Shown here: piece by piece, positions 1-64,000 of the stretch
How the letters are laid out: the number at the start of each line of letters is the position of its first letter
How positions within the stretch are numbered: the stretch's first letter is position 1
Notes under the pieces: model-generated
What the model was told of the DNA's origin: nothing
Seen by the model: only the letters and a program-made list of their open reading frames with translations
Databases searched by the model: none
Position numbers and translations under genes: made by a program
Source: Candidatus Woesearchaeota archaeon
GTDB lineage: Archaea; Nanobdellota; Nanobdellia; Pacearchaeales; GW2011-AR1
Length of the DNA stretch: 64,000 nt
Direction of reading: 5' to 3'
Assembly: GCA_964612895.1 (NCBI GenBank)
Contig: CAZTFL010000001.1
Coordinates: 265,043-329,042 of the forward strand

Positions 1-523
1 CAAATAAATTATTTAAATTATTAATCTCCCATTCAGTAAAATTCCAATTAGATAAGTCTCCATTAAAATTAGTAGAATCAGCAAAAAGATAAGTAGCTGT
101 TGGAACATAAGTTCCAACAGATTTCCAATTAGACAAATTTCCAGAAAAATTTGATGAATACCTAAATAATCCTTCTAAAGGCATGTTCATTTTAGTTTTA
201 AATTCCCAATTAGATAAATCAGCACTAAAGTCAGTTGAATTATAAAATAATTCAAAAATACTATTTACATTACTTACATCCCACGAAGTTAAATCACAAT
301 TAAAATTATTAGTATCTTTAAACAATTCTAAAAAATCAGTCATTTGACTTATATCCCAATTTTCTACAGCATCACAGTCATTTGCTAAAATTGCTTCACT
401 TAAATTATTATAAGACTGAACATTAAATCCAACAAAACCCGTTAATGATAAATAATTAATAATAAAAAACCCAAAACATAAAATAACTATAATTGCTAAA
501 AAATACACTCTTTTTTTGTCCAT
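1..523 (-). CDS. DUF285/BspA-like repeat surface protein, 3' end truncated by the window edge. ATG is at 523 on the minus strand.
   Basis: Own translation from 523 downward gives MDKKRVYFLAIIVILCFGFFIINY, an N-terminal TM/signal anchor. It continues with repeated F-N-x-D-L-S/T-x-W-D/N-V-S-N-V units typical of the DUF285 family, with no stop before position 1. This ORF is not in the supplied track because it is incomplete. Confidence 0.5.
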   Translation of the reverse strand, partial: MDKKRVYFLAIIVILCFGFFIINYLSLTGFVGFNVQSYNNLSEAILANDCDAVENWDISQMTDFLELFKDTNNFNCDLTSWDVSNVNSIFELFYNSTDFSADLSNWEFKTKMNMPLEGLFRYSSNFSGNLSNWKSVGTYVPTATYLFADSTNFNGDLSNWNFTEWEINNLNNLF

Positions 524-1095
524 TTATACTATTCCTATTAGTAAATTAATTTCATTATATTATTTAAATATATCTTAAATACATAATTTAGATAATATAA
601 TTTTTTTAATAATTATATATATGAAATTATAATTTAAAATAATTAAAAAAGTATCAAATATAACAAATTACCTTTATTTATTTAAAATACTAAATGTAAA
701 AAAATATATATCTTGTTTGAACGTTTCAGGTCATTCTGATGGGGGGGAAAAGGTGACTACAAAATATTATTTTTTAGACTCTGTGGACACATTTTTTAAT
801 GTTTTTTTGTATTGTTTTATCATAAAATCCAAAGTTGATTTAAGGTTGTTATTCTTTGAATATTCTTGTAATATTTGTTCGTAATTATATATTTTTCTTC
901 TCTCGCTCACCATCAGTGTGGTGTCTGTTTCGTGTCATATATATATCTTGTCGACCACCAACCTGTGACACAAATATAACATTTTACCGAGAATAAACTA
1001 GATTGTGCGAAAGTACGCCCATGGAAATGACATACTTTATAGACCGCCCCAACCGCCGTGATTGGGACGTTGTGGTTTTTAGGGGTGAATAGATA

Positions 1096-1398
1096 TCAAG
1101 CAGTTATAGAAGGCAAATTTGATGAACTATTAAATTCATTAATTACCCACTTAACTAACTTATATACAAAAAATAAAAATCCTATTATTCCTACAATTCC
1201 ACTTATTAAAATCCATAAATTAATACTATCCCAAAATGTATTCTCTTGTTTTTGTATTATCTCTTTGGTTTGATTGTTAGGAGAACTATCTTTTATTGTA
1301 TTAAAAATAATGGCTGCAATAAAAATTAAAAGAATAAATGAAATTGTACTAATTATTTCTTTTGAAAAATAATTTTTTAAATTAAAATTTTTACTCAT
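1096..1398 (-). CDS. Small hypothetical membrane protein
   Basis: 100-aa ORF with two hydrophobic helices (ISFILLIFIAAIIF and ISGIVGIIGFLFFVY). No recognisable family. Confidence 0.3.
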   Translation of the reverse strand: MSKNFNLKNYFSKEIISTISFILLIFIAAIIFNTIKDSSPNNQTKEIIQKQENTFWDSINLWILISGIVGIIGFLFFVYKLVKWVINEFNSSSNLPSITA

Positions 1399-1500
1399 TG
1401 AATAAATTTGAAAATAGATTATAAAAATTTTATCTTAATTATTTGTCACCTTCTGGTGGACCGACAAAATTTATAAAATCCTTCCATCGCACACACAACA

Positions 1501-2661
1501 ATGAAACGGAGTGCAATTAATCATAAAATAAGATACCAAAACTGGAAAAATAATTATGGTAAGAGAATTCCAGATATCAGTGAAGAAAATTCAAAAATAA
1601 TATTAAATTATATTAATGATATGGAATATGGTCTTAATGTTGGAAAAAGTAGTAAAAAAGGAGGTAGAAGTTATAACCGACTTTATAATTTACAACAGAG
1701 GATGGTTTTCATAACAAAAAGATTAGAATCTTTCTATGGAGTAAAAGATTTAACTAAAATAGAAGAAAGAGAAATTCATGAATTTTTTACTGGAATGAAA
1801 AGTGGTGAAATAAAAAGAGTAGATGGTGGTATATATCAAGATCCTGCAAATTTTGTTAAAATTTTTAAAGCTTTTTGGCATTGGCATCAGAAAGTTAATC
1901 GTAAAAAAGGAATCGAAATTTATGATATTACTCAAGACTTAGATACTAGTGTTGATAAACCAAAATGGGTTTACTTAACTGAAGAAGAAATAAGGCTTCT
2001 TTATGATAAAGCTCAATATCATTACAAAGTATTAATAATGTTTCTTTTTGATACTGGGATAAGAGCTCCTAGTGAATTAATTAATATTAAAGTTTCAGAC
2101 TTTCAAAATAATTTTAAAGAATTAATAATTAGAGATGAAATAAGTAAAACTTTTGGAAGAAGAATAAAATTAATGATTTGTTCTGACATTATACGAGGTT
2201 ATATCAAAAATGAATCTTTAAAAAATGATGATTTTTTATTTAATCGAAGATCTGATACTATTAACCAATATTTACAGAGATTAGCTAAACGAGTATTGGG
2301 AGAGAAAAAAAGTCCTGCTGGCCAAAGATATTCTGAATTAACAATGTATGACTTCAGACATTGTAGTTGTTGTTATTGGTTACCAAGATATAAATCTGAA
2401 TCTGCATTAAAATATAGATTTGGTTGGAAAAAGTCAGATAAGATTCATTATTATTCTGAACTTTTAGGGATGAGAGATACTATAAGTGAAGAAGATATGT
2501 TAATAGATGTAACTAAAACAGAAATTGAAAAACAATTAACTAAATCTGAAAATAAAAATGAAATATTACAAGAAAGAGTTGATATCTTAGAAAAACAAAT
2601 GAAGATATTAGCAGAAGCAACACAAAGAATTTTATTGAAAAGTCAAGGATATTTATGTTAA
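1501..2661 (+). CDS. Tyrosine recombinase / phage-type integrase
   Basis: LFDTGIRAPSEL matches box I with the conserved Arg. DFRHCSCCYWL matches the H-x-x-R box. IHYYSELLG fits the catalytic Tyr region. The C-terminal coiled-coil tail is atypical. Confidence 0.7.
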   Translation: MKRSAINHKIRYQNWKNNYGKRIPDISEENSKIILNYINDMEYGLNVGKSSKKGGRSYNRLYNLQQRMVFITKRLESFYGVKDLTKIEEREIHEFFTGMKSGEIKRVDGGIYQDPANFVKIFKAFWHWHQKVNRKKGIEIYDITQDLDTSVDKPKWVYLTEEEIRLLYDKAQYHYKVLIMFLFDTGIRAPSELINIKVSDFQNNFKELIIRDEISKTFGRRIKLMICSDIIRGYIKNESLKNDDFLFNRRSDTINQYLQRLAKRVLGEKKSPAGQRYSELTMYDFRHCSCCYWLPRYKSESALKYRFGWKKSDKIHYYSELLGMRDTISEEDMLIDVTKTEIEKQLTKSENKNEILQERVDILEKQMKILAEATQRILLKSQGYLC

Positions 2662-2727
2662 AAAAACCACAAACTTAAATATATCTTTTTCTTAAAAAAT
2701 TAAAGAGGCACAATTATTTTATTAAAC

Positions 2728-5304
2728 ATGAAATTAAAAAAATTAAATAATAAATCTATTAAAATAATACTTCTTTTATTAATCTTCATCTCATTATCAT
2801 TAGGAATAGCATATGCTTCTGGAGCATTCTTAGGAGGAAGTAATGAAGTCTCCTTAACAAAAGGATTAGTCGGACACTGGAAATTAGACGAAGAAAGTAC
2901 GATAGATTTTACTATTAATGAATATTCTTATCCTACATTTGATACATCAAATTCAAATGGTGGATGGAGTCATTGGGGCAGGAGTGGTGCAATAGGAAGT
3001 TATTCTCAAAATACAAATAAAGATTATATTTTTAATAAATCAAATACTTATTCACATAGGGTTTCAAATGGACCTAGTGCTACAGGTGAATATCTTTTAT
3101 ATAAATCTCCATCAATCGAAGGTATTACTAATAGATCTCTTTCAGCAATTGTAAAATTAAGTGATGGAAGCCAAGTTACTAATGATAAAATCTTTCCGTC
3201 ATGGAATGCTATTACTTCAGGAAGTATTCCAAATAATATGTGGACTTCAATAGAATATTTAGGTGATGGTTTTTATTTATGTAAAGCTGAAGGTATTAAA
3301 CAAGATGGAAGTAATGATTTAGTTGGAATTTATGTTTCACCAGGCATAGAAGCTTATTTTTCTATTGTTCAATTAGAACAAAAAATCTATTCTAGTTCAT
3401 TTGTAAATGGTGCTAGAAATGGTACAATTGATGATAGAAGTGGATATTCAAATAAAGGAATTAATTATGGTGCAATTTTAACTAATGGGATAAAGGGAGA
3501 AAGTAAAGGGGCCTTAAGTTTTGATGGTATTAATGATTATATAGAATATGATGATAATAATAATCTATTTAATTCATTACCAATTAGTTTTTCTATTTGG
3601 TTTTATCAAGATGGTACTCGTAGTGGAGATTTTATTAATAAATATTATTCTGGTTCTGTTAATGGTTATAGTATTACTTTGTCTCCAACAGGAGGTATAA
3701 GACTTTATTATTTTAAAGATGCTTCAAATTATATAGAATCTTATAATGGTTATTATGGTCAACCAATATTAAATTCTTGGAATCATGTTGTTGTTAATGT
3801 TGATGAAAATAATGCGAAAATTTATTTAAATAATAATCTAGTTGTAACTAAAAATTGGGTTGGAACTTCCGGAAAACCTACAACAAATCAAAAATTATCT
3901 TTAGGTCGTTATCCTGGATCAACAAATGTTTATTCAAATAATATTATTTCAGATGCTAGAATTTATAATCGTGCCTTATCAGAAGAAGAAATAAAATTAT
4001 TATATGATTCTTATAAGCCTCAAACAACTATTGGAAATTTGAATAAAGGTTTAGTTGCACACTATCCTTTAGACGGAGGATATGAAACAAAAGATATAAC
4101 TTCATATGAAAATCATGGAACTAATTCTGGTGCAACCTTAAGTACAGGAGTAAAAGAAGAAGCAAATGGAAGTTATCTTATAGGAACAACTCAAACAATA
4201 AATATTCCTTATAAAAATCAATTGAATGTTAAAAATGCAATAACTATTTATGTTTGGTTAAAAAGAAATTCAACTTATACTCAATCGTCTGATTGTTTTT
4301 ATATTTCTAGACAACCTTCTTGGTACTTTTATGATTCTTATGGTAGTGGAGAGATTAGGGCTGAAGTATTCATAGATGGAACCCGAAGAGCAGCAAGAAC
4401 AGTATCTTTACCTTATGATAATAATTGGTATAACATTGCATATACTTACGATAGTAATACTAAAACTGGTTCTATTTATAGAAATGGATTATTTATTTCA
4501 AATATTACTTTATCTGGATTATCCAATTATTTGATTGATGATTCTTCTTCAGGTATAAATATGGGAAGCGGTGGTGCTGGGAAAAAAACATTTATGTCAG
4601 ATGTCCGTATTTATAATCGAGCATTAAGTGCAGAAGAAATAAAATTATTATATGATTCTTATAATCCTCAAACAACAGTAGCTTCATTAAATAAAGGATT
4701 AGTCTTAGACATGCCTCTAACATCAACTTGGACAAAATCTGAAACACCTGGTTCTGAAATCATAACAGATAAAACTCCTTATTCAAATAATGGGCAAAAT
4801 TATGGGACAGTACTCTCTGGTGAAGGAGCCACATTTGATGGAAGTAATGATTATATTGTAACAGGATGGGGTCAAGGACTTAATCCTTCAACAAATCCTT
4901 TAACAATAACAATGTGGGTTAAACCAAATAATGTAAATTCAGCTACTATGTTTTTTTCTAATAGACAATCGGGAGGATCAAGTAACCGTCTTTATATAAG
5001 CATATATAATGGGAAATGGGATTTAGGAATTCATACAACTACTTGGGGTAGTGGAACAATTAATGCAAATACAGACTGGAATTTCATTTCAGTTGTTATG
5101 GATGGTTCCCAAGCTACAATGAAAGCAAACTTACAAACAACAAGAACAATTTCTTATGGCTCTTATAATTTAAATTTAAATGCACATTTAGGAACACATG
5201 ATCTTAATTATTGGTATAATGGATTAATTAAAAATGTTAGAATATACAATAGGGCTTTATCAGATGAAGAAATAAAATTACTTTATGACCAAGGTAAAAC
5301 TTAA
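2728..5304 (+). CDS. Secreted LamG/concanavalin-A-like lectin repeat protein with signal peptide or N-terminal anchor
   Basis: N-terminal KLKKLNNKSIKIILLLLIFISLSLGIAYA is signal-like. Three or more LamG-type modules each end in the diagnostic motif (D/N)xRIYNRALS(x)EEIKLLYD. Confidence 0.6.
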   Translation: MKLKKLNNKSIKIILLLLIFISLSLGIAYASGAFLGGSNEVSLTKGLVGHWKLDEESTIDFTINEYSYPTFDTSNSNGGWSHWGRSGAIGSYSQNTNKDYIFNKSNTYSHRVSNGPSATGEYLLYKSPSIEGITNRSLSAIVKLSDGSQVTNDKIFPSWNAITSGSIPNNMWTSIEYLGDGFYLCKAEGIKQDGSNDLVGIYVSPGIEAYFSIVQLEQKIYSSSFVNGARNGTIDDRSGYSNKGINYGAILTNGIKGESKGALSFDGINDYIEYDDNNNLFNSLPISFSIWFYQDGTRSGDFINKYYSGSVNGYSITLSPTGGIRLYYFKDASNYIESYNGYYGQPILNSWNHVVVNVDENNAKIYLNNNLVVTKNWVGTSGKPTTNQKLSLGRYPGSTNVYSNNIISDARIYNRALSEEEIKLLYDSYKPQTTIGNLNKGLVAHYPLDGGYETKDITSYENHGTNSGATLSTGVKEEANGSYLIGTTQTINIPYKNQLNVKNAITIYVWLKRNSTYTQSSDCFYISRQPSWYFYDSYGSGEIRAEVFIDGTRRAARTVSLPYDNNWYNIAYTYDSNTKTGSIYRNGLFISNITLSGLSNYLIDDSSSGINMGSGGAGKKTFMSDVRIYNRALSAEEIKLLYDSYNPQTTVASLNKGLVLDMPLTSTWTKSETPGSEIITDKTPYSNNGQNYGTVLSGEGATFDGSNDYIVTGWGQGLNPSTNPLTITMWVKPNNVNSATMFFSNRQSGGSSNRLYISIYNGKWDLGIHTTTWGSGTINANTDWNFISVVMDGSQATMKANLQTTRTISYGSYNLNLNAHLGTHDLNYWYNGLIKNVRIYNRALSDEEIKLLYDQGKT
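3952..4029 (+). repeat. Intragenic direct repeat, copy 1 of 2 near-identical ~78-bp segments. Copy 2 is at about 4600-4677, and a third, diverged copy is at about 5233-5301.
   Basis: Copy 1 reads gatgctagaatttataatcgtgccttatcagaagaagaaataaaattattatatgattcttataagcctcaaacaac. Copy 2 reads gatgtccgtatttataatcgagcattaagtgcagaagaaataaaattattatatgattcttataatcctcaaacaac. Confidence 0.7.
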
Positions 5305-5446
5305 CTTAATTGGTAGAAATAAATAACTCTAAAAAATTATAATAAAATAAGATACTTTTGAACAAAAAGATTATTTAGAATTAATTAAAATTTTTCTTAA
5401 TTTTAGATAAAGTAAATTATTTAAATAGATTCTATATATATTATAT

Positions 5447-6304
5447 ATGGAAAGAATTAATACACGTTCTGTTTACATTGATTTCAAGAATAAAGGATTA
5501 TTAGAAAAGAAATTTAATATTAATAATAGACTCTTAACTGCATATATTATTCCTAGAACACTGGTGTCGGAAGCAAAAAAATTTTTTGAAGATAATATAA
5601 TCAATAATCGAGGTATTTACTATTTAATTGAAGAAGATGAAAATAGTCCATTACAAAAAATTTATGTTGGACAAACAATTAATGGTATAAAAAGATTAGA
5701 TGATCACTTGAAGAAAAAAAATTATTGGGGCAAGGCAATAATGTTTTTATTTGATCATAATGAGGATAATGATATCGATCTTAATGCTTTAGAAACTTAT
5801 GCTCTATCTAAATTAATAGAGCTAAGAAAATATGATGTTCAAAAATATGACGTTCAAAATAAGCAAATAACCGATAACAAAATGGATTATAATAAGACAG
5901 ATGTAATAAAAAAATGTTATAATTTAATTAAATTTTTAATGATCTCTTCAGGATATTCTTTAGAGTCAAATCAAAATAATAGTTCTATATTTAGAACAAA
6001 CAGAAGAGGAATAATTGGTTTAGGAATATATACTGGAAATTCTTTTGAATTAATTCAAGGTTCTGAAATTGATGTAAATATCCGATGTAACTTGGATAAA
6101 TATAATCAAATGCGTGAAGAGCTAATAAACGAGAATATATTAGTTAAAGAGGGTGAAAAATATATCCTAAAAAAGAATTTAGAATTTAAAACTCCAAGTG
6201 GAGCAAGTGATTTTGTTTTAGGTGGTGCTACCAATGGATGGACTGAGTGGAAAAACAATGAGAATAAAACATTAGATGAAGTTTATAGAAAAATAAATAA
6301 TTAA
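5447..6304 (+). CDS. GIY-YIG superfamily nuclease-domain protein (T5orf172/DUF4357-like). Possible restriction endonuclease partner of the adjacent MTase.
   Basis: The motif RGIYYLIEEDENSPLQKIYVGQT has GIY, a 13-aa spacer, then YVG. It is followed by KRLDDH, which supplies the conserved Arg. The gene is convergent with the MTase at 6429-7073. Confidence 0.45.
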   Translation: MERINTRSVYIDFKNKGLLEKKFNINNRLLTAYIIPRTLVSEAKKFFEDNIINNRGIYYLIEEDENSPLQKIYVGQTINGIKRLDDHLKKKNYWGKAIMFLFDHNEDNDIDLNALETYALSKLIELRKYDVQKYDVQNKQITDNKMDYNKTDVIKKCYNLIKFLMISSGYSLESNQNNSSIFRTNRRGIIGLGIYTGNSFELIQGSEIDVNIRCNLDKYNQMREELINENILVKEGEKYILKKNLEFKTPSGASDFVLGGATNGWTEWKNNENKTLDEVYRKINN

Positions 6305-6428
6305 AATTAATTGTTATTACAACAACCATCATCATATCCATCAGCATAAACTTCTTCTAGTAAATTATCAATTTCTTCATCAGTTTTAGATTTCTTTAAA
6401 CTTTTTCTTTTTTCTTCAATATTATAAT

Positions 6429-7073
6429 TCATATTTTACCTCCATCAGATTTAGTTACATCTATCCATCTCTCGTCTAATTCAATACCAATCCACTTTCT
6501 ATTCAGTTCATTACAAGCTTTACAAGTAGAACCAGAACCTGCAAAGGGGTCTAAAATTAGGTCTCCTTCTTTAGAACTATGTAAAATAATTTTTTTCAAT
6601 AAATCTAATGGTTTTTGATGAGGATGATTTAGTTTATTATGATTAATATGTGAAGAAGTTTGTACATCAGAAAAATCAGTTAAATTATATTTTGGTTTTC
6701 CTTTTTCTAAAACTAAAATTAATTCATATTGATGCCTAAATGCCCAACCTAATCCAAAGTTATGTTTTTTCCATACGATTAAATGTCTAATATTAAATTT
6801 AGTATATCTAATAATAAATTCTGTTAAAAAAGGATAATGTTTCCAGTTTGTGAATATATAAAGAGAACGATTTTGTTTTAGGATACGATACATTTCAATT
6901 AAGGCATTACAATTAATTAAAGGATTTTCATTATTTTTGATTATTTTATTATTCCAACCATAAGCAACATTATCTCCATAAGGAGGATCTGTTAAAATTA
7001 AATCTATACAATTGTTGGGATAAGTTTTCATTATTTGAAGACAATCTCCTTGAATTATTTTATTTAGTTCCAT
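6429..7073 (-). CDS. DNA N6-adenine/N4-cytosine methyltransferase, beta-class (N4/N6 MTase domain)
   Basis: ILTDPPYG is motif IV (DPPY). DPFAGSGSTCKAC is motif I (FxGxG) and lies C-terminal to DPPY, which is the beta-class order. The protein is 214 aa. Confidence 0.75.
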   Translation of the reverse strand: MELNKIIQGDCLQIMKTYPNNCIDLILTDPPYGDNVAYGWNNKIIKNNENPLINCNALIEMYRILKQNRSLYIFTNWKHYPFLTEFIIRYTKFNIRHLIVWKKHNFGLGWAFRHQYELILVLEKGKPKYNLTDFSDVQTSSHINHNKLNHPHQKPLDLLKKIILHSSKEGDLILDPFAGSGSTCKACNELNRKWIGIELDERWIDVTKSDGGKI

Positions 7074-7328
7074 TAATCAATTCATCAAGTAAAGCATTTA
7101 TTTCTCTTAAATTATAAATAATCTGATCAAATAAATCTTCAAAATTATTTTCTTCCATAATTAATCAATATAAAAAAGAATATATAATAAATCGGAAACA
7201 AAAAGTGGATAATTTTTTGGATAAAAAAAGTCTCCGATTTCATTTATAAGGATATAATCTCATCACATCATGACAAAAAAATGTTATGTTTGTGGAGATT
7301 TTATTATTGAAGGAGAAATCTGTACTAC

Positions 7329-7724
7329 TTGTTTAAATGTATTAAAATTAAAATATCCAAACAAAAAAGAATTAGAATCCATTTTACAATGGCACAAAAT
7401 AAATGCCGAATTAAATCAAGAAAGTTGACTATAACTCCAATATTATTATTGTTGTTTTTGGTTTTACAATTAAGTTTGGTTTTAGCATCAAGTGAATCAG
7501 ACTTTGAAGAGATTTTACAACCATTAATGACAATTTATAACTTGGTGAAATATGCAGCAACAATAATAGCAGGACTAGTAATGTTATTTGCTGGAATAAC
7601 TTATATCTCTAGTGGATCAGATCCTGGGAAACGAGAAAAAGCAAAAAATATGGTTATGTACGTTATTATTGGTTTAGCAGTAATTTGGGCTGCACCTTTT
7701 ATAGTTGACTTAATATTGAAATGA
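7329..7724 (+). CDS. VirB2/TrbC-like or CedA1-like small pilin/membrane protein. True start is probably the internal Met at about 7389 (MAQNKCRIKSRKLTITPILLLL).
   Basis: A signal peptide ending LVLASSE is followed by two hydrophobic helices. The loop motif YISSGSDPGKREKAKNMV is shared with the N-terminus of the ORF at 9039-9860. Confidence 0.5.
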   Translation: MFKCIKIKISKQKRIRIHFTMAQNKCRIKSRKLTITPILLLLFLVLQLSLVLASSESDFEEILQPLMTIYNLVKYAATIIAGLVMLFAGITYISSGSDPGKREKAKNMVMYVIIGLAVIWAAPFIVDLILK

Positions 7725-9052
7725 AGAAATTTCTTTTTTGGGTGGTTGTTTTTTTATTACCACTAACAACCGCCCTTAATTGTCAAGAATTAAATAAAGA
7801 GTATCAAGAAATTTGTTTTAAAATTAAAAGTCTTAATTTATCTCAAGAATATGAGACTAGTCTAATTTTAGATATGATTAATAATTGGAGATTAAAACCA
7901 AATCATGAATTTGTTAATAATTGGAATTCGGGTTTAAAATTAAATAATTCTCCTTATAACAGAGGGGTTGGAGCAGAGTATATCCAAGATGCTTGGTTTA
8001 ATATTTTAACGATAAGTCCTTCTGTTAAAGAAGATAATATTCTATATGTTCCTAATAAAGCAAAAATTTTCTCTGCGTATAATTATCAAATATCCCATCC
8101 AACTAAACTTTATCCAGGAGATTGTAAAACCGAATATAAATTAGTTGAAAATACATCAACATTAGAAATTTATGCTAATAATGAATTAATTGGAAATGAT
8201 AAGATTACATCTTTTGAAATAACAGATAAATTAGATAATATCACTTTTGTAGGAATACTTTCTATAAGAGTAAGATATCAAGTAATTAGATATAGATTAG
8301 TGAATAGTGTTTGTACATTTTATCGTGATACAGATTATACAGGTGAATCTACTGTTAGAAATGATGTTTTAATTGTAAGATTGTATAATAATAATTTAAA
8401 TTTTGATTTGAATCTTACCCCACAATATAATCAAACGATTCAAGGGGAATTAATCTCAAATAATTATACAGCTATTAATTTATTCTTTGGAGATTCATAT
8501 TATCAAAAAACAAAGTATCAATATTATTATGAATTTGAATCAGGAAATGTTTTATCAATTAAAGCAAAAAAAGACGAAAAAATTAATTATTCACAAATTA
8601 TTGTGAACTCTTTTTTAAACAAAGTTATTTTTAAAGTTAGTCAACCTTCAGAATGTGAAATTAGAATTTATGATCACTTTAATTTTAATTCTAAACATTG
8701 TGAACTTAATTTTTTAGAAGAAGAAATTAATATAATAATAGATAATAAAACTCATTTTAAAGAAAATGAAACAATAAAAATAGAGATTATTCCTAGAGAT
8801 GTTTATGTTAATGTTACTTATGGAAATAAAAAATTTATAGTTAAAGATAAAATTTATTTGAATGCAATTCCAGGTCAAAATGAGATTATAATAGAATTTG
8901 ATAATAAAACCATAAGGAAAATAATAACTGTCTTTGATTCATCCAAACTAAAAACTATAAGAAATATATTCCTTATTTTAGGTTTGACTTTTGTTATTTA
9001 TATTATCCTAAAGAAATTTTATATTTCATTAAATTCAAATGAGCGAATGTAG
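7721..9052 (+). CDS. Surface/exported protein with N-terminal signal peptide and C-terminal TM anchor. Part of the transfer module.
   Basis: N-terminal FLFWVVVFLLPLTTALNC. C-terminal IFLILGLTFVIYIILKKF. The start overlaps the upstream gene by 4 nt (ATGA), and the end overlaps the downstream gene. Confidence 0.4.
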   Translation: MKKFLFWVVVFLLPLTTALNCQELNKEYQEICFKIKSLNLSQEYETSLILDMINNWRLKPNHEFVNNWNSGLKLNNSPYNRGVGAEYIQDAWFNILTISPSVKEDNILYVPNKAKIFSAYNYQISHPTKLYPGDCKTEYKLVENTSTLEIYANNELIGNDKITSFEITDKLDNITFVGILSIRVRYQVIRYRLVNSVCTFYRDTDYTGESTVRNDVLIVRLYNNNLNFDLNLTPQYNQTIQGELISNNYTAINLFFGDSYYQKTKYQYYYEFESGNVLSIKAKKDEKINYSQIIVNSFLNKVIFKVSQPSECEIRIYDHFNFNSKHCELNFLEEEINIIIDNKTHFKENETIKIEIIPRDVYVNVTYGNKKFIVKDKIYLNAIPGQNEIIIEFDNKTIRKIITVFDSSKLKTIRNIFLILGLTFVIYIILKKFYISLNSNERM

Positions 9053-9860
9053 TATTTCAAACTTAGGCTCTTGTATTATGGAAAGTTTTTCTAATTTTCT
9101 TATTGATCTATTAAATTTACCTATAAAACCTTTATTAGAAGGAATTAGAAATTTACTTATTCAACCTGTTAATATTAATCTTTTCTTAGAAATTTGGTCT
9201 ATAATAATTTATATTTTATCTTTATTTTATGGTCTTTTATTATTATTCATTGGATTTCAATTTATTGTTTCAGGCTCATCGCCAGAGAAAAGAGAAAATA
9301 GTAAGACAAATCTTGCTAATATTGTCATAATGATGGTTCTTATTCAAGCTAGTTTTTTATTGTATGAATTAGTTCTAGAAATTGTCTCATCTCTTACACT
9401 TACAATTTTTAGTTTAATCCCTTCTGATTTCTTTTTAATGATAAATAATAACTTAATTGGTTTAGAATTACAAATAGTTTTATTGATTCCTTATATTATG
9501 ACTTTAGTATTAACATTAATTTTATTATCTTTGAGATATATTTTGGTAGGGATTGGTGTTATTTTATTAGCTATTGGAATTTTTTTATATTTCTTAGAAC
9601 CATTAAAGAATTATGGTAAATTAATATTAAATTTCTTAGGAGTTCTAATTGTCTTACCCTTCTTTTATTCAATTATTTTATTAGCATCATCTAAATTTTT
9701 AGAAGTTAATATATTTTCTAATCTAAAAATTTTAGTTATGATTGGTGGTTTTAGTCTACTAAATGTTTCCAGTCTTACTTTAATATTATTTGTTATAATC
9801 AAATCAGCTCTTGCTGTTAAAACCCCAATTAAAGAAATAAAAAGCACATTTTCTAATTAA
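9039..9860 (+). CDS. Polytopic membrane protein (VirB6/CedA-like)
   Basis: About 6-7 hydrophobic helices. The N-terminal SGSSPEKRENSKTNLANIV motif is paralogous to the pilin-like protein. It is tightly packed with the flanking genes. Confidence 0.45.
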   Translation: MSECSISNLGSCIMESFSNFLIDLLNLPIKPLLEGIRNLLIQPVNINLFLEIWSIIIYILSLFYGLLLLFIGFQFIVSGSSPEKRENSKTNLANIVIMMVLIQASFLLYELVLEIVSSLTLTIFSLIPSDFFLMINNNLIGLELQIVLLIPYIMTLVLTLILLSLRYILVGIGVILLAIGIFLYFLEPLKNYGKLILNFLGVLIVLPFFYSIILLASSKFLEVNIFSNLKILVMIGGFSLLNVSSLTLILFVIIKSALAVKTPIKEIKSTFSN

Positions 9861-9861
9861 A

Positions 9862-12771
9862 ATGTACGAAATACCTCAACAATTAGAATATAAAGAAAGA
9901 ATTATTTTTGGTCTTACCTTTTCTCAATTAATCTATGCTTTTTTATTTTCATTTATTATTCTTTTAATTTTTAAAACAAATTTAACTCTTTTTATTAAAG
10001 TTTTATTATTTTGTTTTATTGTAATAATTGCTTCGGGTTTTATGTTTTTTAATTTATCAATATATCTTAAAAATTGGTATACTTGGTATAGATCACAATA
10101 TCTTGAGGGTTTTAAACTAAAAAATGAATTAGAAATTGGAGAAATAAAAGATAATTTAATTTATCATAAAAATAAAAAAATTGCTATTTTAAATGTAGAA
10201 TCAATTAATTTTTCTATTAAATCACAAAAAGAACAAGAAGCTATAATATTATCTTTTCAAAAATTATTAAATTCTATTGATTTTCCAATTCAAATTTTAA
10301 TGACTACTGAAACTTTAGATTTAAGTGATTATTTAGATGGTTTAAAAAACAAAATGTCTAAACACGAAAGAATCTTTGAATCATATCAAAATCATATCAA
10401 AGATATTATATCTAAAAATTCTGCAATGAATCGTAATTTTTATTTAATTATTCCTGAAATATTAGATATTAATGTTCAATTAAAATTATGTGAAGAAAGG
10501 TTACATAGTTTAAATTTGAGAACTTATAGATTAAAAGATAATCAGTTAAAACAAGTCTTTTCTAAAATTTTTGATAGTAATGGAGAATTACCAAATAAAA
10601 TATTAAACAATCCTGAATATCTTAAGATTGATAATAAATATCATAAAATTATTTATGCACATGGTTATCCGAGGTCTGTAGAAAAAGGATTTTTAGATAA
10701 ATTAATAAGTTGTTCTGGTAATTTTAATTTCTCTTTACATATTAATCCTCAAACAATTGAATATACATTATTAACTTTAAATAGAGAATTACAAAAACAA
10801 AGAGCTGATTTATACTCAGCTCAAATAAAAAACCAGTTTAATCCTAGTTTAGAAATTAAATATAAAGATACTAGGTTTGTACTTGAAAATTTACAAAAAG
10901 GTTCAGAAAAATTGTTTAATCTTGGATTTTATATTGATTGTAAAGCTAATAGTTTAGGAGAATTAAAATTATTATCAAGGAAAATAGAATCTGAATTAAA
11001 TTCTTTATTAATAATTCCAAAAGATTCAAGATATAGAATGATAGCAGGATTAAAATCTTGTTTACCTTTTGGTAAAGACTTTTTAAATATTAATAGAAAT
11101 ATTACAACATCAGCATTATCAGCTTTTTTTCCTTTCACTTCTTCATTTTTTAAATTTGATAAAACTGGAATTTGGCTTGGTTTAAATAAGAATAATATTC
11201 CTTTAATTAGAGATATTTTTAAGTTATCTAATTCTAATGGAATGTGTTTAGCAAGTTCAGGTGCTGGTAAAAGTTATATGACTAAATTGTTTATTACTAG
11301 ACACTTATTGAATGGTACAAAAGTGATTGTAATAGACCCACAAGGTGAATATAAGAATTTAATTAATAAATTTCAAGGACAAAGAATTGATCTTTCAAGA
11401 GAATCTAAAACAATAATAAATCCTTTAGACTTAATGGGCCATGATTATACTGAAAAAAGATTAGCTTTAGTTGATTTAATGCCTGTAATGTTAGGACAAT
11501 TAACAGAACCACAAAAATCTTTTATTGATCAAGCCTTAACAGAAGCTTACGAAAAAAAAGGAATTTATATGAATGATAATAAAAGTTGGAATAATGAACC
11601 TCCGATTTTAGGCGATGTATTAAATGTTTTAGAAAGAATGGAGAAAAAGGCCAGTAGTCTAGAGAAAAACACCTTACGAAGCCTTACAAACCGTTTAAAA
11701 TTATATGTTACAGGGGTATTCTCTTTTCTAAATAAGCATACAAATATTAATTTTAATAATGATTTTGTTTGTTTTGATATTGGTAATATGCCTAAACAAG
11801 TTAAACCAACTATAATGTTTCTTGTTTTAGATTATGTTTATATGAAAATGAAAAAAGACATTCAAAGAAAATTGTTGGTTATTGATGAATCTTGGTCTTT
11901 ATTATCTAGAACTGAAGAGTCTTCTTATATTTTTGAAATTGTTAAAACTTGTCGTAAGTTTAACATGGGTTTATTTTTAATTAATCAAGAAGTAGAAGGA
12001 ATGTTAAATTCTGAGGCTGGTAGATCTGCTCTTGCTAATTCTTCTTATACTATTTTGTTAAGACAAAAACCAGCAGTAATCGAGAGTATACAAAGAATTT
12101 TTAATTTGAGTAATGTTGAAAGAGTAACCCTTTTAACTGCTGGAATTGGAGAAGGTATACTTCTAATAGAAGATGAACATTCTGAGATTAAAATTGTTGC
12201 ATCAAGTGAAGAACATAAACAAATAACTACAAATGCTGATGAATTATTAGAAGAAAAAATCACTGAAGAAATAATAGTTTCAAGAGATATTAATATTAAT
12301 GTTGATTGTGATGTTTTAGTTCATAAGAAGAGTAAGTTATCTATTGAAGAACAAGAATATCTTATTAAAAAAGGATTTAAAGAAGAATTATTAAAGAGTA
12401 TTTCTTGTGAAACAAAAGAAAGATTCTTTGTTAAACCTAGATTTAATGAGAGTATTAATCATTTATTTGCAATATATGATATTAAAGATTATTTAGAAGA
12501 AAAAGGAATTAAAGTTGAAATCTTTGCAACTAAAAAACCTGATATTGTTTTTGAATTTAAAGGTAAAAAGCATGCAATAGAAGTTGAAACTGGTTCAATG
12601 TTAAAAGTAAAAAAAGTTTTTAATGAAAAAGTAGATAATCTTAACAAAAATTATGATAAATGGTTCTTTGTAGTGACTAATTGGAACAAAATCCCGAAAT
12701 ATAAAAATTATGGAAAAACATGGGATTATCGTTTTGTTCGAGGACAATTAGACAAACTTTTAAAAAATTAA
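9862..12771 (+). CDS. VirB4/TrbE/CedB-like conjugation-type ATPase with N-terminal TM segments and a C-terminal Hjc/restriction-endonuclease-like PD-(D/E)xK domain
   Basis: Walker A: GMCLASSGAGKSYMTKL. VirB4-type Walker B: KLLVIDESWSLL. N-terminal hydrophobic helices. The C-terminal stretch resembles the Hjc core. Confidence 0.65.
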   Translation: MYEIPQQLEYKERIIFGLTFSQLIYAFLFSFIILLIFKTNLTLFIKVLLFCFIVIIASGFMFFNLSIYLKNWYTWYRSQYLEGFKLKNELEIGEIKDNLIYHKNKKIAILNVESINFSIKSQKEQEAIILSFQKLLNSIDFPIQILMTTETLDLSDYLDGLKNKMSKHERIFESYQNHIKDIISKNSAMNRNFYLIIPEILDINVQLKLCEERLHSLNLRTYRLKDNQLKQVFSKIFDSNGELPNKILNNPEYLKIDNKYHKIIYAHGYPRSVEKGFLDKLISCSGNFNFSLHINPQTIEYTLLTLNRELQKQRADLYSAQIKNQFNPSLEIKYKDTRFVLENLQKGSEKLFNLGFYIDCKANSLGELKLLSRKIESELNSLLIIPKDSRYRMIAGLKSCLPFGKDFLNINRNITTSALSAFFPFTSSFFKFDKTGIWLGLNKNNIPLIRDIFKLSNSNGMCLASSGAGKSYMTKLFITRHLLNGTKVIVIDPQGEYKNLINKFQGQRIDLSRESKTIINPLDLMGHDYTEKRLALVDLMPVMLGQLTEPQKSFIDQALTEAYEKKGIYMNDNKSWNNEPPILGDVLNVLERMEKKASSLEKNTLRSLTNRLKLYVTGVFSFLNKHTNINFNNDFVCFDIGNMPKQVKPTIMFLVLDYVYMKMKKDIQRKLLVIDESWSLLSRTEESSYIFEIVKTCRKFNMGLFLINQEVEGMLNSEAGRSALANSSYTILLRQKPAVIESIQRIFNLSNVERVTLLTAGIGEGILLIEDEHSEIKIVASSEEHKQITTNADELLEEKITEEIIVSRDININVDCDVLVHKKSKLSIEEQEYLIKKGFKEELLKSISCETKERFFVKPRFNESINHLFAIYDIKDYLEEKGIKVEIFATKKPDIVFEFKGKKHAIEVETGSMLKVKKVFNEKVDNLNKNYDKWFFVVTNWNKIPKYKNYGKTWDYRFVRGQLDKLLKN

Positions 12772-12817
12772 CTTAGTCACTCTATATAATAAACTATTAT
12801 TATCATGGTGACGATTA

Positions 12818-13285
12818 TTAATAATTAGTTTTATCCTTTTTTTGTTCCCAAATTTTAAATGGAATTAAAGCATCTTCTCTATCTAACCACTTAATCTTAA
12901 CTTGTTTCTTATTAGCCTTTCCACTTAAAACATCATAAATAAATTTATCATCAAAACCAATTTTTTCAGCATCTTTTCTAGTACATCCATAGTATACTTT
13001 TTTCATTTTAGCCCAATGAATTGCAGAAAAGCACATTGGACAAGACTCACCAGAAGAATAAATTTCACAATCAGATAAATCAAATCTACCTAATTTTTTA
13101 CAAGCTTTTTTAATTGCAATCATCTCAGCATGATTTGTAGGATCATTTGTCTTTATAACCCTATTATGAGCTTTTGAGATTACTTTTCCATCTTTAACAA
13201 TAACTGCACCAAAAGGTCCACCATCTTTTTTTTGAATTCCTTTCTTAGCTTCTTCTATTGCTAATTGCATAAATTTATTTTTCAT
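12818..13285 (-). CDS. Zinc-dependent cytidine/deoxycytidylate-family deaminase (TadA/GuaD-like)
   Basis: HAEMIAI and SCPMCFSAI match the H(A/C)E ... PCxxC zinc-binding signature. The protein is 155 aa. Confidence 0.7.
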   Translation of the reverse strand: MKNKFMQLAIEEAKKGIQKKDGGPFGAVIVKDGKVISKAHNRVIKTNDPTNHAEMIAIKKACKKLGRFDLSDCEIYSSGESCPMCFSAIHWAKMKKVYYGCTRKDAEKIGFDDKFIYDVLSGKANKKQVKIKWLDREDALIPFKIWEQKKDKTNY

Positions 13286-13286
13286 T

Positions 13287-14225
13287 TTAACTCACCATAT
13301 TATCAACTTCAATTTTATGATTTTCCAAAATTGCTTTACCCAATGTTTGTTCAATCTTTTCATTGATTTCTTTTAATTCTTCTCTATTTTTTACTAAAAA
13401 AGCATAATATAAATTAACATAACCTACAGCTTTTATACAAATAATAAATCTTGGGTCTTGTTCAATAAGTTTCATAAAATTTTCTAATTCTTTTACATAA
13501 GAAGGATCTATTCTAGATATATAAGTATATTCTGTAAATCCTACTTTTTTCAAATCAATGATTGGGTAACATCTCTCAATAATATCTCTTTTTTTAAGAG
13601 AGTTTATTCTCCTCATAATTGAACTAGCAGTTGTATTTAATTTATTTGCTAATTCAACTGTAGAAAGTTTAGAATTATTTTTTAATAATTTTATTAAATT
13701 TAAATCTTCTTTTTTTAATTCAACACTTTCGGGACTACCTTTAATATCAACTTTTGCTTTTTTCTTAGGATTTAAGATTCTAGCAAAATAAGTTTTTGAG
13801 TTAACACTTTGAAAAGATAAATAATTTTTTATTTTATCTTTAAAATTAATTAATATTTTTGTTTGTATTTCGTCATATCTTTCAATTGTTTTAGTCCATA
13901 CAGAAATATAAAGTTTCCATTGGCTTACTTCATGAAGCATATAACAACAACTAACTTCTTCAATAGATGTTATTTTTTTCAAATATTTATTAACATCAAT
14001 AAAAGAAACTCCTTGTATGTCTAAATAAATAGAATGTCTACTAAAACCTAATTTTGGATAATTAATATTAACTGTACATTTTTTAATAATTTTTCTTTCT
14101 TCCATCTTTTTGATACGATAATTAACTGTTTGTTGTGGAAGTTGTACTGATTTTGATATCTTAGAAATGGGTTGACGGCAGTCTTGTAATAATTCAAATA
14201 AAATTAATTTGTCTTTTTCATCCAT
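13287..14225 (-). CDS. Lrp/AsnC-family transcriptional regulator with two tandem HTH+RAM modules
   Basis: There are two AsnC-type HTH segments. One is ISKISKSVQLPQQTVNYRIKKMEERKII and the other is LSTVELANKLNTTASSIMRRINSLKKRDII. The gene abuts the deaminase gene with a 1-nt gap. Confidence 0.65.
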   Translation of the reverse strand: MDEKDKLILFELLQDCRQPISKISKSVQLPQQTVNYRIKKMEERKIIKKCTVNINYPKLGFSRHSIYLDIQGVSFIDVNKYLKKITSIEEVSCCYMLHEVSQWKLYISVWTKTIERYDEIQTKILINFKDKIKNYLSFQSVNSKTYFARILNPKKKAKVDIKGSPESVELKKEDLNLIKLLKNNSKLSTVELANKLNTTASSIMRRINSLKKRDIIERCYPIIDLKKVGFTEYTYISRIDPSYVKELENFMKLIEQDPRFIICIKAVGYVNLYYAFLVKNREELKEINEKIEQTLGKAILENHKIEVDNMVS

Positions 14226-14359
14226 TTTTCTTATATATTAGTAGATTTTGCACTTTTTAAAATTTATTTGTATTTTTGAACAAGATTTTATTACAAGAGT
14301 TTTAATAAAAAGATGAATTAACTATTATATCCTAAGGGAAAAAGTGGTTAAAACTAAAA

Positions 14360-14617
14360 ATGCAAAGACCACTAATACCACGAACAAGAATAGATAGTGA
14401 AGGAAAAATATATTACTCTGAGAGCTTTCAAGCATGGAATACATTAAAATTAAAGAAAGAGTTATTTTCTGAATTTCCCCAATTAAAAGAAAAGAGATCT
14501 AAATTCTCATATAAATTAAATTATTTCAGAAAAATTGAAGAATTACAACTACAACTAAAAGAAATTATTAAAGAAAATGGGATTCCTTTATTACTCTGGT
14601 TTTATAAAGATGAATAA
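14360..14617 (+). CDS. Hypothetical small protein
   Basis: 85-aa ORF in an intergenic gap with no recognisable motifs. Confidence 0.25.
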   Translation: MQRPLIPRTRIDSEGKIYYSESFQAWNTLKLKKELFSEFPQLKEKRSKFSYKLNYFRKIEELQLQLKEIIKENGIPLLLWFYKDE

Positions 14618-14619
14618 AA

Positions 14620-15522
14620 TTAGCTAAATCTTGTTTTTATTGAATTCACAACGGCATCGATTTGCTCTTGATTAAGGAAGTCTGGTTGTAAATCTCTGAT
14701 AAAATCATGAGTTATCCAATTAGCACCATAACACTCTCTTGAATATTCTTTCATTAAATTAAATCTCCAACATTCTTTTTCTGCTCCTAAAACATGCCCC
14801 AATTCATGAGCTAAAACCCAACCAGACATTGAATTATTTAATGTAACTATTGCAAGATTACCCTTACCACATATATGTGCCATCCCTTTTGTTGAACCAT
14901 TAAATTCTAATAGAATTAATTTTATTGTTTTCTCATCTTGATAATTAGTAAGATTAAACAATTCTTCGATGATTGTGCAATTCTGGGTAAAAATTAATTT
15001 AGTATAATTTTCTTCTAATGTTCGATTTATCTTTATTGGATCTAAAATTGAAAAAGTAATATTATACCAAGAATAAATTTCTTGGGCTTTTGAAAAATTC
15101 TCGTTAGGATAAAGATAAAACTGATTTTCAAATAAATATGGTTGAATATTAAAACTCAGGGGTTCATTGTTTAAGCCTTGCTTTTCTAATGGGAAATAAA
15201 AACTCAAAAGAAAAATAAAAAATAACATAAGCATAATTACAATGTAAAGCAGAATATATTTTATTACATCTAGTCTATATTGATGTTTTTTATCAACAAG
15301 ATTATAAAATTTTTTTATCTTTCTAGTTGAATAAATCAATACTCCCAGATAAAGTAAAGGGATTGTAAGAAATACCAAAATTGAGGTTAATCCTTGAAAG
15401 AATGGAGCTATTGCGAAAGTAAATGTCCATATTGAAGCTAGAGTTACAATTAATGTAAAGATCATCATAATTATGTAAGCTAATAAAATTTTTACGGGGG
15501 GATATTTTTGGTAGAATTGCAT
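14620..15522 (-). CDS. Membrane-anchored zinc metallopeptidase (HExxH, metzincin/archaemetzincin-like)
   Basis: N-terminal multi-TM region. C-terminal catalytic motif is AHELGHVLGAEKEC, i.e. HExxHxxG with a nearby Cys. Confidence 0.5.
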   Translation of the reverse strand: MQFYQKYPPVKILLAYIIMMIFTLIVTLASIWTFTFAIAPFFQGLTSILVFLTIPLLYLGVLIYSTRKIKKFYNLVDKKHQYRLDVIKYILLYIVIMLMLFFIFLLSFYFPLEKQGLNNEPLSFNIQPYLFENQFYLYPNENFSKAQEIYSWYNITFSILDPIKINRTLEENYTKLIFTQNCTIIEELFNLTNYQDEKTIKLILLEFNGSTKGMAHICGKGNLAIVTLNNSMSGWVLAHELGHVLGAEKECWRFNLMKEYSRECYGANWITHDFIRDLQPDFLNQEQIDAVVNSIKTRFS

Positions 15523-15966
15523 TTATTTTTCTTCCTCCTTTTTTGGAAAAAATTTCTCAGGTAACATTCTTACTTGTTTAAACATTTTTGACGAATTAAT
15601 GTCTTCATAAAAATGATGTATATACCCTATTAAATTTCTATCAAAGTCAGAGAAATTATTAAGGTAGTATTCAAAAGCTGTATCAGTATCTCCTAATGTA
15701 ACAGAGAACTGTTTTCTTAGATTGAAATAACTATTAAAGATTAAATCTAAAAAACTAAAAAAGAGGTTATCTTTTATTTGTGTTGATATTTCAGTATCCA
15801 TCTTAGATTGATTAATAGTTTCGTTTGCATTACAAAAGAAATTTATAAGTGTGGAAGTAATTATTCTCTTCTTAGTATCATCTTCTTTAGAAAAATCAAT
15901 CTCAAACTTATTCTCTCCATAAATTATTTCTTCTTTGATTAAACTCTCATAACTTTCATTTACCAA
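15523..15966 (-). CDS. Hypothetical protein. The stop abuts the downstream metallopeptidase gene.
   Basis: 147 aa with no motif recognised. There is zero intergenic distance to 14620-15522, which implies co-transcription. Confidence 0.35.
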   Translation of the reverse strand: MVNESYESLIKEEIIYGENKFEIDFSKEDDTKKRIITSTLINFFCNANETINQSKMDTEISTQIKDNLFFSFLDLIFNSYFNLRKQFSVTLGDTDTAFEYYLNNFSDFDRNLIGYIHHFYEDINSSKMFKQVRMLPEKFFPKKEEEK

Positions 15967-16076
15967 TCCTATTTACTCCTTCAATATAAGCTCTTTTTTT
16001 ATCTCTAAGAGGATCATTCTCTTCAATCTTTTTAATTTGAGTAATTTCTTTCTTTTTCATAGAATTTGTATGGAGA

Positions 16077-17906
16077 TTATTTAATAACCGGATAAAAACC
16101 TATCCTTCCAGAGATATTATTTCCAGTAAAATGTATATGATTTAATTCATCCCTGTCTTTAGAAGGCTGTTTATTATCTAAGATAATCACTTGAACATTG
16201 TTTTCAATACAGAACTGGGATATAGACTCAAAAAAATCTTCTTGAATAGTTTCAGACTTAAGATCTTCGGGTTTGATTGTGTCTTTCTCTTTATAGGTTG
16301 TTAAGGGAGAATCAATAACTATAAATCGTGGGTGAGGTTTATCGTTTTTTAAACAATATCTAAGTAGCCCCAACATAAATGCAGCTAGATATATTGCCCT
16401 ATAACCCTTTCCATGATTTCTTCTTTCATCCCCATTGATAATAATATCATTTTTATTTGGATCAAATAAAACTTCTTTCACGCCTAACTTCCAAGAGTTC
16501 AGGAAATATTTGACGTCTTCAACAAAAGTATCATAGACTTCTTTTTCTAAGATTCTTTCTTCGCCCTTAACATTTCTTGTTTGTAATTTATTTTGGTAAT
16601 ATAAAATATCCTGATTTATCTTAGCAACCTCTTCTTTCAATAAGTCCAGTTGTATTGTTTGATCCTTTATCTTTAAAAAATCTTTTAATTGATTTTCATT
16701 TATTTGTTTTACGGGGGCAATACTGTTTTTTATTTTTATATTAATTTTATCAAAAGAGACTTTTATCAATTCATGGTTTTTGAGCACTTCTTCTTTTTCA
16801 TTTTTCAAATTAATTAATACTTCAGAGAGTTCTTTCTTTTTTATCAAGATTTTATCAGCTTCTTTTTGAATAGATTCCATAAAAGCATTGTCTAGTTTTG
16901 AAACATCGGCTCCGAATATTTTACCACATACGGGGCAGTTTTTATCCGCCAATTGATCAATTAATTGACCGCCTTCATTAATAAAATCTAATCGTTTAAG
17001 ATCGCTATCATAGTGTTTATCAAGTAAAATAAATTTTCTTTCAAGGTTATCTAATTGGTTTATTTTACTCCTTATAACATCAATTTCCTTCCAAATTTTT
17101 TGTCTTTTTTCCTCTTCAATAAAAAGCTCTTTCTGATTTTCGTTTAAAATAGATGTCAACTCTTCTATCTTTAAATTGATAGAATCTACCTTAATCTCTT
17201 TTAACCTATTATCTAAATTAAAAATAATCTTCTCTTTTTCGGATAATTCTTCTTTAAGCAATTCTATTTTGGAGTTTACTCTAATCTTAAATGTTTTAAT
17301 AGGTTCGATAGTTTCAAGTTCATCATCATCTCTCCCAGATAAAAGTAGTTTAAATAAAGAGGTCTCCATAGTTTTCTCAGTATACTGCCCGGTGTAAATA
17401 GGAGAACTCTCTGAAATTACCTCCTCTTCATTAACTAAGCATATTTTTCTTAAATTTCTAAAACTAATTTCTTGTTTTTCATTAGAATCATTTTTCTTAA
17501 GTTGACATCCCTTTAGATTTATTAAATTCAATAAAAAACCAGATATATTCTCTTCCCTACTACTCCCTTTTTTAGCTTTTAATTCTTTTGAAGCTATTTT
17601 ACCATATTCTTCTACTGAACCTTCAATGAATTCTATTTTAGAATCAAACAAATCTCGAATAATAGTATACTCTTTACCCTCATAGGTTACTAAATTTAAC
17701 AACATCTTTTCATATCCTGTAGATTCTTGTATTGGTTTTGGTTTAGACTGGGCTCCAAGCATAAAGTCCATACACTGAAAAATATATGACTTGCCTGTGT
17801 TAGATGGACCCGAGATTACATTTAGAGAATTGTCTAACTTTATTATGGTTGGCTCTTTGTCTTTTCCGATAACTCTTAATTCTTTAAAATAAAATCCTTT
17901 ATACAT
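16077..17906 (-). CDS. SMC/Rad50-like ABC ATPase, Lamassu LmuB / ABC-3C ATPase-like (DUF3732-like)
   Basis: N-terminal LNVISGPSNTGKSYIFQCMDFMLG matches Walker A of the SMC/RecF type. A long coiled-coil middle carries CPVCGK, which is Zn-hook-like. C-terminal PRFIVIDSPLTTYKE is Walker B-like. The protein is 609 aa. Confidence 0.55.
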   Translation of the reverse strand: MYKGFYFKELRVIGKDKEPTIIKLDNSLNVISGPSNTGKSYIFQCMDFMLGAQSKPKPIQESTGYEKMLLNLVTYEGKEYTIIRDLFDSKIEFIEGSVEEYGKIASKELKAKKGSSREENISGFLLNLINLKGCQLKKNDSNEKQEISFRNLRKICLVNEEEVISESSPIYTGQYTEKTMETSLFKLLLSGRDDDELETIEPIKTFKIRVNSKIELLKEELSEKEKIIFNLDNRLKEIKVDSINLKIEELTSILNENQKELFIEEEKRQKIWKEIDVIRSKINQLDNLERKFILLDKHYDSDLKRLDFINEGGQLIDQLADKNCPVCGKIFGADVSKLDNAFMESIQKEADKILIKKKELSEVLINLKNEKEEVLKNHELIKVSFDKINIKIKNSIAPVKQINENQLKDFLKIKDQTIQLDLLKEEVAKINQDILYYQNKLQTRNVKGEERILEKEVYDTFVEDVKYFLNSWKLGVKEVLFDPNKNDIIINGDERRNHGKGYRAIYLAAFMLGLLRYCLKNDKPHPRFIVIDSPLTTYKEKDTIKPEDLKSETIQEDFFESISQFCIENNVQVIILDNKQPSKDRDELNHIHFTGNNISGRIGFYPVIK

Positions 17907-18368
17907 TTAAATTACCTGAGAAAACTCTTCCCCCCATTTAGTTAAATTACTATTGATAAATTTAGATATTTTTATATCATTTTCTTTTCCAAAATAATCG
18001 CATATCCATTTAGCTGTTTCATCAATATTCCTCGAATAATCGCTTTCAAAATAACTAAGGAAATTCAAAGTATCTTTATTTTTAGAATAGTAAACACCAT
18101 TTGTTTTATATTTAACAGAAATTACTCCTTTTGAAAGGAGTGTCTGGATAGCTTCTTTGTAATTTTCTCTGAGAACAATTATTTCACAAGATCTATTAGG
18201 CAAATCAGGATGTAAACTACTTGGACCTCCAGAAATATCTGAAGAATGAAGCATTAAATAATTGTAATAAAGAATTCTTTGAAGATCTAAATCTTTATTG
18301 GAATGTTTTAGTAAAAATAGAAGCCTGATAGCTAATTCTACCCTTCCATTAAAAATTACTTCTTCCAT
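17907..18368 (-). CDS. Small middle component (LmuC / ABC-3C MC-like)
   Basis: 153-aa ORF sandwiched between the effector and the ATPase. It overlaps the effector by 13 nt and abuts the ATPase. The gene order matches three-component Lamassu/ABC-3C systems. Confidence 0.4.
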   Translation of the reverse strand: MEEVIFNGRVELAIRLLFLLKHSNKDLDLQRILYYNYLMLHSSDISGGPSSLHPDLPNRSCEIIVLRENYKEAIQTLLSKGVISVKYKTNGVYYSKNKDTLNFLSYFESDYSRNIDETAKWICDYFGKENDIKISKFINSNLTKWGEEFSQVI

Positions 18369-19423
18369 TTTATCTCCAATTTTTCATTAGCTAAATGATG
18401 ACAAATTCCCTTTTTATCAGAATTAGAAGCTTGACTAGAAACCAGGGTCGGTCTTATTTGAACAAGAGAAGAATGACTTAAAACCTTTTTTAATCTTTCA
18501 AATCCATTTTGGCAATCTTCTCTAATTTTTTCTAACACTCCTTCATAGATATCGTTTTTTAATGAGTTAAACTGCTCCATCTCCGGATCTATATCTCTTG
18601 AGAACTGTTCAAGAGATTCTGCTTCATAAAAATAAGCTCTTTGTTCCTCAAAATCTTTTTTTAAATCGCTGTTTTTATCCAGTTCTGAGGAAGAAAAAGC
18701 ATCTTTTCCAAGATAATCTGCATAAGCATCAAGTATCTTTTTTATATAAACTGCCTCGCTATTCATAATTTCTTCAGGAGGTCTTTTTGATATTGGACGA
18801 GGTTTAGATAATATTCCAAAGTGGTATGAAAAACATGGCGTCTCTTTGTATTGTTCAATAAAGTCCTTTATATCTAAAAGTTTAAACACTGAAAAATCAA
18901 ACGATTCTAAATAACTTTTTAGTTCATCTGTCAATGGAATACCTGATGTACTTATAGATTTACAACAAGAATTGTCCCAGTTAGAAATCAACTCTTTTTT
19001 GAGATTTTCTTTTGAGTTCAAAATATCCCATGCATTTGGAGTGACTCCCTTTGGAGAAAATATATAATTTTCTTTTGGAGGCGTTATACTTCCTTGTTTG
19101 CAATAATAACAAATTTTCCCAACTTCAATCAAAATCTCTTTTTTTGATAATTTCTTAGCATATTTCTTACATTGATAATTTATCCAGGTTCCATCATTTT
19201 CATAAACACCAATATCTCGTCCCTTATCTCCTGGACCCCCTATCCTAATCACTTTCACATCTTTATTTTGTTTCTTCTTAAATAAATAAAAAGCCCATTG
19301 TTCAATAATTCGTTCAAACTCTTCGTCACCAACTATCTCTAAAAATTTTATTGGATCCAAAGAGTTTGATCTAAGGATTATTCCGCCTTGAGGCATTACC
19401 GGTTCAACAAGGTCGTTTATCAT
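18356..19423 (-). CDS. Effector with N-terminal Mrr-like PD-(D/E)xK restriction-endonuclease domain (LmuA / ABC-3C effector-like)
   Basis: The segment VIRIGGPGDKGRDIGVYENDGTWINYQCKKY fits a D ... E-x-D ... QCK arrangement typical of Mrr-type REase cores. It is first in a three-gene operon. Confidence 0.5.
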   Translation of the reverse strand: MINDLVEPVMPQGGIILRSNSLDPIKFLEIVGDEEFERIIEQWAFYLFKKKQNKDVKVIRIGGPGDKGRDIGVYENDGTWINYQCKKYAKKLSKKEILIEVGKICYYCKQGSITPPKENYIFSPKGVTPNAWDILNSKENLKKELISNWDNSCCKSISTSGIPLTDELKSYLESFDFSVFKLLDIKDFIEQYKETPCFSYHFGILSKPRPISKRPPEEIMNSEAVYIKKILDAYADYLGKDAFSSSELDKNSDLKKDFEEQRAYFYEAESLEQFSRDIDPEMEQFNSLKNDIYEGVLEKIREDCQNGFERLKKVLSHSSLVQIRPTLVSSQASNSDKKGICHHLANEKLEIKWKK

Positions 19424-19535
19424 AATTTTCTAAAGAAACCCTTATTTTAAAAGATTCGCATTATTTTGAGAAGCAAATAATACAGGAGTAATACGGATTA
19501 AATAACTTTTTAAAAATCAGACTCATTAATTAATT

Positions 19536-21023
19536 ATGGTGGAAAAAATAACCCTTTCAGAGATGGAATCATACCTTTGGGGTGCTGCCAATATCTTAAG
19601 GGGACCTGTTGATGCTTCAGATTTTAAGGCCTATATTTTTCCCCTACTTTTTTTTAAGCGTATTTCAGATATTTATGATGAAGAATATGAAGATGCTCTA
19701 GAAGAATCGGGAGGAGATGAAGAATATGCCTCTTTTCCTGAGCAACATGATTATATAATTCCTAGTGGAGCTCATTGGAAGGATGTGAGAGAAAAAACTA
19801 CCAACGTTGGAGAAGCAATTCAATATTCCTTTAGAGAAATTGAGAAGGCAAATCCAGATCAACTTTATGGTATTTTTGGAGATGTTAATTGGACCAATAA
19901 AGAAAGATTGCCTGATGAACTTTTGATTAACTTAGTAGAACATTTTTCAAGCAAAACCTTATCTAAGAAAAATGCAGAGCATGACCTTTTAGGACAAGCA
20001 TATGAATTTTTAATTAAAAAATTTGCAGATTTAACTAACCGAAAAGCAGGTGAGTTCTATACTCCAAGGACAATAGTTCATTTAATGGGTTCAATATTAA
20101 AGCCCAAAGAAACAGATAGTATTTACGATCCTGCATGCGGTTCGGGAGGTATGCTTTTAGAGGCATATCATTATGTTAAGGAAAGAAATGGGGACTTTAG
20201 AACATTAAGGATTTATGGGCAAGAAAAGAATTTGACTACTTCTGCAATAGCTCGGATAAACTTATTTTTACATGGAATGAAGGATTTTCAAATCATTAGA
20301 GGAGATACTTTAAGAAATCCTGCTTTTAGAGAGGGGGATAGACTAGCTCAGTTTGATGTAGTAATCGCTAATCCGCCATTTTCTTTAAAGAATTGGGGAT
20401 ACGAAAATTGGGCACAAGATCCTTTTGGCAGAAATTTTGCAGGAGTTCCGCCAGAGAGCTATGGTGATTTTGCATGGGTTCAGCATATGGTAAAATCAAT
20501 GGCCCATCCAAACGGTAGGATGGCAGTTATTCTTCCGCATGGGGCTTTGTTTAGAAGTGGGGCTGAGGCAAGAATTAGAAAAGAATTGATTGATAATGAT
20601 TTAGTTGAGACAATTATTGGATTAGGACCAAACTTATTTTATGGGACTGGAATAAGTGCATGCATTTTAGTTTTGAAACTAAACAAAGAGAAAAATAAAA
20701 AGAATAAAATTTATTTTATCGATGCTTCTAATCAATATCAAAAAGGCAGAAATCAAAATTATTTTTTAGAAGAACATACAAATAATGTTTTATCATGGTA
20801 TGAATCTTATAAAGATAAAGAAAATATCAGCCGTGTTGTCGATGCTTCAGAAATTGCCGAGAATGATTATAATCTCAACTTACTTAGATATATAAAAAAG
20901 ATAGATGAAGAAGATAGGGTTAGTTTAGAGCAAGTCTATAAATCTCTTTTAGATGAAGAAGATAAATTCAATAAATCACAAAAAGAAATGAGTAAAATTT
21001 TGGAGAAATATAATTTAATATGA
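19536..21023 (+). CDS. hsdM: Type I restriction-modification methyltransferase subunit HsdM (copy 1)
   Basis: The HsdM N-domain reads LWGAANILRG. SAM motif I is DPACGSGGML. Catalytic motif is VVIANPPFSLKNW (NPPF). The protein is 495 aa. Confidence 0.85.
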   Translation: MVEKITLSEMESYLWGAANILRGPVDASDFKAYIFPLLFFKRISDIYDEEYEDALEESGGDEEYASFPEQHDYIIPSGAHWKDVREKTTNVGEAIQYSFREIEKANPDQLYGIFGDVNWTNKERLPDELLINLVEHFSSKTLSKKNAEHDLLGQAYEFLIKKFADLTNRKAGEFYTPRTIVHLMGSILKPKETDSIYDPACGSGGMLLEAYHYVKERNGDFRTLRIYGQEKNLTTSAIARINLFLHGMKDFQIIRGDTLRNPAFREGDRLAQFDVVIANPPFSLKNWGYENWAQDPFGRNFAGVPPESYGDFAWVQHMVKSMAHPNGRMAVILPHGALFRSGAEARIRKELIDNDLVETIIGLGPNLFYGTGISACILVLKLNKEKNKKNKIYFIDASNQYQKGRNQNYFLEEHTNNVLSWYESYKDKENISRVVDASEIAENDYNLNLLRYIKKIDEEDRVSLEQVYKSLLDEEDKFNKSQKEMSKILEKYNLI

Positions 21024-22543
21024 GCAAAGCAAAACAAGAGATAGTCGAAGGAGCAATAAGTCAGCAAGAATTAGAGGGATATCTTTGGGGTGCTGCGAAT
21101 TTACTTAGAGGAGTAATTGATCCAGGAGATTATAAAAGCGTTATTTTTCCATTAATGTTCTTTAAAAGAATATCTGATGTGTATGATGAAGAATATGAAG
21201 ATGCATTGAAAGAGTCCGATGGCGATGAAGATTATGCAAACTATCCCGAACAGCATGAATTCCAAATACCAAAAAACTCTCATTGGAAGGATGTAAGAGA
21301 AGTCAGCAAGGATGTAGGAAAGGCAATTAAAAATGCAATGGACAATATTGAAAAATCTAATCAAGACAAATTAATGGGCATTTTTGGAGATACTAATTGG
21401 ACCAACAAAGACAGATTAAGTGACTCAATTCTTACAAGTTTAATAGAGCACTTTTCAACTTTAAATCTCACAATAAAAAACGTTCCTCAAGATGAATTTG
21501 GAACTGCATATGAATTCTTGATTAAGAAGTTTGCGGATGATAGCGGACATACTGCTGCAGAATTTTATACTAATAGAACAGTTGTTAAGATATTAGCTAT
21601 GATTTTAGATCCAAAGCCAGGCGAATCTATTTACGACCCTACTTGCGGTTCAGGAGGAATGTTGCTTAATTCTGCCTTGTTAGTTAAAGAAAAGGGAGAG
21701 GAATATAGAAACTTAAAATTATATGGGCAGGAAATAAATATGATCACCTCAGGTATTGCGAGGATGAATATGTTTATTCATGGCTTTAATGATTTTCATG
21801 TTGCAAGAGGAGATACATTAAGAGACCCTGCTTTTGTTGAAAATGATCAATTAAAAAAGTTTGATATTGTTATCGCCAATCCGCCTTATTCAATTAGCAA
21901 ATGGAATCAAGAAGCGTGGAAACATGATCCTTGGGGAAGAAATAAATATGGGCTTCCACCAAAAGGCAATGCTGATTATGCTTTCTTTCAGCACATAATT
22001 TGTTCAATGAAAGATAAGACTGGAAGATGCGGTGTTTTATTTCCTCACGGAATTTTAGAAAGGGATGCAGAGCAGGAAATGAGAAAAAGAATTATTGAAG
22101 AAGATTTAATTGATTGTGTTGTTGGACTTGGAAAAGATTTATTCTATAATTCTTCAATGGAGTCTTGTTTAGTCTTTTGTAAAACTAAAAAAGATCCTGC
22201 GAAAAAGGGAAAGATATTATTTATTGATGCAAGAGATGAACTTACTCGAAAACAAACTCAGAGCTTTTTAGAAAAGCACCATATTGATAAAATCTTCAAA
22301 GCATATAAAGAATACAAAGATGTTGAGGGTTTTGCTAAGATTGTAAGCAATGAGGATGTTTTAAGTAACAATGGAAACCTAAACATTAAATTGTATGTTG
22401 AGAATCATCGACACCTTAACATGGATATTATTACAACTCCATTAAAGAAGTTTGTCGATGATTGGAAAAAAAGCTCTAAAGAACTTGAAGAGTCTACTAA
22501 AGAAATGAATAAAGTTTTGAAGGAGGTAATAAATGGAAAATAA
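21020..22543 (+). CDS. hsdM: Type I restriction-modification methyltransferase subunit HsdM (copy 2, paralogue)
   Basis: Same architecture as copy 1. Motifs are LWGAANLLRG, DPTCGSGGML and IVIANPPYSISKW. It overlaps copy 1 by 4 nt. Confidence 0.85.
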   Translation: MSKAKQEIVEGAISQQELEGYLWGAANLLRGVIDPGDYKSVIFPLMFFKRISDVYDEEYEDALKESDGDEDYANYPEQHEFQIPKNSHWKDVREVSKDVGKAIKNAMDNIEKSNQDKLMGIFGDTNWTNKDRLSDSILTSLIEHFSTLNLTIKNVPQDEFGTAYEFLIKKFADDSGHTAAEFYTNRTVVKILAMILDPKPGESIYDPTCGSGGMLLNSALLVKEKGEEYRNLKLYGQEINMITSGIARMNMFIHGFNDFHVARGDTLRDPAFVENDQLKKFDIVIANPPYSISKWNQEAWKHDPWGRNKYGLPPKGNADYAFFQHIICSMKDKTGRCGVLFPHGILERDAEQEMRKRIIEEDLIDCVVGLGKDLFYNSSMESCLVFCKTKKDPAKKGKILFIDARDELTRKQTQSFLEKHHIDKIFKAYKEYKDVEGFAKIVSNEDVLSNNGNLNIKLYVENHRHLNMDIITTPLKKFVDDWKKSSKELEESTKEMNKVLKEVINGK

Positions 22544-23765
22544 AATTCCTAAGGGTTGGGAAAAAATAAAGCTCGGAGATGTTGTTGAGCATGTAAAAGA
22601 TAAAGTTCATAATCGAGAAGAGTGGACCTTTGATAGATATATTGGAGGAGAACATTTTGAGGAGGGAGAGATAAGAATTACTAAATCTGCACCAATTGAA
22701 GGCAATGAAGGAGTAATCGGCTCTGCGTTTCATATGAGATTTAAGCCAGGACAAGTTCTTTATGTTACAAGAAATCCAAGACTTAGAAAAGGAGGCATGG
22801 TTGATTTTGAGGGAGTTTGTTCTAATGTTACATTCACACTCCAAGCTAATGAAGAAAAACTATCTCAAAAGCTTCTGCCATTTATAATTCAAACAGAGAG
22901 CTTCACAAAACATGCATGCAATAGTGCTCATGGTTCTACAAATCCTTTCTTAAATTGGAAAGACATCGCAAGTTATGATTTATTACTCCCGCCATTAAAC
23001 GAACAAAAAAAGATTGCAGAAGTTTTGTGGGCTGTGGAAGAAGCCATAAAAAATAATGAAGGTGTTATTAAAAAATTTGAATTATTTAGACTTAAAACTA
23101 TGAAAGAAGTCTTAACAAAGGGAATTGGAAAACAAAATTATATTGAATCAGAATTGGGATTAATTCCTAAAGGTTGGAATATTAAAAAGATTTCAGATAT
23201 ATGCAATATTAGAAGGGGGGCTTCTCCAAGACCGATAAATGATAAAAGGTTTTTTTCCAATTCTGGACCGGGCTGGATTAGAATAGCAGATGTAACTCCA
23301 GTATATAAATATCTTAAAAAAACTACACAATATTTATCTGAATTAGGTGCATCAAAGAGTGTTCGGGTTATGAAGGGAGATCTAATTATGAGTATATGTG
23401 CAACAATCGGGAAACCAGTTATAATTGATATGGATGCATGCATACATGACGGCTTTGTATTGTTCTCCGGTATAAAAGAAAAAGAAATTTTAATGGAATA
23501 TTTATTTTATGTGTTACTTTTTAAAGAGAAAGAGTTTTTATCAAATAAACAGGTTGGGACGCAAGGGAACCTAAATACTTCTATTGTGGGAAATATAAAA
23601 TTAGGTATTCCTCCAAGCATAGATGAACAAAAAAAGATTGTAGACGTATTGGTAAAAATTGATAATGGACTTTTTAGCTATAAGGAGAATCTTAAGTCTT
23701 TAAAAGCCCTAAGGCAAAAACTTATGAATGAGCTTTTTTTGGGTAAAATAAGATTGGAGAAATAA
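22533..23765 (+). CDS. hsdS: Type I R-M specificity subunit HsdS
   Basis: 410 aa with two target-recognition-domain halves separated by conserved helical spacers. It overlaps the hsdM2 stop and abuts hsdR. Confidence 0.8.
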   Translation: MENKIPKGWEKIKLGDVVEHVKDKVHNREEWTFDRYIGGEHFEEGEIRITKSAPIEGNEGVIGSAFHMRFKPGQVLYVTRNPRLRKGGMVDFEGVCSNVTFTLQANEEKLSQKLLPFIIQTESFTKHACNSAHGSTNPFLNWKDIASYDLLLPPLNEQKKIAEVLWAVEEAIKNNEGVIKKFELFRLKTMKEVLTKGIGKQNYIESELGLIPKGWNIKKISDICNIRRGASPRPINDKRFFSNSGPGWIRIADVTPVYKYLKKTTQYLSELGASKSVRVMKGDLIMSICATIGKPVIIDMDACIHDGFVLFSGIKEKEILMEYLFYVLLFKEKEFLSNKQVGTQGNLNTSIVGNIKLGIPPSIDEQKKIVDVLVKIDNGLFSYKENLKSLKALRQKLMNELFLGKIRLEK

Positions 23766-23766
23766 A

Positions 23767-26655
23767 ATGTTTAATGAACAAAACACCGTTGAAGATTATG
23801 TAAGAGACCTTTTAGTTAAACACGGTTGGACTTTCGTTCCAAAAGAAAAACTTCCTCGTCAAGAAACAGATGTCTTAGTTGAGAAACAAGTTAGAGATGC
23901 CCTTATTAGATTAAATCCTTCAATTGAAGAAGATCATGATAGAGCGGATGAAGTTTTGTATAAATTAAAAGCCATATTGGTGTCTGCAAGAGGGACAGGG
24001 GTTGTTAAGACTAATGAAGAGTTTACTCGATGGATTAGAAATGAAAAAACCATGCCTTTTGGAGAAAATGGCGAGCACGTATCTATAAAATTAATTGATT
24101 TTGATGACTTAAAAAATAATGAATTTATTGTTACAACACAATATACTTTTATTTCTGGACAGAATAGAAGAGCAGATTTAGTTCTTTTAGTAAATGGAAT
24201 ACCTTTAGTAATCGGAGAATGTAAAACCCCTGTTAGACCTGCAATTTCATGGGTTGATGGGGCGATTCAACTCGAAGAATATCAAAATTCCTTACCTACA
24301 TTATTTGTCCCTAATTTATTCTGCTTTGCTACAGATGGTAAAGAATACAGAGTTGGTTCAATTAAACTACCAATTGAAAAATGGCAACCTTGGAAAAAAA
24401 CAACAGATACGGTTTTTGAGAAATTAACCGAATTAAAAAATTCTGTTGATTTAATGTTAAAACCTGAGATTGTTCTTGATTTATTATTAAACTTTACTTT
24501 ATTTAGCACAGATAAAACTGGACAAAGTATTAAAGTTCTTTGCCGATACCAGCAATATGAAGCTACAAAACAACTTATACAAAGAGTTATTGATGGCAAA
24601 GTTAGAAAAGGATTAATTTGGCATTTTCAAGGTTCAGGAAAATCCTTATTAATGGTTTATGCTGCACAACTTTTAAGAAAAGAACCCAAACTAAAAAGCC
24701 CGACAGTTATTGTTGTCGTAGATAGAATCGATTTAAATTCTCAAATAAGCGGAACATTTAGTGCTTCACAAGTTCCAAATATAGTAGTTGCTGAATCTCG
24801 TGAAGAATTAAAAAAATTATTAAAACAAGATACTAGAAAAATAATTATAACAACAATTCATAAATTTGCAGAGGCTAATGGGATTTTAAACGATCGAGAG
24901 AATATAATTGTTTTAGTTGATGAGGCACATAGAACTCAGGAGGGGGATTTGGGTAAAAATATGAGAGATTCTTTACCAAATGCATTTTTATTTGGATTAA
25001 CAGGAACTCCAATTAATAAGAGGGACAGAAATACTTTCTGGGCTTTTGGAGCTGAGCAAGATAAAAATGGTTATATGAATCGATACTCATTTGAGCAATC
25101 TTTAACAGATAAGGCAACACTTCCGATTTATTTTGAACCTCGACCCGTTGAATTAAGAATTGATAAAAAGGCAATTGATGATGCCTTCGATGAAATAACT
25201 GATGCCCTTTCAGATAATGATAAAGCAGAACTATCTAAACGTGCTGCGAAAATGGGGGCTTTAATTAAATCTAAAGATAGAATTAAGGAAGTTTGTAAAA
25301 ATATGGTAGAACATTACAAAGAATATATTGAGCCTAATAATTTCAAAGGACAAATTGTTGTTTTTGATAGGGATGCGTGTGATTTGTATAAAAAAGAAAT
25401 TGACAAATTATTATCTCCAGAAGAAACTGCAGTAGTTATGACTGTTAATACAAAAGAAACTGAATGGAAAAAGAAATATTTCTTAAGCGACGATGATATG
25501 GAAAAATTGCTTAATAGGTTTAGAGATCCAAAAGATCCTCTTAAATTACTCATCGTTACATCAAAGCTTCTTACTGGTTTTGATGCTCCTATAAATCAAG
25601 TTATGTATTTAGACAAACCAATGAAGGACCACACATTATTGCAAGCAATCTGTAGAGTTAATCGACCATATAATGGAAAAAATAATGGTTTAATTGTAGA
25701 CTATTTAGGAATTTTTGATAATGTTTCTAAATCATTAAATTTTGATATAAAAGATGTTCAAAAAGTAATTTCCAATATTAGTAATCTAAGAGATGAAGTC
25801 CCTAATGCTATAAAAAAATGTTTATCCCATTTTAAGAAAATAGATAGATCTATTGATGGATACGAGGGTCTTTTACTCGCACAGGATTGTTTACCTACAA
25901 ATGAAAAGAAAGATGAATTCGCTGCAGATTATTCTTATTTGAATCGACATTGGGAAGCAGTATCTCCTGATAAGTTCTTGGATAACTATCAGAAAGATTA
26001 CAAATGGTTAACTCAAATTTACGAATCTTTACAGCCTCCAAGTGGAAATGGTCGATTAATCTGGCATACTTTAGGAGCAAAGACAATCGAGCTCATCAAT
26101 AAAAATGTAACTGTTCAAACAATTAGAGATGATTTAGAGCCATTAATCATGGATTCAAGTGTTCTTGGAAGAATTAATGAAAAAGATGCAAGAATAAAAG
26201 CAAAAGAACTTGAGATGCGTATTGTCTGGAATTTACATAAACATGCAGGCGATCCTAGATTTAAGGAGCTTGGTAAGAGATTGGAAGAGTTGAAAGAAAA
26301 ACATTATAAGAATGTAATTAATAGTTTAACCTTCTTAAAAGAACTTTTAGAAATTGCTAAGGAAACCGTTAAGCTTGAAAGAGAAACAGAGGCAGAACCG
26401 ATCGACAGCTCAAGAGAAGCATTAAGTAAACTCTTTTTAGAATGCAAAGTTGAAACTACTCCAAAAATTATAGAAAAAATAGTAGAAGAAATTGATGGGG
26501 TCGTAAAGGTTACGAGATTTGATGGGTGGCAATGGACATTATCTGGAGAAAAAGAAATAAAGATGGCTTTAAGAAGAACCCTTTTGAAATATAAACTTCA
26601 CAAAGAACAAGATTTGTTTGATAAAGCATATGATTACATAAGGGAGCATTATTAA
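23767..26655 (+). CDS. hsdR: Type I R-M restriction subunit HsdR (SF2 helicase/nuclease)
   Basis: Motif I is IWHFQGSGKSLL. The DEAH box is VLVDEAHRTQEG. The N-terminal Res-III-type nuclease region carries DLVLLVNGIPLVIGECK. The protein is 962 aa. Confidence 0.85.
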   Translation: MFNEQNTVEDYVRDLLVKHGWTFVPKEKLPRQETDVLVEKQVRDALIRLNPSIEEDHDRADEVLYKLKAILVSARGTGVVKTNEEFTRWIRNEKTMPFGENGEHVSIKLIDFDDLKNNEFIVTTQYTFISGQNRRADLVLLVNGIPLVIGECKTPVRPAISWVDGAIQLEEYQNSLPTLFVPNLFCFATDGKEYRVGSIKLPIEKWQPWKKTTDTVFEKLTELKNSVDLMLKPEIVLDLLLNFTLFSTDKTGQSIKVLCRYQQYEATKQLIQRVIDGKVRKGLIWHFQGSGKSLLMVYAAQLLRKEPKLKSPTVIVVVDRIDLNSQISGTFSASQVPNIVVAESREELKKLLKQDTRKIIITTIHKFAEANGILNDRENIIVLVDEAHRTQEGDLGKNMRDSLPNAFLFGLTGTPINKRDRNTFWAFGAEQDKNGYMNRYSFEQSLTDKATLPIYFEPRPVELRIDKKAIDDAFDEITDALSDNDKAELSKRAAKMGALIKSKDRIKEVCKNMVEHYKEYIEPNNFKGQIVVFDRDACDLYKKEIDKLLSPEETAVVMTVNTKETEWKKKYFLSDDDMEKLLNRFRDPKDPLKLLIVTSKLLTGFDAPINQVMYLDKPMKDHTLLQAICRVNRPYNGKNNGLIVDYLGIFDNVSKSLNFDIKDVQKVISNISNLRDEVPNAIKKCLSHFKKIDRSIDGYEGLLLAQDCLPTNEKKDEFAADYSYLNRHWEAVSPDKFLDNYQKDYKWLTQIYESLQPPSGNGRLIWHTLGAKTIELINKNVTVQTIRDDLEPLIMDSSVLGRINEKDARIKAKELEMRIVWNLHKHAGDPRFKELGKRLEELKEKHYKNVINSLTFLKELLEIAKETVKLERETEAEPIDSSREALSKLFLECKVETTPKIIEKIVEEIDGVVKVTRFDGWQWTLSGEKEIKMALRRTLLKYKLHKEQDLFDKAYDYIREHY

Positions 26656-26700
26656 ATAAAAATAAAACAAAATAAGATATAATATTTTTTATAACTAAGA

Positions 26701-27759
26701 TTAATCTATTTTATTTAATTCTTTAATAAAAGAAATTAATATATCATATGCTTCTAAAAACTTATTATAATCCTTTCTTTCATACAACATTTCTGAAGGA
26801 ATATTCCCAGAATCTTGTCTTGAAGAGAAATCTTTATTATGCATAACAGTATTTCTAAAATAAATAATCTTTTGTATCCCTTTTTTTAATTCTTTTTTTG
26901 AAGTATATTGTAAAGATATTGCCTTTTCACTCAGTGAATAATATAGTAAATCTCTTAATTCTATATGTTGAAATGGAGGTAGTTTTTGTTCATAGATATT
27001 TTTTTCTAATTTTTCTAATTTTTCTTTATTTGAACTTTCACGATTTTTTAAAAATAGTAATATATCCTTATCCTCTTTTTTTATTAGAATTAATTTCTCT
27101 CTTAATAATCTTTCAAATACATTTAAAATAGAATAAAAATAAATATATGCCGTTGAGCTAATTAAATCACAAAAGTGTATCACTCCTACTAACTTTTTAT
27201 TATCTAATACGAATAACAAATCTCGCTTTTTTGTTTTGTCTATTAGTTCTGATAAATTAGATTTAGCTGAGATTGTATCCTCTTTTTTAAACTTTTTTTT
27301 AGTGAATCTTTTTGTTTGTTTATTAAAAAACATATAATATTTAGTAGAATTTTTTATTGGTACTTTCTCTATATCTCTTCTCAAACAAAATTCTTTTGAT
27401 TCTTCTTTGTTCTTAAAAAAGAATAACTCTTTGACCATTAATTCTTCTACAAGAATCATAGATCTTATTTGAGATAATATTTTATCTTTTCCTCCTTCAG
27501 CATAAAATTTAACTCTTACACCACCATTAATCTTCTTTGTTCCAAATTTTTGTATATCATTTTTAATAATTTGGTAATATTTTACTTTATTCTTAAAATC
27601 TTTAGAATATCTTGAACCAATCCATGCACAATAACCAACATTTAAACCAAAAGCTTCTCCAAGTTCCTCAAGACCTTTTCTTTTAGCATCTTCTTCATTT
27701 ATATTTTTTAAAATAACAGTTTTGTCTATAAATTTAATTTTAATATCTTCCGGATTCAT
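26701..27759 (-). CDS. Abi-like abortive-infection protein with C-terminal HEPN motif
   Basis: C-terminal KIIYFRNTVMHNK fits the HEPN R-x4-H signature. The architecture resembles the Abi_2/AbiD-F family. It sits between the Type I R-M system and other nuclease genes. Confidence 0.45.
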   Translation of the reverse strand: MNPEDIKIKFIDKTVILKNINEEDAKRKGLEELGEAFGLNVGYCAWIGSRYSKDFKNKVKYYQIIKNDIQKFGTKKINGGVRVKFYAEGGKDKILSQIRSMILVEELMVKELFFFKNKEESKEFCLRRDIEKVPIKNSTKYYMFFNKQTKRFTKKKFKKEDTISAKSNLSELIDKTKKRDLLFVLDNKKLVGVIHFCDLISSTAYIYFYSILNVFERLLREKLILIKKEDKDILLFLKNRESSNKEKLEKLEKNIYEQKLPPFQHIELRDLLYYSLSEKAISLQYTSKKELKKGIQKIIYFRNTVMHNKDFSSRQDSGNIPSEMLYERKDYNKFLEAYDILISFIKELNKID

Positions 27760-27819
27760 AATAATAAAACTAATCTTATCTTTAAATAATTTTTTCTATA
27801 CATTTCTTTTTTTAATCTC

Positions 27820-28338
27820 TTACTTTATTCTTTTTTCCCATTTTTCCCTTTCAAGATCTTCCAATTTTATTCCTTTTTCTTTAGCTTTTTTTCTCATAAG
27901 TTCAATATACTCTAAATAATGAGAAAGATACCCGAAAAAGGGGTAATCTTCTGAATTTATTGTATCTTTTGGTATATCGTTTTGTTTAAAACATTTCTTT
28001 TTTCTTAGTTCATTTATAGTGATTACATCAAAAGGTACATATCTTTCTGGAAATTTTATTGTAAGTATAAATGAAGCAATAGATATGGTAACTCCATTAA
28101 TATTACATAATTCTTTTATTGCATCTTCTGTTTTATCTCTTTTTGCTAATTTAAAAGCCTTTCTTGTTATTTCTTTAATCTTTTCTTCAGAGTCTAAAAA
28201 GTTTTTTTTAGGTTTAAAGTTTTTAAGTTTTAAGAGATCAGAACTAGACCATTCTTTTTTATTCCTTATTTGCTTCGCTATTTCTTCAAATTTTTTTCTT
28301 GCATTATCCATTTTTTCTTTGTTAGTTACTTTTACCAT
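27820..28338 (-). CDS. Hypothetical protein, co-operonic with the DUF2779-like gene
   Basis: 172 aa with no motifs. It overlaps the upstream gene's stop by 17 nt. Confidence 0.35.
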   Translation of the reverse strand: MVKVTNKEKMDNARKKFEEIAKQIRNKKEWSSSDLLKLKNFKPKKNFLDSEEKIKEITRKAFKLAKRDKTEDAIKELCNINGVTISIASFILTIKFPERYVPFDVITINELRKKKCFKQNDIPKDTINSEDYPFFGYLSHYLEYIELMRKKAKEKGIKLEDLEREKWEKRIK

Positions 28339-29821
28339 TTAAAACCTCCCACAATCCTTCAACAATCTTAACTTCTGCTAATGTGTCTAATTCACAATAT
28401 TTTTCTAAGGCATTTCTCATTTCTTGTTTTTCTTTAGGATTAATGTCATTAAAAGTAATTCTTTCCCATTGATATGATGCTTCATCTCCTTTTTTTATAT
28501 GCTCTAAATTTTTATAACTTAAATCAGAAATTACTGGAAGAACATATTTGATAGAGCAAGAGCCTTTTTGCTCGGGATCATAATAATAGAAATTCCTGAA
28601 AACATCCCATAAATCTTTGATTCTTGGCAGGATATTCTCCTCGTACCATTCTCTAAATTCTGGAAAAGCAATTGCTGATTCATTCAGAACTCCCTTTTCA
28701 AATCCTTGATTATACACAAGTATACTTCCTTTATCTCCTAAATTCTCTTTTAATGATTGCATAAATTTAAGTCTTGGATCATTTGTTCCATCAGCTAAAA
28801 AAGAAATATGTTTTAATTCAGCATTTTTACTTTCTTGAATATGTAAACTAAATTGAAAAGGTATCCTTTGATAAGGTTTCATTCCATCAAATTTAGGTAA
28901 AATAGGGTTTATTGTCTCAAAGTCTAAATAATAAATAGGATATTGTAAATTTTTCAAGAAGTTATCAATTTCTAATTTATTGATATGAATTCCATTATCA
29001 TAAACTAATCTTTTTTGAATTTCTTGTTTATCATTTAACTTAAAACTTTCAGGAACATCTTTCATAGTAATATAACCTTTTTTGTATAATTCTACTGCTT
29101 TTTTCTTTAATATTCTATAAAACTCAAAAATATTATCTTTAGGTAAAGAACTCATAAATTCATCAAGACATAAATTATCATATTCTATTGTTAAAACATC
29201 ATCAACAGAGAATTCTGGTTCAGGTCCTTTAATAATATTAAACATTTTATCTATGTTCTTTTCTAATTCTTCTTCAAAAGGTTTTATTTTATCAGTTATA
29301 TTTGTTTGAACAAATAATTCAGAAGGTTCAATTTGCCCATCTTTTATATATTCATTATTAATATGCATTAAAAAACACTTTCTTATTTTCAAACCTGCTT
29401 TTTCATAAACATATTTTTGAAAAGCAACATCATGTAAATTAATATCTTTTACTTTTGTAGCAGATTTTACTTCAATAATATCCCATTCATCTTTTCCTAC
29501 AGGATTAAGAATATCTGCTCTTGAATATATAATTCCTTCTTTTAATATTGCTTGAATCCCAAATTCAAATAAAGGACGTCTCATTTCTAAAGCATTAATC
29601 CCAAGTCTTAGATTTTCTTGATAATCTTCTCCAGGAATTTTAATTCCTCCTTCAAATAAAGTAGTTGCTAATTCTCCTACTAAAGTTCCATCATCAAACT
29701 TCTTTTGTTCAATTTCATTAGGTTCAGGGATTCTCTCTTTATCGTTTTTAGTAATCCACAAGAATTTAGGACATTGTATTCCTAAAAGATAGTTTGATTT
29801 TGTTAAAATTATAGGTTTCAT
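28322..29821 (-). CDS. DUF2779-like protein (predicted RecB-like PD-(D/E)xK nuclease superfamily), tentative
   Basis: The N-terminal LTKSNYLLGIQCPKFLWI resembles the conserved N-terminal signature I recall for DUF2779 proteins. 499 aa. This is a from-memory family assignment. Confidence 0.4.
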   Translation of the reverse strand: MKPIILTKSNYLLGIQCPKFLWITKNDKERIPEPNEIEQKKFDDGTLVGELATTLFEGGIKIPGEDYQENLRLGINALEMRRPLFEFGIQAILKEGIIYSRADILNPVGKDEWDIIEVKSATKVKDINLHDVAFQKYVYEKAGLKIRKCFLMHINNEYIKDGQIEPSELFVQTNITDKIKPFEEELEKNIDKMFNIIKGPEPEFSVDDVLTIEYDNLCLDEFMSSLPKDNIFEFYRILKKKAVELYKKGYITMKDVPESFKLNDKQEIQKRLVYDNGIHINKLEIDNFLKNLQYPIYYLDFETINPILPKFDGMKPYQRIPFQFSLHIQESKNAELKHISFLADGTNDPRLKFMQSLKENLGDKGSILVYNQGFEKGVLNESAIAFPEFREWYEENILPRIKDLWDVFRNFYYYDPEQKGSCSIKYVLPVISDLSYKNLEHIKKGDEASYQWERITFNDINPKEKQEMRNALEKYCELDTLAEVKIVEGLWEVLNGKSN

Positions 29822-29909
29822 TATAAAATAATTAGAAAAAGGAGATTTTTATGGTTTTGGATTAAAAGAAACTTATTTAAATTATTTAATTCCTTAAAGT
29901 TTAATAAGT

Positions 29910-30683
29910 ATGATAAAAATAAATGAAGATGTTCAAGAGATTAGGGAAGAATTAACTTCAGTTTATAAAAAATTTTTTAGAGATTTAAAGATTGATCCTA
30001 TTTCAGGCCTTACAGAGGATGGAAGAGGGAATAAACGTTTTGCAACATATGCTTATGTAGGTTCAAAATATGGTAGTAAAAAAAAGATTTTGTTTATTGG
30101 TTTAGATATTGGTAAGGATGAACCCCTAAATGGAGATACAACAAAAATAAAAGAAGATTATAGATACGGGATACAATATTTTGAAAAAAGAAGGAAAAAG
30201 ATTGAAAGGGTAACAAAAGAAGGCAAAGATTCTAAAAAAGAAGGTCATAATGCTCATATTTCTGGAACAATGATTCATGCAGGAGAGATATTGGAATTAA
30301 ATCCTAAAGAAGAATCATTTAAAGAAAAAGATTATTCTAAGGGTTATATTAAAGATCCAAGAATAATAAAACATTTTGAGAAAAATAATCCTTTATCTTA
30401 TGTAGCTCTTATAAATCTCCGTAAATTTGTAGATAAAGAGAAGCAAGATAGAGAACAGGGTAAATATGTATATCCAGAAAAGGAAAAAGAATTATTATAT
30501 AAAGAAGTTGAAAGACTAAACCCTGACTTAATAATATTACAAGGCATCAATTTTAAAAATCAAAAAGAAACTTTAAAAGAATTAAAAAAAACTAATGTAA
30601 AGGTTCGTTGTGGGTATCATCCAGCTTATCGTAATAAAAAAAGAACATTAAGTAACTTATTGAAGACATATAAAATGTTATAG
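29910..30683 (+). CDS. Hypothetical protein
   Basis: 257-aa Lys/Glu-rich ORF with no recognisable motif. Confidence 0.4.
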   Translation: MIKINEDVQEIREELTSVYKKFFRDLKIDPISGLTEDGRGNKRFATYAYVGSKYGSKKKILFIGLDIGKDEPLNGDTTKIKEDYRYGIQYFEKRRKKIERVTKEGKDSKKEGHNAHISGTMIHAGEILELNPKEESFKEKDYSKGYIKDPRIIKHFEKNNPLSYVALINLRKFVDKEKQDREQGKYVYPEKEKELLYKEVERLNPDLIILQGINFKNQKETLKELKKTNVKVRCGYHPAYRNKKRTLSNLLKTYKML

Positions 30684-30695
30684 ATCTCTTAGTTT

Positions 30696-31283
30696 TTAGA
30701 TTAAATTATTTATTTTTGATAACTTATCATATATTTTTTCTTCTTCATTTATTGCTTTTTTTATTAGATATTTTAATTCTTTTTCTTTGTATTTACTATT
30801 ATTCTTTAAAATTTCTAATGCTAAATGTAAATTACTATCTAAATCACTCAAATTATTAAAAAGAGAATTCTTATTTAACATTTTAATCCCTTCTTTTATT
30901 TCCTTTGTTGCCTTTGGTCCTGGTACTATTTTAGAGGTGGTGTAATAAATATTATTTTTTCTATCAATCCACTCTTTTTTATATGCTGTTTTAAATAACT
31001 CAGAAGGGTTTACTTTTTGATTAATAGGATTTACTTTTTTTAAATAACCTTTTTTAACATAAAATATAATACCTGATTGGATTAAAATCTTAAAAATCTC
31101 TTTTATTTCATCTGAAGTTAATTTTATATCTAAATATTTGAGTTCTTTATTTATTCTTTTTATTAAGTCCTTTTCTGAGATATAATTCTCAAGAGAATTT
31201 TCATATTTGTTTATACATTCAACAACAAGAGATATTATTTTTATCTGTTCTAATGAGGGTTTAGTTTTCTTCTTGGATTCCAT
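30696..31283 (-). CDS. Hypothetical protein (possible helical/wHTH regulator)
   Basis: 195-aa ORF with no catalytic motif. It is the last gene before tRNA-Asp. Confidence 0.35.
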   Translation of the reverse strand: MESKKKTKPSLEQIKIISLVVECINKYENSLENYISEKDLIKRINKELKYLDIKLTSDEIKEIFKILIQSGIIFYVKKGYLKKVNPINQKVNPSELFKTAYKKEWIDRKNNIYYTTSKIVPGPKATKEIKEGIKMLNKNSLFNNLSDLDSNLHLALEILKNNSKYKEKELKYLIKKAINEEEKIYDKLSKINNLI

Positions 31284-31592
31284 AAATAAATAATCAATTT
31301 AAACTTTAAATAAATTTAGAAATTAAAAAGTATATTCTTTTATGAGTATTAAAACCTATAATGTTATTACAATGTAACCACCAAATTAAATATATTAATT
31401 GTCTTTTAATCTCTAAAAATAATATTTTCTACTTTTTAACTTTTATTCAAAAAGTGGGATAAATTTTATAAAAGTACAAAAAAGGAAAAGATATCTTAAG
31501 TGATATTCAAATAAATGATGAATCTAAAATAGAATTCTTTTTAATTAAACAATAAATAAAAATACGCCCATAAAACCCACAAAAGTCCCTAA

Positions 31593-31664
31593 CGCCCAAA
31601 CCGGGAATTGGACCCGGGTCTCGAGCGCGACAGGCTCACGTACTAGCCACTATACTATTTGGGC
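31593..31664 (-). tRNA. tRNA-Asp (anticodon GTC). CCA is not encoded.
   Basis: Hand-folded from the minus strand. Acceptor GCCCAAA pairs with TTTGGGC. D-stem GTAT pairs with GTAC. Anticodon stem TGAGC pairs with GCTCG, with loop CTGTCGC. T-stem CCGGG pairs with CCCGG, with loop TCCAATT. Discriminator is G. Total 72 nt. Confidence 0.85.
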
Positions 31665-31815
31665 ATTTCTTGACTGAAGTTTACTCCCAAATTACTTAAT
31701 CAAGATAATTTTTATTGGTTTTTGACCTTTTTAAGATTTATGTTCACTACTTTTTTTAAGTAATTTTTAATTTCTTTTTTATTATCTAAATTCTTTTAAA
31801 TAATTCGAAATATTA

Positions 31816-32544
31816 ATGTATATGCCAACTGAAGAATTTAACAATGGATTTATTTTATACGTTGGAGCTATGTTCGGTGGAAAAACAGCGCAGGCAATAA
31901 TGGATGCTCAAAGAGCCGTTGTAGCAAATAAAAAAGTTTGTGTATTTAAAACAAGTTGGGATAATCGCTATTCTGATACATATTTAACAGCAAATAATGA
32001 ACAATTAAAATTTCCTTCTATATCAGTACCTCATTTAGATGATTTAATTAGAGAGACTAAAAAAAAGAATCCAGAAATTTTAATTATAGATGAAATACAA
32101 TTTTTTGATGAAAGAATTTATGATTATATATTAAATAATAAAAAAAATATGAGAATTATTGCTACTGGTTTACAAATGGACTATAGAGGAAATTCTTTTC
32201 CATTAAGAGATCCTAGAGGAAAAGAATATGATTCCGAAAAAATAAAAATTGGAACACTTATGGGAATTAGTACAAAAGTAAAACAATTCTGGCCAATTTG
32301 TGTTGAAAACACGAAAGAAAGCCCTTGTGATTCTGCATATTACAACCAAAGAATAAATGAAGACGGGAATTTATCTAAATATTCTGAACAAACTGTTGTA
32401 ATTGGTGCAACAAATAAATATAGAGCTGTTTGTGATAAACATTTTATAAGACCAATATCCAACGATAAATTTTTGACTCCTAATGGAGAAATTATTAATT
32501 ATGAGAATACAAGAGATTATATAGAAATTCTAAAAAATAAATAA
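31816..32544 (+). CDS. tdk: Thymidine kinase
   Basis: P-loop YVGAMFGGKTAQ. Walker B-like IIDEIQFFD. C-terminal Cys cluster (C...C...C..H) is typical of the TK zinc ribbon. Confidence 0.7.
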   Translation: MYMPTEEFNNGFILYVGAMFGGKTAQAIMDAQRAVVANKKVCVFKTSWDNRYSDTYLTANNEQLKFPSISVPHLDDLIRETKKKNPEILIIDEIQFFDERIYDYILNNKKNMRIIATGLQMDYRGNSFPLRDPRGKEYDSEKIKIGTLMGISTKVKQFWPICVENTKESPCDSAYYNQRINEDGNLSKYSEQTVVIGATNKYRAVCDKHFIRPISNDKFLTPNGEIINYENTRDYIEILKNK

Positions 32545-33273
32545 AAACAAACTTATTAGTCCAAGTAACCAACAATATATACTAAATATCCAAAATTTGT
32601 CGTTTTTTATTATTTTAACTAAAACATTTAGGAAAAAAAGACTTGTGATAAAACAAATTACAAATCCAATTAACATATCTAACGATACAAAAAATTTCTC
32701 CAACTTCAAGAATTCCAATATAAAAGCTCCTAAACTTAATGGTATAAATAACATAAATGAAAACTTTGTGGCTTGTTCTTTATTTATTCCTTGAAATATT
32801 GCTGTTGAAATGGTTGTTCCGCTACGACTTATTCCTGGAAAGAGAGCGAAAATCTGCATTAAACCAATAATTAATGTATTTTTTGTATTTAATTTAATAT
32901 TTTTTTTCTTTACAAATCTAGTTAAAAATAGAATCGTTCCAGTAAAAATAAAAGCTATTGATAAAAAAATATAAGATGAAAATGTTTTTTCTATGAAATC
33001 ATTAAACAAAAAACCAAATAGAGCTCCTGGTATAGTTGCTAAAATTAAATATATCCATAATTTTTTATGAGTTTTTTTGAATGTTAATAAATTAAAAATA
33101 TCTTTTCTTAAAAAAAAGATAACTGCTAATAAACTCGACAAATGAAGCAAGACAAAAAAAAATAAATTAGGAGATGAAATAATATTAGAAATTAAAGCTA
33201 AATGCCCTGAAGATGAAATTGGAAGAAATTCGGTTGCACCTTGTATAATAGACAATAATATTTCATTAAACAT
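32530..33273 (-). CDS. uppP: Undecaprenyl-diphosphatase (BacA/UppP)
   Basis: Polytopic membrane protein with the conserved PGISRSGTTIS motif and an N-terminal GATEFLPISSSGHL motif. Confidence 0.8.
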   Translation of the reverse strand: MFNEILLSIIQGATEFLPISSSGHLALISNIISSPNLFFFVLLHLSSLLAVIFFLRKDIFNLLTFKKTHKKLWIYLILATIPGALFGFLFNDFIEKTFSSYIFLSIAFIFTGTILFLTRFVKKKNIKLNTKNTLIIGLMQIFALFPGISRSGTTISTAIFQGINKEQATKFSFMLFIPLSLGAFILEFLKLEKFFVSLDMLIGFVICFITSLFFLNVLVKIIKNDKFWIFSIYCWLLGLISLFLFIF

Positions 33274-33323
33274 GTTTAAAAAAGAAAGAAAATATTTATA
33301 AAGATATACTCTATTATGTTTAT

Positions 33324-33596
33324 ATGAAGAAGGGGTTAGATTTAGGTGTAATTGATTATTATTTATTTGGAGTCGCGTGCTTATTTATAGGATTTTTTTT
33401 ATCAAGTATTTTCTTAGAAATTAGTCCTATAAGGGTTCTTTTTGTTTTTGTAAAATATAAGTGGTTGTTTTTATTTCTTTCTATAATTATTGGAATAAAA
33501 CCTTGGTGGACTGCTATGTTCGGTAAAAAAAGTGCTGAGGGAATAATTATTGTAGAAAAAAAGAAAGCAAAAAAGAGGAAAACAAATAAAAAATGA
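33324..33596 (+). CDS. Small membrane protein
   Basis: 90 aa with two hydrophobic helices and a Lys-rich tail. It overlaps the downstream prepilin-like gene by 4 nt. Confidence 0.3.
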   Translation: MKKGLDLGVIDYYLFGVACLFIGFFLSSIFLEISPIRVLFVFVKYKWLFLFLSIIIGIKPWWTAMFGKKSAEGIIIVEKKKAKKRKTNKK

Positions 33597-34144
33597 TTTT
33601 TAAAAACAAAAAGGGTGCTATGGAAATGTCTATTGGGACTATTGTTACTATCGTTTTGTCTATGACTCTTCTTATTGGTGGAATTGTATTGGTTAGAAAT
33701 ATTATTAATAGTAGTAATGATGTTGTCGACATGACTGATGCTCAATTAAAAAATCAAATTAATCAACTTTTTGGAAGTGATAGTAAAGTTGTTATGTTTC
33801 CAGATTCAAGAGAAATAAAAGCTAAAATTGGAGATGACATAGCTTTTGCCTTTGGTATAAAAAATTTATTAGTAGGAATAGCCGGACAAAATGCTGAATT
33901 TCAATATGAAGTTAATGTTGCGGATTCTGGGAATTGTGGAATAGGAAATTCCATTATTCTTGACTGGATAATTCTTGGGAAATCAGGAACTGTAACAATT
34001 CCACAAGGAGAAACTTATTCAAGTAAAGTAAGAATGTCTATTCCCGATGGTTCTCCTTTATGCTCATTTAGATTATCTATAAATGTAAAATCAAATGATA
34101 AAAATTATTATACTGATTATATGGATGTAAAAATAGCATCTTAA
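33593..34144 (+). CDS. Archaeal-type (class III signal peptide) prepilin-like protein
   Basis: The N-terminus KNKKGAMEMSIGTIVTIVLSMTLLIGGIVLV has a basic stretch, then Gly, then a small residue, then a hydrophobic helix. That is the pattern cleaved by PibD/FlaK-type prepilin peptidases. Confidence 0.45.
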   Translation: MIFKNKKGAMEMSIGTIVTIVLSMTLLIGGIVLVRNIINSSNDVVDMTDAQLKNQINQLFGSDSKVVMFPDSREIKAKIGDDIAFAFGIKNLLVGIAGQNAEFQYEVNVADSGNCGIGNSIILDWIILGKSGTVTIPQGETYSSKVRMSIPDGSPLCSFRLSINVKSNDKNYYTDYMDVKIAS

Positions 34145-34167
34145 GAAAAACATTTAAATTACTAAAA

Positions 34168-34767
34168 TTGTATTCTTTTATGATAAATAATAGCAAACAA
34201 CCAGATTTAAAAGATTTAATAGAAAATTTCATTAATATAAATAAGTTAAAAATTCCCAGATTAAATATTCTTAATTTACAATTATACGCCGAACATTATG
34301 TAAATGAAATAATATCAACACAAGTAAAGGATTCTGTAAAAGAAGAATTAAGAAAGTATATAACATTCCCTCAAAAATTAAGAATATTAAAAAAAATGAA
34401 TGTACTTGACGAAAAACAAATTAAAATTTTAGAAGTTCTTAATAAAATAAGAGATGAAATTGTTCATGAGTTAATTTTTGATGAAGAATCTATTAATAAT
34501 AAATTAAAATACACAAAATTTGATTTTGTTTATGGTTGGGGATATGTTGATAGTAATGGTAAAAATATAAGTAAAATAACTGATTTAAAAAAAATATATA
34601 AAAAAATAGATAATAATTTACATAAATTTTTTATTTCAAGTACTTTAATTATAGGAATATTATATAATCATTTCAGAAAAATGAAAAATGAAAATGTTAA
34701 TCAATTTATTGATATTATCTTAAAAAATGATTCTGATATAAACTTAATTGTGAAACAAATTAATTAA
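34168..34767 (+). CDS. Hypothetical protein
   Basis: 199-aa ORF with no recognisable motif. Confidence 0.35.
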   Translation: MYSFMINNSKQPDLKDLIENFININKLKIPRLNILNLQLYAEHYVNEIISTQVKDSVKEELRKYITFPQKLRILKKMNVLDEKQIKILEVLNKIRDEIVHELIFDEESINNKLKYTKFDFVYGWGYVDSNGKNISKITDLKKIYKKIDNNLHKFFISSTLIIGILYNHFRKMKNENVNQFIDIILKNDSDINLIVKQIN

Positions 34768-35017
34768 TTTTATTTAGGACCTTCTTCCCTTTTGATGTTA
34801 TTTGATAATATCTAAAATTTGAACTTTCTGGATTTTTACATTCTGCGATTTCTCTATCTTTTAAATCTAAAAGAATTCTGCTTATTGATTCTCTATGTTT
34901 TCCTAAGTCTTTAGCAATAAAAGATGCCACTTGTGGTTTATCTCTTAATTTATATAAAACCTCTCTTCTTAACTTACTTCTCGCAAAAAACACTTTATCA
35001 TCATCTGTGATAATCAT
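34760..35017 (-). CDS. Small winged-helix transcriptional regulator (ArsR/MarR-like)
   Basis: 85 aa. VASFIAKDLGKHRESISRILLDLKDREI looks like an HTH recognition helix followed by a wing. Confidence 0.45.
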   Translation of the reverse strand: MIITDDDKVFFARSKLRREVLYKLRDKPQVASFIAKDLGKHRESISRILLDLKDREIAECKNPESSNFRYYQITSKGKKVLNKIN

Positions 35018-35332
35018 AAAAAAATATCAAGATTTTAAGATTTAAACAGGCGTGATAAAATGCGTAACATTTAAATAAAATTATATATAATATATAGTAT
35101 GAAGAATTTTATAATTAAAATAACTTGGTGGATGTTTCACAAAAAAATAATTTCATTCAGATCACATGAAAAAATTTATAATTTATTATTTTATTAATTA
35201 ATTATTAATGGCTTTATTGATTTAAATTTTGACAATTCTTTATAATAGAAAACTTCTGTTAATAATACTATAATGTTGAACATTTTTATTTATAATAAGA
35301 TTTATATAATACTTGTTATATTTATTTATAAA

Positions 35333-37609
35333 ATGGGTGATACTTTTATTAAATGGCTTTCTGAGTTGTCTAAATCTGATATTGGTATAGCTGGTGGAAA
35401 AGGAGCTAATTTAGGAGAAATGTACAATGCAAAATTTCCTGTTCCTCAGGCTTTTGTTATTACAACCGATGCATTTTTTTATTTTTTAAAAAAAACTAAA
35501 ATTGAAGAAGAAATAAAAAAAGAATTAGATGTTATTGATGTAGATAATACTGGTGATTTACAAAATAAAGCTAAAGAAATACGAGAATTAATAGTACGAA
35601 CTCCTATGCCTATTGAATTAGAAAAAACTATACTTGAAGCATATGAACATTTTAATATTGATTTGGATGAAGTTAAAAATTCTCCTGGCGCTTTAGCTAT
35701 ATTAAAATCTGCTCGTGAACCTGTTTTTGTTTCCGTTAGGTCATCAGCAACTGCTGAAGATTTAAAAGATGCTAGTTTCGCTGGGCAACAAGATTCTTTT
35801 ATTAATGTTAAGGGAAATCCTGAATTAATAGAAAAAGTAAAAAAAGTTTTTGCGTCTATTTTTACTGCTCGTTCTATATATTATAGAAAGAAAAAAGGAT
35901 TTGATCAGTTAGTTGGAATTGCTGCTGTTGTTCAAAAAATGATTAATTCTGATAAATCTGGTGTTATGTTTTCTAAACATCCTGTGACTGGAAAAGAAAC
36001 AATTTTAATAGAGTCCGTTTGGGGACAAGGAGAGGGAATTGTTTCTGGGAAAATAAAACCTGATCAACATGTTGTTAATATGGATTTGGAAGTTCTTGAA
36101 GAACATATTTCAGATAAAAAAGTTGCAATTGTAAGAACAGCATCAGGACAAACAAAAAATGTTCCTCTAACTGAAGAACGTTCAAAAATGCGTGTTTTGA
36201 AAACTTATGAAATAAAACAATTAGCAGAATTTGCGTTAAAATTAGAGAATCATTATCAAAAACCACAAGATATTGAATTTGCTGTTGAAAATGATAATAT
36301 TTTTATTTTACAGACGAGACCTATAACAACTTTAGATAATAAAAAAGATATTCAAGATATTGACGGTAGGTTATTAACTGAAGGAATGGCTGCATCTCCT
36401 GGAGTAGCTTCTGGTATTGTAAAAATTATTCACTCAATGGATGATTTATCTAAAATAAAATCTGGAGATGTTTTGGTTACAACTATGACAAATCCTGACA
36501 TGGTTGTTTCTATGCAAAAAGCTTCAGCTATTGTAACTTCTGAAGGTGGTGTTACTGCCCATGCTGCCATAGTTTCAAGAGAAATGGGAATTCCAGCAGT
36601 TGTTGGAGCACAAAATGCTTTAGATGTATTAGAAGATGGAATGCAAATAACTGTTGATGGATTTAATGGAAAAGTTTTTGATGGAATTGCTCAGAATAAA
36701 AGTGTAGAGATAAAACCAATTGAAGAAACAAAAATAAAAATTAAGGTTATGGTTGATTTACCTCAATTCGCACAAAGAGCAGCTAAAACTAAAGCAGATG
36801 GAATTGGTTTAATAAGAATAGAAGGAATTATTGCTTCTAATCAAAAACATCCTTTAGCTTATGAAAAAGAAAACAATTTAGATAAATATAAGAATATGTT
36901 AAAAGATAATCTAAAACAAATAGCTGAACAATTTATAGGAAAACCTATTTGGATTAGAACTTCAGATATCAGAAGTGATGAATATTCAAATTTACAAGGA
37001 GCTCCAAAAGAAATAGAAAGAAATCCTATGCTTGGATTTCACGGAATAAGATTTTCTCTTAAACATCCTGATATACTAAAAGCAGAACTTAATGCTGTAA
37101 AAGAATTAGCTGAGAATGGACATAATTTTGGTGTAATGTTTCCACAAGTAATATCTGTTGAAGAAGTAATAGAGGCAAAAAGAATATTTGATGAAATTGG
37201 ATGTTCTGGAAAAGTAAAGTTTGGGGTAATGATAGAAACTCCAGCAGCAGCAATTATAATAAAGGATATTTGTGAATTAGGAATTGATTTTATTTCTTTT
37301 GGAACTAATGATTTAACTCAGTATACTTTAGCTATTGATAGAGGAAATGATGATGTCCAATATATTTATGATGAAACTAATTGGGCTGTATTAAAACAAA
37401 TAAGTAGAGTGATTAGAGAATGTAAGAATTATAATGTTGAAACTTCCATTTGTGGACAGGCGGGAAGTAATTTAAAGATGGTAGAATTTTTAGTAAAATG
37501 TGGAATTGATTCTATTTCTGTAAATGCTGATGCTGCTTATGATGTATCAAAATTAATACAAAAGTTAGAAAATGAAAATAATTCTAAAAAAGAAGATATA
37601 TACACATAA
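35333..37609 (+). CDS. ppsA: Phosphoenolpyruvate synthase (pyruvate, water dikinase). The track ORF starts at 35273, but the Met at 35333 is the more likely start.
   Basis: The PpsA N-terminus WLSELSKSDIGIAGGKGANLGEM matches the ATP-grasp signature. The phospho-His region reads GGVTAHAAIVSREMGIPAVVG. There is a C-terminal PEP-utilising TIM barrel. The 20-aa extension from 35273 is pure Ile/Tyr/Leu low-complexity. Confidence 0.8.
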   Translation: MGDTFIKWLSELSKSDIGIAGGKGANLGEMYNAKFPVPQAFVITTDAFFYFLKKTKIEEEIKKELDVIDVDNTGDLQNKAKEIRELIVRTPMPIELEKTILEAYEHFNIDLDEVKNSPGALAILKSAREPVFVSVRSSATAEDLKDASFAGQQDSFINVKGNPELIEKVKKVFASIFTARSIYYRKKKGFDQLVGIAAVVQKMINSDKSGVMFSKHPVTGKETILIESVWGQGEGIVSGKIKPDQHVVNMDLEVLEEHISDKKVAIVRTASGQTKNVPLTEERSKMRVLKTYEIKQLAEFALKLENHYQKPQDIEFAVENDNIFILQTRPITTLDNKKDIQDIDGRLLTEGMAASPGVASGIVKIIHSMDDLSKIKSGDVLVTTMTNPDMVVSMQKASAIVTSEGGVTAHAAIVSREMGIPAVVGAQNALDVLEDGMQITVDGFNGKVFDGIAQNKSVEIKPIEETKIKIKVMVDLPQFAQRAAKTKADGIGLIRIEGIIASNQKHPLAYEKENNLDKYKNMLKDNLKQIAEQFIGKPIWIRTSDIRSDEYSNLQGAPKEIERNPMLGFHGIRFSLKHPDILKAELNAVKELAENGHNFGVMFPQVISVEEVIEAKRIFDEIGCSGKVKFGVMIETPAAAIIIKDICELGIDFISFGTNDLTQYTLAIDRGNDDVQYIYDETNWAVLKQISRVIRECKNYNVETSICGQAGSNLKMVEFLVKCGIDSISVNADAAYDVSKLIQKLENENNSKKEDIYT

Positions 37610-37673
37610 ATGTATTTACTAATAAATAGTTACATAAAGAAAGGTTTATAAATAATGAAATTCTTAAGTAGTT

Positions 37674-38423
37674 ATGGTAGAAAGTATAAAAAAGTTAGAT
37701 GATTTGAAAGGACAATTAATTAAATATTCCGAATTAGAACGAAGTCCTGACACCCAAAATTATTTGGAAACTTCAAAAAAGATAAAAAAATCTTATCCAA
37801 AAGGAATAAGCATAGAGGCATTAGAATCTTTAGAAGAACAAGCTGGATTGTCTTATAAGATAGGACAGAATGATTTTTCTAAAATGCAACAAATTTGGAC
37901 AAATATGACAGATTATCTTAAAGATTCAAAGAAATTTGATAGCTCTCTTAAATCTTTTTATGAACCAAAAGATTTAGTGAGTATAACATTAAGTATTGAT
38001 AAATGTGAATTAGCTAAACAAATAAGAACGGAAACAAAGACTTTACAAAATTTTTTTGAGAATGGCAGTGTTGTAGAACAAGATTCTATGAAACAATTAA
38101 TTATAAATAAATATACAAGTGGAGACGAGAATGAGATTCTTTTGAGATATGCTATTAATAATGTTAAAAATCCTACTAAACTTGCTCAAGTTGTACAAAA
38201 AATAATAAATGAAGATACAAATAATTATACAAAACAAAATGAATTTTTATATAATGAAAATATAAAGACAAAAAATGGTAAAAAAATAATTCACAAAAAG
38301 GGAGATTATAACGCCGATAAAATAATAAAATATATTGATAAAAATATCTTTGAAGGTAAATATGACTCTCAAAAGGCTAGTGAATTCTTAATAGGCTATT
38401 CTCAATATATAAAGAAAAAATAA
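37674..38423 (+). CDS. Hypothetical protein
   Basis: 249-aa ORF with no motif recognised. Confidence 0.4.
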   Translation: MVESIKKLDDLKGQLIKYSELERSPDTQNYLETSKKIKKSYPKGISIEALESLEEQAGLSYKIGQNDFSKMQQIWTNMTDYLKDSKKFDSSLKSFYEPKDLVSITLSIDKCELAKQIRTETKTLQNFFENGSVVEQDSMKQLIINKYTSGDENEILLRYAINNVKNPTKLAQVVQKIINEDTNNYTKQNEFLYNENIKTKNGKKIIHKKGDYNADKIIKYIDKNIFEGKYDSQKASEFLIGYSQYIKKK

Positions 38424-38430
38424 TAAAATA

Positions 38431-38513
38431 TGTGGAAGGGAGGATTCGAACCCCCGTAGGCATAAGCCACTGGATCTTAAGTCCAGCCCGTTTGGCCACT
38501 CCGGCACCTCCAC
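38431..38513 (-). tRNA. tRNA-Leu (anticodon TAA), class II with a long variable arm. CCA is not encoded.
   Basis: Hand-folded. Acceptor GTGGAGG pairs with CTTCCAC. D-stem is 3 bp. Anticodon stem CTGGA pairs with TCCAG, with loop CTTAAGA. Variable-arm hairpin TGGCTTATGCC. T-stem GGGGG pairs with CCTCC, with loop TTCGAAT. Discriminator is A. Total 83 nt. Confidence 0.8.
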
Positions 38514-38596
38514 ATGTATTAAAAAAAGAATAATTCCTTATAAATTTATTGATAAAATACCAAAGCAATTAAAAATGTTAATTTATTGTTATTTCT

Positions 38597-39955
38597 ATGA
38601 AATTTAATTCAATAGAAGACAAAGTTAGTGCTATAAAAAATCAAAAATTTTCTGCTTTTAAAAATACTATATCATTTTTGAAAGAAATAAATTCTTCTAG
38701 AATAAAAGATATGAATATTTTATTAAATATTAACGAAGATGCAATTCATCAGGCAGAGAATATTGATTTGAAAATAAAAGAAAATAAATCTGTAGGAAAG
38801 TTAGCAGGTATTTGTTTTATTGTAAAAGCTTGTATTTCTGTAAAAGGAATGGAAACTAATTGTGCGAGTAGAGTTTTGGAAGGATATATTTCGCCCTATA
38901 ATGCTAGTGTTGTAAATAAATTATTATCAGAAGATGCAATTATTTTGGGAATCGCAAATATGGATGAATTTGCTTGTGGTTGGAGTGGTGAAACTTCTGC
39001 TTATGGACCAACGAAAAATCCAAGAAATATAAAATTAGTAACTGGTGGTTCTTCTTCAGGTTCTGCTGCTTCTGTTGCTGCTGATATTTGTGATTTTTCT
39101 TTAGGAAGCGATACAGGTGGTTCTGTAAGAGTTCCTGCAAGTAATTGTGGTGTTGTTGGTTTAAAACCTAGTTATGGAGCAGTAAGCCGTTATGGATTAA
39201 TTGATATGTGTATGAGTTTTGATAGTATAGGACCAATAACAAAAAATGTGAAAGATTGTGAGTTAATTTTTAATATAATCCGTGGTAAGGATAATCTTGA
39301 TTGTACAACTTATGAAAAAGAAAATAACTTTGAATCAAAGAAAATTATAGGACTTGTTGATGTTGATGGTTTTTGTGATAAAGAAATTTCTGATAAAATA
39401 ATAAATATTACAAAAATTTTTTCTGATAAATACAAATACAAAATTAAATCTATAAAATTACCATTAGATATTTCTGTAGAGACTTATTTTATAATTGTTT
39501 ATTCTGAATTTTTTTCTGCAACAAGAAAATTTGACGGAAGAAGATTTGGTAAAAATATTGAAAATTTTGCTGGGCCCGAAGTTATTAGAAGAATATTGGG
39601 AGGAAAAGAAATTACAAAAGCAGAATTTTCTGGAAGATATTATAAAAAGGCTTTGATGGCAAGAGAAAAAATAAAAAAAGATTTTGAAGAAATTTTTAAG
39701 AATATAGATTTTTTAATTTTACCTACAACTCCTAGAACAGCCCATGAAATAGGAGAAAAAGTTAGTTTAAAAGAATTAATGAGTTATGATAAATTAACTT
39801 GTTTGGTAAATATTGCTGGTCTCCCAGCGATTAGTATTCCAGGACTTAAAAAAAATAAATCTGATTTTGGAATTCAATTAATTACAAATAAATTCAACGA
39901 AAAAGAAATATTTGGTATATCAAAAAAAATGGAGAAATTATTAGAAAATGAATAA
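38597..39955 (+). CDS. Amidase-signature enzyme, GatA-like (Glu/Asp-tRNA amidotransferase subunit A-like)
   Basis: GGSSSGSAASVAA and GSDTGGSVRVPAS are the amidase-signature Ser-cisSer-Lys family motifs. 452 aa. No gatB/gatC in the window. Confidence 0.65.
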   Translation: MKFNSIEDKVSAIKNQKFSAFKNTISFLKEINSSRIKDMNILLNINEDAIHQAENIDLKIKENKSVGKLAGICFIVKACISVKGMETNCASRVLEGYISPYNASVVNKLLSEDAIILGIANMDEFACGWSGETSAYGPTKNPRNIKLVTGGSSSGSAASVAADICDFSLGSDTGGSVRVPASNCGVVGLKPSYGAVSRYGLIDMCMSFDSIGPITKNVKDCELIFNIIRGKDNLDCTTYEKENNFESKKIIGLVDVDGFCDKEISDKIINITKIFSDKYKYKIKSIKLPLDISVETYFIIVYSEFFSATRKFDGRRFGKNIENFAGPEVIRRILGGKEITKAEFSGRYYKKALMAREKIKKDFEEIFKNIDFLILPTTPRTAHEIGEKVSLKELMSYDKLTCLVNIAGLPAISIPGLKKNKSDFGIQLITNKFNEKEIFGISKKMEKLLENE

Positions 39956-40955
39956 AAAAAATAATGCTAAAAAATTTTTGAATCATATAAAAAACTACGA
40001 TAATATTCTTATTATTCATCATACAGATTTAGATGGAATTGCGTCTGGAATTTTGCTTTATGATTATTGTAAAAAAAAAACAAATTCTGTTTCCGAATTA
40101 GCATATGATCATGGAGATAAATTTAATTTTAAAAAAAATAAATATTTTGATAAAGTTATTTTTGTAGACTTAGCAGATAACAGTGTTATACATATAATAA
40201 AATATTTCTTAAAACAAAATAAAGAAATATTATTTATTGACCATCATCCAAAAAATTTAGAATTACCTAAGGAAACAATTATTTATTATAATAAAAATAA
40301 AAAATACTATCCTTGTAGTAGAATGGTTCAAGAAATTACTAATGATAAATTATGGCTTGGAGTTGCTGGAACTCTTTCTGATTACGGAAATAAGTACAAA
40401 GAAAATAACAGATATATTAATGATTTTTTAAAATCTGAAAAAATTGAATTAGATTGGTTTTTAAAAAATGTAGTTTTTACTCTTTCTAATTCTATAAGTT
40501 ATTTTAATAAAAAATATAAAAAAATATTTAATTTAATAAAAAATGTAAATGATTTCAGAGATTTAAAGAAATTTAATACATATTCAATAAAAATAGAAAA
40601 AGAAATTAATAAAATATATAAAAAATATCCCAAAGAAAAAGAAAATATAGGAATTTTTAAATATTTTTTTATAAAAACAAAATATCCTATAAAAGGAATT
40701 GTTATATCAAAATTATCTTCAGAATTTCCATCTGAAATATTTATTTTCTTAGGACCTAATTTTAGAGATAAAAATAAATTATTTGTTTCATCTAGAACAC
40801 AAAATGATAATATTAATTTATCTAAAATACTACAAAAGTGTATTAATGATTTTGAAGATTCTTCTTATGGAGGACATAAAAGAGCATCTGGAGGATATTT
40901 CCCAAAAAAATATTTATCTGAATTTAAAAATAGACTTAAAAGAATAAAAATATAA
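39948..40955 (+). CDS. DHH-family phosphoesterase (NrnA/RecJ-like)
   Basis: The motifs are IIHHTDLDGIASG, FVDLADN and IDHHP (DHH). It overlaps the amidase gene by 8 nt. Confidence 0.55.
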   Translation: MNKKNNAKKFLNHIKNYDNILIIHHTDLDGIASGILLYDYCKKKTNSVSELAYDHGDKFNFKKNKYFDKVIFVDLADNSVIHIIKYFLKQNKEILFIDHHPKNLELPKETIIYYNKNKKYYPCSRMVQEITNDKLWLGVAGTLSDYGNKYKENNRYINDFLKSEKIELDWFLKNVVFTLSNSISYFNKKYKKIFNLIKNVNDFRDLKKFNTYSIKIEKEINKIYKKYPKEKENIGIFKYFFIKTKYPIKGIVISKLSSEFPSEIFIFLGPNFRDKNKLFVSSRTQNDNINLSKILQKCINDFEDSSYGGHKRASGGYFPKKYLSEFKNRLKRIKI

Positions 40956-41187
40956 ATTTTAATTTAATATCTAAAAATACATATTATTTTATAATTCAAA
41001 CTCTTAATTCTTGTATAAAAAAGAAATACATTACATAAAAAAATATCTTAGTCATATTGAAAAATTAATAACTTAAACAGAATTCTGTTTATAATAATTT
41101 TGTTCATTTTACGACGATAAAACAATAAAATATAACACAAATATTTATAAAGGTTCTTTAACTTTTTAAGTTGAATTTGAGGTAAAA

Positions 41188-43089
41188 ATGGTTGATAATA
41201 GTTATTCTTCAGAAAATATTAAAGTATTAGAAGGTTTAGAAGCTGTAAGAAAAAGACCAGGTATGTATATTGGTTCTACAGATAAACCTGGATTGCATCA
41301 TTTAGTTTGGGAAGTCGTTGATAATTCTGTTGATGAACATATGATTGGATTTGGAAATACAATTTATGTAACAATAAATAAAGATGGTTCTGTTACTGTT
41401 GAAGATAATGGTAGAGGAATGCCTGTAGATATGCATCCTGTATATAAAAAATCAGCTATGGAAATTATTGTAACTAAATTACATGCTGGTGGTAAATTTG
41501 ATGGTAAAGCGTATGCCGTAAGTGGAGGACTTCATGGAGTTGGAATATCAGTTGTTGCTGCATTATCAAAATTAATGACAGTAGAAGTTAGAAAAGATGG
41601 AAAAATTTATACACAATCATATAATATAGGAAAACCTACTTGTGAAGTTCATGAAATTGGAAGTTTTAGTGATGGTCCAAATGGAACTAAAGTTACTTTT
41701 TTACCAGATGAAGAAATATTTATTTCAACAGAATTCGAATATAAAACACTAGCAACTCGTTTTAGAGAAATGTGTTTCTTAAATGCTGGACTAAAAATAA
41801 TTCTTAAAGATCAAAGAGGAGATTCTGAAAAGAAAGATGAATTTCATTATGAAGGAGGTTTACAAGAATTTGTTAAATTCTTAAATAAAACAAGAAATCC
41901 TATTCACCAAAAGGTTATTTCTTTTAAAAAACAAGAAGAAAAAACTATTGTAGAAATAGCTATCCAATATACCGATTCGTATAATGAGAATATCCAAAGT
42001 TTTGTTAATACTATAAATACTATTGAAGGAGGTACTCATGTTTTTGGATTTAAAAGTGCTTTAACAAAAGTCATAAATGATTATGGATTAAAATGTGGAT
42101 TATTAAAAAAAGATCAAAAATTATCTGGAGATGATGTTAGAGAGGGAATAACTGCTATTATTTCATTAAAGTTAGCAGAACCACAATTTGAAGGACAGAC
42201 TAAAACAAAATTAGGGAATGGTGAAGTTAGAGGAATTACTGAATCTATTACTTCTGCATCACTTTCAGATTTTTTTGAAGAAAACCCTACTGTTGCAAAA
42301 AGTATAATTGTTAAATGTATGAGTGCGTTAAAAGCTAGAGAAGCAGCTAAACGAGCAAAAGATTTAGTTAGAAGGAAAAATGCATTGACATCAAGTGGTC
42401 TACCTGGGAAATTGGCTGATTGTTCTTCAAAAAAAACTGAGGATACAGAATTATATATTGTAGAAGGAGATTCTGCTGGAGGAACCGCAAAATCTGGAAG
42501 AGATAGAGAAACACAAGCAATTTTACCTTTAAGAGGAAAAATACTTAATGTGGAAAAGAGCTCACCATCAAAAGCACTTGAAAGTGAAATGATTTCTAAT
42601 TTGGTTACTGCGATAGGAACAAGTGTTGGAGAACATTTTGATATCTCAAAAATAAGATATGGAAAAATAATTATAATGACAGATGCTGATGTAGATGGTG
42701 CACACATAAAAACACTTTTGTTGACATTCTTTTTTAGATATACTCCTAAATTAATCGAGAGTGGGAAAATTTTTGTAGCTGTTGCACCTTTATATTCTAT
42801 TAAGAAAGGGAATAAAATTAATTATATATATACAACTGAAGAATTAAAATCTATAAAAAAAGATATTGGAGAAAAAACTGAAATTGGAAGATTTAAAGGA
42901 TTAGGAGAAATGAATGATGAACAATTATGGGATACTACGATGAATCCAAAAACTAGAAGATTAAAACAAATATCTATTCGGGATGCTATTGAAGCAGATG
43001 AAACATTTTCTTTATTGATGGGAGATGCTGTTGCTCCAAGAAGACAATTTATAGAAGAAAATGCAGATAAAGCGGAGGTTGATTTATAA
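41188..43089 (+). CDS. gyrB: DNA gyrase subunit B
   Basis: The GHKL ATPase motifs are HHLVWEVVDNSVDE and GGLHGVG. The Toprim motifs are EGDSAGG and PLRGKILNVE. The protein is 633 aa. Confidence 0.9.
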   Translation: MVDNSYSSENIKVLEGLEAVRKRPGMYIGSTDKPGLHHLVWEVVDNSVDEHMIGFGNTIYVTINKDGSVTVEDNGRGMPVDMHPVYKKSAMEIIVTKLHAGGKFDGKAYAVSGGLHGVGISVVAALSKLMTVEVRKDGKIYTQSYNIGKPTCEVHEIGSFSDGPNGTKVTFLPDEEIFISTEFEYKTLATRFREMCFLNAGLKIILKDQRGDSEKKDEFHYEGGLQEFVKFLNKTRNPIHQKVISFKKQEEKTIVEIAIQYTDSYNENIQSFVNTINTIEGGTHVFGFKSALTKVINDYGLKCGLLKKDQKLSGDDVREGITAIISLKLAEPQFEGQTKTKLGNGEVRGITESITSASLSDFFEENPTVAKSIIVKCMSALKAREAAKRAKDLVRRKNALTSSGLPGKLADCSSKKTEDTELYIVEGDSAGGTAKSGRDRETQAILPLRGKILNVEKSSPSKALESEMISNLVTAIGTSVGEHFDISKIRYGKIIIMTDADVDGAHIKTLLLTFFFRYTPKLIESGKIFVAVAPLYSIKKGNKINYIYTTEELKSIKKDIGEKTEIGRFKGLGEMNDEQLWDTTMNPKTRRLKQISIRDAIEADETFSLLMGDAVAPRRQFIEENADKAEVDL

Positions 43090-43343
43090 TGAAGAAAGAA
43101 AACAATTCTTGTGAGTTGTGCGGAGAAGAACATGTTTGTGATTGTAATAATGAGAAACCAATTAAAGTAAAATTTTGTCCTCAATGTAAAAGTACTGACG
43201 TGAAGTTCGTTTTTGAATTACAAAATTTATTTGGATTAGTTCCAAGGATAAGATGTAATAAATGTTTAAACCAATCAAATGATTTTCCAATATTAATTAC
43301 TAGTAAAAAAGAATTAAATAATAAGAGGAAAAAGAATGGATGA
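43089..43343 (+). CDS. Small multi-CxxC zinc-ribbon protein encoded between gyrB and gyrA
   Basis: [12 protein letters not shown], then CPQCKS, then CNKC. It overlaps the gyrB stop by 1 nt and the gyrA start by 8 nt. Confidence 0.45.
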
Positions 43344-45996
43344 TGATATTCCCGAGGAAACAAAAAAAGTATTAGATGAACTGATGAAGGAGAAAGAATC
43401 TTCTAATGGAAAAGTTATCGAATTAGTTGGAGTTGAAAATATAGATAATTTAGATGCTGCTGAAGAAGAACAAAAATTATTTCAAAAAGAAAAAAAAGAA
43501 CTCTTAAAGAATATTAATGCTAAAGAATTATTGGACGTAGAGATTTCTCCTGAAATGAGACAGGCTTATTTGGATTATGCAATGAGTGTTATAATTGGAA
43601 GAGCATTGCCTAGTGCTGAAGATGGACTTAAACCTGTACATAGAAGAATTTTATGGGCGATGCATCAAATGGGATTAGAATATAATAAACAGACAAAAAA
43701 ATCTGCCCGTATAGTAGGAGATACTATGGGAAAATATCATCCGCACGGGGACGCTGCTATTTATGAATCTATGGTTCGTATGGCACAAACTTGGTCTATG
43801 AGATATCCTTTGGTTCTTGGACAAGGTAATTTTGGTTCTATGGATGGTGATGGAGCTGCAGCTATGAGGTATACTGAAGCTAAAATGCAAAAGATTAGTG
43901 AAGAATTATTAGATTCAATAGAAAAAAATACTGTTGATATGAGACTTAATTTTGATAATACTTTAGAGGAACCTATTTTAATGCCAGCAAAAATTCCTAA
44001 TTTATTATTGAATGGAGCAAATGGTATCGCGGTTGGTATGGCTACAAATATTCCAACACATAATTTGGTAAATGTTTGCGATTCTATATTACATTATATT
44101 GATAACCCTAATTGTGAGATAAAGGAATTAATTTCAAAGATTAGAGGACCTGATTTCCCAACTGGTGGAATTATTAGCGGACAAATAAAACAAATATATG
44201 AAACCGGTAAAGGAAGAATTGTTATTGATGGAAAAGTTGATGTAGAAGAGTCTACAAAAAAGACAGATAAATTAAAAATTATTATAAGTGAAATTCCTTA
44301 TCAAGTTAATAAAGCAGATTTAGTTGAACAAATTGCTAATCTTGTAAGAGATAAAAAATTGCCAGATGTCTCTGATATTCGTGATGAATCCAGTAAAGGG
44401 AAAATAAGAATTGTTGTAGAAATGAGAAAAGATACTGATCCTAAATTTACAATTAATAGAATTTATAAATATACAAATTTGAGAACGAGTTTTAATGCGA
44501 ATATGTTAGCGCTTGTTGGACAAAAACCTTTATTATTAAATTTAAAACAAATAGTTGGTGTTTATGTAACTCATCGTCAGGGTGTTATTAGAAAAGCAAA
44601 AGAATTTGATTTAGATAAAGCACAAAAAAGATTACACATTGTTGACGGACTTTTGATTGCACAAAAAAATATTGATGAGGTTATTAGAATGATTAAATCT
44701 TCAAAATCAAAAAATGATGCAATAGCATCTCTTATTCAAAAATTTGAATTAACTCAGAAACAATCTGAAGCTATATTAGATATGAAATTATCAAATCTTA
44801 CTTCTCTAGAATTAGATAAGCTTATTAGTGAATCTGAAGATTTGATAAAATTAATTGCTCAATTAAAAAAGATTCTTGGAGATGAAAAGGAAGTATTAGA
44901 TATAATAAAAAATGATTTGATAGAATTAAAACAAAAATATGGCGATAAGAGAAGAACAAAAATTATTGGAGAAGTTGGAGATTTCTCGGAGGAAGATTTG
45001 GTTGATAAAAAAGATGTAATTGTAACTATTACTGATAAGGGTTATATAAAAAGAATTGATGTTGATGATTATAAAGAACAAAAAAGAGGTGGGAAAGGTG
45101 TAATTGGTTCAGATTTAAGTGAGGATGATTTTGTTTCTGAGTTAATAACTTGTTCTACTCACGACTATTTATTGTTTTTTACAGACAAGGGAAAAGTTCA
45201 TTGGCTTAAGGCATATGAAGTTCCGTCAAGTTCTAAAAATTCTAAAGGTAGAGCTATAATTAATATTTTAGATTTAAAGGATGAAAGTATAGCAAGTGTT
45301 ATTGCTGTAAAAAAATTTGAGAATTATTTAATGATGGCAACGGAAAAGGGTATTGTAAAAAAAATAGAATTATCAGCTTTTGATTCTCCTAGAAAAGGCG
45401 GAATTAAGGCAATAAAACTTGCTGAAACTAATGATACATTAATAGATGTAAAAGAAATAAAAGATAAACAAGAATTATTATTAGTAACAAAAGATGGACA
45501 AGCTATCAGATTTAATAGTGACGAGATTCGTTCTATGGGTAGAGCAAGTTACGGAGTTGCTGGAATAAAATTAAATAAAAGCGATAAAGTTGTTAGTTTA
45601 GAAGTTTTACCTTTAACAGAAGGAGAGATGTTCTCTATTTTAACTGTTACGAAGAATGGTTATGGGAAGAGAAGTGAAATTGAAGATTATAGATTAACAG
45701 GTAGGGCTGGAAAGGGTGTTATAAATATGAAAGTTACTGATAAGACTGGAGAAATTATTAAATCTACTAGTGTAAGTAATGAAGATGGCGTTATTATTAC
45801 AACAACAAAAGGAATTGTTATAAGAATTTCTTTAGATAATATTCGTGTTATGGGTAGAGCAACTCAAGGAGTTAAAATAATTAATTTATCTAATGATGAT
45901 AATGTTAGTGATATTGTTAGAATTCCAAAAGATGATGTGATAATTGAAGACGATAATATAAATAAAATTGAAAACCAAAGTATTTTAGATATTTAA
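43336..45996 (+). CDS. gyrA: DNA gyrase subunit A
   Basis: The active-site region reads AAAMRYTEA. The GyrA-box-like segment is [10 protein letters not shown]. There are C-terminal beta-pinwheel repeats. The protein is 886 aa. Confidence 0.9.
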
Positions 45997-46316
45997 TTTA
46001 ATTTTACCGCTGTTCCATAAGCTAACATTTCCGCTGCACCTTGCATCACAACTGAAGTAGAAAATCTTATTCCTATTACTGCGTCTGCTTTTAATTCTAC
46101 GGCTTGATTTACCATTCTATTAAAAGCTTCTTCTCTTGCGAGAATTGTCATATCTGTATAAGATTTTACCTCTCCACCTATTATATTTTTAAAACTAGCC
46201 ATAATATCAACTCCTATATTTTTTACTCTAATAGTATTTCCTTTGACCACACCTAAAATTTCTTTAATCTTTTTCCCAGGTATTTCATTTGTAGTAGTTG
46301 TTATTATTTCTTTCAT
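45993..46316 (-). CDS. YbjQ/UPF0145-family protein
   Basis: 107 aa with characteristic [25 protein letters not shown] and GTAVKL segments. Confidence 0.65.
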
Positions 46317-46535
46317 ATTATTTTATATTTTCTTTTTTATTAAATCTTTCCTTTCTTCTATTGTATTTTCTTTTTTAGTAAAAAATAAAAGTAATATTCC
46401 AATAATAAATAAGGGTATTGTCACCCATTTTTTGAAAAATAATCCAATTATCCCTGTAAATAAAAATAAAAGTCCAAAAAAAAATCCAGATTCCATAATG
46501 TTTATGATGTTTTTATATTTTTAATATCTTTTGTT

Positions 46536-46802
46536 TTATTTAATGTCTTTTTCTCCAATATATAATCCACCATATACAGCTCCATAAACAAATGGAAGTG
46601 TTTTATCTACAATTCTCATATTTGTAATATAATTTTTAACTAAATTAAAAATGTTTTCCGAATTTGGATTTGCATAATATTCATTTAGAAATTGAACTCC
46701 ATTAATAACTAAATATGCTCCACCAATCCAAGCAGCCATTGTTAAAATATTAGTTAAATTTTTCTTACCATCATCTTTTGATAAACTTTCTAAATCTTTC
46801 AT
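46536..46802 (-). CDS. Small membrane protein
   Basis: 88 aa with a hydrophobic helix AAWIGGAYLVINGV. Confidence 0.3.
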   Translation of the reverse strand: MKDLESLSKDDGKKNLTNILTMAAWIGGAYLVINGVQFLNEYYANPNSENIFNLVKNYITNMRIVDKTLPFVYGAVYGGLYIGEKDIK

Positions 46803-46859
46803 TAAATATTATGATAACTAATGTTTTTAAGATTTAATATAGTAAAATGAATATTTAAA

Positions 46860-48095
46860 TTATTTTTTTGTAATATATTTCCTTAGAACTAAGAACCATA
46901 GTATATTAACTAATACCAATATTCCTATTACTATTATTAAAATTGTTACAGTATCATTACTTCCTGATGAATTTGATGAACGTTTGTCCGCACTAATTAC
47001 ATATCCTAATCCTAAAACTTTTAATTCATTTGAACTAACTATTAACTCTAAATCATTGTCTATTTTTTTGTTTCCATATTCTAAACTTACTGTTGTATCG
47101 TAACTACCTTCTTTAACACCTGATGTATCCCAATATGAAGATAATATTTGTTTTCCTAATGGTTCTATATCATAATTTGGTGATTTTATACTATCTAATT
47201 TTTTCCCATCTTTACTGTAAATTTCCATAATACTATGAACTCCTATAATTGCTTCACTCCACTTATTTTCTAAAAGCATATTTACTTTTACTATTTCACC
47301 TAAAGAGAATTCGTTTACATATAATTCTTGAAGCTCTATATTTGCCTCTCCAACCGCAAATTCATCTTCTAAATTAATTATTTTGTCGTCGTATATCAAA
47401 GCAACTTTTGCTTTATAATTTCCTATAGGGACAGAAGCTTTCCATTTGTATATTATATCTTTTTTATCTCCTGATGCTATAAAATATTTTTCTGTAAATA
47501 AACTATCTATCTTTTCATTTAATGCACTATAAACATCTATATTTGCATATACGTCTGTTAGATCAAAGTCACCTTTTGAAGCCACTGAAATAATAAATGT
47601 TGCATCCCCATTTGAATCTGCGTTTATTACATTTAATTTTGCTTCGGCGTATTTTCCCGGATATGGGACATAAACATAAACTTGAGTTACTACTGCTAAA
47701 GTCGCTCCAATATAATTCTCTCCTTCTTCTAATTTTGGATTTTCCGTTATGACAATTTCCCCAACTTGAGTCCCTGGAGATAATTGCTCAGGAAGATTTA
47801 GAAAATATGATATTTTTACTTGACTATCTGAAGAACTCATAGATACACTGCTTTTTTCTAAATTTATATAATTCGCTAAATCTCCTCTTGCCGAAATTTT
47901 CAAATTCATATCTTTATTTTCGGAATTTACTATTGTGAATGAGTATGTGTTTGAAGATTTTCCTATATAATCAATTGTATTTCTTGCTGGAGTAACTCCC
48001 AGAGCAGATATTGATGATATAAAAAATATAAAAAAAACTAAAATCAATACATAATGACTGATTCCTGATAGATAATTTTTTACGATTGATTTCAT
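46860..48095 (-). CDS. Cell-surface protein with signal peptide and C-terminal TM anchor
   Basis: N-terminal VLILVFFIFFISSISALG. C-terminal TVTILIIVIGILVLVNILWFLVLRKY. It overlaps the upstream gene by 4 nt. Confidence 0.5.
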   Translation of the reverse strand: MKSIVKNYLSGISHYVLILVFFIFFISSISALGVTPARNTIDYIGKSSNTYSFTIVNSENKDMNLKISARGDLANYINLEKSSVSMSSSDSQVKISYFLNLPEQLSPGTQVGEIVITENPKLEEGENYIGATLAVVTQVYVYVPYPGKYAEAKLNVINADSNGDATFIISVASKGDFDLTDVYANIDVYSALNEKIDSLFTEKYFIASGDKKDIIYKWKASVPIGNYKAKVALIYDDKIINLEDEFAVGEANIELQELYVNEFSLGEIVKVNMLLENKWSEAIIGVHSIMEIYSKDGKKLDSIKSPNYDIEPLGKQILSSYWDTSGVKEGSYDTTVSLEYGNKKIDNDLELIVSSNELKVLGLGYVISADKRSSNSSGSNDTVTILIIVIGILVLVNILWFLVLRKYITKK

Positions 48096-48607
48096 TTTCC
48101 CTGTACTCCTATGTATTTACTTTGTTCTAATAATATTTTTTTATCTGGAGACAAACTTACATTTTCTATAAAATGACTTTCGTTATCGTAAACTTCAACA
48201 TTAAGAATTACACTTCCTGCATTTAGTACATTATAACCATTTTCTCCTTTTACTATATTTAATATAACAGAATCTTTTATCGTTAATGTTCTTATTTCAC
48301 TTTGTGTTATTCCTATAACTTTCCAGTAATATATATTTGGTTCTAATGAAAGTGAAAGATTTTTGTTTAAATCATATTCTTTAGGATTTGTAAAATTCAA
48401 ATCTGTATCAACTATTAATTTGTCTGCGTTTTTTATAGAGAATAAAATGTTTCCACCTAAAGATTCATAGTTATCAATTGGAGCTATTACTAATGGAGTA
48501 GAAATTCCTATAATCCACATTACAGCAAATAAACTCCCAAATATCAAAAAACTATCCATTATTTTAATCATCGGATTCTGACGTCGGACATCGGATTTTC
48601 TTATCAT
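48092..48607 (-). CDS. Hypothetical membrane/exported protein in the surface-protein operon
   Basis: 171 aa with N-terminal hydrophobic segment IFGSLFAVMWIIGISTPLVIA. It overlaps both neighbours by 4 nt. Confidence 0.4.
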   Translation of the reverse strand: MIRKSDVRRQNPMIKIMDSFLIFGSLFAVMWIIGISTPLVIAPIDNYESLGGNILFSIKNADKLIVDTDLNFTNPKEYDLNKNLSLSLEPNIYYWKVIGITQSEIRTLTIKDSVILNIVKGENGYNVLNAGSVILNVEVYDNESHFIENVSLSPDKKILLEQSKYIGVQGK

Positions 48608-51600
48608 GCTTCTGTCTCCGCAAATTTAGCTTCAAATACTACCGTAGAACTCTTTAATCCTGGACCTTCATTTGGCGGCACTTCTAAATGAATATCTATT
48701 TCGGCTGAATCATTATTATCGTGAAAATCAAGAGAATCAATTATAGTAACTCTTCCTGTTATACTCATATTTACCCAATTAAATAATGATGTTAACCATT
48801 TGAATGCTCCTTCTTCTCCTGTTCTATTATCTATTTTTGTTTTATAGTATTTTGATTCTGTTTGTTGACTTGTCCATATTGGTGTAGCATTTGTACTAAT
48901 GTTTATTTTTACATTTCCGTCATTTTGTATTACAAATGGTTGTGGATTTCCTGTTGATGTGTTTTTGCTTCCTAAGTATTCTATTGAACCAAAATTTATT
49001 TCACTATTTGTTAAACTTACTACAACATATGCATTTAACCTAAATGTGTTATAATTTGTCCATGGACCATATGTTTCTCCATCGTGCGCTCTAACTCTCC
49101 ATGTATAATAATATCCGTAATCTCCTAAACATTTCAAATCTTGAGTTGGTGTCCATTCATTATTATTTAAATTATTTCTTGATATATCGTCGTTACATAT
49201 TGCTGTTCCTGCACTTTTATGTTCCTCGATTTGTAATTCGTATGTTAGTGTATCTCCATCTAAATCTGTTCCTGTCCAATTAAATTCTGGTGTTCTGTTT
49301 GTTATATCTGAATTATTTGATGGTGAATTTAGGACGACTGTTGGTAAGTTATTTTTCAAACTAATTATATTTGATTCTAAACTCATTCCGTCTTCTACTA
49401 AATCATTTGGTGTTACTACAACTGACCAGTTTTCTAAGTCTACAGTTTCATAAGAAGATAAATTTTGCATCGAGTGATTATTTAATCCTGCAGTATATAT
49501 CATTTTAATTTGTTCTTCTGATAAGGAACGGTTGAAAATTAAAACTTCGTCGATTAGACCATCCCAAGGATAAGAGCCCCCTCCTGAATGTATTCCTATT
49601 TGAAAATTTTGATTAAATGTATATGATGTATAACTTTTTTGCATACTAAATGTTCCATTTACATATAATTTTGCCATTGTTCCATTCATAACTAAAGTTA
49701 TATGTGTCCAATTTGTTGTTGCGGATGTAACTGGAGAAGATCCCCAACCACTGTTCTGTATTCCCATATCCCAATATCCATTATAATGAGATAGATACAT
49801 TCTAGCATTTGCGTCAGGAGATTGTCCTAAAGACATAAACATTTTCGCTACACTTGGATTATCAGATTTCACCCACATAGAAAATGTTATTGGTTGAGTT
49901 GATGGATTCTTTCCAGCTCCATAAGGAATGTTAATATAATCATCTGTGCCGTCAAAATTATATGCTCCACCAACTTTTCCGTTAGTTGTCCATGTTGCTC
50001 CATAAACTGTTCCGTTATTCCCGTTTTTTGAATAATCTTTTGTCCACGATGATGTGCTGCCTCCTTCAAATGGCATATTTAAAACTGCTATACTATTATT
50101 GTTTACTCTCCAGTCTGTAATGTTGTAAACTGTGTCTTCTGGATCTGAATCGTGAGATTGTATTACTACAGACATATTTTCTGATGTTCTTATTCGTCCG
50201 TTTGTTGTATTTAATACGACTGAATCAACTACTGGTAAAATATTTACTCTTGACCATACTCTAGTTTCTGTTGAATTACAATTATTCGCCATATCACACG
50301 CTTTAGATGAATACCAGTGTTCTCCACGAGATAAATTCGTTATATTCATTGATAGTGACCAATCTGATTCTGAGAGTTTTTGTAAATTTGATTCGTATAA
50401 TAATTTAATTTCTGCGTCAGTTAAAGAACGATTGTATACACGAACTTCGTCCATGTGTCCGTTTAGATAATTTGCAATACTTCCACTTGCTCCAATTATT
50501 AAATCTTTATTATTATTCCAACTACTTGTTGATAGTGCACTTCCTCCTATCAAAATCCCGTCTACGTATAAATATCTTACATTGTTTCTAACAACTCCTA
50601 CTAGATGATGCCATTGATTAATGTCTGATGCCACTCTTGTTGCGTATGGAGAATTTGCTCCGTTCCAAGAGATAAACATAAAACCATTTTCTTCAAATCC
50701 GTATGCTAATCCTGCTCCTTTTAGCGTGCTGTCTCCTTTGTGTATTATTCCGTAACTTCCAACTGATTTTAGTTTTACCCAAGCAGAAACTGTAAAATTA
50801 TCTGATAAATCTAATGTTGGATTGTCGTAAACTCTAATATAATCATTTCCGTCGAAACTCATTCCTTTATTATGTTTCCCTGACTCATTATAGACTGCGC
50901 CTACGACTACTCCGTTATTTCCTGTTCCTGAAATATCTCTGACGAATGTATTATTTTCTTCTAAGCTTGTTAAGTTTTGGAAGTTCATAGCGAGAACTAA
51001 TCCGTTTCCTAAAGAACTGAAATTTGTATTATCTAATGTAAAATTTAAATCTCTCAAACTGTAATCTATTACTTCTACTTTTATATTCGTATAAGAATTT
51101 GGCGTTTGTGTTTCGTTTGTTGGTGTTGGTGATACGAATCTTATTTGTGGGGATCCACTATCTATATAAAATGGTCCTAATCTTGTAACATTTCCGGCAT
51201 TTCCGGCGCCATCCAATGCTTTAATATGGAAATAATTAACTCCTTCATTTAATGAACAGGTAAAATTTGTTTGTGTTGTATTTATAATATTATTTGGAAG
51301 TGATCTTTCCCAATCATCACATATAACTGAATACCCAGCAACACCTGTTGTTATTGATTGGTTTTTTATTTCGTATATTTTTACTGAATTTATTGTAATA
51401 TCTTTTGCAGAGCTTGAAGCAAAATCATCTAATAATATTTTTCTTAAGCCTTCTGTTGTTGGTGTGTAGGTAAATTCGTAAACTCCTGTTGCTGTAAAAT
51501 TTGGCGCTGTATTTTGCCAGGCTAACATTCCTGCATTAATTGTTAAGTTTAAGATTACTCTATATGGTTTATTTAGTTCCATTATATTTGTTGTTGAAAG

Positions 51601-54600
51601 CATATATGTATCAGAACCGCCTGCGCCATAGTATATTCTTGGTTTATTGTTTGCTCCAACTTCCCACTGTCCTGCGTTTGCTGTCCATCCCGACCATTTC
51701 GACGACATAGGATTTGTTGCTGTGTAATTTGAAAAATCTCCGTTATAAACTAAATTATCTTCATTTCCTTCTTTATCTTGAGTTCTAACATAGTAAAAAT
51801 AATCATCTCCTGTGTCTGTTGAGGCTGTCCAGTTAAAAATTGCTGAATTAAATGTGTAGAAACCGCCAACTGAAACGTTCGGAGATGATAAACTTGAAAC
51901 GTTTGAAGGAGATTTAATGTCTGAAGATGTGAATTCTAAATAATTTGATTTTGAGATATTTTCTCCGTTAACTGTTAATTTTAAATTATCAATTATCGTT
52001 GTGTATGTAGAATCTTGAGCATAATTTACTCCCATACTAAATTTTACAAACTTTGTACCATGCCAGAATTTATTATTATTAGTACTGTATAATGCTTCTC
52101 CTTTTATTGTACCACTTTTTTGCGTCCAAGAAAATGGAATTAAACTTCCAGAACTTGCTGTGTAAATATCTCCACCACTTGTGTGCATTCTTATTTTTGT
52201 TCCGGCAGAATATGTTTTTCCGACTGTAGTTCCGAATTCAATTTCACAATAATCTCCCATATTTTGAACTCTTGTAATATTTCCATTTCCTAAATCTCTA
52301 TTAGGTAAATCTGCATAGTTTCCTGAATCGTCTACGTTAAACGCTATACGACCATGATTTAATACATACCAATTGGTACAATTTTTTATTTTTACTATTT
52401 TATCTGTTGATTTTATATCTTCATATAATTCAGTATGTGTTCCACCCACAGTATTAACATTCGCAGCACCTATACTTTGTTTGTTTTGATCATAACCAAC
52501 AAATCCGAAATATAATCTACTTTGTCCACCTGTTCCATTTGATTTAAACATTCCGGACAATATATATTCAGAAGTATTATCCACTGGAATTAAATCTGTT
52601 GTATAAAGCCATTTATTTCCTATTTCATAAAATGCGTAATTTCCTTGATAAGAATCTGTAGTTACTCCGTCAAATCCGAAATTTGTTAGAGTTCCAAGTT
52701 CTGCATCTCCATTTATTATTGGTAAGTTTACGTCCAAATATTGTCCTGTTTGTGTTTCTGAACGATAAAGTTTATGTTTAATTAATCCGGATTGCATATC
52801 GTTTATAATTTCTTTTTGTGTAAGAGAACGATTGTATACACGAAGTTCGTCTAATTTTCCTTTAAACCATTGTCTTTGATTCCATGCACCTATTTGTGAA
52901 TATATTGGAATTGTTCTTAAAACACTAGAAGTATTTACTAAAACTCCATCTAAATACAATGTTTGTCTTGTAGAATTTTGAACTAATGAAAAATGATGCC
53001 AATTATTAAGAGTATAATAAGCACTTGCTCCTCCAGAATACATTACTAATCTACTTGTGCCACTCCAAATACTTTCAAATTCAAAACCTGAAGAAGGAGG
53101 CCTACTTCCTAATATAGTTCCCCATGATCCAGAAACATCAGTTCTATAAAACCAACCCGATAATGTATAAACAGATAGAGCTGTTGAAAGAGTTATATTA
53201 ATATAATCATCTGTTCCGTCGAAACTTAAAGCTCCACCATTACCTTCTTTTCCAGATGTCCAAGTTGGATTTCCATTCATTATTCCGTGATATTCATTCC
53301 CGCTCCAATCGTATGCTATTGTTCCGTTTCCTTCTTCAAATGGCATGTATAAAACTAATCCGTTGTCTTGTGCGTCTATTTTAACGTCTATTTTGTTTGT
53401 AGATGAATTTGCTATTGGTATTAACAATGGATTGATTGGTTTTGTTCTGTCGGCTGTTATGTTGTATGCAGTATTACTATAACCTGAATATGTTCCTCCT
53501 ATGAAACTTCTTATTTTATAAAAATATATTGAATTATCTAATAAGTTATCGTCTAAATATATTTCTGTGTTTTCTGATGTCGTGTTTATTTCATTGAATG
53601 TTGAATTGTCCGGACTTCTTTCTATAGAGAAACCGTCTTCTCCACTTGAACTATCTACCCAAGTTAAATTTAGAGCTCCTTTTCCGGAATTTAATACTTT
53701 ATCATTAATTACACTAACGTTTAAGCTGGATGGGGACATATCTATTGTCAGATTTCTTGTAGATGAGTTTGTATTTCCCGCTAAATCTTGAGAGTAAATT
53801 GTATAATTATAAAATCCGTTTCCGATATCTTGAAAATTGTTCCCGTATTGATTTGATTGCGCGTTATAAATTGATTTTATTTCTGAGTCGGATAAAGCAC
53901 GATTAAAAATCATAACGTCGTCAAGAGAGCCGTTGAGCCAATAATTTCCTCCGCCTAACCTTGCAGTTGCTATTGTTTGAGGAACATAATTTAAATTCCA
54001 AGTTCCAGTATTGTCTAAGACTCCATCTACATATATTTTTGTATTAGATGAAGGTTTTGTCCCATCAAATGTTACTGTAATATGATACCATTGCTTTGCG
54101 TTCCAGGTATTTTTTATACTATTTAACGTATAGTAAGTTCCTGCATTATCTTTAATTTCCCAATATAACTTATTAACACCTTTCTGGAAAGATAAAAAAT
54201 ATGCTCTTTGTGTATCAACATCCCTTTTCCCAATTAATTGAGGATATTCACTAACTTGTCCAGATGGAATTTGATTTAAATTTACCCATAAAGATATTGT
54301 TTCTGATGTTGTTGGATTAATAACGCTACTATTTCCTAAATTTATATAATCGTTTCCGCCAAATTCATACGCTAACCCTCTTTTCCCGCCGGTCACACTT
54401 GGACAAGATGCGCCTGAACATGTTCCATTATTTCCATATTTTGATGAATCAATAAATGTTATACCATCTGTTGTTTCTTCTAACTTCCACCATCCAACTA
54501 GTGAATTATTGAAATCTAAGAATGCTGAATGTTCTCCTGCGGCGTCGGACGATGTTGCGTTTATTGTAAAATAAGAATTTTGTAGCGTAGAATTACTTGC

Positions 54601-55137
54601 TGGTGTACTTCCACTAAAATATACGTTTGGTGTTACATTGTCTACATTAAAACTTACTGTGTCTTTTCCTATGTTGTTTGCCGAATCGTTACAATAAACG
54701 GCCCAGTTGTTTTTTCCTATTACGGTTTTTGAATATATATTTGTCCAGTTTGTTCCAGCGACAAGGGCTGTTGAGTTTGTTATTCCATTATCTTTACTAT
54801 ACCAACAATAAAGCGCTGTGGCATCTACTGTATAGTTCAAATTTCCTATGAGACTATAATATAAATTATCTCGAACTGGATAAGTTATCTGAACATTTGA
54901 GGATGTTGTATCTATTCCATAAAATAATCCTACAAAATTGTTAAAATTTAAAGATGAAATAACTCCTGATAAAATTCCTAAGGCTGTTTTTGATAAAAAA
55001 TTTGATGAGTTTGTTTGTGTTCCACCTGAAGAGACGACCGCAGCGTCTATATTATAGTTTGTACTATTAATTCCTGCACAAACAAACCCTATCCCAAATA
55101 GAAAAATAAAAATTCCTAGAACTAATTTATTTTCCAT
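48604..55137 (-). CDS. Giant secreted surface protein (2177 aa) with multiple LamG/ConA-like jelly-roll and Ig/FN3-like domains
   Basis: N-terminal signal VLGIFIFLFGIGFVCAG. There are at least four LamG terminal motifs: DDVMIFNRALSDSEIKSIY, DELRVYNRSLTQKEI, DEVRVYNRSLTDAEIKLLYE and DEVLIFNRSLSEEQIKMIY. Confidence 0.7.
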   Translation of the reverse strand: MENKLVLGIFIFLFGIGFVCAGINSTNYNIDAAVVSSGGTQTNSSNFLSKTALGILSGVISSLNFNNFVGLFYGIDTTSSNVQITYPVRDNLYYSLIGNLNYTVDATALYCWYSKDNGITNSTALVAGTNWTNIYSKTVIGKNNWAVYCNDSANNIGKDTVSFNVDNVTPNVYFSGSTPASNSTLQNSYFTINATSSDAAGEHSAFLDFNNSLVGWWKLEETTDGITFIDSSKYGNNGTCSGASCPSVTGGKRGLAYEFGGNDYINLGNSSVINPTTSETISLWVNLNQIPSGQVSEYPQLIGKRDVDTQRAYFLSFQKGVNKLYWEIKDNAGTYYTLNSIKNTWNAKQWYHITVTFDGTKPSSNTKIYVDGVLDNTGTWNLNYVPQTIATARLGGGNYWLNGSLDDVMIFNRALSDSEIKSIYNAQSNQYGNNFQDIGNGFYNYTIYSQDLAGNTNSSTRNLTIDMSPSSLNVSVINDKVLNSGKGALNLTWVDSSSGEDGFSIERSPDNSTFNEINTTSENTEIYLDDNLLDNSIYFYKIRSFIGGTYSGYSNTAYNITADRTKPINPLLIPIANSSTNKIDVKIDAQDNGLVLYMPFEEGNGTIAYDWSGNEYHGIMNGNPTWTSGKEGNGGALSFDGTDDYINITLSTALSVYTLSGWFYRTDVSGSWGTILGSRPPSSGFEFESIWSGTSRLVMYSGGASAYYTLNNWHHFSLVQNSTRQTLYLDGVLVNTSSVLRTIPIYSQIGAWNQRQWFKGKLDELRVYNRSLTQKEIINDMQSGLIKHKLYRSETQTGQYLDVNLPIINGDAELGTLTNFGFDGVTTDSYQGNYAFYEIGNKWLYTTDLIPVDNTSEYILSGMFKSNGTGGQSRLYFGFVGYDQNKQSIGAANVNTVGGTHTELYEDIKSTDKIVKIKNCTNWYVLNHGRIAFNVDDSGNYADLPNRDLGNGNITRVQNMGDYCEIEFGTTVGKTYSAGTKIRMHTSGGDIYTASSGSLIPFSWTQKSGTIKGEALYSTNNNKFWHGTKFVKFSMGVNYAQDSTYTTIIDNLKLTVNGENISKSNYLEFTSSDIKSPSNVSSLSSPNVSVGGFYTFNSAIFNWTASTDTGDDYFYYVRTQDKEGNEDNLVYNGDFSNYTATNPMSSKWSGWTANAGQWEVGANNKPRIYYGAGGSDTYMLSTTNIMELNKPYRVILNLTINAGMLAWQNTAPNFTATGVYEFTYTPTTEGLRKILLDDFASSSAKDITINSVKIYEIKNQSITTGVAGYSVICDDWERSLPNNIINTTQTNFTCSLNEGVNYFHIKALDGAGNAGNVTRLGPFYIDSGSPQIRFVSPTPTNETQTPNSYTNIKVEVIDYSLRDLNFTLDNTNFSSLGNGLVLAMNFQNLTSLEENNTFVRDISGTGNNGVVVGAVYNESGKHNKGMSFDGNDYIRVYDNPTLDLSDNFTVSAWVKLKSVGSYGIIHKGDSTLKGAGLAYGFEENGFMFISWNGANSPYATRVASDINQWHHLVGVVRNNVRYLYVDGILIGGSALSTSSWNNNKDLIIGASGSIANYLNGHMDEVRVYNRSLTDAEIKLLYESNLQKLSESDWSLSMNITNLSRGEHWYSSKACDMANNCNSTETRVWSRVNILPVVDSVVLNTTNGRIRTSENMSVVIQSHDSDPEDTVYNITDWRVNNNSIAVLNMPFEGGSTSSWTKDYSKNGNNGTVYGATWTTNGKVGGAYNFDGTDDYINIPYGAGKNPSTQPITFSMWVKSDNPSVAKMFMSLGQSPDANARMYLSHYNGYWDMGIQNSGWGSSPVTSATTNWTHITLVMNGTMAKLYVNGTFSMQKSYTSYTFNQNFQIGIHSGGGSYPWDGLIDEVLIFNRSLSEEQIKMIYTAGLNNHSMQNLSSYETVDLENWSVVVTPNDLVEDGMSLESNIISLKNNLPTVVLNSPSNNSDITNRTPEFNWTGTDLDGDTLTYELQIEEHKSAGTAICNDDISRNNLNNNEWTPTQDLKCLGDYGYYYTWRVRAHDGETYGPWTNYNTFRLNAYVVVSLTNSEINFGSIEYLGSKNTSTGNPQPFVIQNDGNVKINISTNATPIWTSQQTESKYYKTKIDNRTGEEGAFKWLTSLFNWVNMSITGRVTIIDSLDFHDNNDSAEIDIHLEVPPNEGPGLKSSTVVFEAKFAETEA

Positions 55138-55145
55138 AAAACTAA

Positions 55146-55397
55146 TTATTTAGACACATTTAGACATTCGATTGCAACTATTGTTAGAGTTTGATTTCCA
55201 CTCATTAACGGAACTGATTGACAACTGCCAGTCTGTTGCATTATCTGAGAGATTGCGTACTCATAACCTGCTTGATAGACTTGAACTTGTTCGTTATATC
55301 TAGCGGTTGTGTAAAAGCCATACCCTATATATCCTAAAGCAACAATCAACAAAACTCCTAAAATAATCGCAACAATCAAAGAAATATTTTTTTTCAT
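55146..55397 (-). CDS. Small pilin-like/anchor protein heading the surface operon
   Basis: 83 aa. KKNISLIVAIILGVLLIVALG is a single N-terminal hydrophobic helix after a basic stretch. There are two Cys in the C-terminal half. Confidence 0.4.
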   Translation of the reverse strand: MKKNISLIVAIILGVLLIVALGYIGYGFYTTARYNEQVQVYQAGYEYAISQIMQQTGSCQSVPLMSGNQTLTIVAIECLNVSK

Positions 55398-55494
55398 TTT
55401 ATAAACCTCCTTTTGATTTTTACCATCGTAATATTAAAAAAATCTAAGTTTATAAAAGCAACGGATTTTAGAAAAATACTGAAAAATTATTCTA

Positions 55495-56250
55495 TTAGAA
55501 ATGTTTTAAGATATTATTGAAATATTCAAAATCTCTTTTACTAACTTGTCCTAAAATTTTTAAATCAGGAGAAATAATCTTTCCTTCATCATTTATTGTC
55601 GCTGGATTTGTAGGTTCTGAAAATCGAACAAATTTCAAATTATCTAAAATTAAATCATATGTTCCTCCAAAATCTTGAGAGAAGTTATTTATGTCCATTT
55701 TTTGTGTTCTATATCCTATAGAAAACATTTTATCATTTGCTAGATTTATAATAGATCCTGCTTCTGCTTTTAATATTTCTAAAAAAATAGACGGATATTC
55801 ATCCTCTTTTGTGATTTCTCTTTTCACAAATTCAACAATATTATTATCTAATACAAAATACCAGACAAATTCTTTTCTATTAGTATTTGGATTTTTCTGA
55901 ATATCAGAATATGTTTCTATATTTTCTAATTTTGAATACATCGCAAAATTAGGATCTTCTAATTTTCTTGTTATTGATTTAGAACTTATTCCATATTTTT
56001 GGTTTAATAGTTCATATTCTTCATTAGATAAATCTTCATGAAAATGAGCTTGTTTTAGTTTTTGTTCTAATTTGCTTTGATATTTAGATGTTGTTTCTTT
56101 TTGTTGTTCTGCCACAATTGAAGTTCCTGAATAATTTTCTGTTGGTTGAACTTCTCTTGAACAAGAACTAAATAATAAAGGAATAGACAAAAGCCCAGCT
56201 GCTAATATATTTTTTAATGAGTATTTGTGATTTTTATAACCACTTTCCAT
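55495..56250 (-). CDS. Putative lipoprotein
   Basis: Signal peptide ends LLFSSCS (lipobox-like). 251 aa. Confidence 0.4.
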   Translation of the reverse strand: MESGYKNHKYSLKNILAAGLLSIPLLFSSCSREVQPTENYSGTSIVAEQQKETTSKYQSKLEQKLKQAHFHEDLSNEEYELLNQKYGISSKSITRKLEDPNFAMYSKLENIETYSDIQKNPNTNRKEFVWYFVLDNNIVEFVKREITKEDEYPSIFLEILKAEAGSIINLANDKMFSIGYRTQKMDINNFSQDFGGTYDLILDNLKFVRFSEPTNPATINDEGKIISPDLKILGQVSKRDFEYFNNILKHF

Positions 56251-56287
56251 GAATATCTATATAATTACTACTATATAAATGTAACTT

Positions 56288-57262
56288 TTATAATATAAAA
56301 TAATGCCCATATGAAAATTTCAGATCATAATTTAAACCCTTTAATCCTATTTTTATTTGTTCAATATTGGAACATCCTATTTTGGTATTTCCATATAAAT
56401 TAATTATATTCACGGCTATTTGCTCTCCTTTCAAATCAGAATTACATATTTTACTGGCTTTTTCACAGTTAGGTTCTGTACATTCGCAATATCTTTTTAT
56501 GTTTTCTATTAAACATTTATTCTTAGAATTAATTAAATATTCTGATAATATTTGTGAAAAAGATTCTCCTTCTTCTAATTTTACTTCCGAATAGCCCTTT
56601 GATGCTTCAAGCTCAATACTACCATATGAATAACATGCATCTTGCATTGTTACTAAACTATAACTTCTACCTGTTGGAATCTGTTTATTTATTTTTGTAA
56701 ATGAATCGCTACAAGCTTTTTTCCTTATGTTTGTTGTATTATATTTTGATGCATCTGCTATTTCTGATTTAATTTCTTTTATTCGAAGATTAGTCTCGTC
56801 AAAACTGATATCGAATGAAGAACCTAAATCAAGTGGAGCTGATGTAAAATCTTTTATTGGATATTTTAAATCTTTACAATATTTTATATTACAGGTTATA
56901 GAATTCTCATCGTCTTCATATACTGGACATACACAAATTGTGTTTTTTGGAGATTTTTTTAAAAAGAAATTATATAAGTCAAAACTCTCGCAATCTTGAT
57001 AATTAGTTTCAAAATATACTAAAAAATATCTTGTAGGTGAATAATCCCTATATACCAAATAGTTATCTTTTCCATTTTTTTCTGCAAGTGATATTGATTC
57101 TTCTAAATATTCAAAGAAACCTTTTGCAATTTCGTCTTCTTTATTGTATTTTCCTATGAGACTTACTAATAATATTATTAGAATAAAAACACTTGCTGCG
57201 GCAAGAATAATTTCAGGCATACTTTCAGAAAGTAAAGTTGAACCTCTTTTGTTTGATTTCAT
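56288..57262 (-). CDS. Cys-rich exported protein with class-III-like N-terminal signal
   Basis: The N-terminus NKRGSTLLSESMPEIILAAASVFILIILLV has KRG followed by a small residue and a hydrophobic helix. There are more than 15 Cys in the mature part. Confidence 0.4.
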   Translation of the reverse strand: MKSNKRGSTLLSESMPEIILAAASVFILIILLVSLIGKYNKEDEIAKGFFEYLEESISLAEKNGKDNYLVYRDYSPTRYFLVYFETNYQDCESFDLYNFFLKKSPKNTICVCPVYEDDENSITCNIKYCKDLKYPIKDFTSAPLDLGSSFDISFDETNLRIKEIKSEIADASKYNTTNIRKKACSDSFTKINKQIPTGRSYSLVTMQDACYSYGSIELEASKGYSEVKLEEGESFSQILSEYLINSKNKCLIENIKRYCECTEPNCEKASKICNSDLKGEQIAVNIINLYGNTKIGCSNIEQIKIGLKGLNYDLKFSYGHYFIL

Positions 57263-57303
57263 GAATTTATAAATCTTATTTAATTAATAAAAGTTATGGG
57301 AAC

Positions 57304-58110
57304 TTATGCCCAACTCTTACTGATTTTTTCTTTCCAAAAAGATGGTAATGGAATGTCAATAAATCCTTGAAACTTATTAGAATATACGTAAGTTAGTCCT
57401 TTTATTTCATTATACTTCTCAAAATCTTCTTGTATTTTTTTATATATTTCTTGAATTATTTTTCTTTCAAAATCTTTTTGTAATAATGAGGATTTTTTTA
57501 ATATCAAAAAATCTGCTTGTCTTAAAATATTAACTTCTAAATTTGAAGAATTTTGTGATACAAATAATATACTTATGTCTTTATGTCTTGCAATCATAAT
57601 TAATTCGCTTAGTAATCTATTAGCGTTTGTCATGGACTTTCTTGAATTAAATAAAATTCCACCTTCATCTATTAAAACAAAAGACTTATTTGTTATTTGA
57701 GCAATATCAGATATCGAATTTATCCATTCTGGTAATTCTTCCTCGTTAAAACCTATTGCAAAAATTTTTTTATTTGATTTTGAATGAATATTTTCTAATA
57801 ACTTCAAACCGAAAGCACTTTTCCCAGAGCCCCTTGAACCTAGAACTATCCCAATCTGACTATCTGATTTTAGTAAATTATTAAACAAATCTAAATATTT
57901 TCCTTTCTCTGATTTAATTATTTTGACTTCTTCATATTTTGATTCAATCAGGATTCTTTTATGTTTTTGATTTATTTTTTTAATTTTTTGTTTAGATTCT
58001 TTAAATAATGAAATGCAAAATTTAATCAATATGAATGGTAATTTAAGTAATAATAAAATTATTTTAAATAAATTATATAAAACATTTTTCTTCTTTTTGT
58101 TCTTTTTCAT
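57304..58110 (-). CDS. Membrane-anchored P-loop NTPase
   Basis: N-terminal TM. Walker A is VLGSRGSGKSAFGLKL. Walker B-like is FVLIDEGG. Confidence 0.5.
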   Translation of the reverse strand: MKKNKKKKNVLYNLFKIILLLLKLPFILIKFCISLFKESKQKIKKINQKHKRILIESKYEEVKIIKSEKGKYLDLFNNLLKSDSQIGIVLGSRGSGKSAFGLKLLENIHSKSNKKIFAIGFNEEELPEWINSISDIAQITNKSFVLIDEGGILFNSRKSMTNANRLLSELIMIARHKDISILFVSQNSSNLEVNILRQADFLILKKSSLLQKDFERKIIQEIYKKIQEDFEKYNEIKGLTYVYSNKFQGFIDIPLPSFWKEKISKSWA

Positions 58111-58134
58111 ATTATATAGAAATAAATCTTGTTT

Positions 58135-59046
58135 TTATTTTCTTGCTTTAACTAAATCTGTGACTAATTTTGACATTTCTCCTAAAAAGGCGTCAGACAT
58201 TACAAAAAGTTCATCTAACATTTTTCCTTCTATACTTGTTTTTACTCCATGAACTATATCTTTAGCTATTGTATGAATGATATCATAATATTTAACATAT
58301 TTTTTATCTAATAATTTGTTTTTTACAAAATTATCTTCTAATACTTTTGAAATATCCTCTGGAGAAGCGGGCATTATATCTGCAGAAATTAAAGCTGCGT
58401 GTGCTGCATCAACCATTCCCCAATAAATACCATCAACTACAGCCAACATTAATCCTTTTGCTCTTGTAAAATGAGTTGGAGCCCTTTCTAATAATGTATA
58501 AATTGATTCTGGGGTTGCCCTAATTTTCCCTTCTTTTAATAATAGCCTTAATGGTGCAAAGAAACCTCCGAAATCTATCAGTGGTTCTCCACTTCTTAAT
58601 ATATTTAATACTATTGGATCACCTCTTAGTAAATCGTTCCACCATGTAGATAACTTAACAGAACTTATGTGTAATGGTTTTTGATATTTATTTTGTTCTA
58701 ATATTATCGCAAGTCTTTTTCTATACCATGCAATTAATTCTTCATCAAATTTTATAGAAATATCATCAATTAATATAATTACATCTATATCTGATTGTTG
58801 AGTAGAATCTTTTTTAACACTTGAACCAAACAAAACTATAGATTTAATCATTGTATCAAATTCTTTATAGATTTTTGTTGCGAAATCCATCGCAATTTCT
58901 TGTTCTGTTGCTAACAACATTGTGTTTTTAACTGTCTGAATTCTTTTCATTAGTTGACTCTTATTCTTTGGTGGAATAGAATAATCTTCTTTTTTATTAT
59001 TTTTAGAACTATTATTAGATTTTTTTGCCATAATCACTCTCTTCAT
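58135..59046 (-). CDS. Polbeta-superfamily nucleotidyltransferase with C-terminal helical (possibly HEPN-like) domain
   Basis: LFGSSVKKDSTQQSDIDVIILID matches the minimal NTase signature GS-x(n)-DxD. The C-terminal ~150 aa is helical and includes ERAPTHFTRAKG. Confidence 0.55.
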   Translation of the reverse strand: MKRVIMAKKSNNSSKNNKKEDYSIPPKNKSQLMKRIQTVKNTMLLATEQEIAMDFATKIYKEFDTMIKSIVLFGSSVKKDSTQQSDIDVIILIDDISIKFDEELIAWYRKRLAIILEQNKYQKPLHISSVKLSTWWNDLLRGDPIVLNILRSGEPLIDFGGFFAPLRLLLKEGKIRATPESIYTLLERAPTHFTRAKGLMLAVVDGIYWGMVDAAHAALISADIMPASPEDISKVLEDNFVKNKLLDKKYVKYYDIIHTIAKDIVHGVKTSIEGKMLDELFVMSDAFLGEMSKLVTDLVKARK

Positions 59047-59175
59047 TAGTTTATAGTAGTCATATTTTATAAATCTTTTTGAAGAGAAAATATTTTAATA
59101 AACATAATAATAATAATGTTTTCAAAAAGTATTAAATTTAATTAACTTTAAATAGTATATATATTAATTTATTAT

Positions 59176-59337
59176 ATGGCATCAACACCACCTGGACCAC
59201 AAAAAATGAAAATAGATTATACTATTGACAGAAAAGTCTATGATTCTTTTGTTAAAACATGTAGCCATAAGGGATTTGCCCCACAGGTTATAGTTGAAAG
59301 ATTAATGGGCAAGTTTGTGGAAAAAGGCCAAGTTTAG
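59176..59337 (+). CDS. Small ribbon-helix-helix (CopG/RHH-type) DNA-binding protein, 53 aa
   Basis: Own translation: MASTPPGPQKMKIDYTIDRKVYDSFVKTCSHKGFAPQVIVERLMGKFVEKGQV. It has a beta-strand then two helices in the RHH pattern. It is below the 60-aa ORF-track cutoff, so it is absent from the track. Confidence 0.4.
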   Translation: MASTPPGPQKMKIDYTIDRKVYDSFVKTCSHKGFAPQVIVERLMGKFVEKGQV

Positions 59338-59374
59338 ATTTTATAATAATTTTATTTTTTTATTTAATATTTTT

Positions 59375-60190
59375 TTATTTATAACATTTATCCAATATTG
59401 TATCAAAAGAACTATTTATTTTTCCTGCCATAAATTCATAAAATTCTTGTTCTCCTTTGGATAGTCCAGTATTGTCCTGTGCTCTATTATTATTATAACC
59501 ATCTACAGCATTTTCCAGATGAGTATAGTAATCAAATCTTTCTCCTGATTTTATTATTGGCATTGGAATTTTGTAATGATTTAAAATTATATTTTGTAAT
59601 GTTCTTGCGGTCCTACCATTCCCATCAACAAATGGATGTATTCTTGCTATTTGAAAATGGGCAAATGCTGAAGCAATTATTACATCAACTGGATCAATTG
59701 GATTAGCATTTTCTATTTTACTAAATTGTTTATTTAAAGAACAAACGAAACTTGGAATTTCATAATTTGAAATTTTTTCATAATTTGGCATCACTTTACA
59801 ACCATTTTTACCATTTAATCTAGCAGAAACTGTTCTATATTTTGCTATAGAATTATCATATATTTCTGGTGAAATCATTCCTGCTATTTCTCGAACAAAT
59901 GATTCTTCAAAATTTTTTGGATTAAAATTTTTTATTCCCCATAATCTTGCATTATTAATAGATTTTATACCATTTCTTGTTGTTTTTTTTCTTGTACTTC
60001 TTGATACTGATGGAAATTCATTGTAAACATTGGGATTTTCTATTTTGTATGATTCATATTCGGCATCTTCTATAATTCTTTTCATTTGATTTTTTTCACA
60101 TTGAAAATAAAAATTATCATTTTCTATAGAATTTAGTATTCTATATTTATTTCTTAATTCAGAAGATAATTGCCTAGAAACGCATTCCAT
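59375..60190 (-). CDS. Fic/Doc-family protein (AMPylase-type)
   Basis: Canonical Fic motif HPFVDGNGRTARTL. Confidence 0.8.
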   Translation of the reverse strand: MECVSRQLSSELRNKYRILNSIENDNFYFQCEKNQMKRIIEDAEYESYKIENPNVYNEFPSVSRSTRKKTTRNGIKSINNARLWGIKNFNPKNFEESFVREIAGMISPEIYDNSIAKYRTVSARLNGKNGCKVMPNYEKISNYEIPSFVCSLNKQFSKIENANPIDPVDVIIASAFAHFQIARIHPFVDGNGRTARTLQNIILNHYKIPMPIIKSGERFDYYTHLENAVDGYNNNRAQDNTGLSKGEQEFYEFMAGKINSSFDTILDKCYK

Positions 60191-60286
60191 GTAAAAAGAA
60201 TGTAAATAGTATATTTAAGTGTTACTATATAATAGTATATAAATCATATAACAAGAAATAAAAATATATTTTGTTTGTTTTAAAAA

Positions 60287-60922
60287 GTGAAAGAAAAATT
60301 TTACAAAAATAAAAAAAGAAATAATGGATGGGTTGTTAAAAATGATAGACCTGAAGAATATTTAGGAAATCCTTATTTATATTATACTGACGATGAGGTG
60401 GAAAAGTACGCTCGTTCTGGTGGAATGAGAAGAGCTCAAGAAAAAATAGCTTATAGAGTTTTAGAACTTTTAGAATTAGAGCCTGGATGTTTTTTATTAG
60501 ATGTCGGCTCTGGACCGGGGTATACCGCAGAAATTTATCGTTCTGAAGGATATAATGTAACTTGTATGGATTTAATTCCTAAAATGATAGATAAAGCAAA
60601 AGAAAAAAAGTTCGAGGCATATGTTGGAGATATGAGAAATATTGAAGAAGTTTTTCAAGGACGTAAATTTAACGCGGTGGTTTCTGTTTCCGCACTTCAG
60701 TGGATTAAGGATAAAGAAGAAATACAAAAAGTAGCTAAAGGAATTTATTCTGTTTTAGAAAAAGATGGAGTTCTTGTTATTCAATTTTATCCAAAAAGTG
60801 AGCAAGAATTAAAAGATACAGCTAATATATTTTCCCAAAATGGTTTTCATGGACAGATAATTACTGATTGGCCAGATATTCCAAAGAACAGGACAACTTA
60901 TTTAGTTATGAAAAGGAATTAG
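60287..60922 (+). CDS. Bud23/WBSCR22-like SAM-dependent methyltransferase (small-subunit rRNA m7G MTase-like)
   Basis: YLYYTDDEVEKYARSGGMRRAQEKIAYRVLELLEL is the Bud23 N-terminal region. LLDVGSGPGYT is motif I. AVVSVSALQWI and VIQFYPKSEQEL parallel the eukaryotic/archaeal Bud23 segments ISISAVQWL and LQLYPENSEQLE. Confidence 0.65.
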   Translation: MKEKFYKNKKRNNGWVVKNDRPEEYLGNPYLYYTDDEVEKYARSGGMRRAQEKIAYRVLELLELEPGCFLLDVGSGPGYTAEIYRSEGYNVTCMDLIPKMIDKAKEKKFEAYVGDMRNIEEVFQGRKFNAVVSVSALQWIKDKEEIQKVAKGIYSVLEKDGVLVIQFYPKSEQELKDTANIFSQNGFHGQIITDWPDIPKNRTTYLVMKRN

Positions 60923-61078
60923 AGATGAGAGTTTATTTCTATTAACATTAAAATTAAATATAATTTTACGAAAATAAATGAATATTCAAAAAATAAATGA
61001 ATGTGAAATAAATTGACAAACAAAATATAGTAAAGTTATTAAATACTAAATAATATTAATTATTAGGGATGTATAAAA

Positions 61079-61384
61079 ATGGGAATGATATCAGAATTTA
61101 TGGAATTTTTGAAGGAATATAAGGTAGTTGCTTTAGCAGTTGCTTTTATAATGGGTGTTGCCGCTACATCATTAATTCAATCATTAGTTAGTAATATAAT
61201 TATGCCAATAATAACCCCTATGATTCCTGGTGGAGCTTGGAAAACAGCAACACTTGTTTTAGGTCCAATAGTTATAGGATGGGGATCATTTTTAGGTGAA
61301 TTAATAAATTTTATAATTGTGGCATTTGTAGTTTTTGTGATTGCAAAAAAAGTAATGAAAGAAGAAAAGGTTACTAAAAAATAA
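61079..61384 (+). CDS. mscL: Large-conductance mechanosensitive channel MscL
   Basis: EFMEFLKEYKVVALAVAFIMGVAATSLIQSLVSNIIMP aligns with the MscL N-terminus/TM1, which is conserved as ([38 protein letters not shown]). TM2 is FIIVAFVVFVIAKKV. Confidence 0.75.
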   Translation: MGMISEFMEFLKEYKVVALAVAFIMGVAATSLIQSLVSNIIMPIITPMIPGGAWKTATLVLGPIVIGWGSFLGELINFIIVAFVVFVIAKKVMKEEKVTKK

Positions 61385-61524
61385 TTTGTTTTTTAATTTT
61401 TATAAAATGTCTATTTATTGTATTTAACATCGGGGTTTAAGGGAAGTTTATAATAGGATTTTGAGCGAAGCGTCCTTTGAATTTTTGAATTGCATATAAT
61501 GTTCACAGAACTAAGAGGGAAATT

Positions 61525-62268
61525 TTACTTGTATATATTTATCGTTTTAGATTTTCTATAAGGTTTTTGTGCAGAATTTTGGAGATGTATTTTTGTCAAA
61601 GATTCAGCAATAGAATGACAACCTGTACAAACCACAATTAAATTATTCTTATTATTATTTGATGGATTTTTATCTATGTGATGAATGTGTAATTGTCTTT
61701 TATTTTCTCCACATAACTGACAAGCATTGTCTGCCCTATTAAATAATTCTTTTTGAACATTATTCTTTATTGGAACTCTAACTTTTCTATTTAATTCTTT
61801 TTCGTCATCAAATCCTAAATCTATTGAACTTCCTTTTTTCTTTATGTATTGAGGTTTTGGTGCTTCTCCTAACCACTGGCCTTCCTCTTCTTTCCATTCT
61901 TTATCAGAACCATATTTACATTTTTTACAAATATAATAATGTCTGTCATACTTTATATCTCTCATTATTGTTTTTTGACTCCCAGGGTCATTTTCAGTTG
62001 TTCCATCAGAATATTTGTAAACTTTGGAATGATATGTATATGGTTCTTTCTTTATTCCTAAATCTTCTTTCCATTCAATATGTTCTTTTTTAAAAAAAGG
62101 TCTTTTACAATGAGGACATCTTGTGTCCCAAATAAAATAAGTTAATCCACAAAAAATGAAAGCAATTATAATGGAGGTAGTCATTAGATTTGAAGAAACG
62201 TTACTTCCAACAATAGAATAAATAACTAAACCAATCCAAATAAGACTAACAAACACGGTATAATACAA
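61525..62268 (-). CDS. Membrane-anchored zinc-ribbon plus HNH endonuclease-domain protein
   Basis: Two N-terminal TM helices. The middle has CPHCKRPFF and CKKCKYG. The C-terminal HNH motif is CQLCGENKRQLHIHHIDKNPSNNNKNNLIVVCTGCH. Confidence 0.6.
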   Translation of the reverse strand: MYYTVFVSLIWIGLVIYSIVGSNVSSNLMTTSIIIAFIFCGLTYFIWDTRCPHCKRPFFKKEHIEWKEDLGIKKEPYTYHSKVYKYSDGTTENDPGSQKTIMRDIKYDRHYYICKKCKYGSDKEWKEEEGQWLGEAPKPQYIKKKGSSIDLGFDDEKELNRKVRVPIKNNVQKELFNRADNACQLCGENKRQLHIHHIDKNPSNNNKNNLIVVCTGCHSIAESLTKIHLQNSAQKPYRKSKTINIYK

Positions 62269-62379
62269 TGGATCTTTGTAAAATGGAAGTGGTTCTGTAT
62301 TATTTATTATATAAATATTATAATTATTAATATTAAATACTTTTCTGTTTTGATTTAAGACGCCCCTTCATATTATTTT

Positions 62380-62660
62380 TTTCCGCAGAAAAAGGCACTC
62401 TGTCCGTAGGACTCGGAATCCCCCCTCGTTCGTTTCGTTTTTAGAAAATTACCCCCTTCGTTAGCCCCTGAAATTATTGAATAGAACATCGGAATTTAAC
62501 GAAGTCGTGAGTGTAGCGAACGATTTGGGTGGAGAAACCTGCAAGGTTTCGGAACCGTTAAATTCCTGTTAGTTTCCCCTGAATACTTGGAAGGGTTGAT
62601 TTTTAGTGCAACGATGCCGAAGGCAAAAACTCAAAGTTGCAAATTCTCGTTTATCAATTT
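62380..62660. ncRNA. Candidate structured non-coding RNA of unknown class: a GC-rich, hairpin-dense, non-coding stretch
   Basis: Local GC is far above the window background. Perfect hairpins include gatggt-ggga-accatc, ggaa-ccgttaaa-ttcc and aacc-tgca-aggtt. There is long-range cgttcg/cgaacg complementarity. A repeated gttag(n)cccctgaa motif occurs twice. No ORF lies in it. Identity and strand are unresolved. Confidence 0.2.
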
Positions 62661-62661
62661 A

Positions 62662-62674
62662 AGAGGGCACTTCA
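62662..62674. repeat. Left terminal inverted repeat (agagggcacttca), paired with 63584-63596
   Basis: Perfect 13-bp reverse-complement match to tgaagtgccctct at 63584-63596, read directly from the sequence. Confidence 0.8.
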
Positions 62675-62724
62675 GGATGGTGGGAACCATCAGTTTGTAG
62701 AATTAGGAGTTTGTCGCTGTTTTA

Positions 62725-63474
62725 TTATTGAGTCCTTGTTTTATCAATTACTTGGAGTTCTTGTTCTAGCATTGGATGACCAACACCAAAATAAAGTCTT
62801 CCACCTTGCAAAACTTCTGTTGCTCCAACTAGCAAATTCTGAGTTTTCTCAAATAATTCATAATTAAATGGAACATCAGTTTCTAGAACTCTTGGAAGAT
62901 TGTTTCCAGAGCGAGGTCGAGCAATATCAAAAATATAAGTTTTTGAGGTTGGATCTCTGACTACAATAAAAGAATGATTGCCTAAATCTGCTGAAGGAGA
63001 TTGTGCCTCAACTCCGCTCATATAAGAAGCAGAGTATCCATCTTGTAGAACATTTTGAAGTAGATATTGACCTAAAGAAGCTTGTTCTGCACACATTGCA
63101 ACACCCTTTAAATCAGTTAGTTTCGCTTTTTCATCATGGAATTTAGCTTTTCTTTCTAAATCGCTTGGAGGACTTTCAGGTTTTACATCCATTACTGTTT
63201 GAACTTTTCTTTGAACTGTATTTGCAACAAAGAAAAGATAAGGGTCAACTTTTGAACCTACTTGAGACAACCAATCTGTTACTGATTGTCTATGTTGCTC
63301 GTAAGCTTCTGAAATTTTTTGTGGAGAATGATAGTTATCTAATTCTCCATTGAAACTATCAAAATCTAGGGCAATTTTGGTTGTAAGCTCATCGCTAAAT
63401 ATAGAACCTCCAACAGGCAATTCTTGTCCTCTTTCTAGTCTATCTGCCCAAATACCCCTATATATCTTTTTCAT
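62725..63474 (-). CDS. Hypothetical protein with atypical composition, possibly a transglutaminase/papain-like Cys-His fold
   Basis: 249-aa ORF. It is much less Lys/Asn/Ile-rich and more GC-rich than all other genes here. GVAMCAEQASLGQYLL followed by GNHSFIVVRD loosely resembles Cys ... His-Asp transglutaminase-like cores. Confidence 0.35.
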   Translation of the reverse strand: MKKIYRGIWADRLERGQELPVGGSIFSDELTTKIALDFDSFNGELDNYHSPQKISEAYEQHRQSVTDWLSQVGSKVDPYLFFVANTVQRKVQTVMDVKPESPPSDLERKAKFHDEKAKLTDLKGVAMCAEQASLGQYLLQNVLQDGYSASYMSGVEAQSPSADLGNHSFIVVRDPTSKTYIFDIARPRSGNNLPRVLETDVPFNYELFEKTQNLLVGATEVLQGGRLYFGVGHPMLEQELQVIDKTRTQ

Positions 63475-63583
63475 ACTATTATAGTGTAAGAGCTGGTTTT
63501 AAATGTTTCGTTTTGTTACTACTATCAGGTGTCTAATTAACAAGGCGACAAGCTCCATTTTAGGGGCGGGTGGTCGGGGGAAT

Positions 63584-63596
63584 TGAAGTGCCCTCT
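63584..63596. repeat. Right terminal inverted repeat (tgaagtgccctct), paired with 62662-62674
   Basis: See left repeat. Confidence 0.8.
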
Positions 63597-63740
63597 CCTA
63601 TCTTTTAACTCAAAATTTAGAGAATTTGCAATTGAAACTAACATAGATTAAACGAACTTTTATTCTGAGGACATTTCGTTTAATCTTCCTATTTATCCTA
63701 AAAAGAGAATAAATCTTTTATTTTATCTATACAAAATTCT

Positions 63741-64000
63741 ATTATGAGTTATACATTACCTATTGATACTTTTATTTCAAAACTGCAAGAAAGAATTAAA
63801 CTAAGAGAATTTAGTGAACAAACTAAGAAAAGTTATTGCTATCATGTTAAGGATTTTCTATTATTTTTAGATAAAAGTAGACTTAATCTGAACGAAGAAG
63901 GAATTAAGTCATATCTACTTTCTCTTAATTTATCAAATAATTCTGTTCGTCTAAAAATTATGGCTATTAAATTTTTCTTCTTGGAAGTGCTAAAAAGTCC
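63741..64000 (+). CDS. XerC/XerD-like tyrosine recombinase, N-terminal SAM-like domain only (truncated by the window end)
   Basis: Own translation: MSYTLPIDTFISKLQERIKLREFSEQTKKSYCYHVKDFLLFLDKSRLNLNEEGIKSYLLSL. This matches the N-terminal core-binding domain pattern of Xer/phage integrases. No stop before 64000. Confidence 0.5.
   Translation, partial: MMSYTLPIDTFISKLQERIKLREFSEQTKKSYCYHVKDFLLFLDKSRLNLNEEGIKSYLLSLNLSNNSVRLKIMAIKFFFLEVLKS

What the first reader, a model, noticed from the sequence alone, without database searches (positions are those of the whole stretch)
19536..22543. Type I R-M system with two full-length, overlapping hsdM paralogues
Two complete HsdM genes of 495 and 507 aa each carry the N-terminal domain, SAM motif I (DPACGSGGML in one, DPTCGSGGML in the other), and the catalytic NPPF or NPPY motif. 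They overlap by 4 nt ahead of a single hsdS and hsdR. Canonical Type I systems have one hsdM, with an M2S1 stoichiometry. A heterodimeric M pair, sub-functionalisation between N6A and N4C chemistries, or an intermediate in system diversification are all possible.
Basis: seen in the sequence. Interest (0 to 1): 0.5.

Follow-up and report, generated by a model that had tools for sequence, protein, structure and literature searches.

The report
Known m4C/m6A two-methylase Type I system
The two adjacent hsdM genes are real and both intact, but they match an already described kind of Type I restriction-modification system in which one methylase marks adenine and the other cytosine, so this is an ordinary new member of a known group.

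Summary
hsdM1 (19536-21023, 495 aa, NPPF) and hsdM2 (21020-22543, 507 aa, NPPY) overlap by ATGA. They are followed by one hsdS (22533-23765) and one hsdR (23767-26655). The two M proteins are 49% identical.

This is not a local duplication or a decaying copy. It is the "non-canonical" m4C/m6A Type I R-M class of Morgan et al. 2016 (PMC5100572), whose PacII M1M2S structure was solved by Zhu et al. 2022 (PMC9613975, PDB 7VRU). In that class M1 (NPPF) makes m6A, M2 (NPPY) makes m4C, and the methylase is an M1-M2-S heterotrimer.

- The window's M1 and M2 each match best the corresponding PacII chain.
- They are 70% and 67% identical to the M1 and M2 of a Methanohalophilus mahii locus that I take to be the characterised Mma5219I.
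- They carry the class-specific active-site residues.
- They fall on opposite sides of a clean M1/M2 split across 82 related loci.
- Both are under strong purifying selection (dN/dS about 0.03).
- The S subunit has the conserved cytosine-type TRD1 (75% identical to that of the M. mahii S) and a variable TRD2.

At least 584 stretches in the species-genome collection encode an M2 relative. Verdict: new member of a known kind, low interest. Methylation itself was not measured.

The parts
19536..21023 (+). hsdM1, 495 aa. M1-type (A-MTase) subunit, predicted to make m6A. Motifs: AGEFYTPR (nt 20046-20069), motif I DPACGSGGML (20127-20156), motif IV NPPF (20370-20381), pocket loop LFY-GTGIS (20634-20657).
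   Evidence: Best PDB match is PacII M1, 7vru_A, at 556 bits against 490 for the M2 chain. It is 70% identical to the M1 of the M. mahii locus. It carries the M1 state at 19 of 24 class-discriminating columns. dN/dS is 0.025 against a close relative.
21020..22543 (+). hsdM2, 507 aa. M2-type (C-MTase) subunit, predicted to make m4C. Motifs: Arg30 in LLRG (21101-21112), AAEFYTNR (21554-21577), motif I DPTCGSGGML (21635-21664), motif IV NPPY (21878-21889), PHGILER (22043-22063), pocket loop LFY-NSSME (22139-22162).
   Evidence: Best PDB match is PacII M2, 7vru_B, at 569 bits against 453 for the M1 chain. It is 67% identical to the M2 of the M. mahii locus. It carries the M2 state at 22 of 24 discriminating columns. 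dN/dS is 0.029.
21020..21023 (+). ATGA overlap of the hsdM1 stop and the hsdM2 start. The translational coupling is inferred.
   Evidence: Sequence. The same 4-nt overlap occurs in 23 of 72 related loci that have both genes.
22533..23765 (+). hsdS, 410 aa. TRD1 (about aa 1-150) is the conserved cytosine-half-site TRD. TRD2 (about aa 200-362) is the variable adenine-half-site TRD. The turn motifs are LLLPPL (22980-22997) and LGIPPS (23601-23618).
   Evidence: TRD1 is 75% identical to TRD1 of the M. mahii S and 78% to that of archaeon AR20, while TRD2 is 25%. TRD1 finds 69 hits among the related loci and TRD2 finds 7. The best PDB match of TRD1 is PacII S TRD1, E 2.5e-22. TRD2 is replaced outright in the 95%-identical relative L086.
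23767..26655 (+). hsdR, 962 aa. Motifs: nuclease D...E-x-K (ADLVLLVNGIPLVIGECK, 24172-24225), Walker A QGSGKS (24628-24645), DEAH (24919-24930), TGTP (25000-25011), QAICRVNR (25642-25665).
   Evidence: It is 72% identical over its full length to the HsdR of the M. mahii locus.
19424..19535 (.). 112-bp AT-rich divergent intergenic region between the ABC-3C operon (- strand) and hsdM1. It is the presumed promoter region. A TTTTTAAAAA element lies about 20 nt upstream of the hsdM1 ATG.
   Evidence: Sequence only. The promoter assignment is inference and was not tested.

Best explanation
This is a complete four-gene m4C/m6A ('non-canonical', two-methylase) Type I restriction-modification operon, hsdM1-hsdM2-hsdS-hsdR. 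By homology to the characterised systems, one M1 (NPPF), one M2 (NPPY) and one S assemble into an asymmetric M1-M2-S methyltransferase. TRD1 of S reads a short cytosine-containing half-site and presents the flipped cytosine to M2, which makes N4-methylcytosine. TRD2 reads the other half-site and M1 makes N6-methyladenine on the opposite strand. With HsdR bound, unmethylated sites trigger ATP-driven translocation and cleavage at a distance. Shown here: gene content and order, intact motifs, clade membership of each subunit, purifying selection on both M genes, and the conserved-TRD1/variable-TRD2 pattern. Inferred: the heterotrimer, the m4C and m6A chemistry, restriction activity, and the recognition sequence. 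My guess for the site is a TCY-like cytosine half-site as in Mma5219I, with probably the same spacer length because the S helical spacers align without gaps. The adenine half-site is unknown.
For: (1) The architecture M1(NPPF) then M2(NPPY) then S then R is the order defined in PMC5100572. (2) Reciprocal best PDB matches: M1 to 7vru_A at 556 against 490 bits, M2 to 7vru_B at 569 against 453 bits. (3) The M. mahii locus L003, which I take to be the characterised Mma5219I, has M1 70%, M2 67% and R 72% identical to the window's, and S TRD1 75%. (4) The neighbour-joining tree of 156 M sequences splits cleanly into M1 and M2, with each window protein in its own clade. Each is 55-78% identical to its own class and 45-60% to the other. 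(5) The published discriminating residues are present. M2 has loop N377-S-S-M380-E381 (PacII NSPME), AAEF F182, N287-P-P-Y290, F375, R30, H177 and R348. M1 has G370-T-G-I-S (PacII GTAIP), E173, F174, NPPF and R405. (6) M1/M2 identity of 49% lies within the published 45-55% range. (7) Against the close relative L086, dN/dS is 0.025 for M1 and 0.029 for M2 at dS of about 0.9-1.0. (8) TRD1 is conserved across the family and TRD2 is hypervariable, as published. (9) Of 74 related loci with enough upstream DNA, 72 have an intact M1 and 2 a fragmented one. This agrees with the published remark that M2 is never found alone.
Against: No methylation or restriction data exist for this organism, so the chemistry is inferred from 51-70% identical characterised homologues. 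The window's M2 differs from PacII M2 at three positions: F345 to E347, P377 to S379, and the minor-groove Arg R410 to Q412. The M. mahii M2 shares E at 345 and S at 377 and also lacks the Arg at 410 (it has T), so if that locus is Mma5219I these are not disabling. Mma5219I did behave differently from the other three systems tested: the M1 catalytic mutant abolished both methylations. My equation of locus L003 with Mma5219I rests on the organism and the architecture, not on an accession given in the paper (one search found none).
Confidence: 0.9

Rival explanations
1. One of the two hsdM genes is a decaying duplicate with no function, and the system works as a canonical M2S1 enzyme.
For: Canonical Type I systems need only one M gene. 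The window's M2 has an unusual F-to-E change in the conserved PHG-x-LFR motif.
Against: Both ORFs are full length with all motifs present. The window's M1 departs from its clade at 12 of 172 highly conserved columns and M2 at 7 of 179. Almost all of these are conservative changes or are shared with the M. mahii and AR20 proteins. dN/dS is 0.025 and 0.029. The pair is conserved in at least 72 loci from many phyla.
Confidence: 0.02
2. A heterodimeric M pair in which both subunits make m6A, so that the asymmetry serves assembly or HsdR docking rather than a second chemistry.
For: Both proteins carry N-P-P-aromatic motif IV, which is typical of m6A enzymes, and annotation pipelines call both N6 adenine methylases. 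The window's M2 sub-branch differs from PacII M2 at a few pocket-adjacent positions.
Against: In all four systems tested, mutating M2 NPPY abolished or strongly reduced m4C only, and M1 mutants lost m6A. The crystal structure shows cytosine in the M2 pocket. The window's M2 keeps the pocket-narrowing Asn377 and Met380 and the aromatic cage. Its nearest characterised relative, Mma5219I, makes m4C at TCY.
Confidence: 0.05
3. A recent, lineage-specific tandem duplication caught in the act of diversifying.
For: The genes are adjacent, overlapping and paralogous.
Against: Each paralogue is far closer (up to 78%) to its orthologues in archaea and many bacterial phyla than to its neighbour (49%). The tree shows a clean bipartition, and within-locus M1/M2 identity is a uniform 48-55% in 73 loci. 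The duplication therefore predates the spread of the family.
Confidence: 0.02

Closest known systems
Mma5219I (Methanohalophilus mahii DSM 5219), a characterised m4C/m6A Type I system recognising TCY-N6-TCG (Morgan et al. 2016, PMC5100572)
   Same: The M. mahii locus has the same M1-M2-S-R order with the same 4-nt M1/M2 overlap. M1 is 70%, M2 67% and R 72% identical, and S TRD1 is 75% identical. It shares the sub-branch substitutions F345E and P377S in M2, and its M2 likewise lacks the Arg at the R410-equivalent position.
   Different: S TRD2 is only about 25% identical, so the adenine half-site must differ. One of the three positions equivalent to the PacII TRD1 base contacts differs (Val99 here, Thr in M. 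mahii). The flanking genes are unrelated.
PacII (Pseudomonas alcaligenes), CCC-N5-RTTGY. M1M2S crystal structures 7VRU/7VS4 (Zhu et al. 2022, PMC9613975)
   Same: The catalytic and pocket residues of both subunits are conserved. M1 is 52% and M2 51% identical to the corresponding chain, and these are reciprocal best matches. S TRD1 is homologous.
   Different: In PacII the two M genes flank S and R rather than overlapping. The TRD1 base-contact residues R76 and H94 are Asn and Val here, so CCC recognition is unlikely. M2 R410 is Gln here.
The system of archaeon GW2011_AR20 (CP010426.1), uncharacterised
   Same: It is the closest genome-collection relative. M1 is 70%, M2 76%, R 73% and TRD1 78% identical, with the same gene order.
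   Different: Its TRD2 is different and its S is shorter (382 aa). There is no shared flanking synteny.
Canonical single-M Type I systems (EcoR124I, EcoKI; M2S1)
   Same: The HsdM_N + N6_Mtase fold, the HsdS with two TRDs, and the HsdR nuclease and motor domains are shared.
   Different: These have a single M gene, make m6A on both strands, and are much more distant: 215 bits to the EcoR124II M chain and 103 bits to the EcoKI M chain, against 556 bits to PacII M1.

Membership tests
m4C/m6A two-methylase Type I R-M systems (Morgan et al. 2016) | Two hsdM genes next to one hsdS and one hsdR. The NPPF gene (M1) lies upstream of the NPPY gene (M2), M2 lies next to S, and R lies downstream. | tested here: met
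.
m4C/m6A two-methylase Type I R-M systems (Morgan et al. 2016) | The two M proteins sort into two separate clades, one member of each per system, and are 45-55% identical to each other. | tested here: met
   They are 49% identical. The tree of 156 sequences gives a clean M1/M2 bipartition. The PDB best matches are reciprocal. Class-diagnostic columns are matched at 19 of 24 (M1) and 22 of 24 (M2).
m4C/m6A two-methylase Type I R-M systems (Morgan et al. 2016) | The M2 pocket loop is Asn-Ser-Pro-Met-Glu and the M1 loop is Gly-Thr-Ala-Ile-Pro. M2 has the AAEF/NPPY aromatic cage (F180, P287, Y288, F373) and Arg29. | tested here: met
   M2 has N377-S-S-M-E381, F182, P289, Y290, F375 and R30. M1 has G370-T-G-I-S374 (definitions). 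The Pro-to-Ser change in the loop is shared with the M. mahii M2.
m4C/m6A two-methylase Type I R-M systems (Morgan et al. 2016) | The N-terminal TRD1 of S is the conserved cytosine-recognising TRD. TRD2 is diverse. | tested here: met
   TRD1 is 75% identical to that of the M. mahii S and finds 69 hits among the related loci. TRD2 is 25% identical and finds 7 hits. TRD2 is swapped in the close relative L086 while TRD1 stays about 93% identical.
m4C/m6A two-methylase Type I R-M systems (Morgan et al. 2016) | Produces m4C on one strand and m6A on the other at a bipartite site. | not testable with these tools
   This needs a SMRT or Nanopore methylome, or heterologous expression.
m4C/m6A two-methylase Type I R-M systems (Morgan et al. 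2016) | Active restriction, requiring a functional HsdR. | tested here: inconclusive
   HsdR is full length and has the D...ExK nuclease motif, Walker A, DEAH, TGTP and QxxxRxxR motifs. TIGR00348 scores 547.6 bits against a cut-off of 284.55. Activity itself was not measured.
Canonical M2S1 Type I R-M (families IA-IE) | A single hsdM whose product occupies both positions on S. | tested here: not met
   Two distinct M genes are present, both conserved and both under selection.

The most novel reading that the evidence does not exclude
The window, archaeon AR20, the MAG locus L004 and the M. mahii locus form a distinct sub-branch of M2 proteins (F345E, and at least in the window and M. mahii P377S and loss of the minor-groove Arg410) with its own TRD1 type. 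Mma5219I, which I equate with the M. mahii locus, was the one system in which killing M1 catalysis also killed m4C. This sub-branch might therefore use a tighter or different M1-M2 coupling than PacII. With Val instead of Thr at a base-contact-equivalent TRD1 position, the window's system might also read a cytosine half-site not yet catalogued (known so far: CCC, GCC, TCY).
Probability: 0.2. Interest if true: 0.3.

Novelty: new member of a known kind. Interest (0 to 1): 0.15.

Why it matters
It matters little beyond annotation. Pipelines label both genes 'N-6 adenine methylase' or 'type I M protein', which hides the fact that the downstream gene is predicted to make m4C. Recognising the class predicts an m4C/m6A bipartite methylation motif in this AT-rich organism, whose longest contig is 635 kb. 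That prediction is useful for interpreting methylome data or for transforming relatives. The sampled loci also show that the class is more widespread (at least 584 matching stretches in the species-genome collection) than the roughly 300 systems counted in 2016.

Tried and rejected
1. Decaying duplicate. I tested it by per-clade conservation, functional-residue mapping and dN/dS against a 95%-identical relative. Rejected.
2. Recent local duplication. Rejected by the tree and the identity distributions.
3. By eye, M2's EFYT-N-R (Pro to Asn) and PHGIL-E-R looked like possible lesions. The first is invariant in all 82 M2 proteins and is a clade signature. The second is shared with the M. mahii M2.
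4. My first regular expression for the pocket loop matched the wrong LFF-KRISD site. I redid this by alignment.
5. I looked for an att-type repeat of the tRNA-Asp region (31540-31720) elsewhere in the window, to test whether the island is a tRNA-integrated element. No exact repeat of 14 nt or more was found.
6. I looked for shared flanks with the AR20, L004 and M. mahii loci. Only the four R-M genes match.
7. I tried to name the source organism through cluster look-up and Pfam scans of neighbouring genes. The only result is an unnamed NCBI contig of 635,481 bp, and the taxon remains unresolved.
8. The paper gives no accession or locus tags for Mma5219I. Equating L003 with it therefore rests on the organism name and the architecture.
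9. I did not run structure prediction, fold search, the representative-protein search or further large homology searches, because solved structures of 51-52% identical homologues already exist.
Full report
**Observation**

The ORF list and translations confirm four co-directional genes:
- hsdM1, 19536-21023, 495 aa.
- hsdM2, 21020-22543, 507 aa.
- hsdS, 22533-23765, 410 aa.
- hsdR, 23767-26655, 962 aa.

The M1 stop and M2 start share ATGA. hsdS overlaps hsdM2 by 11 nt and is preceded by GGAGGT. hsdR starts one base after the hsdS stop.

Both M proteins match Pfam HsdM_N and N6_Mtase over their whole length. S matches Methylase_S with two stretches. R matches HSDR_N, SWI2_SNF2 and T1R_D3. The two M proteins are 49% identical over 491 residues. 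No other M, S or R copy exists in the window.

**What it is**

A homology search with M2 returned many proteins at 60-80% identity, far closer than its neighbour M1. Three look-ups of such homologues all showed the same gene pair, each with a 4-nt overlap. The three loci were from Methanohalophilus mahii, an Actinomycetota MAG and Methanosarcina sp. Mfa9. The two full-length loci continue with S and then R. The MAG contig ends just after M2. The arrangement is therefore a conserved family and not a local accident.

The literature search found the description. Morgan et al. 2016 (PMC5100572) defined a subgroup of Type I systems with two similar methylase subunits. These form an M1-M2-S heterotrimer. 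M1 carries NPPF and makes m6A. M2 carries NPPY and makes m4C. M1 lies upstream of M2, and M2 lies next to S. Ten systems were characterised by SMRT sequencing, cloning and catalytic mutants. One of them is Mma5219I from M. mahii DSM 5219. Zhu et al. 2022 (PMC9613975) solved PacII M1M2S bound to DNA (PDB 7VRU/7VS4).

**Membership tests run here**

1. Architecture and motif IV order match the definition.
2. PDB sequence searches give reciprocal best matches. The window's M1 scores 556 bits to the PacII M1 chain and 490 to the M2 chain. The window's M2 scores 569 bits to the PacII M2 chain and 453 to the M1 chain. Canonical HsdMs score 249 bits or less.
I analysed the 80 best plus the earlier loci.
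   - Every locus with enough upstream DNA has an M1-type gene upstream of M2: 72 intact and 2 fragmented. The 8 loci without one are cut by a contig end.
   - Nine loci have M2 fused to S, as published for Dac11109IV.
4. An alignment of 156 M proteins gives a neighbour-joining tree with a clean M1/M2 bipartition. Within-locus M1/M2 identity is 48-55%. Each window protein sits in its own clade.
5. Of 24 columns that discriminate the two classes, the window's M1 has the M1 state at 19 and the window's M2 has the M2 state at 22.
6. The residues singled out in the two papers are conserved.
   - M2: pocket loop N377-S-S-M380-E381 (PacII NSPME), F182 of AAEF, N287-P-P-Y290, F375, R30, H177 and R348.
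   - M1: G370-T-G-I-S374 (PacII GTAIP), E173, F174, NPPF, R340 and R405.
7. The S subunit shows the published pattern.
   - TRD1 is 75% identical to that of the M. mahii S and 78% to that of archaeon AR20. It detects 69 relatives among the loci.
   - TRD2 is about 25% identical and detects 7.

Neither copy is decaying.
- The window's M1 departs from 12 of 172 columns that are at least 95% conserved in its clade. The window's M2 departs from 7 of 179. Nearly all are conservative changes.
- The one striking change is Phe to Glu in PHG-x-L-F-R of M2 (E347). It is shared with archaeon AR20, a MAG and the M. mahii M2.
- Against the 95%-identical relative L086, dN/dS is 0.025 for M1 and 0.029 for M2, at dS of about 0.9-1.0. 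This is as low as for hsdR and the neighbouring genes.
- In that same comparison, S keeps TRD1 (about 93% identical) but has a completely different TRD2. This is classic specificity swapping at the adenine half-site.

**Mechanism**

The following is inferred from the characterised homologues and was not measured here.
- S binds a bipartite site.
- TRD1 positions M2 over a cytosine, which is flipped into the smaller Asn/Met-lined pocket and methylated at N4.
- TRD2 positions M1 over an adenine on the other strand, which receives N6 methylation.
- HsdR, with intact nuclease and helicase motifs, restricts unmethylated DNA.

The cytosine half-site is most likely TCY-like, given 75% TRD1 identity to the M. 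mahii S. It is not CCC, because the PacII base-contact positions R76 and H94 are Asn and Val here. One contact-equivalent position also differs from the M. mahii S (Val against Thr). The adenine half-site cannot be predicted.

**Context**

- The operon has a higher GC content (31-34%) than its immediate flanks (about 25%).
- Only the four R-M genes are shared with the AR20, L004 and M. mahii loci. The cassette therefore moves as a unit.
- It sits divergently next to an ABC-3C conflict system. That pairing is conserved in L086.
- An integrase and a TraG/VirB4-like ATPase lie upstream.
- The source organism is not identified. The proteins occur on an unnamed NCBI contig of 635 kb.

**Verdict**

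The system belongs to a class described in 2016 and structurally resolved in 2022. It is a new member of a known kind and of low interest. Residual uncertainty comes from three points:
- There are no methylation data for this organism.
- The window's M2 belongs to a sub-branch, shared with the M. mahii M2, that differs from PacII at a few pocket-adjacent positions.
- My equation of locus L003 with Mma5219I rests on organism and architecture only.

Noticed in passing
window 16077-19423 (- strand): An ABC-3C (ABC three-component) conflict system lies divergently upstream of hsdM1. It comprises a CTD6 effector-domain protein (18356-19423), Middle Component MC2 (17907-18368) and a 609-aa protein with only weak SMC_N/AAA_21 N-terminal matches (16077-17906), presumably the ABC ATPase. 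The same three genes sit next to the R-M operon in the relative L086 at 89-94% identity and dN/dS 0.02-0.05.
   Followed up: partly
window 1501-12771: Mobile-element-like genes lie upstream: a tyrosine integrase (1501-2661), a Laminin_G_3 protein (2728-5304), a DUF4357 protein (5447-6304) and a TraG/VirB4/HerA-like P-loop ATPase (9862-12771). Together with tRNA-Asp at 31592-31665 (-), this suggests that the R-M and ABC-3C genes may lie on an integrated element. No repeat of the tRNA region of 14 nt or more was found in the window, so the boundaries are unknown.
   Followed up: partly
window 22533-23765 versus L086 7178-8377: Between two otherwise roughly 95%-identical operons, the hsdS TRD2 is completely replaced (S of 410 against 399 aa) while TRD1 is kept. 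This is natural swapping of the adenine half-site specificity within this lineage.
   Followed up: yes
L005 9762-13452 (Methanosarcina sp. Mfa9, CP195119.1): An OLD-family ATPase/TOPRIM gene and a UvrD-type helicase gene, a pair resembling the Gabija system, are inserted between hsdS and hsdR of the homologous two-methylase operon.
   Followed up: no
L027, L028, L031, L044, L052, L063, L075, L078, L042 (M2 ORFs longer than 750 aa); L012 and L066: Nine related loci encode M2 fused to the S subunit in one ORF, as published for Dac11109IV. Two loci (L012, L066) have the upstream M1 split into fragments, which could be pseudogenes or assembly errors.
   Followed up: partly
window 48604-55137 (- strand): A very large ORF of 2177 aa in a region of higher GC (about 30-33%). 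It was not examined.
   Followed up: no
window 26701-29821 (- strand): Three convergent genes lie immediately downstream of hsdR: two without any Pfam match (352 aa and 172 aa) and a DUF2779 protein (499 aa). They might be further defence-island cargo.
   Followed up: no
window 58135-60190 (- strand) and 12818-13285 (- strand): A nucleotidyltransferase-domain protein (58135-59046) and a Fic/DOC protein (59375-60190) lie in the right part of the window. A dCMP/cytidine deaminase-family gene sits next to a double-HTH regulator (13287-14225). Its coordinates were converted from the gene call in L001.
   Followed up: no

What the first reader, a model, noticed from the sequence alone, without database searches (positions are those of the whole stretch)
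27820..29821. Overlapping two-gene module (DUF2779-like putative nuclease plus a 172-aa unknown) embedded in the defence island. Candidate uncharacterised defence system.
A 499-aa protein begins LTKSNYLLGIQCPKFLWI, which resembles the DUF2779 N-terminal signature of the predicted RecB-like nuclease superfamily. It is followed, with a 17-nt overlap, by a 172-aa Lys/Glu-rich protein with no recognisable domain. The pair is flanked by an Abi/HEPN gene on one side and two more unknown genes (29910-30683 and 30696-31283) on the other, all between a Type I R-M system and the tRNA-Asp attachment end. Guilt by association makes this a good candidate for a novel anti-phage or anti-plasmid module.
Basis: inference. 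Interest (0 to 1): 0.6.

Follow-up and report, generated by a model that had tools for sequence, protein, structure and literature searches.

The report
Split base-sensor plus dual-nuclease restriction module
Two overlapping genes in a tiny archaeon's defence island encode a double nuclease and a small protein shaped like a DNA-repair glycosylase; the pairing recurs in unrelated microbes next to restriction systems, so it is probably an untested two-part enzyme that detects and destroys foreign DNA carrying unusual bases.

Summary
In detail: 499-aa and 172-aa ORFs on the minus strand overlap by 17 nt. Both active sites are intact. The 172-aa protein is not domain-less: profile and fold searches place it in the HhH-GPD glycosylase superfamily, closest to archaeal Ogg2, with the catalytic Asp kept and the Lys lost ('OGL'). 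Loci retrieved with OGL carry DUF2779 in 11 of 40 cases, in three gene arrangements and at least six DUF2779 clades. DUF2779 genes sit beside GmrSD, type I or type II restriction genes in half of 34 sampled loci, with density decaying with distance. Between two near-identical strains only OGL plus the nuclease C-terminus has been swapped for a divergent allele. The closest known system is the END nucleases (nuclease fused to an inactivated EndoIII/Ogg sensor of hypermodified phage DNA); this would be a split, two-gene version with a different nuclease, in DPANN archaea. No experiment supports it yet. New variant of a known kind; interest 0.6.

The parts
28322..29821 (-). 499-aa DUF2779 protein, a two-nuclease fusion. 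The N-terminal Cas4-like PD-(D/E)xK domain covers about residues 1-230 (nt ~29821-29132). The C-terminal DEDDy 3'-5' exonuclease, which is the Pfam DUF2779 domain, covers about residues 290-499 (nt ~28954-28325).
27820..28338 (-). 172-aa OGL protein: a small Ogg2-like HhH-GPD-fold protein. HhH motif G82-L92; conserved Asp104; the Ogg2 catalytic Lys position is Ser86 here and Pro in most of the family.
28322..28338 (-). 17-nt overlap between the stop of the nuclease gene and the start of OGL, suggesting translational coupling.
   Evidence: The same 17-nt overlap appears in the divergent allele of L001 (gene calls 2043-3542 and 3526-4017). Overlaps or gaps of 1 nt or less occur in window, L001/L044, L030, L052, L056, L057 and L078.
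27770..28570 (-). Divergent allelic cassette covering the last ~80 codons of the nuclease gene plus all of OGL. It has been replaced relative to a near-identical strain (L001/L044).
   Evidence: Nucleotide identity is 92-100% on both sides and 55-81% inside. Amino-acid identity: DUF2779 residues 1-410 95%, residues 411-499 76%, OGL 49%, downstream 352-aa protein 96%. dS is 0.15, 1.42, 0.67 and 0.07 respectively. dN/dS is highest in OGL at 0.48.
26701..27759 (-). 352-aa protein with a C-terminal R-x4-H (HEPN-like) motif, 60 nt downstream on the same strand. It is probably in the same transcript but is not a conserved partner.
   Evidence: 96% identical in L001 and present in L044. It is found with the pair only in these same-lineage loci (cluster c22). 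No significant family hit.
19536..26655 (+). Type I restriction-modification system (hsdM, second hsdM, hsdS, hsdR), convergent with the three-gene block. This is a recurrent companion of both DUF2779 and OGL in other genomes.
   Evidence: Pfam N6_Mtase+HsdM_N twice, Methylase_S, HSDR_N+SWI2_SNF2+ResIII. HsdR/HsdS/HsdM homologues lie near DUF2779 in L006-8, L010, L011, L019, L021 and L023, and near OGL in L054, L062, L072 and L082.

Best explanation
The two overlapping genes form a two-component, modification-sensing restriction module, in effect a split version of an END nuclease. OGL, a minimal Ogg2-like HhH-GPD protein, scans DNA, flips out non-canonical bases of invading DNA and recognises them. 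It may also excise them, because it keeps the catalytic Asp of monofunctional glycosylases while lacking the AP-lyase Lys. The DUF2779 partner then destroys the marked DNA: its Cas4-like PD-(D/E)xK domain cuts or resects 5' strands and its DEDDy domain resects 3' ends. The C-terminal helices of the nuclease are the likely docking surface for OGL, because they are exchanged together with OGL between strains. The module sits beside a type I R-M system as the complementary arm: the R-M system attacks unmodified foreign DNA, and this module attacks DNA that escapes by base modification. In other genomes the same nuclease is instead paired with GmrSD, another modified-DNA sensor. Shown here: the folds, the intact catalytic residues, recurrent adjacency in several gene orders, restriction-gene enrichment, and the allele swap. 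Inferred: physical interaction, modified-base specificity, glycosylase activity or inactivity, and the anti-virus phenotype.
For: (1) Domains. The nuclease is Cas4-like plus DEDDy with all catalytic residues invariant. OGL has the HhH-GPD/Ogg2 fold. (2) Linkage. Of 40 loci retrieved with OGL alone, 11 carry DUF2779 within about 1 kb, and 5 of the 13 loci with at least 1 kb on both sides do so. The binomial P is 2e-13 assuming a 1% chance rate, or 2e-8 at 3%. Among loci retrieved with DUF2779, L030 and L036 also carry OGL. Three arrangements occur: nuclease first, OGL first, and divergent with one gene between. Seven pairs overlap or abut. Linked pairs fall in at least six separate clades of the DUF2779 tree. 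(3) OGL's other partners are of the same kind: stand-alone PDDEXK_1 nucleases plus HsdR in L054, L072, L062 and L063, and in L062 OGL is fused to an N6 DNA methyltransferase in place of HsdM_N. (4) Defence context of DUF2779. 17 of 34 loci have an R-M or GmrSD gene within 2.5 kb, and in 10 it is directly adjacent. The fraction of R-M-like genes falls from 16% to 10.7%, 4.2% and 1.7% over successive 2.5-kb bins (Fisher near versus far P=8e-5). GmrSD_N and ResIII are the commonest neighbour families. On plasmids it sits next to Qat and a dGTPase. (5) Distribution is patchy, with 40-50% identity between DPANN archaea, Chloroflexota, Patescibacteria, Scalindua and Bacteroidota, two paralogues flanking an integrase, and 29 plasmids. 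(6) The allelic cassette swap is confined to OGL plus the nuclease C-terminus in otherwise 92-100% identical strains, as expected for a specificity or sensor subunit in an arms race. (7) Precedent: END nucleases use an inactivated EndoIII/Ogg (PF21790-like) domain fused to PLD, NucS-like PD-DExK or McrB modules to restrict hypermodified phages, and phage inhibitors bind the sensor (PMC12191111).
Confidence: 0.45

Rival explanations
1. Base-excision restriction. OGL is an active monofunctional DNA glycosylase that excises a modified or unprotected base from invading DNA, like Brig1 or the PabI restriction glycosylases. The resulting abasic sites are the damage, and DUF2779 is an optional processing nuclease that converts them into gaps and breaks. 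This differs from the best explanation only in whether OGL is catalytic and can act alone.
For: The catalytic Asp (D104) is retained in over 90% of the family. The Lys position is Ser or Pro, as in monofunctional HhH-GPD enzymes such as MutY, which has Ser at the equivalent position (from my own knowledge). Many OGL genes stand alone without an adjacent nuclease. That makes sense for an autonomous enzyme but not for a pure sensor. Defence glycosylases are established (Hossain et al. 2024, cited; PMC13160076; PMC10273834).
Against: The conserved Asp also has a structural helix-capping role in HhH-GPD folds (established knowledge), so its retention does not prove catalysis. No activity data exist. 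The closest experimentally studied defence proteins with this fold, the END nucleases, use it as an inactive sensor.
Confidence: 0.2
2. Housekeeping DNA repair module. OGL removes damaged bases from the cell's own DNA and DUF2779 trims the resulting ends. Proximity to restriction genes reflects general clustering of DNA-metabolism genes, or repair of self-inflicted restriction damage.
For: Closest structural relatives are repair glycosylases. The DEDDy domain resembles the repair exonuclease MrfB. The DUF2779 homologue is quasi-essential in JCVI-syn3.0 and was hit in a Mycoplasma bovis fitness screen. DUF2779 is highly conserved. Some OGL genes lie beside RecJ, MetRS or GidA.
Against: A repair enzyme would not be expected to exist as 49%-identical alleles in strains whose flanks are 95-100% identical. 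The patchy cross-domain distribution, presence on plasmids, duplicate copies around an integrase, and steep distance-decay of restriction genes around DUF2779 are signatures of accessory or defence genes. The AP-lyase Lys of Ogg2 is lost.
Confidence: 0.17
3. DUF2779 is a general accessory of restriction systems, acting as a RecBCD-like clean-up or nucleotide-salvage nuclease that degrades DNA already cut by type I, type II or GmrSD enzymes. OGL is an unrelated island passenger with no functional tie to it.
For: DUF2779 is adjacent to many different restriction types and usually has no OGL. DPANN archaea depend on nucleotide salvage (established knowledge), and thymidine kinase (window) and dCMP deaminase (L005) lie nearby.
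Against: This does not explain the tight overlaps, the three conserved arrangements in at least six clades, the 11/40 co-occurrence, or the co-replacement of OGL with the nuclease C-terminus.
Confidence: 0.12

Closest known systems
END nucleases (END-PaCF1, END-Mag; Yee et al., bioRxiv 2025, PMC12191111)
   Same: A nuclease is combined with an EndoIII/Ogg-like HhH domain (HHpred to PF21790, the same Pfam family that 16/30 OGL members weakly match). They lie in defence islands. END-Mag combines a PD-DExK nuclease with a domain most similar to archaeal Ogg. The sensor is the part targeted by phage inhibitors, which matches the hypervariable OGL allele seen here.
   Different: END nucleases are single polypeptides; here the sensor and nuclease are separate, overlapping genes. 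The nuclease is a Cas4-like plus DEDDy double nuclease (DUF2779), not PLD, NucS-like or McrB. OGL keeps the catalytic Asp, whereas END sensors lack the catalytic residues. The hosts are DPANN archaea and various uncultured bacteria. No phenotype has been tested. Direct sequence comparison with END proteins was not possible because no sequences were available.
Archaeal/bacterial Ogg2 8-oxoguanine DNA glycosylase/AP lyase (PDB 3n0u, 3knt, 3fhg, 9o02)
   Same: Best sequence-profile and fold match. The HhH motif, the following Asp and the C-terminal helices align.
   Different: OGL is shorter (about 155-190 aa against about 207) and lacks the catalytic Lys (Ser or Pro instead). It scores below Pfam cutoffs, is genomically linked to nucleases and R-M systems, and shows allelic hypervariability.
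Cas4 / DEDDh prespacer-trimming nucleases of CRISPR adaptation
   Different: Cas1 and Cas2 do not appear among the 25 commonest neighbour families across 32 loci. The window protein lacks three of the four Fe-S cysteines. The two domains are fused in one chain.
GmrSD-family type IV (modification-dependent) restriction enzymes
   Same: They occupy the same genomic niche. GmrSD is the most frequent direct neighbour of DUF2779 (L002, L006/L011, L009, L019, L031, L033), which suggests that OGL and GmrSD are alternative modified-DNA sensors used with the same nuclease.
   Different: GmrSD has its own HNH-type (DUF1524) nuclease and a ParB-like NTPase domain. It has no homology to OGL.
Defence DNA glycosylases (Brig1; PabI-family restriction glycosylases)
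   Same: The concept is immunity through recognition or excision of a base rather than phosphodiester cleavage (PMC10273834; Hossain 2024 as cited).
   Different: The folds differ: PabI has the HALFPIPE fold, and Brig1 is reported as structurally unlike EndoIII/OGG1. They act as single proteins.
MMSYN1_0389 / UU173-family DUF2779 proteins of Mollicutes
   Same: Same Cas4-like plus DEDDy architecture and the same conserved residues. There is a weak NCBIfam UU173 hit (36.6 bits against a cutoff of 225).
   Different: The Mollicute proteins are about 650 aa, quasi-essential, and not reported with OGL or R-M partners. The window protein is far below the UU173 family cutoff.

Membership tests
DUF2779 (Pfam PF11074) | Score above the Pfam gathering threshold | tested here: met
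   137.5 bits against a cutoff of 23.3, E=3.7e-40, residues 297-423, full profile 1-126.
DEDD(y) 3'-5' exonucleases (RNase H-like clade F) | Exo I (DxE), Exo II and Exo III (Y-x3-D) acidic residues on an RNase H-like fold | tested here: met
Cas4 / RecB-like PD-(D/E)xK nucleases | D...(D/E)xK...QxxxY catalytic motif on the restriction-endonuclease fold | tested here: met
Cas4 / RecB-like PD-(D/E)xK nucleases | Four-cysteine Fe-S cluster (one N-terminal Cys plus a C-terminal triad) | tested here: not met
   The window protein has C17, but the triad region reads VLTIEYDNLCLDEFM with a single Cys. Most homologues have C..PY.CP...CW.
Cas4 (as a CRISPR-associated protein) | Encoded with cas1/cas2 or next to a CRISPR array | tested here: not met
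   Cas1 and Cas2 are not among the 25 commonest families of the 96 immediate neighbours from 32 loci. The gene maps of L001-L009 show no cas genes. CRISPR arrays were not searched for explicitly.
HhH-GPD DNA glycosylase superfamily (Ogg2 branch) | HhH motif followed by a Gly/Pro-rich loop and a conserved Asp, on the two-lobed helical fold | tested here: met
HhH-GPD DNA glycosylase superfamily (Ogg2 branch) | Catalytic Lys in the HhH (bifunctional glycosylase/AP lyase) | tested here: not met
   Ogg2 G-L-G-M-K-E-A-S aligns with family G-V-x-I-P-x-A-S; the window protein has Ser86 at this position.
Pfam OGG (PF21790) / Ogg-HhH (PF22175) / DUF6308 (PF19827) | Score above the curated gathering threshold | tested here: not met
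   The window protein has no hit. 16, 7 and 13 of 30 family members hit only at E between 3e-5 and 1e-3 or weaker; for example PF21790 scored 18.8 bits against a cutoff of 27.
END nucleases | Nuclease domain and EndoIII/Ogg-like sensor in one polypeptide | tested here: not met
   They are two separate ORFs with a 17-nt overlap. No fused DUF2779-OGL protein was seen in any locus or search.
END nucleases | Sensor domain lacks the glycosylase catalytic residues | tested here: inconclusive
   The Lys is absent but the Asp is retained in over 90% of the family.
END nucleases | Restricts phages with hypermodified DNA | not testable with these tools
   Needs phage challenge experiments.
Known defence systems in PADLOC-DB v2.0.0 | Significant match to a system component model | tested here: not met
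   There are only weak Cas4 hits (E~0.01) for the 499-aa protein and none for OGL.

The most novel reading that the evidence does not exclude
OGL is a catalytically active HhH-GPD restriction glycosylase whose exchangeable alleles set which foreign base is excised, and the DUF2779 double nuclease docks on it to turn abasic sites into lethal breaks. That would be a new class of two-component base-excision restriction system. It would also give the first biological role to the widespread DUF2779 family, including its quasi-essential homologue in the minimal cell, and it would imply that viruses of DPANN archaea commonly carry modified DNA.
Probability: 0.2. Interest if true: 0.8.

Novelty: new variant of a known kind. 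Interest (0 to 1): 0.6.

Why it matters
DUF2779 is a large family: more than 4,000 clusters at 90% identity were found in this one search. It occurs in bacteria and archaea, has no known role, and one member is quasi-essential in JCVI-syn3.0. Showing that it is an effector nuclease recruited by modified-DNA sensors (OGL or GmrSD) would give it a function. It would also extend the END-nuclease principle, in which a repurposed repair-glycosylase fold acts as a sensor of foreign bases, from fused bacterial enzymes to split systems, to a new nuclease chemistry and to DPANN archaea, whose immunity and viruses are almost unstudied. The swappable OGL alleles could provide a set of modified-base readers of practical use for detecting DNA modifications.

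Tried and rejected
(1) The sigma-70 promoter and terminator scan of 26.5-30.1 kb was uninformative: 25 sites found against 23.4 expected, in an AT-rich archaeal sequence.
(2) The att-site search with the tRNA-Asp 3' end found only the tRNA itself, and the direct repeats in 12-32 kb look like low-complexity chance matches.
(4) The search for related loci with the broad OGL alignment A2 failed for lack of a conserved stretch; the narrower alignment A3 worked. The viral contig scan found nothing.
(5) The word-indexed search with the OGL profile returned only 11 proteins and no fusions.
(6) I considered whether OGL is just an HsdM_N-like domain and rejected it (hhalign probability 0.7%).
(7) I considered whether the stand-alone PDDEXK_1 nucleases beside OGL are specifically related to the DUF2779 N-domain; this was not demonstrated (hhalign probability 1-2%).
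(8) There are no phage-encoded homologues of either protein and no viral structural match for OGL. There is only one modest PHROG hit (phrog_24538, E=2e-6).
(9) The AFDB fold library was unavailable and the END paper's supplements are not held, so no direct OGL-versus-END comparison was possible.
(10) Single-linkage clustering merged OGL with HsdM through the L062 fusion. OGL counts were therefore taken from the HMM search.
(11) PDB sequence searches for the 257-aa and 352-aa neighbours gave nothing useful.

Full report
OBSERVATION. A 499-aa ORF lies at 28322-29821 and a 172-aa ORF at 27820-28338, both on the minus strand, overlapping by 17 nt. A 352-aa ORF follows 60 nt downstream on the same strand. 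The block is convergent with a type I R-M operon made up of two HsdM paralogues, HsdS and HsdR. Beyond that operon lies an ABC-3C conflict system. tRNA-Asp is at 31592-31665. The window has about 25% G+C, and the R-M segment is richer at 0.30-0.34. The best homologues are from Pacearchaeota and Nanoarchaeota, so the host is a DPANN archaeon. I found no second copy of the tRNA 3' end, so the 'attachment end' claim is unsupported.

IS THE PAIR REAL? I ran two reciprocal tests. Starting from DUF2779, 34 loci came from species-representative genomes and 9 from exact-protein look-ups. OGL is adjacent in L001, L030 (OGL upstream, 4-nt overlap) and L036. Starting from OGL, 40 metagenome loci were retrieved. 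DUF2779 lies within about 1 kb in 11 of them, and in 5 of the 13 that have at least 1 kb on both sides. At an assumed chance rate of 1% the binomial P is 2e-13. Three arrangements occur, and seven pairs overlap or abut. On a neighbour-joining tree of DUF2779 the OGL-linked genes fall in at least six clades, interleaved with GmrSD-linked and R-M-linked ones. When DUF2779 is absent, OGL is often beside a stand-alone PDDEXK_1 nuclease and HsdR (L054, L072, L063). In L062 it is fused to an N6 methyltransferase in place of HsdM_N. OGL itself is unrelated to HsdM_N. Other OGL genes sit next to an integrase, RecJ, MetRS, GidA or a kinase, so the partnership is facultative.

DEFENCE ASSOCIATION. Gene maps of homologues show DUF2779 next to several kinds of restriction gene. 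These are GmrSD; Dcm, Dam and HNH genes; PLD-helicase plus Eco57I/MmeI-type methylases; and HsdM/HsdS. One locus has two DUF2779 paralogues around an integrase. Among 96 immediate neighbours from 32 loci, the commonest Pfam families are ResIII and GmrSD_N (6 each), followed by helicase domains and DNA methyltransferases. PADLOC hits are HEC-05/06, type I-III MTases and REases, and SspE-like proteins. In 34 non-redundant loci, 17 have an R-M or GmrSD homologue within 2.5 kb and 10 have one directly adjacent. The share of such genes falls from 16% to 10.7%, 4.2% and 1.7% in successive 2.5-kb bins (Fisher P=8e-5). The family is patchy, with 40-50% identity between DPANN archaea and Chloroflexota, Patescibacteria, Scalindua, Verrucomicrobia and Bacteroidota. 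It is present on 29 plasmids, for example directly after a Qat system and near a dGTPase, and absent from phages.

AN ALLELIC CASSETTE. L001 and L044 come from a near-identical strain. DNA identity to the window is 92-100% on both sides but 55-81% across window positions ~28570-27770, which cover the last ~80 codons of the nuclease gene plus all of OGL. Amino-acid identity is 95% for nuclease residues 1-410, 76% for residues 411-499, 49% for OGL, and 96% for the downstream protein. dS is also raised in the cassette (1.42 and 0.67 against 0.07-0.15 in the flanks), so a divergent allele was imported by recombination. dN/dS is highest in OGL at 0.48. The 17-nt overlap is preserved in both alleles. 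Co-replacement of OGL with the nuclease's C-terminal helices suggests that the two parts contact each other (inference).

MECHANISM. The closest characterised precedent is the END nucleases (PMC12191111). In these, PLD, NucS-like PD-DExK or McrB modules are fused to an inactivated EndoIII/Ogg (PF21790-like) domain that senses hypermodified phage DNA, and phage inhibitors appear to bind that sensor. I propose that OGL plus DUF2779 is a split version. OGL reads, and perhaps excises, non-canonical bases, and the Cas4-like/DEDDy nuclease degrades the marked DNA. The module complements the neighbouring type I R-M system, much as type IV enzymes accompany type I systems in the E. coli immigration control region (established knowledge). 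The frequent alternative pairing of DUF2779 with GmrSD fits the view that it is an effector used with interchangeable modified-DNA sensors. The rivals are an autonomous restriction glycosylase, a housekeeping repair module, and a restriction clean-up nuclease with OGL as a passenger. Each is weighed in the structured fields.

NOVELTY. The nuclease architecture is known, and so is the sensor-plus-nuclease logic. Four things appear to be new, as far as the searched literature shows and given the absence of PADLOC hits. They are the assignment of the small protein to the Ogg2-like fold; its recurrent operonic link to DUF2779; the strong restriction-island association of DUF2779; and the allele-swap cassette. 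Everything functional is inference and no experiment exists. Verdict: a new variant of a known kind, of moderate-to-high interest (0.6).

Noticed in passing
window 15523-19423 (-): An ABC-3C (ABC three-component) conflict system lies just beyond the type I R-M operon. It comprises MC2 (PF20288, 17907-18368), a CTD6-bearing protein (PF20282, 18356-19423) and a 609-aa protein with no Pfam hit that matches phrog_1637.
   Followed up: partly
window 19536-22543 (+): The type I R-M system carries two tandem, full-length HsdM paralogues (495 and 507 aa, 4-nt overlap) ahead of one HsdS and one HsdR. The R-M segment has higher G+C (0.30-0.34) than its surroundings (0.22-0.27), suggesting horizontal acquisition.
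   Followed up: no
window 29910-30683 (+) and window ~29871-29885: The 257-aa protein divergent from the nuclease gene has only a weak uracil-DNA-glycosylase-superfamily hit (E=0.009). Homology between the window and L001/L042 stops just upstream of the nuclease start codon, so this side of the block is strain-variable.
   Followed up: partly
L062 5968-7491: A 507-aa protein in which a complete OGL domain (residues 2-143, hhalign probability 99.9%) replaces the HsdM_N domain of a type I methyltransferase. It lies directly after HsdR and before a PDDEXK_1 nuclease. It is a single occurrence, and assembly artefact has not been excluded.
   Followed up: partly
L006/L007/L008/L011 (e.g. L006 3352-4836 and 8001-9479): Two DUF2779 paralogues flank a ~3-kb segment carrying a tyrosine integrase and an HNH gene. 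One is coupled to GmrSD_N plus HsdM/S and the other to Eco57I-type and Dcm methylases.
   Followed up: no
L002/L003/L004 (e.g. L002 2130-3950): A protein-primed family B DNA polymerase (PF03175) lies about 4 kb upstream of the GmrSD-DUF2779-methylase cluster. This may be a pipolin-like element carrying defence cargo in a Pacearchaeote (compare PMC11551731).
   Followed up: no
L068 5398-6468: An OGL gene is in frame behind a truncated RuBisCO large-subunit N-terminus (RuBisCO_large_N plus the first 74 residues of the catalytic domain). This is either an insertion into a RuBisCO gene or an ORF-calling artefact.
   Followed up: no
L088 (Aliarcobacter cryaerophilus plasmid pACRY43158, record 4783-16713): The DUF2779 gene is wedged between a Qat anti-phage system (QatC, TatD-family QatD) and an AAA protein plus a dGTPase. 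The defence-island association therefore extends to bacterial plasmids.
   Followed up: partly
window 31816-32544 (+); L005 3834-4256: Nucleotide-salvage genes lie close to DUF2779 genes: thymidine kinase in the window and dCMP deaminase in L005. This may be coincidence, or a hint of a link between DNA degradation and salvage in DPANN archaea.
   Followed up: no
window 27820-28338 (-), residues 72-167: OGL has a modest hit to phrog_24538 (unknown function, E=2.2e-6). However, tblastn against 50,697 phage genomes, the IMG/VR pattern scan and the BFVD fold search found nothing.
   Followed up: partly

What the first reader, a model, noticed from the sequence alone, without database searches (positions are those of the whole stretch)
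46860..55397. Surface operon: small pilin-like protein, a 2177-aa LamG/Ig-repeat giant protein, then two membrane-anchored proteins, all with 4-nt overlaps
The operon is four co-directional genes on the minus strand, with ATGA-type overlaps at 48092-48095 and 48604-48607. It runs from an 83-aa single-helix protein, through the giant protein with at least four LamG modules, to a 411-aa protein with a signal peptide and a C-terminal TM anchor. Giant LamG proteins are typical attachment factors of episymbiotic DPANN/CPR cells. The small leading protein may be a dedicated anchor or pilin.
Basis: partly seen in the sequence, partly recalled or inferred. Interest (0 to 1): 0.5.

Follow-up and report, generated by a model that had tools for sequence, protein, structure and literature searches.

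The report
Conserved DPANN adhesin-display gene cassette
The four genes are real and form a cassette conserved across many tiny DPANN archaea, in which a huge, fast-evolving lectin-like surface protein carries fixed modules at both ends and is always encoded with three small membrane proteins that most likely hold it on the cell, much like the WxL/Csc surface complexes of Gram-positive bacteria.

Summary
Four co-directional minus-strand genes (83, 2177, 171 and 411 aa) sit at the stated coordinates, with two ATGA overlaps and four LamG domains.

The giant gene is not an assembly chimera. Two other read sets reproduce both halves with no mismatches, and orthologues of 2208 and 2221 aa in other species are collinear.

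The operon is one copy of a cassette found in at least 183 DPANN species (Pace-/Woesearchaeota, a few Aenigmatarchaeota). A large secreted protein of about 420 to more than 7000 aa always ends in the same ~260-aa C-terminal module. That module is at the C-terminus of over 1100 protein clusters. Tightly coupled 171-aa and 411-aa homologues follow it.

Between orthologues the LamG modules are 28-52% identical, while scaffold and termini are 57-77%.

The 411-aa protein has a signal peptide, three Ig domains and a C-terminal anchor. It recurrently but weakly matches the WxL-interacting protein of enterococci. The giant's last ~150 aa are homologous to small stand-alone proteins in related loci. 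Together these mirror Gram-positive Csc/WxL clusters.

The 83-aa protein occurs only with signal-peptide-type giants. This suggests an anchor supplied in trans, not a pilin.

The docking mechanism is inferred, not shown.

The parts
55398..55494 (-). Intergenic leader upstream of the 83-aa gene. It holds a TATA-like TTTTATAAA (55449-55457) and a GGAGG (55406-55410) 8 nt before the ATG. It is the probable start of the transcription unit.
   Evidence: Sequence read directly. Synteny with relatives begins at the 83-aa gene, and the upstream genes are not conserved. The motif evidence is weak because the genome is 27% GC. The bacterial promoter and terminator scan was at chance level.
55146..55397 (-). 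p83: an 83-aa single-pass membrane protein. It has an N-terminal TM segment and a ~50-aa external domain with two conserved Cys and 3 sequons. It is the proposed trans-acting membrane anchor for the giant's N-terminus.
   Evidence: Homologues lie directly upstream of the large gene in all 8 distinct signal-peptide-type loci with enough flank. They are absent from 8 loci whose large protein has its own N-terminal TM anchor.
48604..55137 (-). Giant secreted adhesin gene (2177 aa).
   Evidence: Collinear orthologues of 2208 and 2221 aa exist. There are 74 NxS/T sequons.
54913..55071 (-). N-motif (aa 23-75). Three S-x-N-[YF] units sit at the mature N-terminus, directly after the V-C-A signal-peptidase site. 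This is the best-conserved part of the giant, at 74-77% identity between orthologues.
   Evidence: The segment is modelled as disordered (pLDDT below 50) in the monomer model of a small family member.
53875..54363 (-). LamG module 1 (aa 259-421), hypervariable (28-36% identity to orthologues).
52807..53220 (-). LamG module 2 (aa 640-777), hypervariable (35%). Its 3' end carries one copy of a 58-nt intragenic repeat, where the short-read contigs break (52822-52845).
51343..51897 (-). Fifth variable module (aa 1081-1265). It has no Pfam family and is the least conserved segment, at 14-29%.
50404..50853 (-). LamG module 3 (aa 1429-1578), hypervariable (29-30%).
49504..49953 (-). LamG module 4 (aa 1729-1878), variable (37-52%).
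49051..49392 (-). Conserved C-terminal module, first half (aa 1916-2029), an fn3/PKD-like domain.
   Evidence: It is 70-71% identical to orthologues.
48607..49050 (-). Conserved C-terminal module, terminal beta-sandwich domain (aa 2030-2177). It has no Pfam family and is the proposed docking domain.
   Evidence: The module was found immediately upstream of the 171/411 pair in 60 of 64 loci. A profile of the module hits 1176 protein clusters at E <= 1e-30, almost always at the extreme C-terminus of proteins of 268-5817 aa. It is homologous to a family of ~210-aa stand-alone proteins (hhalign 99%, E 5e-18).
48092..48607 (-). p171: a type II membrane protein with an N-terminal TM segment, then a ~125-aa all-beta ectodomain. 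Conserved motifs are PLVIAP.D, PG.YYWKV and VVNAGN..LNVDVY. There are no catalytic-looking residues. It is a proposed co-receptor or clamp for the docking domain.
   Evidence: It is adjacent to the 411-aa homologue in 50 of 64 loci. The gap to the giant is <= 20 nt in 37 of 40 loci.
46860..48095 (-). p411: signal peptide, three Ig-like domains (~37-118, 132-248, 253-361), a Ser-rich linker, a C-terminal TM helix (381-410) and a basic tail. It is the most conserved protein of the cassette and the proposed membrane anchor that binds the giant's C-terminal domain.

Best explanation
This is a four-gene cassette of a DPANN archaeon (Pace-/Woesearchaeota) that displays an adhesin on the cell surface.

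The 2177-aa protein is exported by Sec, loses a 22-aa signal peptide and is probably heavily N-glycosylated. It has no membrane anchor of its own. Its middle is an interchangeable, fast-evolving payload of four LamG lectin-like modules, one further variable module and Ig/fn3 spacers. This payload most likely recognises a host-cell surface.

Its two ends are fixed family modules. I propose that the C-terminal ~260-aa module docks non-covalently on the ectodomains of the two co-translated single-pass membrane proteins. These are p411 (three Ig domains on a C-terminal anchor) and p171 (a small beta ectodomain on an N-terminal anchor). I propose that the N-terminal S-x-N-Y motif is held by the 83-aa membrane protein.

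Functionally this is the archaeal counterpart of the Gram-positive Csc/WxL cell-surface complex. That complex combines a large protein with a variable N-terminus and a fixed C-terminal docking domain, small proteins made only of that domain, and an Ig-Ig-TM partner.

Shown: the genes, their topology, domain content, conservation, synteny, modularity and mosaic divergence.

Inferred: physical docking, which partner binds which end, glycosylation and host binding.
For: 1. The genes are real and coupled. The ORFs and ATGA overlaps are confirmed. Across 40 loci the gaps are <= 20 nt or overlapping in 37-38.

2. The cassette is conserved. The 411-aa family occurs in 183 species-level DPANN genomes. 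The C-terminal module lies within 1.6 kb upstream of it in 60 of 64 loci, and p171 is adjacent in 50 of 64. Metagenome loci show the same order with large proteins of 1011, 2221, 5616 and 7674 aa.

3. The ends are fixed and the payload is swappable. A profile of the C-terminal module hits 1176 clusters at E <= 1e-30, at the extreme C-terminus of proteins of 268-5817 aa. Minimal members of ~420-450 aa consist of signal peptide, N-motif, one Ig domain and the module. Payloads include LamG, beta-helix or no known domain.

4. Divergence is mosaic. LamG modules are 28-52% identical and a fifth module 14-29%, against 57-77% for spacers and termini.

6. p83 co-occurs only with signal-peptide-type large proteins, in 8 of 8 loci. 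It is absent from 8 of 8 loci where the large protein has its own N-terminal TM anchor.

7. The N-motif lies at the mature N-terminus and is disordered in a monomer model, while the rest of the protein has pLDDT above 90. This fits a segment that folds on a partner.

8. Sequons are enriched in the giant (74, z 5.2) and in p83 (z 3.7), but not in cytoplasmic proteins.

9. Large LamG/ConA-like, sequon-rich proteins are already proposed as host-attachment factors in other DPANN (PMC7443923).
Against: No interaction was tested.

The similarity of p411 to WxLIP is weak. The window's own protein scores 17.6 bits against a cutoff of 28.9. A family profile finds no PDB sequence at E <= 10. Generic tandem-Ig proteins (Hydin and CFAP ASH domains, GH2 Ig domains) score as well or better.

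The docking domain shows no WxL signature, and its fold could not be matched.

Many family members (class B) have an N-terminal TM anchor and still carry the C-terminal module. If the module is a membrane-proximal dock, those proteins would be tethered at both ends. That is unusual and may mean the module does something other than anchoring.

The small stand-alone paralogues and the rest of the larger locus (MoxR, DUF58/VWA) are not in this window.

There are no expression data.
Confidence: 0.55

Rival explanations
1. This is a fibre or pilus assembled by strand donation. In this reading the conserved terminal domain is a pilin-like domain, the small ~210-aa paralogues are the shaft subunits, and the giant is the tip adhesin with a variable head on a C-terminal pilin domain, as in FimH or PapG. 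The mature N-terminal S-x-N-Y segment is the donated strand or strands. p411 and its paralogue act as PapD-like chaperone or platform proteins.
For: The giant's terminal domain is homologous to the small stand-alone proteins. These occur in 1-3 tandem copies, like major and minor pilins.

The N-motif sits at the mature N-terminus and is disordered in the monomer model.

Minimal family members are almost nothing but N-motif plus C-terminal module, which suits a building block.

The best Foldseek hits of p411 are ASH/PapD-like tandem Ig arrays, and the 154-aa partner in related loci hits a Cep192 ASH domain.

Strand-donation pili do exist in archaea (PMC12337348, PMC11821415), and in tafi the LamG protein TafC is modelled at the tip.
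Against: The terminal domain is modelled as a complete, confident beta-sandwich without a partner (pLDDT above 90).

p411 is membrane-anchored, unlike soluble chaperones.

The small subunits are not in this window.

No dedicated signal peptidase of the TafD or SipW type lies in the cassette.

The TafC match covers only the LamG domain.

Class B large proteins lack the N-motif altogether.
Confidence: 0.2
2. p411 is the cell-envelope (S-layer-like) protein of these archaea. The giant is simply an adhesin that plugs into that lattice through its C-terminal module.
For: p411 has the architecture typical of archaeal S-layer glycoproteins: signal peptide, several Ig domains, a Ser-rich linker, a C-terminal TM segment and a basic tail. 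It is very widespread and highly conserved. One Foldseek hit is the Haloferax S-layer protein 7ptp (E 7e-8).
Against: p411 has only 2 sequons, no more than chance and far fewer than the giant.

It is translationally coupled behind a giant gene by an ATGA overlap, in a conserved way. This fits a stoichiometric partner better than a very abundant lattice protein.

A paralogue sits a few kb away, paired with its own small subunit.

The S-layer hit is one of hundreds of generic Ig matches.
Confidence: 0.1
3. p171 and p411 are export or folding helpers, not anchors. In this reading they are membrane-bound holdases that capture the last-emerging C-terminal module during Sec export of very long beta-rich proteins and then let go.
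For: The partners recognise the part of the protein that leaves the translocon last. Class B proteins already have their own anchor yet still need the pair. Neither partner has catalytic motifs. The tight coupling suits co-translational action.
Against: Family members of only ~420 aa with trivial folding demands keep the full cassette. No precedent was found in the searched literature. The Csc/WxL parallel argues for a stable complex.
Confidence: 0.08
4. The operon belongs to an integrated virus or mobile element, and the giant is a virion or host-range protein.
For: PHROG matches include a 'virion structural protein' family (E 1e-36). Directly upstream lie a Zot-like ATPase resembling one from Lokiarchaeota virus WyrdV1, a nucleotidyltransferase, a Fic protein and, further on, an integrase.
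Against: The PHROG matches are LamG-domain matches. p411 has no match in 50,697 phage records. The cassette is chromosomal in 183 species, next to housekeeping genes such as gyrase, ribosomal proteins and RFC. The upstream genes are not conserved with it.
Confidence: 0.03

Closest known systems
Csc / WxL cell-surface complex clusters of Lactobacillales and Bacillales (CscA = WxLIP, CscB = small WxL, CscC = large WxL, CscD = tiny anchored protein; PMC1534035, PMC10599100; PDB 9i1y, 9i25)
   Same: The parts list matches one for one:
- A large secreted protein with a variable N-terminal binding part, which in CscC includes ConA-like lectin domains, and a fixed C-terminal domain.
- Small proteins that are only that domain, in 1-4 copies. 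In DPANN these sit in related loci.
- A partner of ~320-410 aa built as signal peptide, Ig domains and a C-terminal TM helix.
- A very small anchored protein of 83-140 aa.
- All genes lie in one tightly packed operon.

The membrane-proximal Ig domain of the p411 family recurrently matches WxLIP_HBD, and the fold search retrieves WxLIP.
   Different: No WxL domain or W-x-L motifs are present. No DUF916/PGBD match was found. p411 has three Ig domains rather than two. There is an extra partner, p171, with no Csc counterpart. The small protein is anchored by an N-terminal TM segment rather than by LPXTG and sortase. The host is an archaeon without peptidoglycan, so the wall-binding role of WxL cannot apply. 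The large proteins are far bigger, up to more than 7000 aa. Homology is at best remote and rests only on the HBD-like domain.
Tat-fimbriae (tafi) of haloarchaea, minor subunit TafC (NCBIfam NF052521; PMC11821415, PMC12337348)
   Same: Both are archaeal surface structures in which a LamG-domain protein is the proposed distal adhesin. Both have small Ig-like subunits and membrane proteins encoded in one cluster, and assembly by beta-strand donation is proposed or shown.
   Different: The match to TafC is 109 bits against a cutoff of 410 and covers only the LamG part, profile positions 123-366. The giant has a Sec signal peptide, not a Tat one. No TafD-type signal peptidase, TafA or TafE is present in the cassette.
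Large LamG/ConA-like and SPEARE-type surface proteins of Nanohaloarchaeota (PMC7443923)
   Same: Both are DPANN proteins that are very large, LamG-rich and sequon-rich, and predicted to mediate host attachment.
   Different: The giant has no protease or restriction-endonuclease domains. The conserved terminal modules and the three dedicated membrane partners have not been described for those proteins in the papers I could search.
Chaperone-usher adhesins (FimH or PapG with the PapD chaperone)
   Same: The adhesin is a variable receptor-binding head plus a C-terminal domain shared with small shaft subunits. The partner consists of tandem PapD/ASH-like Ig domains.
   Different: There is no outer membrane or usher. 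The partner is membrane-anchored. The terminal domain is modelled as a complete fold. No sequence similarity was found.

Membership tests
Concanavalin A-like / Laminin_G_3 (PF13385) proteins | A match to the family profile above the gathering score. | tested here: met
   Four domains total 290.6 bits against a cutoff of 27.6. Each piece scores 68-111 bits on its own.
Csc/WxL cluster | A WxL domain (160-190 aa with two W-x-L motifs) at the C-terminus of the large protein. | tested here: not met
   No WxL Pfam match at E <= 1 in the giant's C-terminal pieces or in 20 family members. The family profile finds no WxL chain among PDB sequences.
Csc/WxL cluster | A WxLIP/CscA partner built as signal peptide, DUF916 (PGBD), DUF3324 (HBD) and a C-terminal TM helix. 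| tested here: inconclusive
   The signal peptide and C-terminal TM helix are present. HBD (PF11797) is matched by 21 of 40 family members, best E 3.4e-7, at the right position, but the window protein scores 17.6 bits against a cutoff of 28.9. DUF916 is not matched. Structural hits to 9i1y and 9i25 are no better than generic Ig arrays.
Csc/WxL cluster | Large and small proteins share the same docking domain and are encoded beside the Ig-TM partner. | tested here: met
   hhalign of the giant's terminal domain against the ~210-aa family gives 99% probability and E 5e-18. The small genes lie next to a p411 paralogue in 41 of 54 loci. They are not present in this window.
Csc/WxL cluster | Non-covalent binding to peptidoglycan. 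| not testable with these tools
   This needs biochemistry. The hosts here are archaea, where peptidoglycan is not expected.
Tafi minor subunit TafC (NF052521) | An equivalog score of at least 410 bits over the full profile, including the N-terminal TafA-like domain. | tested here: not met
   The score is 109.3 bits, and only profile positions 123-366 (the LamG part) are matched.
Tafi system | A twin-arginine signal peptide and a TafD-type signal peptidase in the cluster. | tested here: not met
   The N-terminus MENKLVLGIF... has no RR motif. Pfam and NCBIfam scans of the cassette proteins and of the six neighbours scanned on either side gave no signal-peptidase match.
Type IV pilin (for the 83-aa protein) | A class III signal peptide, with a basic stretch, a G/A cleavage site and then a hydrophobic helix, plus a PilB/PilC-type ATPase and platform in the locus. 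| tested here: not met
   The N-terminus MKKNISLIVAIILGV... enters the helix with no G/A cleavage motif. No such ATPase or platform is conserved with the cassette.
Strand-donation pili (chaperone-usher, TasA/Abp or tafi type) | A subunit with an N-terminal donor strand and an acceptor groove in an incomplete Ig fold. | tested here: inconclusive
   The N-motif at the mature N-terminus is disordered in the monomer model, but the terminal domain is modelled as complete with pLDDT above 90. No multimer model could be run.
Archaeal S-layer glycoprotein (for p411) | Signal peptide, Ig domains, a Ser/Thr-rich linker and a C-terminal anchor, together with many N-glycosylation sequons and very high stand-alone expression. 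| tested here: inconclusive
   The architecture is met. Sequon richness is not met, with 2 sequons and z -1.3. Expression is not testable. The gene is overlap-coupled to the upstream gene.
SPEARE proteins of Nanohaloarchaeota | Serine protease and restriction-endonuclease domains beside the adhesion domains. | tested here: not met
   No such Pfam matches appear in the whole protein or in ten overlapping pieces.

The most novel reading that the evidence does not exclude
The cassette is the adhesin-bearing arm of a DPANN-wide, so far undescribed surface assembly system. In this reading a universal ~150-aa C-terminal docking or subunit domain is present on more than a thousand protein clusters of 0.3-7 kaa and also occurs as small stand-alone subunits. 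Dedicated Ig-TM and TM-beta partners capture this domain in duplicated modules, one for each kind of subunit. Any payload could then be plugged onto the cell surface. The system would be either a remote archaeal homologue of the Gram-positive WxL/Csc complex or a new strand-exchange fibre. It would give the first defined molecular handle on how Pace- and Woesearchaeota hold on to their hosts.
Probability: 0.35. Interest if true: 0.72.

Novelty: new variant of a known kind. Interest (0 to 1): 0.55.

Why it matters
Pace- and Woesearchaeota are among the most abundant uncultured archaea, and how they attach to hosts is unknown. Their lineage-specific membrane and extracellular protein families are recorded only as 'unknown function' (PMC8204110).

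This work turns one anonymous operon into a defined, testable module. There is a fixed C-terminal tag that identifies the surface-displayed proteins of these organisms, in thousands of clusters. There are three candidate receptor and anchor proteins. And there are clear hypervariable LamG patches that should carry host specificity.

If the docking model holds, three things follow. The tag can be used to list the full adhesin repertoire of any DPANN genome. The variable modules can be used to predict host range. And the resemblance to Gram-positive WxL/Csc complexes would extend that design principle across domains of life, to cells without peptidoglycan.

Tried and rejected
- **Chimeric assembly.** Rejected. 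Logan contigs from two runs match the window with 0 mismatches over 15,986 and 11,179 nt. They abut with a 24-nt overlap at 52822-52845, inside a 58-nt repeat found at the end of every LamG module. Orthologues are collinear across the junction.
- **Near-identical protein repeats in the giant.** A self-BLAST found none at E <= 1e-3.
- **TafC or tafi membership.** The match covers the LamG part only.
- **N-motif profile search.** It gave only 3 weak hits and led nowhere.
- **C-terminal module word-index search.** It found only 20 proteins, mostly fragments. The exhaustive profile search was needed.
- **Homology of p171 to other parts.** hhalign of p171 against the 154-aa partner, the fn3-like half or the terminal domain gave no support, at 1-26% probability. 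Against the small-subunit family it was ambiguous at 50%.
- **Fusexin or HAP2 idea.** p411 hits only the Ig-like domain 3 of HAP2 and Fsx1, and there is no class II fusogen core.
- **Diversity-generating retroelement.** No template/variable repeat pair was found in the window.
- **Promoter and terminator scan.** The bacterial consensus scan was at chance level.
- **Second module elsewhere in the window.** The small subunits, the p411 paralogue and MoxR are absent.
- **Provirus origin.** p411 is absent from phage records.
- **Organism name.** None was recoverable from the cluster look-up.

Full report
**1. Observation**

The ORF table gives four co-directional minus-strand genes exactly as reported: 55146-55397 (83 aa), 48604-55137 (2177 aa), 48092-48607 (171 aa) and 46860-48095 (411 aa). 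The junctions at 48092-48095 and 48604-48607 both read ATGA. The first two genes are 8 nt apart.

The leader upstream of the 83-aa gene has a TATA-like TTTTATAAA and a GGAGG 8 nt before the ATG. In a 27% GC window this carries little weight.

Pfam finds four Laminin_G_3 domains in the giant at aa 259-421, 640-777, 1429-1578 and 1729-1878. They total 290.6 bits against a cutoff of 27.6. There are also sub-threshold Big_13 and fn3 matches. About 40% of the protein matches no family.

Hydropathy and an AlphaFold model give the topology:
- giant: signal peptide only;
- p83: N-terminal TM segment;
- p171: N-terminal TM segment;
- p411: signal peptide, three Ig-like domains, a Ser-rich disordered linker and a C-terminal TM helix at 381-410.

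**2. Is the giant ORF an assembly artefact?**

It is not. Independent Logan assemblies of runs SRR11845628 and SRR11845629 carry the C-terminal 1413 codons plus the downstream genes, with 0 mismatches in 15,986 nt. Another contig carries p83 plus the first 772 codons, with 0 mismatches in 11,179 nt.

The two contigs overlap by 24 nt at window 52822-52845. That point lies inside a 58-nt repeat present at the 3' end of each of the four LamG modules. This repeat is a likely cause of the short-read break.

Orthologues from other species are collinear with the giant over its whole length, including the junction. They are 2208 aa in L005 and 2221 aa in L004 and L008, and about 53-54% identical overall.

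**3. Whose genome is it?**

The 411-aa protein has more than 336 homologues of ~400 aa at 43-77% identity. The few that carry names are 'Candidatus Pacearchaeota archaeon' or 'archaeon'.

A scan of species-representative genomes found 183 loci. Nearly all are labelled Woesearchaeota, Pacearchaeota or Nanoarchaeota. A few are Aenigmatarchaeota and one is Parvarchaeum. Two labels (Patescibacteria, Methanosarcinales) look like binning errors.

Related loci sit beside archaeal ribosomal proteins and RFC. The window's own proteins are on a 635-kb NCBI contig without names.

**4. The operon is one instance of a conserved cassette**

In metagenome loci the order is a ~85-aa gene, a large gene, a ~165-aa gene and a ~400-aa gene. 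The large protein is 1011, 2221, 5616 or 7674 aa in these loci.

A tblastn survey of 84 loci found the following:
- The giant's last ~260 aa lie immediately upstream of the p171/p411 pair in 60 of 64 loci with enough flank.
- p171 is adjacent in 50 of 64.

Gene spacing is tight everywhere. The gap from the large gene to p171 is <= 20 nt in 37 of 40 loci. The p171 to p411 junction overlaps or is <= 20 nt in 38 of 40.

The genes upstream of p83 in the window (251, 324 and 268 aa) are found in no other locus. The unit therefore starts at p83.

**5. Fixed ends, swappable middle**

Comparing the giant with the 1011-aa protein of L003 shows two conserved parts only. One is the mature N-terminus, with three S-x-N-[YF] units directly after the V-x-A signal-peptidase site (alignment). 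The other is the last ~260 aa, an fn3/PKD-like domain followed by a ~150-aa beta-sandwich.

An exhaustive profile search with the C-terminal module found 8896 protein clusters at E <= 1e-3 and 1176 at E <= 1e-30. The match lies at the extreme C-terminus of proteins of 268-5817 aa in almost every listed case.

Some family members are only ~420-450 aa. They consist of signal peptide, N-motif, one Ig domain and the module. Payloads include LamG, NosD-type beta-helix or nothing recognisable.

Two main N-terminal classes exist. Class A, the window's type, has a Sec signal peptide and the N-motif. Class B has a small cytoplasmic K-K-Y..G-P-Y-Y-Y-E segment followed by a TM anchor. Among the 146 best representatives, 17 are class A and 38 are class B. 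The window's giant is the longest class A protein in that set.

**6. Mosaic divergence**

Identity to the two orthologues varies sharply by region:

| Region | Identity to orthologues |
|---|---|
| N-motif | 74-77% |
| Ig/fn3 spacers | 57-76% |
| C-terminal module | 65-71% |
| LamG modules 1-4 | 28-52% |
| Module at aa 1081-1265 (unannotated) | 14-29% |

The binding modules therefore change fast on a conserved scaffold. This is the pattern expected of a host-recognition adhesin.

The giant has 74 N-x-S/T sequons, or 3.4 per 100 aa, with z = 5.2 against shuffles. p83 has 3 (z 3.7). Cytoplasmic proteins of the window have 0.3-1 per 100 aa. Heavy N-glycosylation is inferred from this, not shown.

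**7. The partners**

The p411 family is strongly conserved, with mean column identity 56% over 40 members and 48 invariant columns. The model (pLDDT 84) shows three beta-sandwich domains on a C-terminal anchor.

Pfam gives only weak hits, but one recurs. 21 of 40 members match WxLIP_HBD (PF11797), best E 3.4e-7. The match always falls in the Ig domain just before the linker and TM helix, which is the position this domain has in WxLIP.

p171 is a TM helix followed by a ~125-aa beta ectodomain. It has conserved motifs but no catalytic-looking residues and no Pfam match.

p83 is a TM helix plus a ~50-aa domain with two conserved cysteines. It has no prepilin motif.

**8. A second, paralogous module in related loci**

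In 41 of 54 loci with enough downstream sequence, the cassette is followed by further genes in this order:
- a ~64-aa TM protein;
- 1-3 copies of a ~210-aa protein;
- a p411 paralogue (25-28% identity);
- a ~154-aa TM-beta protein;
- proteins of ~670 and ~1310 aa;
- a MoxR ATPase and a DUF58/VWA protein.

hhalign shows that the ~210-aa proteins are homologous to the giant's terminal ~150-aa domain, with probability 99% and E 5e-18 over 146 columns.

So there are 'large' and 'small' carriers of the same domain. Each is encoded with its own Ig-TM protein and its own small TM-beta protein. None of this second module is in the window.

**9. How it most likely works**

The parts list matches the Gram-positive Csc/WxL clusters described in PMC1534035 and PMC10599100:
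- a large protein with a variable, often lectin-like N-terminus and a fixed C-terminal domain;
- small proteins that are only that domain;
- a signal peptide-Ig-Ig-TM partner that binds the domain;
- a tiny anchored protein.

I therefore propose that the secreted giant is retained on the cell by non-covalent docking of its C-terminal module on p411 and p171.

The p83 data add a second tether. p83 homologues lie upstream of the large gene in all 8 distinct signal-peptide-type loci with flank. They are absent from 8 class B loci that have more than 1.3 kb of upstream sequence. This suggests that p83 supplies in trans the N-terminal membrane anchor that class B proteins have in cis.

The N-motif is disordered in a monomer model whose other domains have pLDDT above 90. 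This is consistent with a segment that folds on a partner.

All of these interaction steps are inferences.

**10. Weak points and rivals**

Class B proteins would be tethered at both ends under the docking model. This is odd and leaves room for other roles of the module.

A strand-donation fibre, with the giant as tip adhesin and the small paralogues as shaft, explains several observations. These are the tandem small subunits, the N-terminal extension and the minimal 'connector-only' members. Against it, the terminal domain is modelled as a complete fold and p411 is membrane-bound.

p411 could instead be an S-layer-like envelope protein. Its architecture fits, but it is poor in sequons and is overlap-coupled behind the giant.

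An export-helper role and a viral origin are less likely.

The tafi system of haloarchaea is a useful functional analogue, with a LamG protein modelled at the tip of a strand-donation pilus. The TafC match here is only LamG-deep, at 109 bits against 410.

**11. Novelty**

Giant LamG proteins as presumed DPANN attachment factors are known (PMC7443923). Lineage-specific membrane and extracellular families of Pace- and Woesearchaeota have been listed without function (PMC8204110).

In the literature I could search, I found no description of the following points. No paper combined WxL with DPANN:
- the conserved cassette;
- its universal C-terminal module;
- the large and small paralogue pairs;
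- the resemblance to Csc/WxL.

I rate it a new variant of a known kind, of moderate interest. The value lies in turning an anonymous operon into a concrete, testable model and a genome-mining tag. No unexpected mechanism has been demonstrated.

Noticed in passing
window 1501-12771: This region holds an integrase-like gene (1501-2661) and a second LamG protein of 858 aa with three LamG domains (2728-5304). That protein is depleted in sequons (z -2.9), unlike the giant. The region also has a DNA methylase-like gene, small multi-TM proteins and a 969-aa TraG/VirB4/HerA-like ATPase (9862-12771). It looks like an integrated conjugative or DNA-transfer element that carries its own adhesin.
   Followed up: partly
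window 16077-26655: This looks like a defence island. A protein with the CTD6 domain of ABC-3C systems (18356-19423) has two neighbours of unknown function. Next to it is a type I restriction-modification system with two HsdM genes, an S-like gene and HsdR (19536-26655).
   Followed up: no
window 55495-64000: The block directly upstream of the cassette is not conserved in any related locus. It holds a 251-aa protein with a lipobox-like FSSC. A 324-aa Cys-rich protein has an N-terminus (KRG/STLLSE followed by a hydrophobic helix) that resembles a type IV prepilin. A 268-aa TM-anchored Zot-like P-loop ATPase is 29% identical to the AAA+ ATPase of Lokiarchaeota virus WyrdV1. There are also a nucleotidyltransferase and a Fic protein. 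A tyrosine integrase is cut by the window end (seen in L085). This may be an integrated virus or mobile element.
   Followed up: partly
L003 6518-16384 and about 40 other loci (for example L012, L013, L017, L042): A second, paralogous module lies downstream of the cassette. It holds a 64-aa TM protein, 1-3 small subunits of ~210 aa, a p411 paralogue, a 154-aa TM protein with a Cep192/ASH-like domain, proteins of ~670 and ~1310 aa, a MoxR AAA ATPase and a DUF58/VWA protein. This large conserved DPANN surface locus has unknown function and is absent from the window.
   Followed up: partly
L020, L026, L044, L065, L067, L071, L072, L082 (N-termini of the large genes) and the small-subunit family, for example L003 6712-7350: Class B large proteins start with a conserved cytoplasmic segment K-K-Y-x-Y-K-x-G-K-K-Y-G-P-Y-Y-Y-E..R..G.V..Y-L-G, then a TM helix, then an (I/L)-(T/S)-G-(N/Y/F)-A motif. 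The same post-TM motif occurs in the ~210-aa small subunits. This suggests a shared processing site for an unidentified peptidase.
   Followed up: no
window 49506-49563, 50406-50463, 52806-52863, 53877-53934: A 58-nt repeat (67-78% identity) lies at the 3' end of each LamG module. It encodes the D-E-V-R-[VI]-Y-N-R-[SA]-L-[ST]..E-I motif. The copy at 52806-52863 coincides with the break between the two short-read contigs.
   Followed up: yes
window 46536-46802: An 88-aa ORF with one central hydrophobic segment lies between the cassette and the YbjQ-family gene. It has no homologue in any of the related loci. In the close relative L004 this position holds a truncated p411 paralogue of 301 aa instead.
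   Followed up: partly
L040 (JAHYJW010000006.1) and L015 (CAYWLA010000080.1): Two loci with the full DPANN cassette are labelled 'Patescibacteria group bacterium' and 'uncultured Methanosarcinales archaeon'. These are probably binning or labelling errors in the public MAGs.
   Followed up: no
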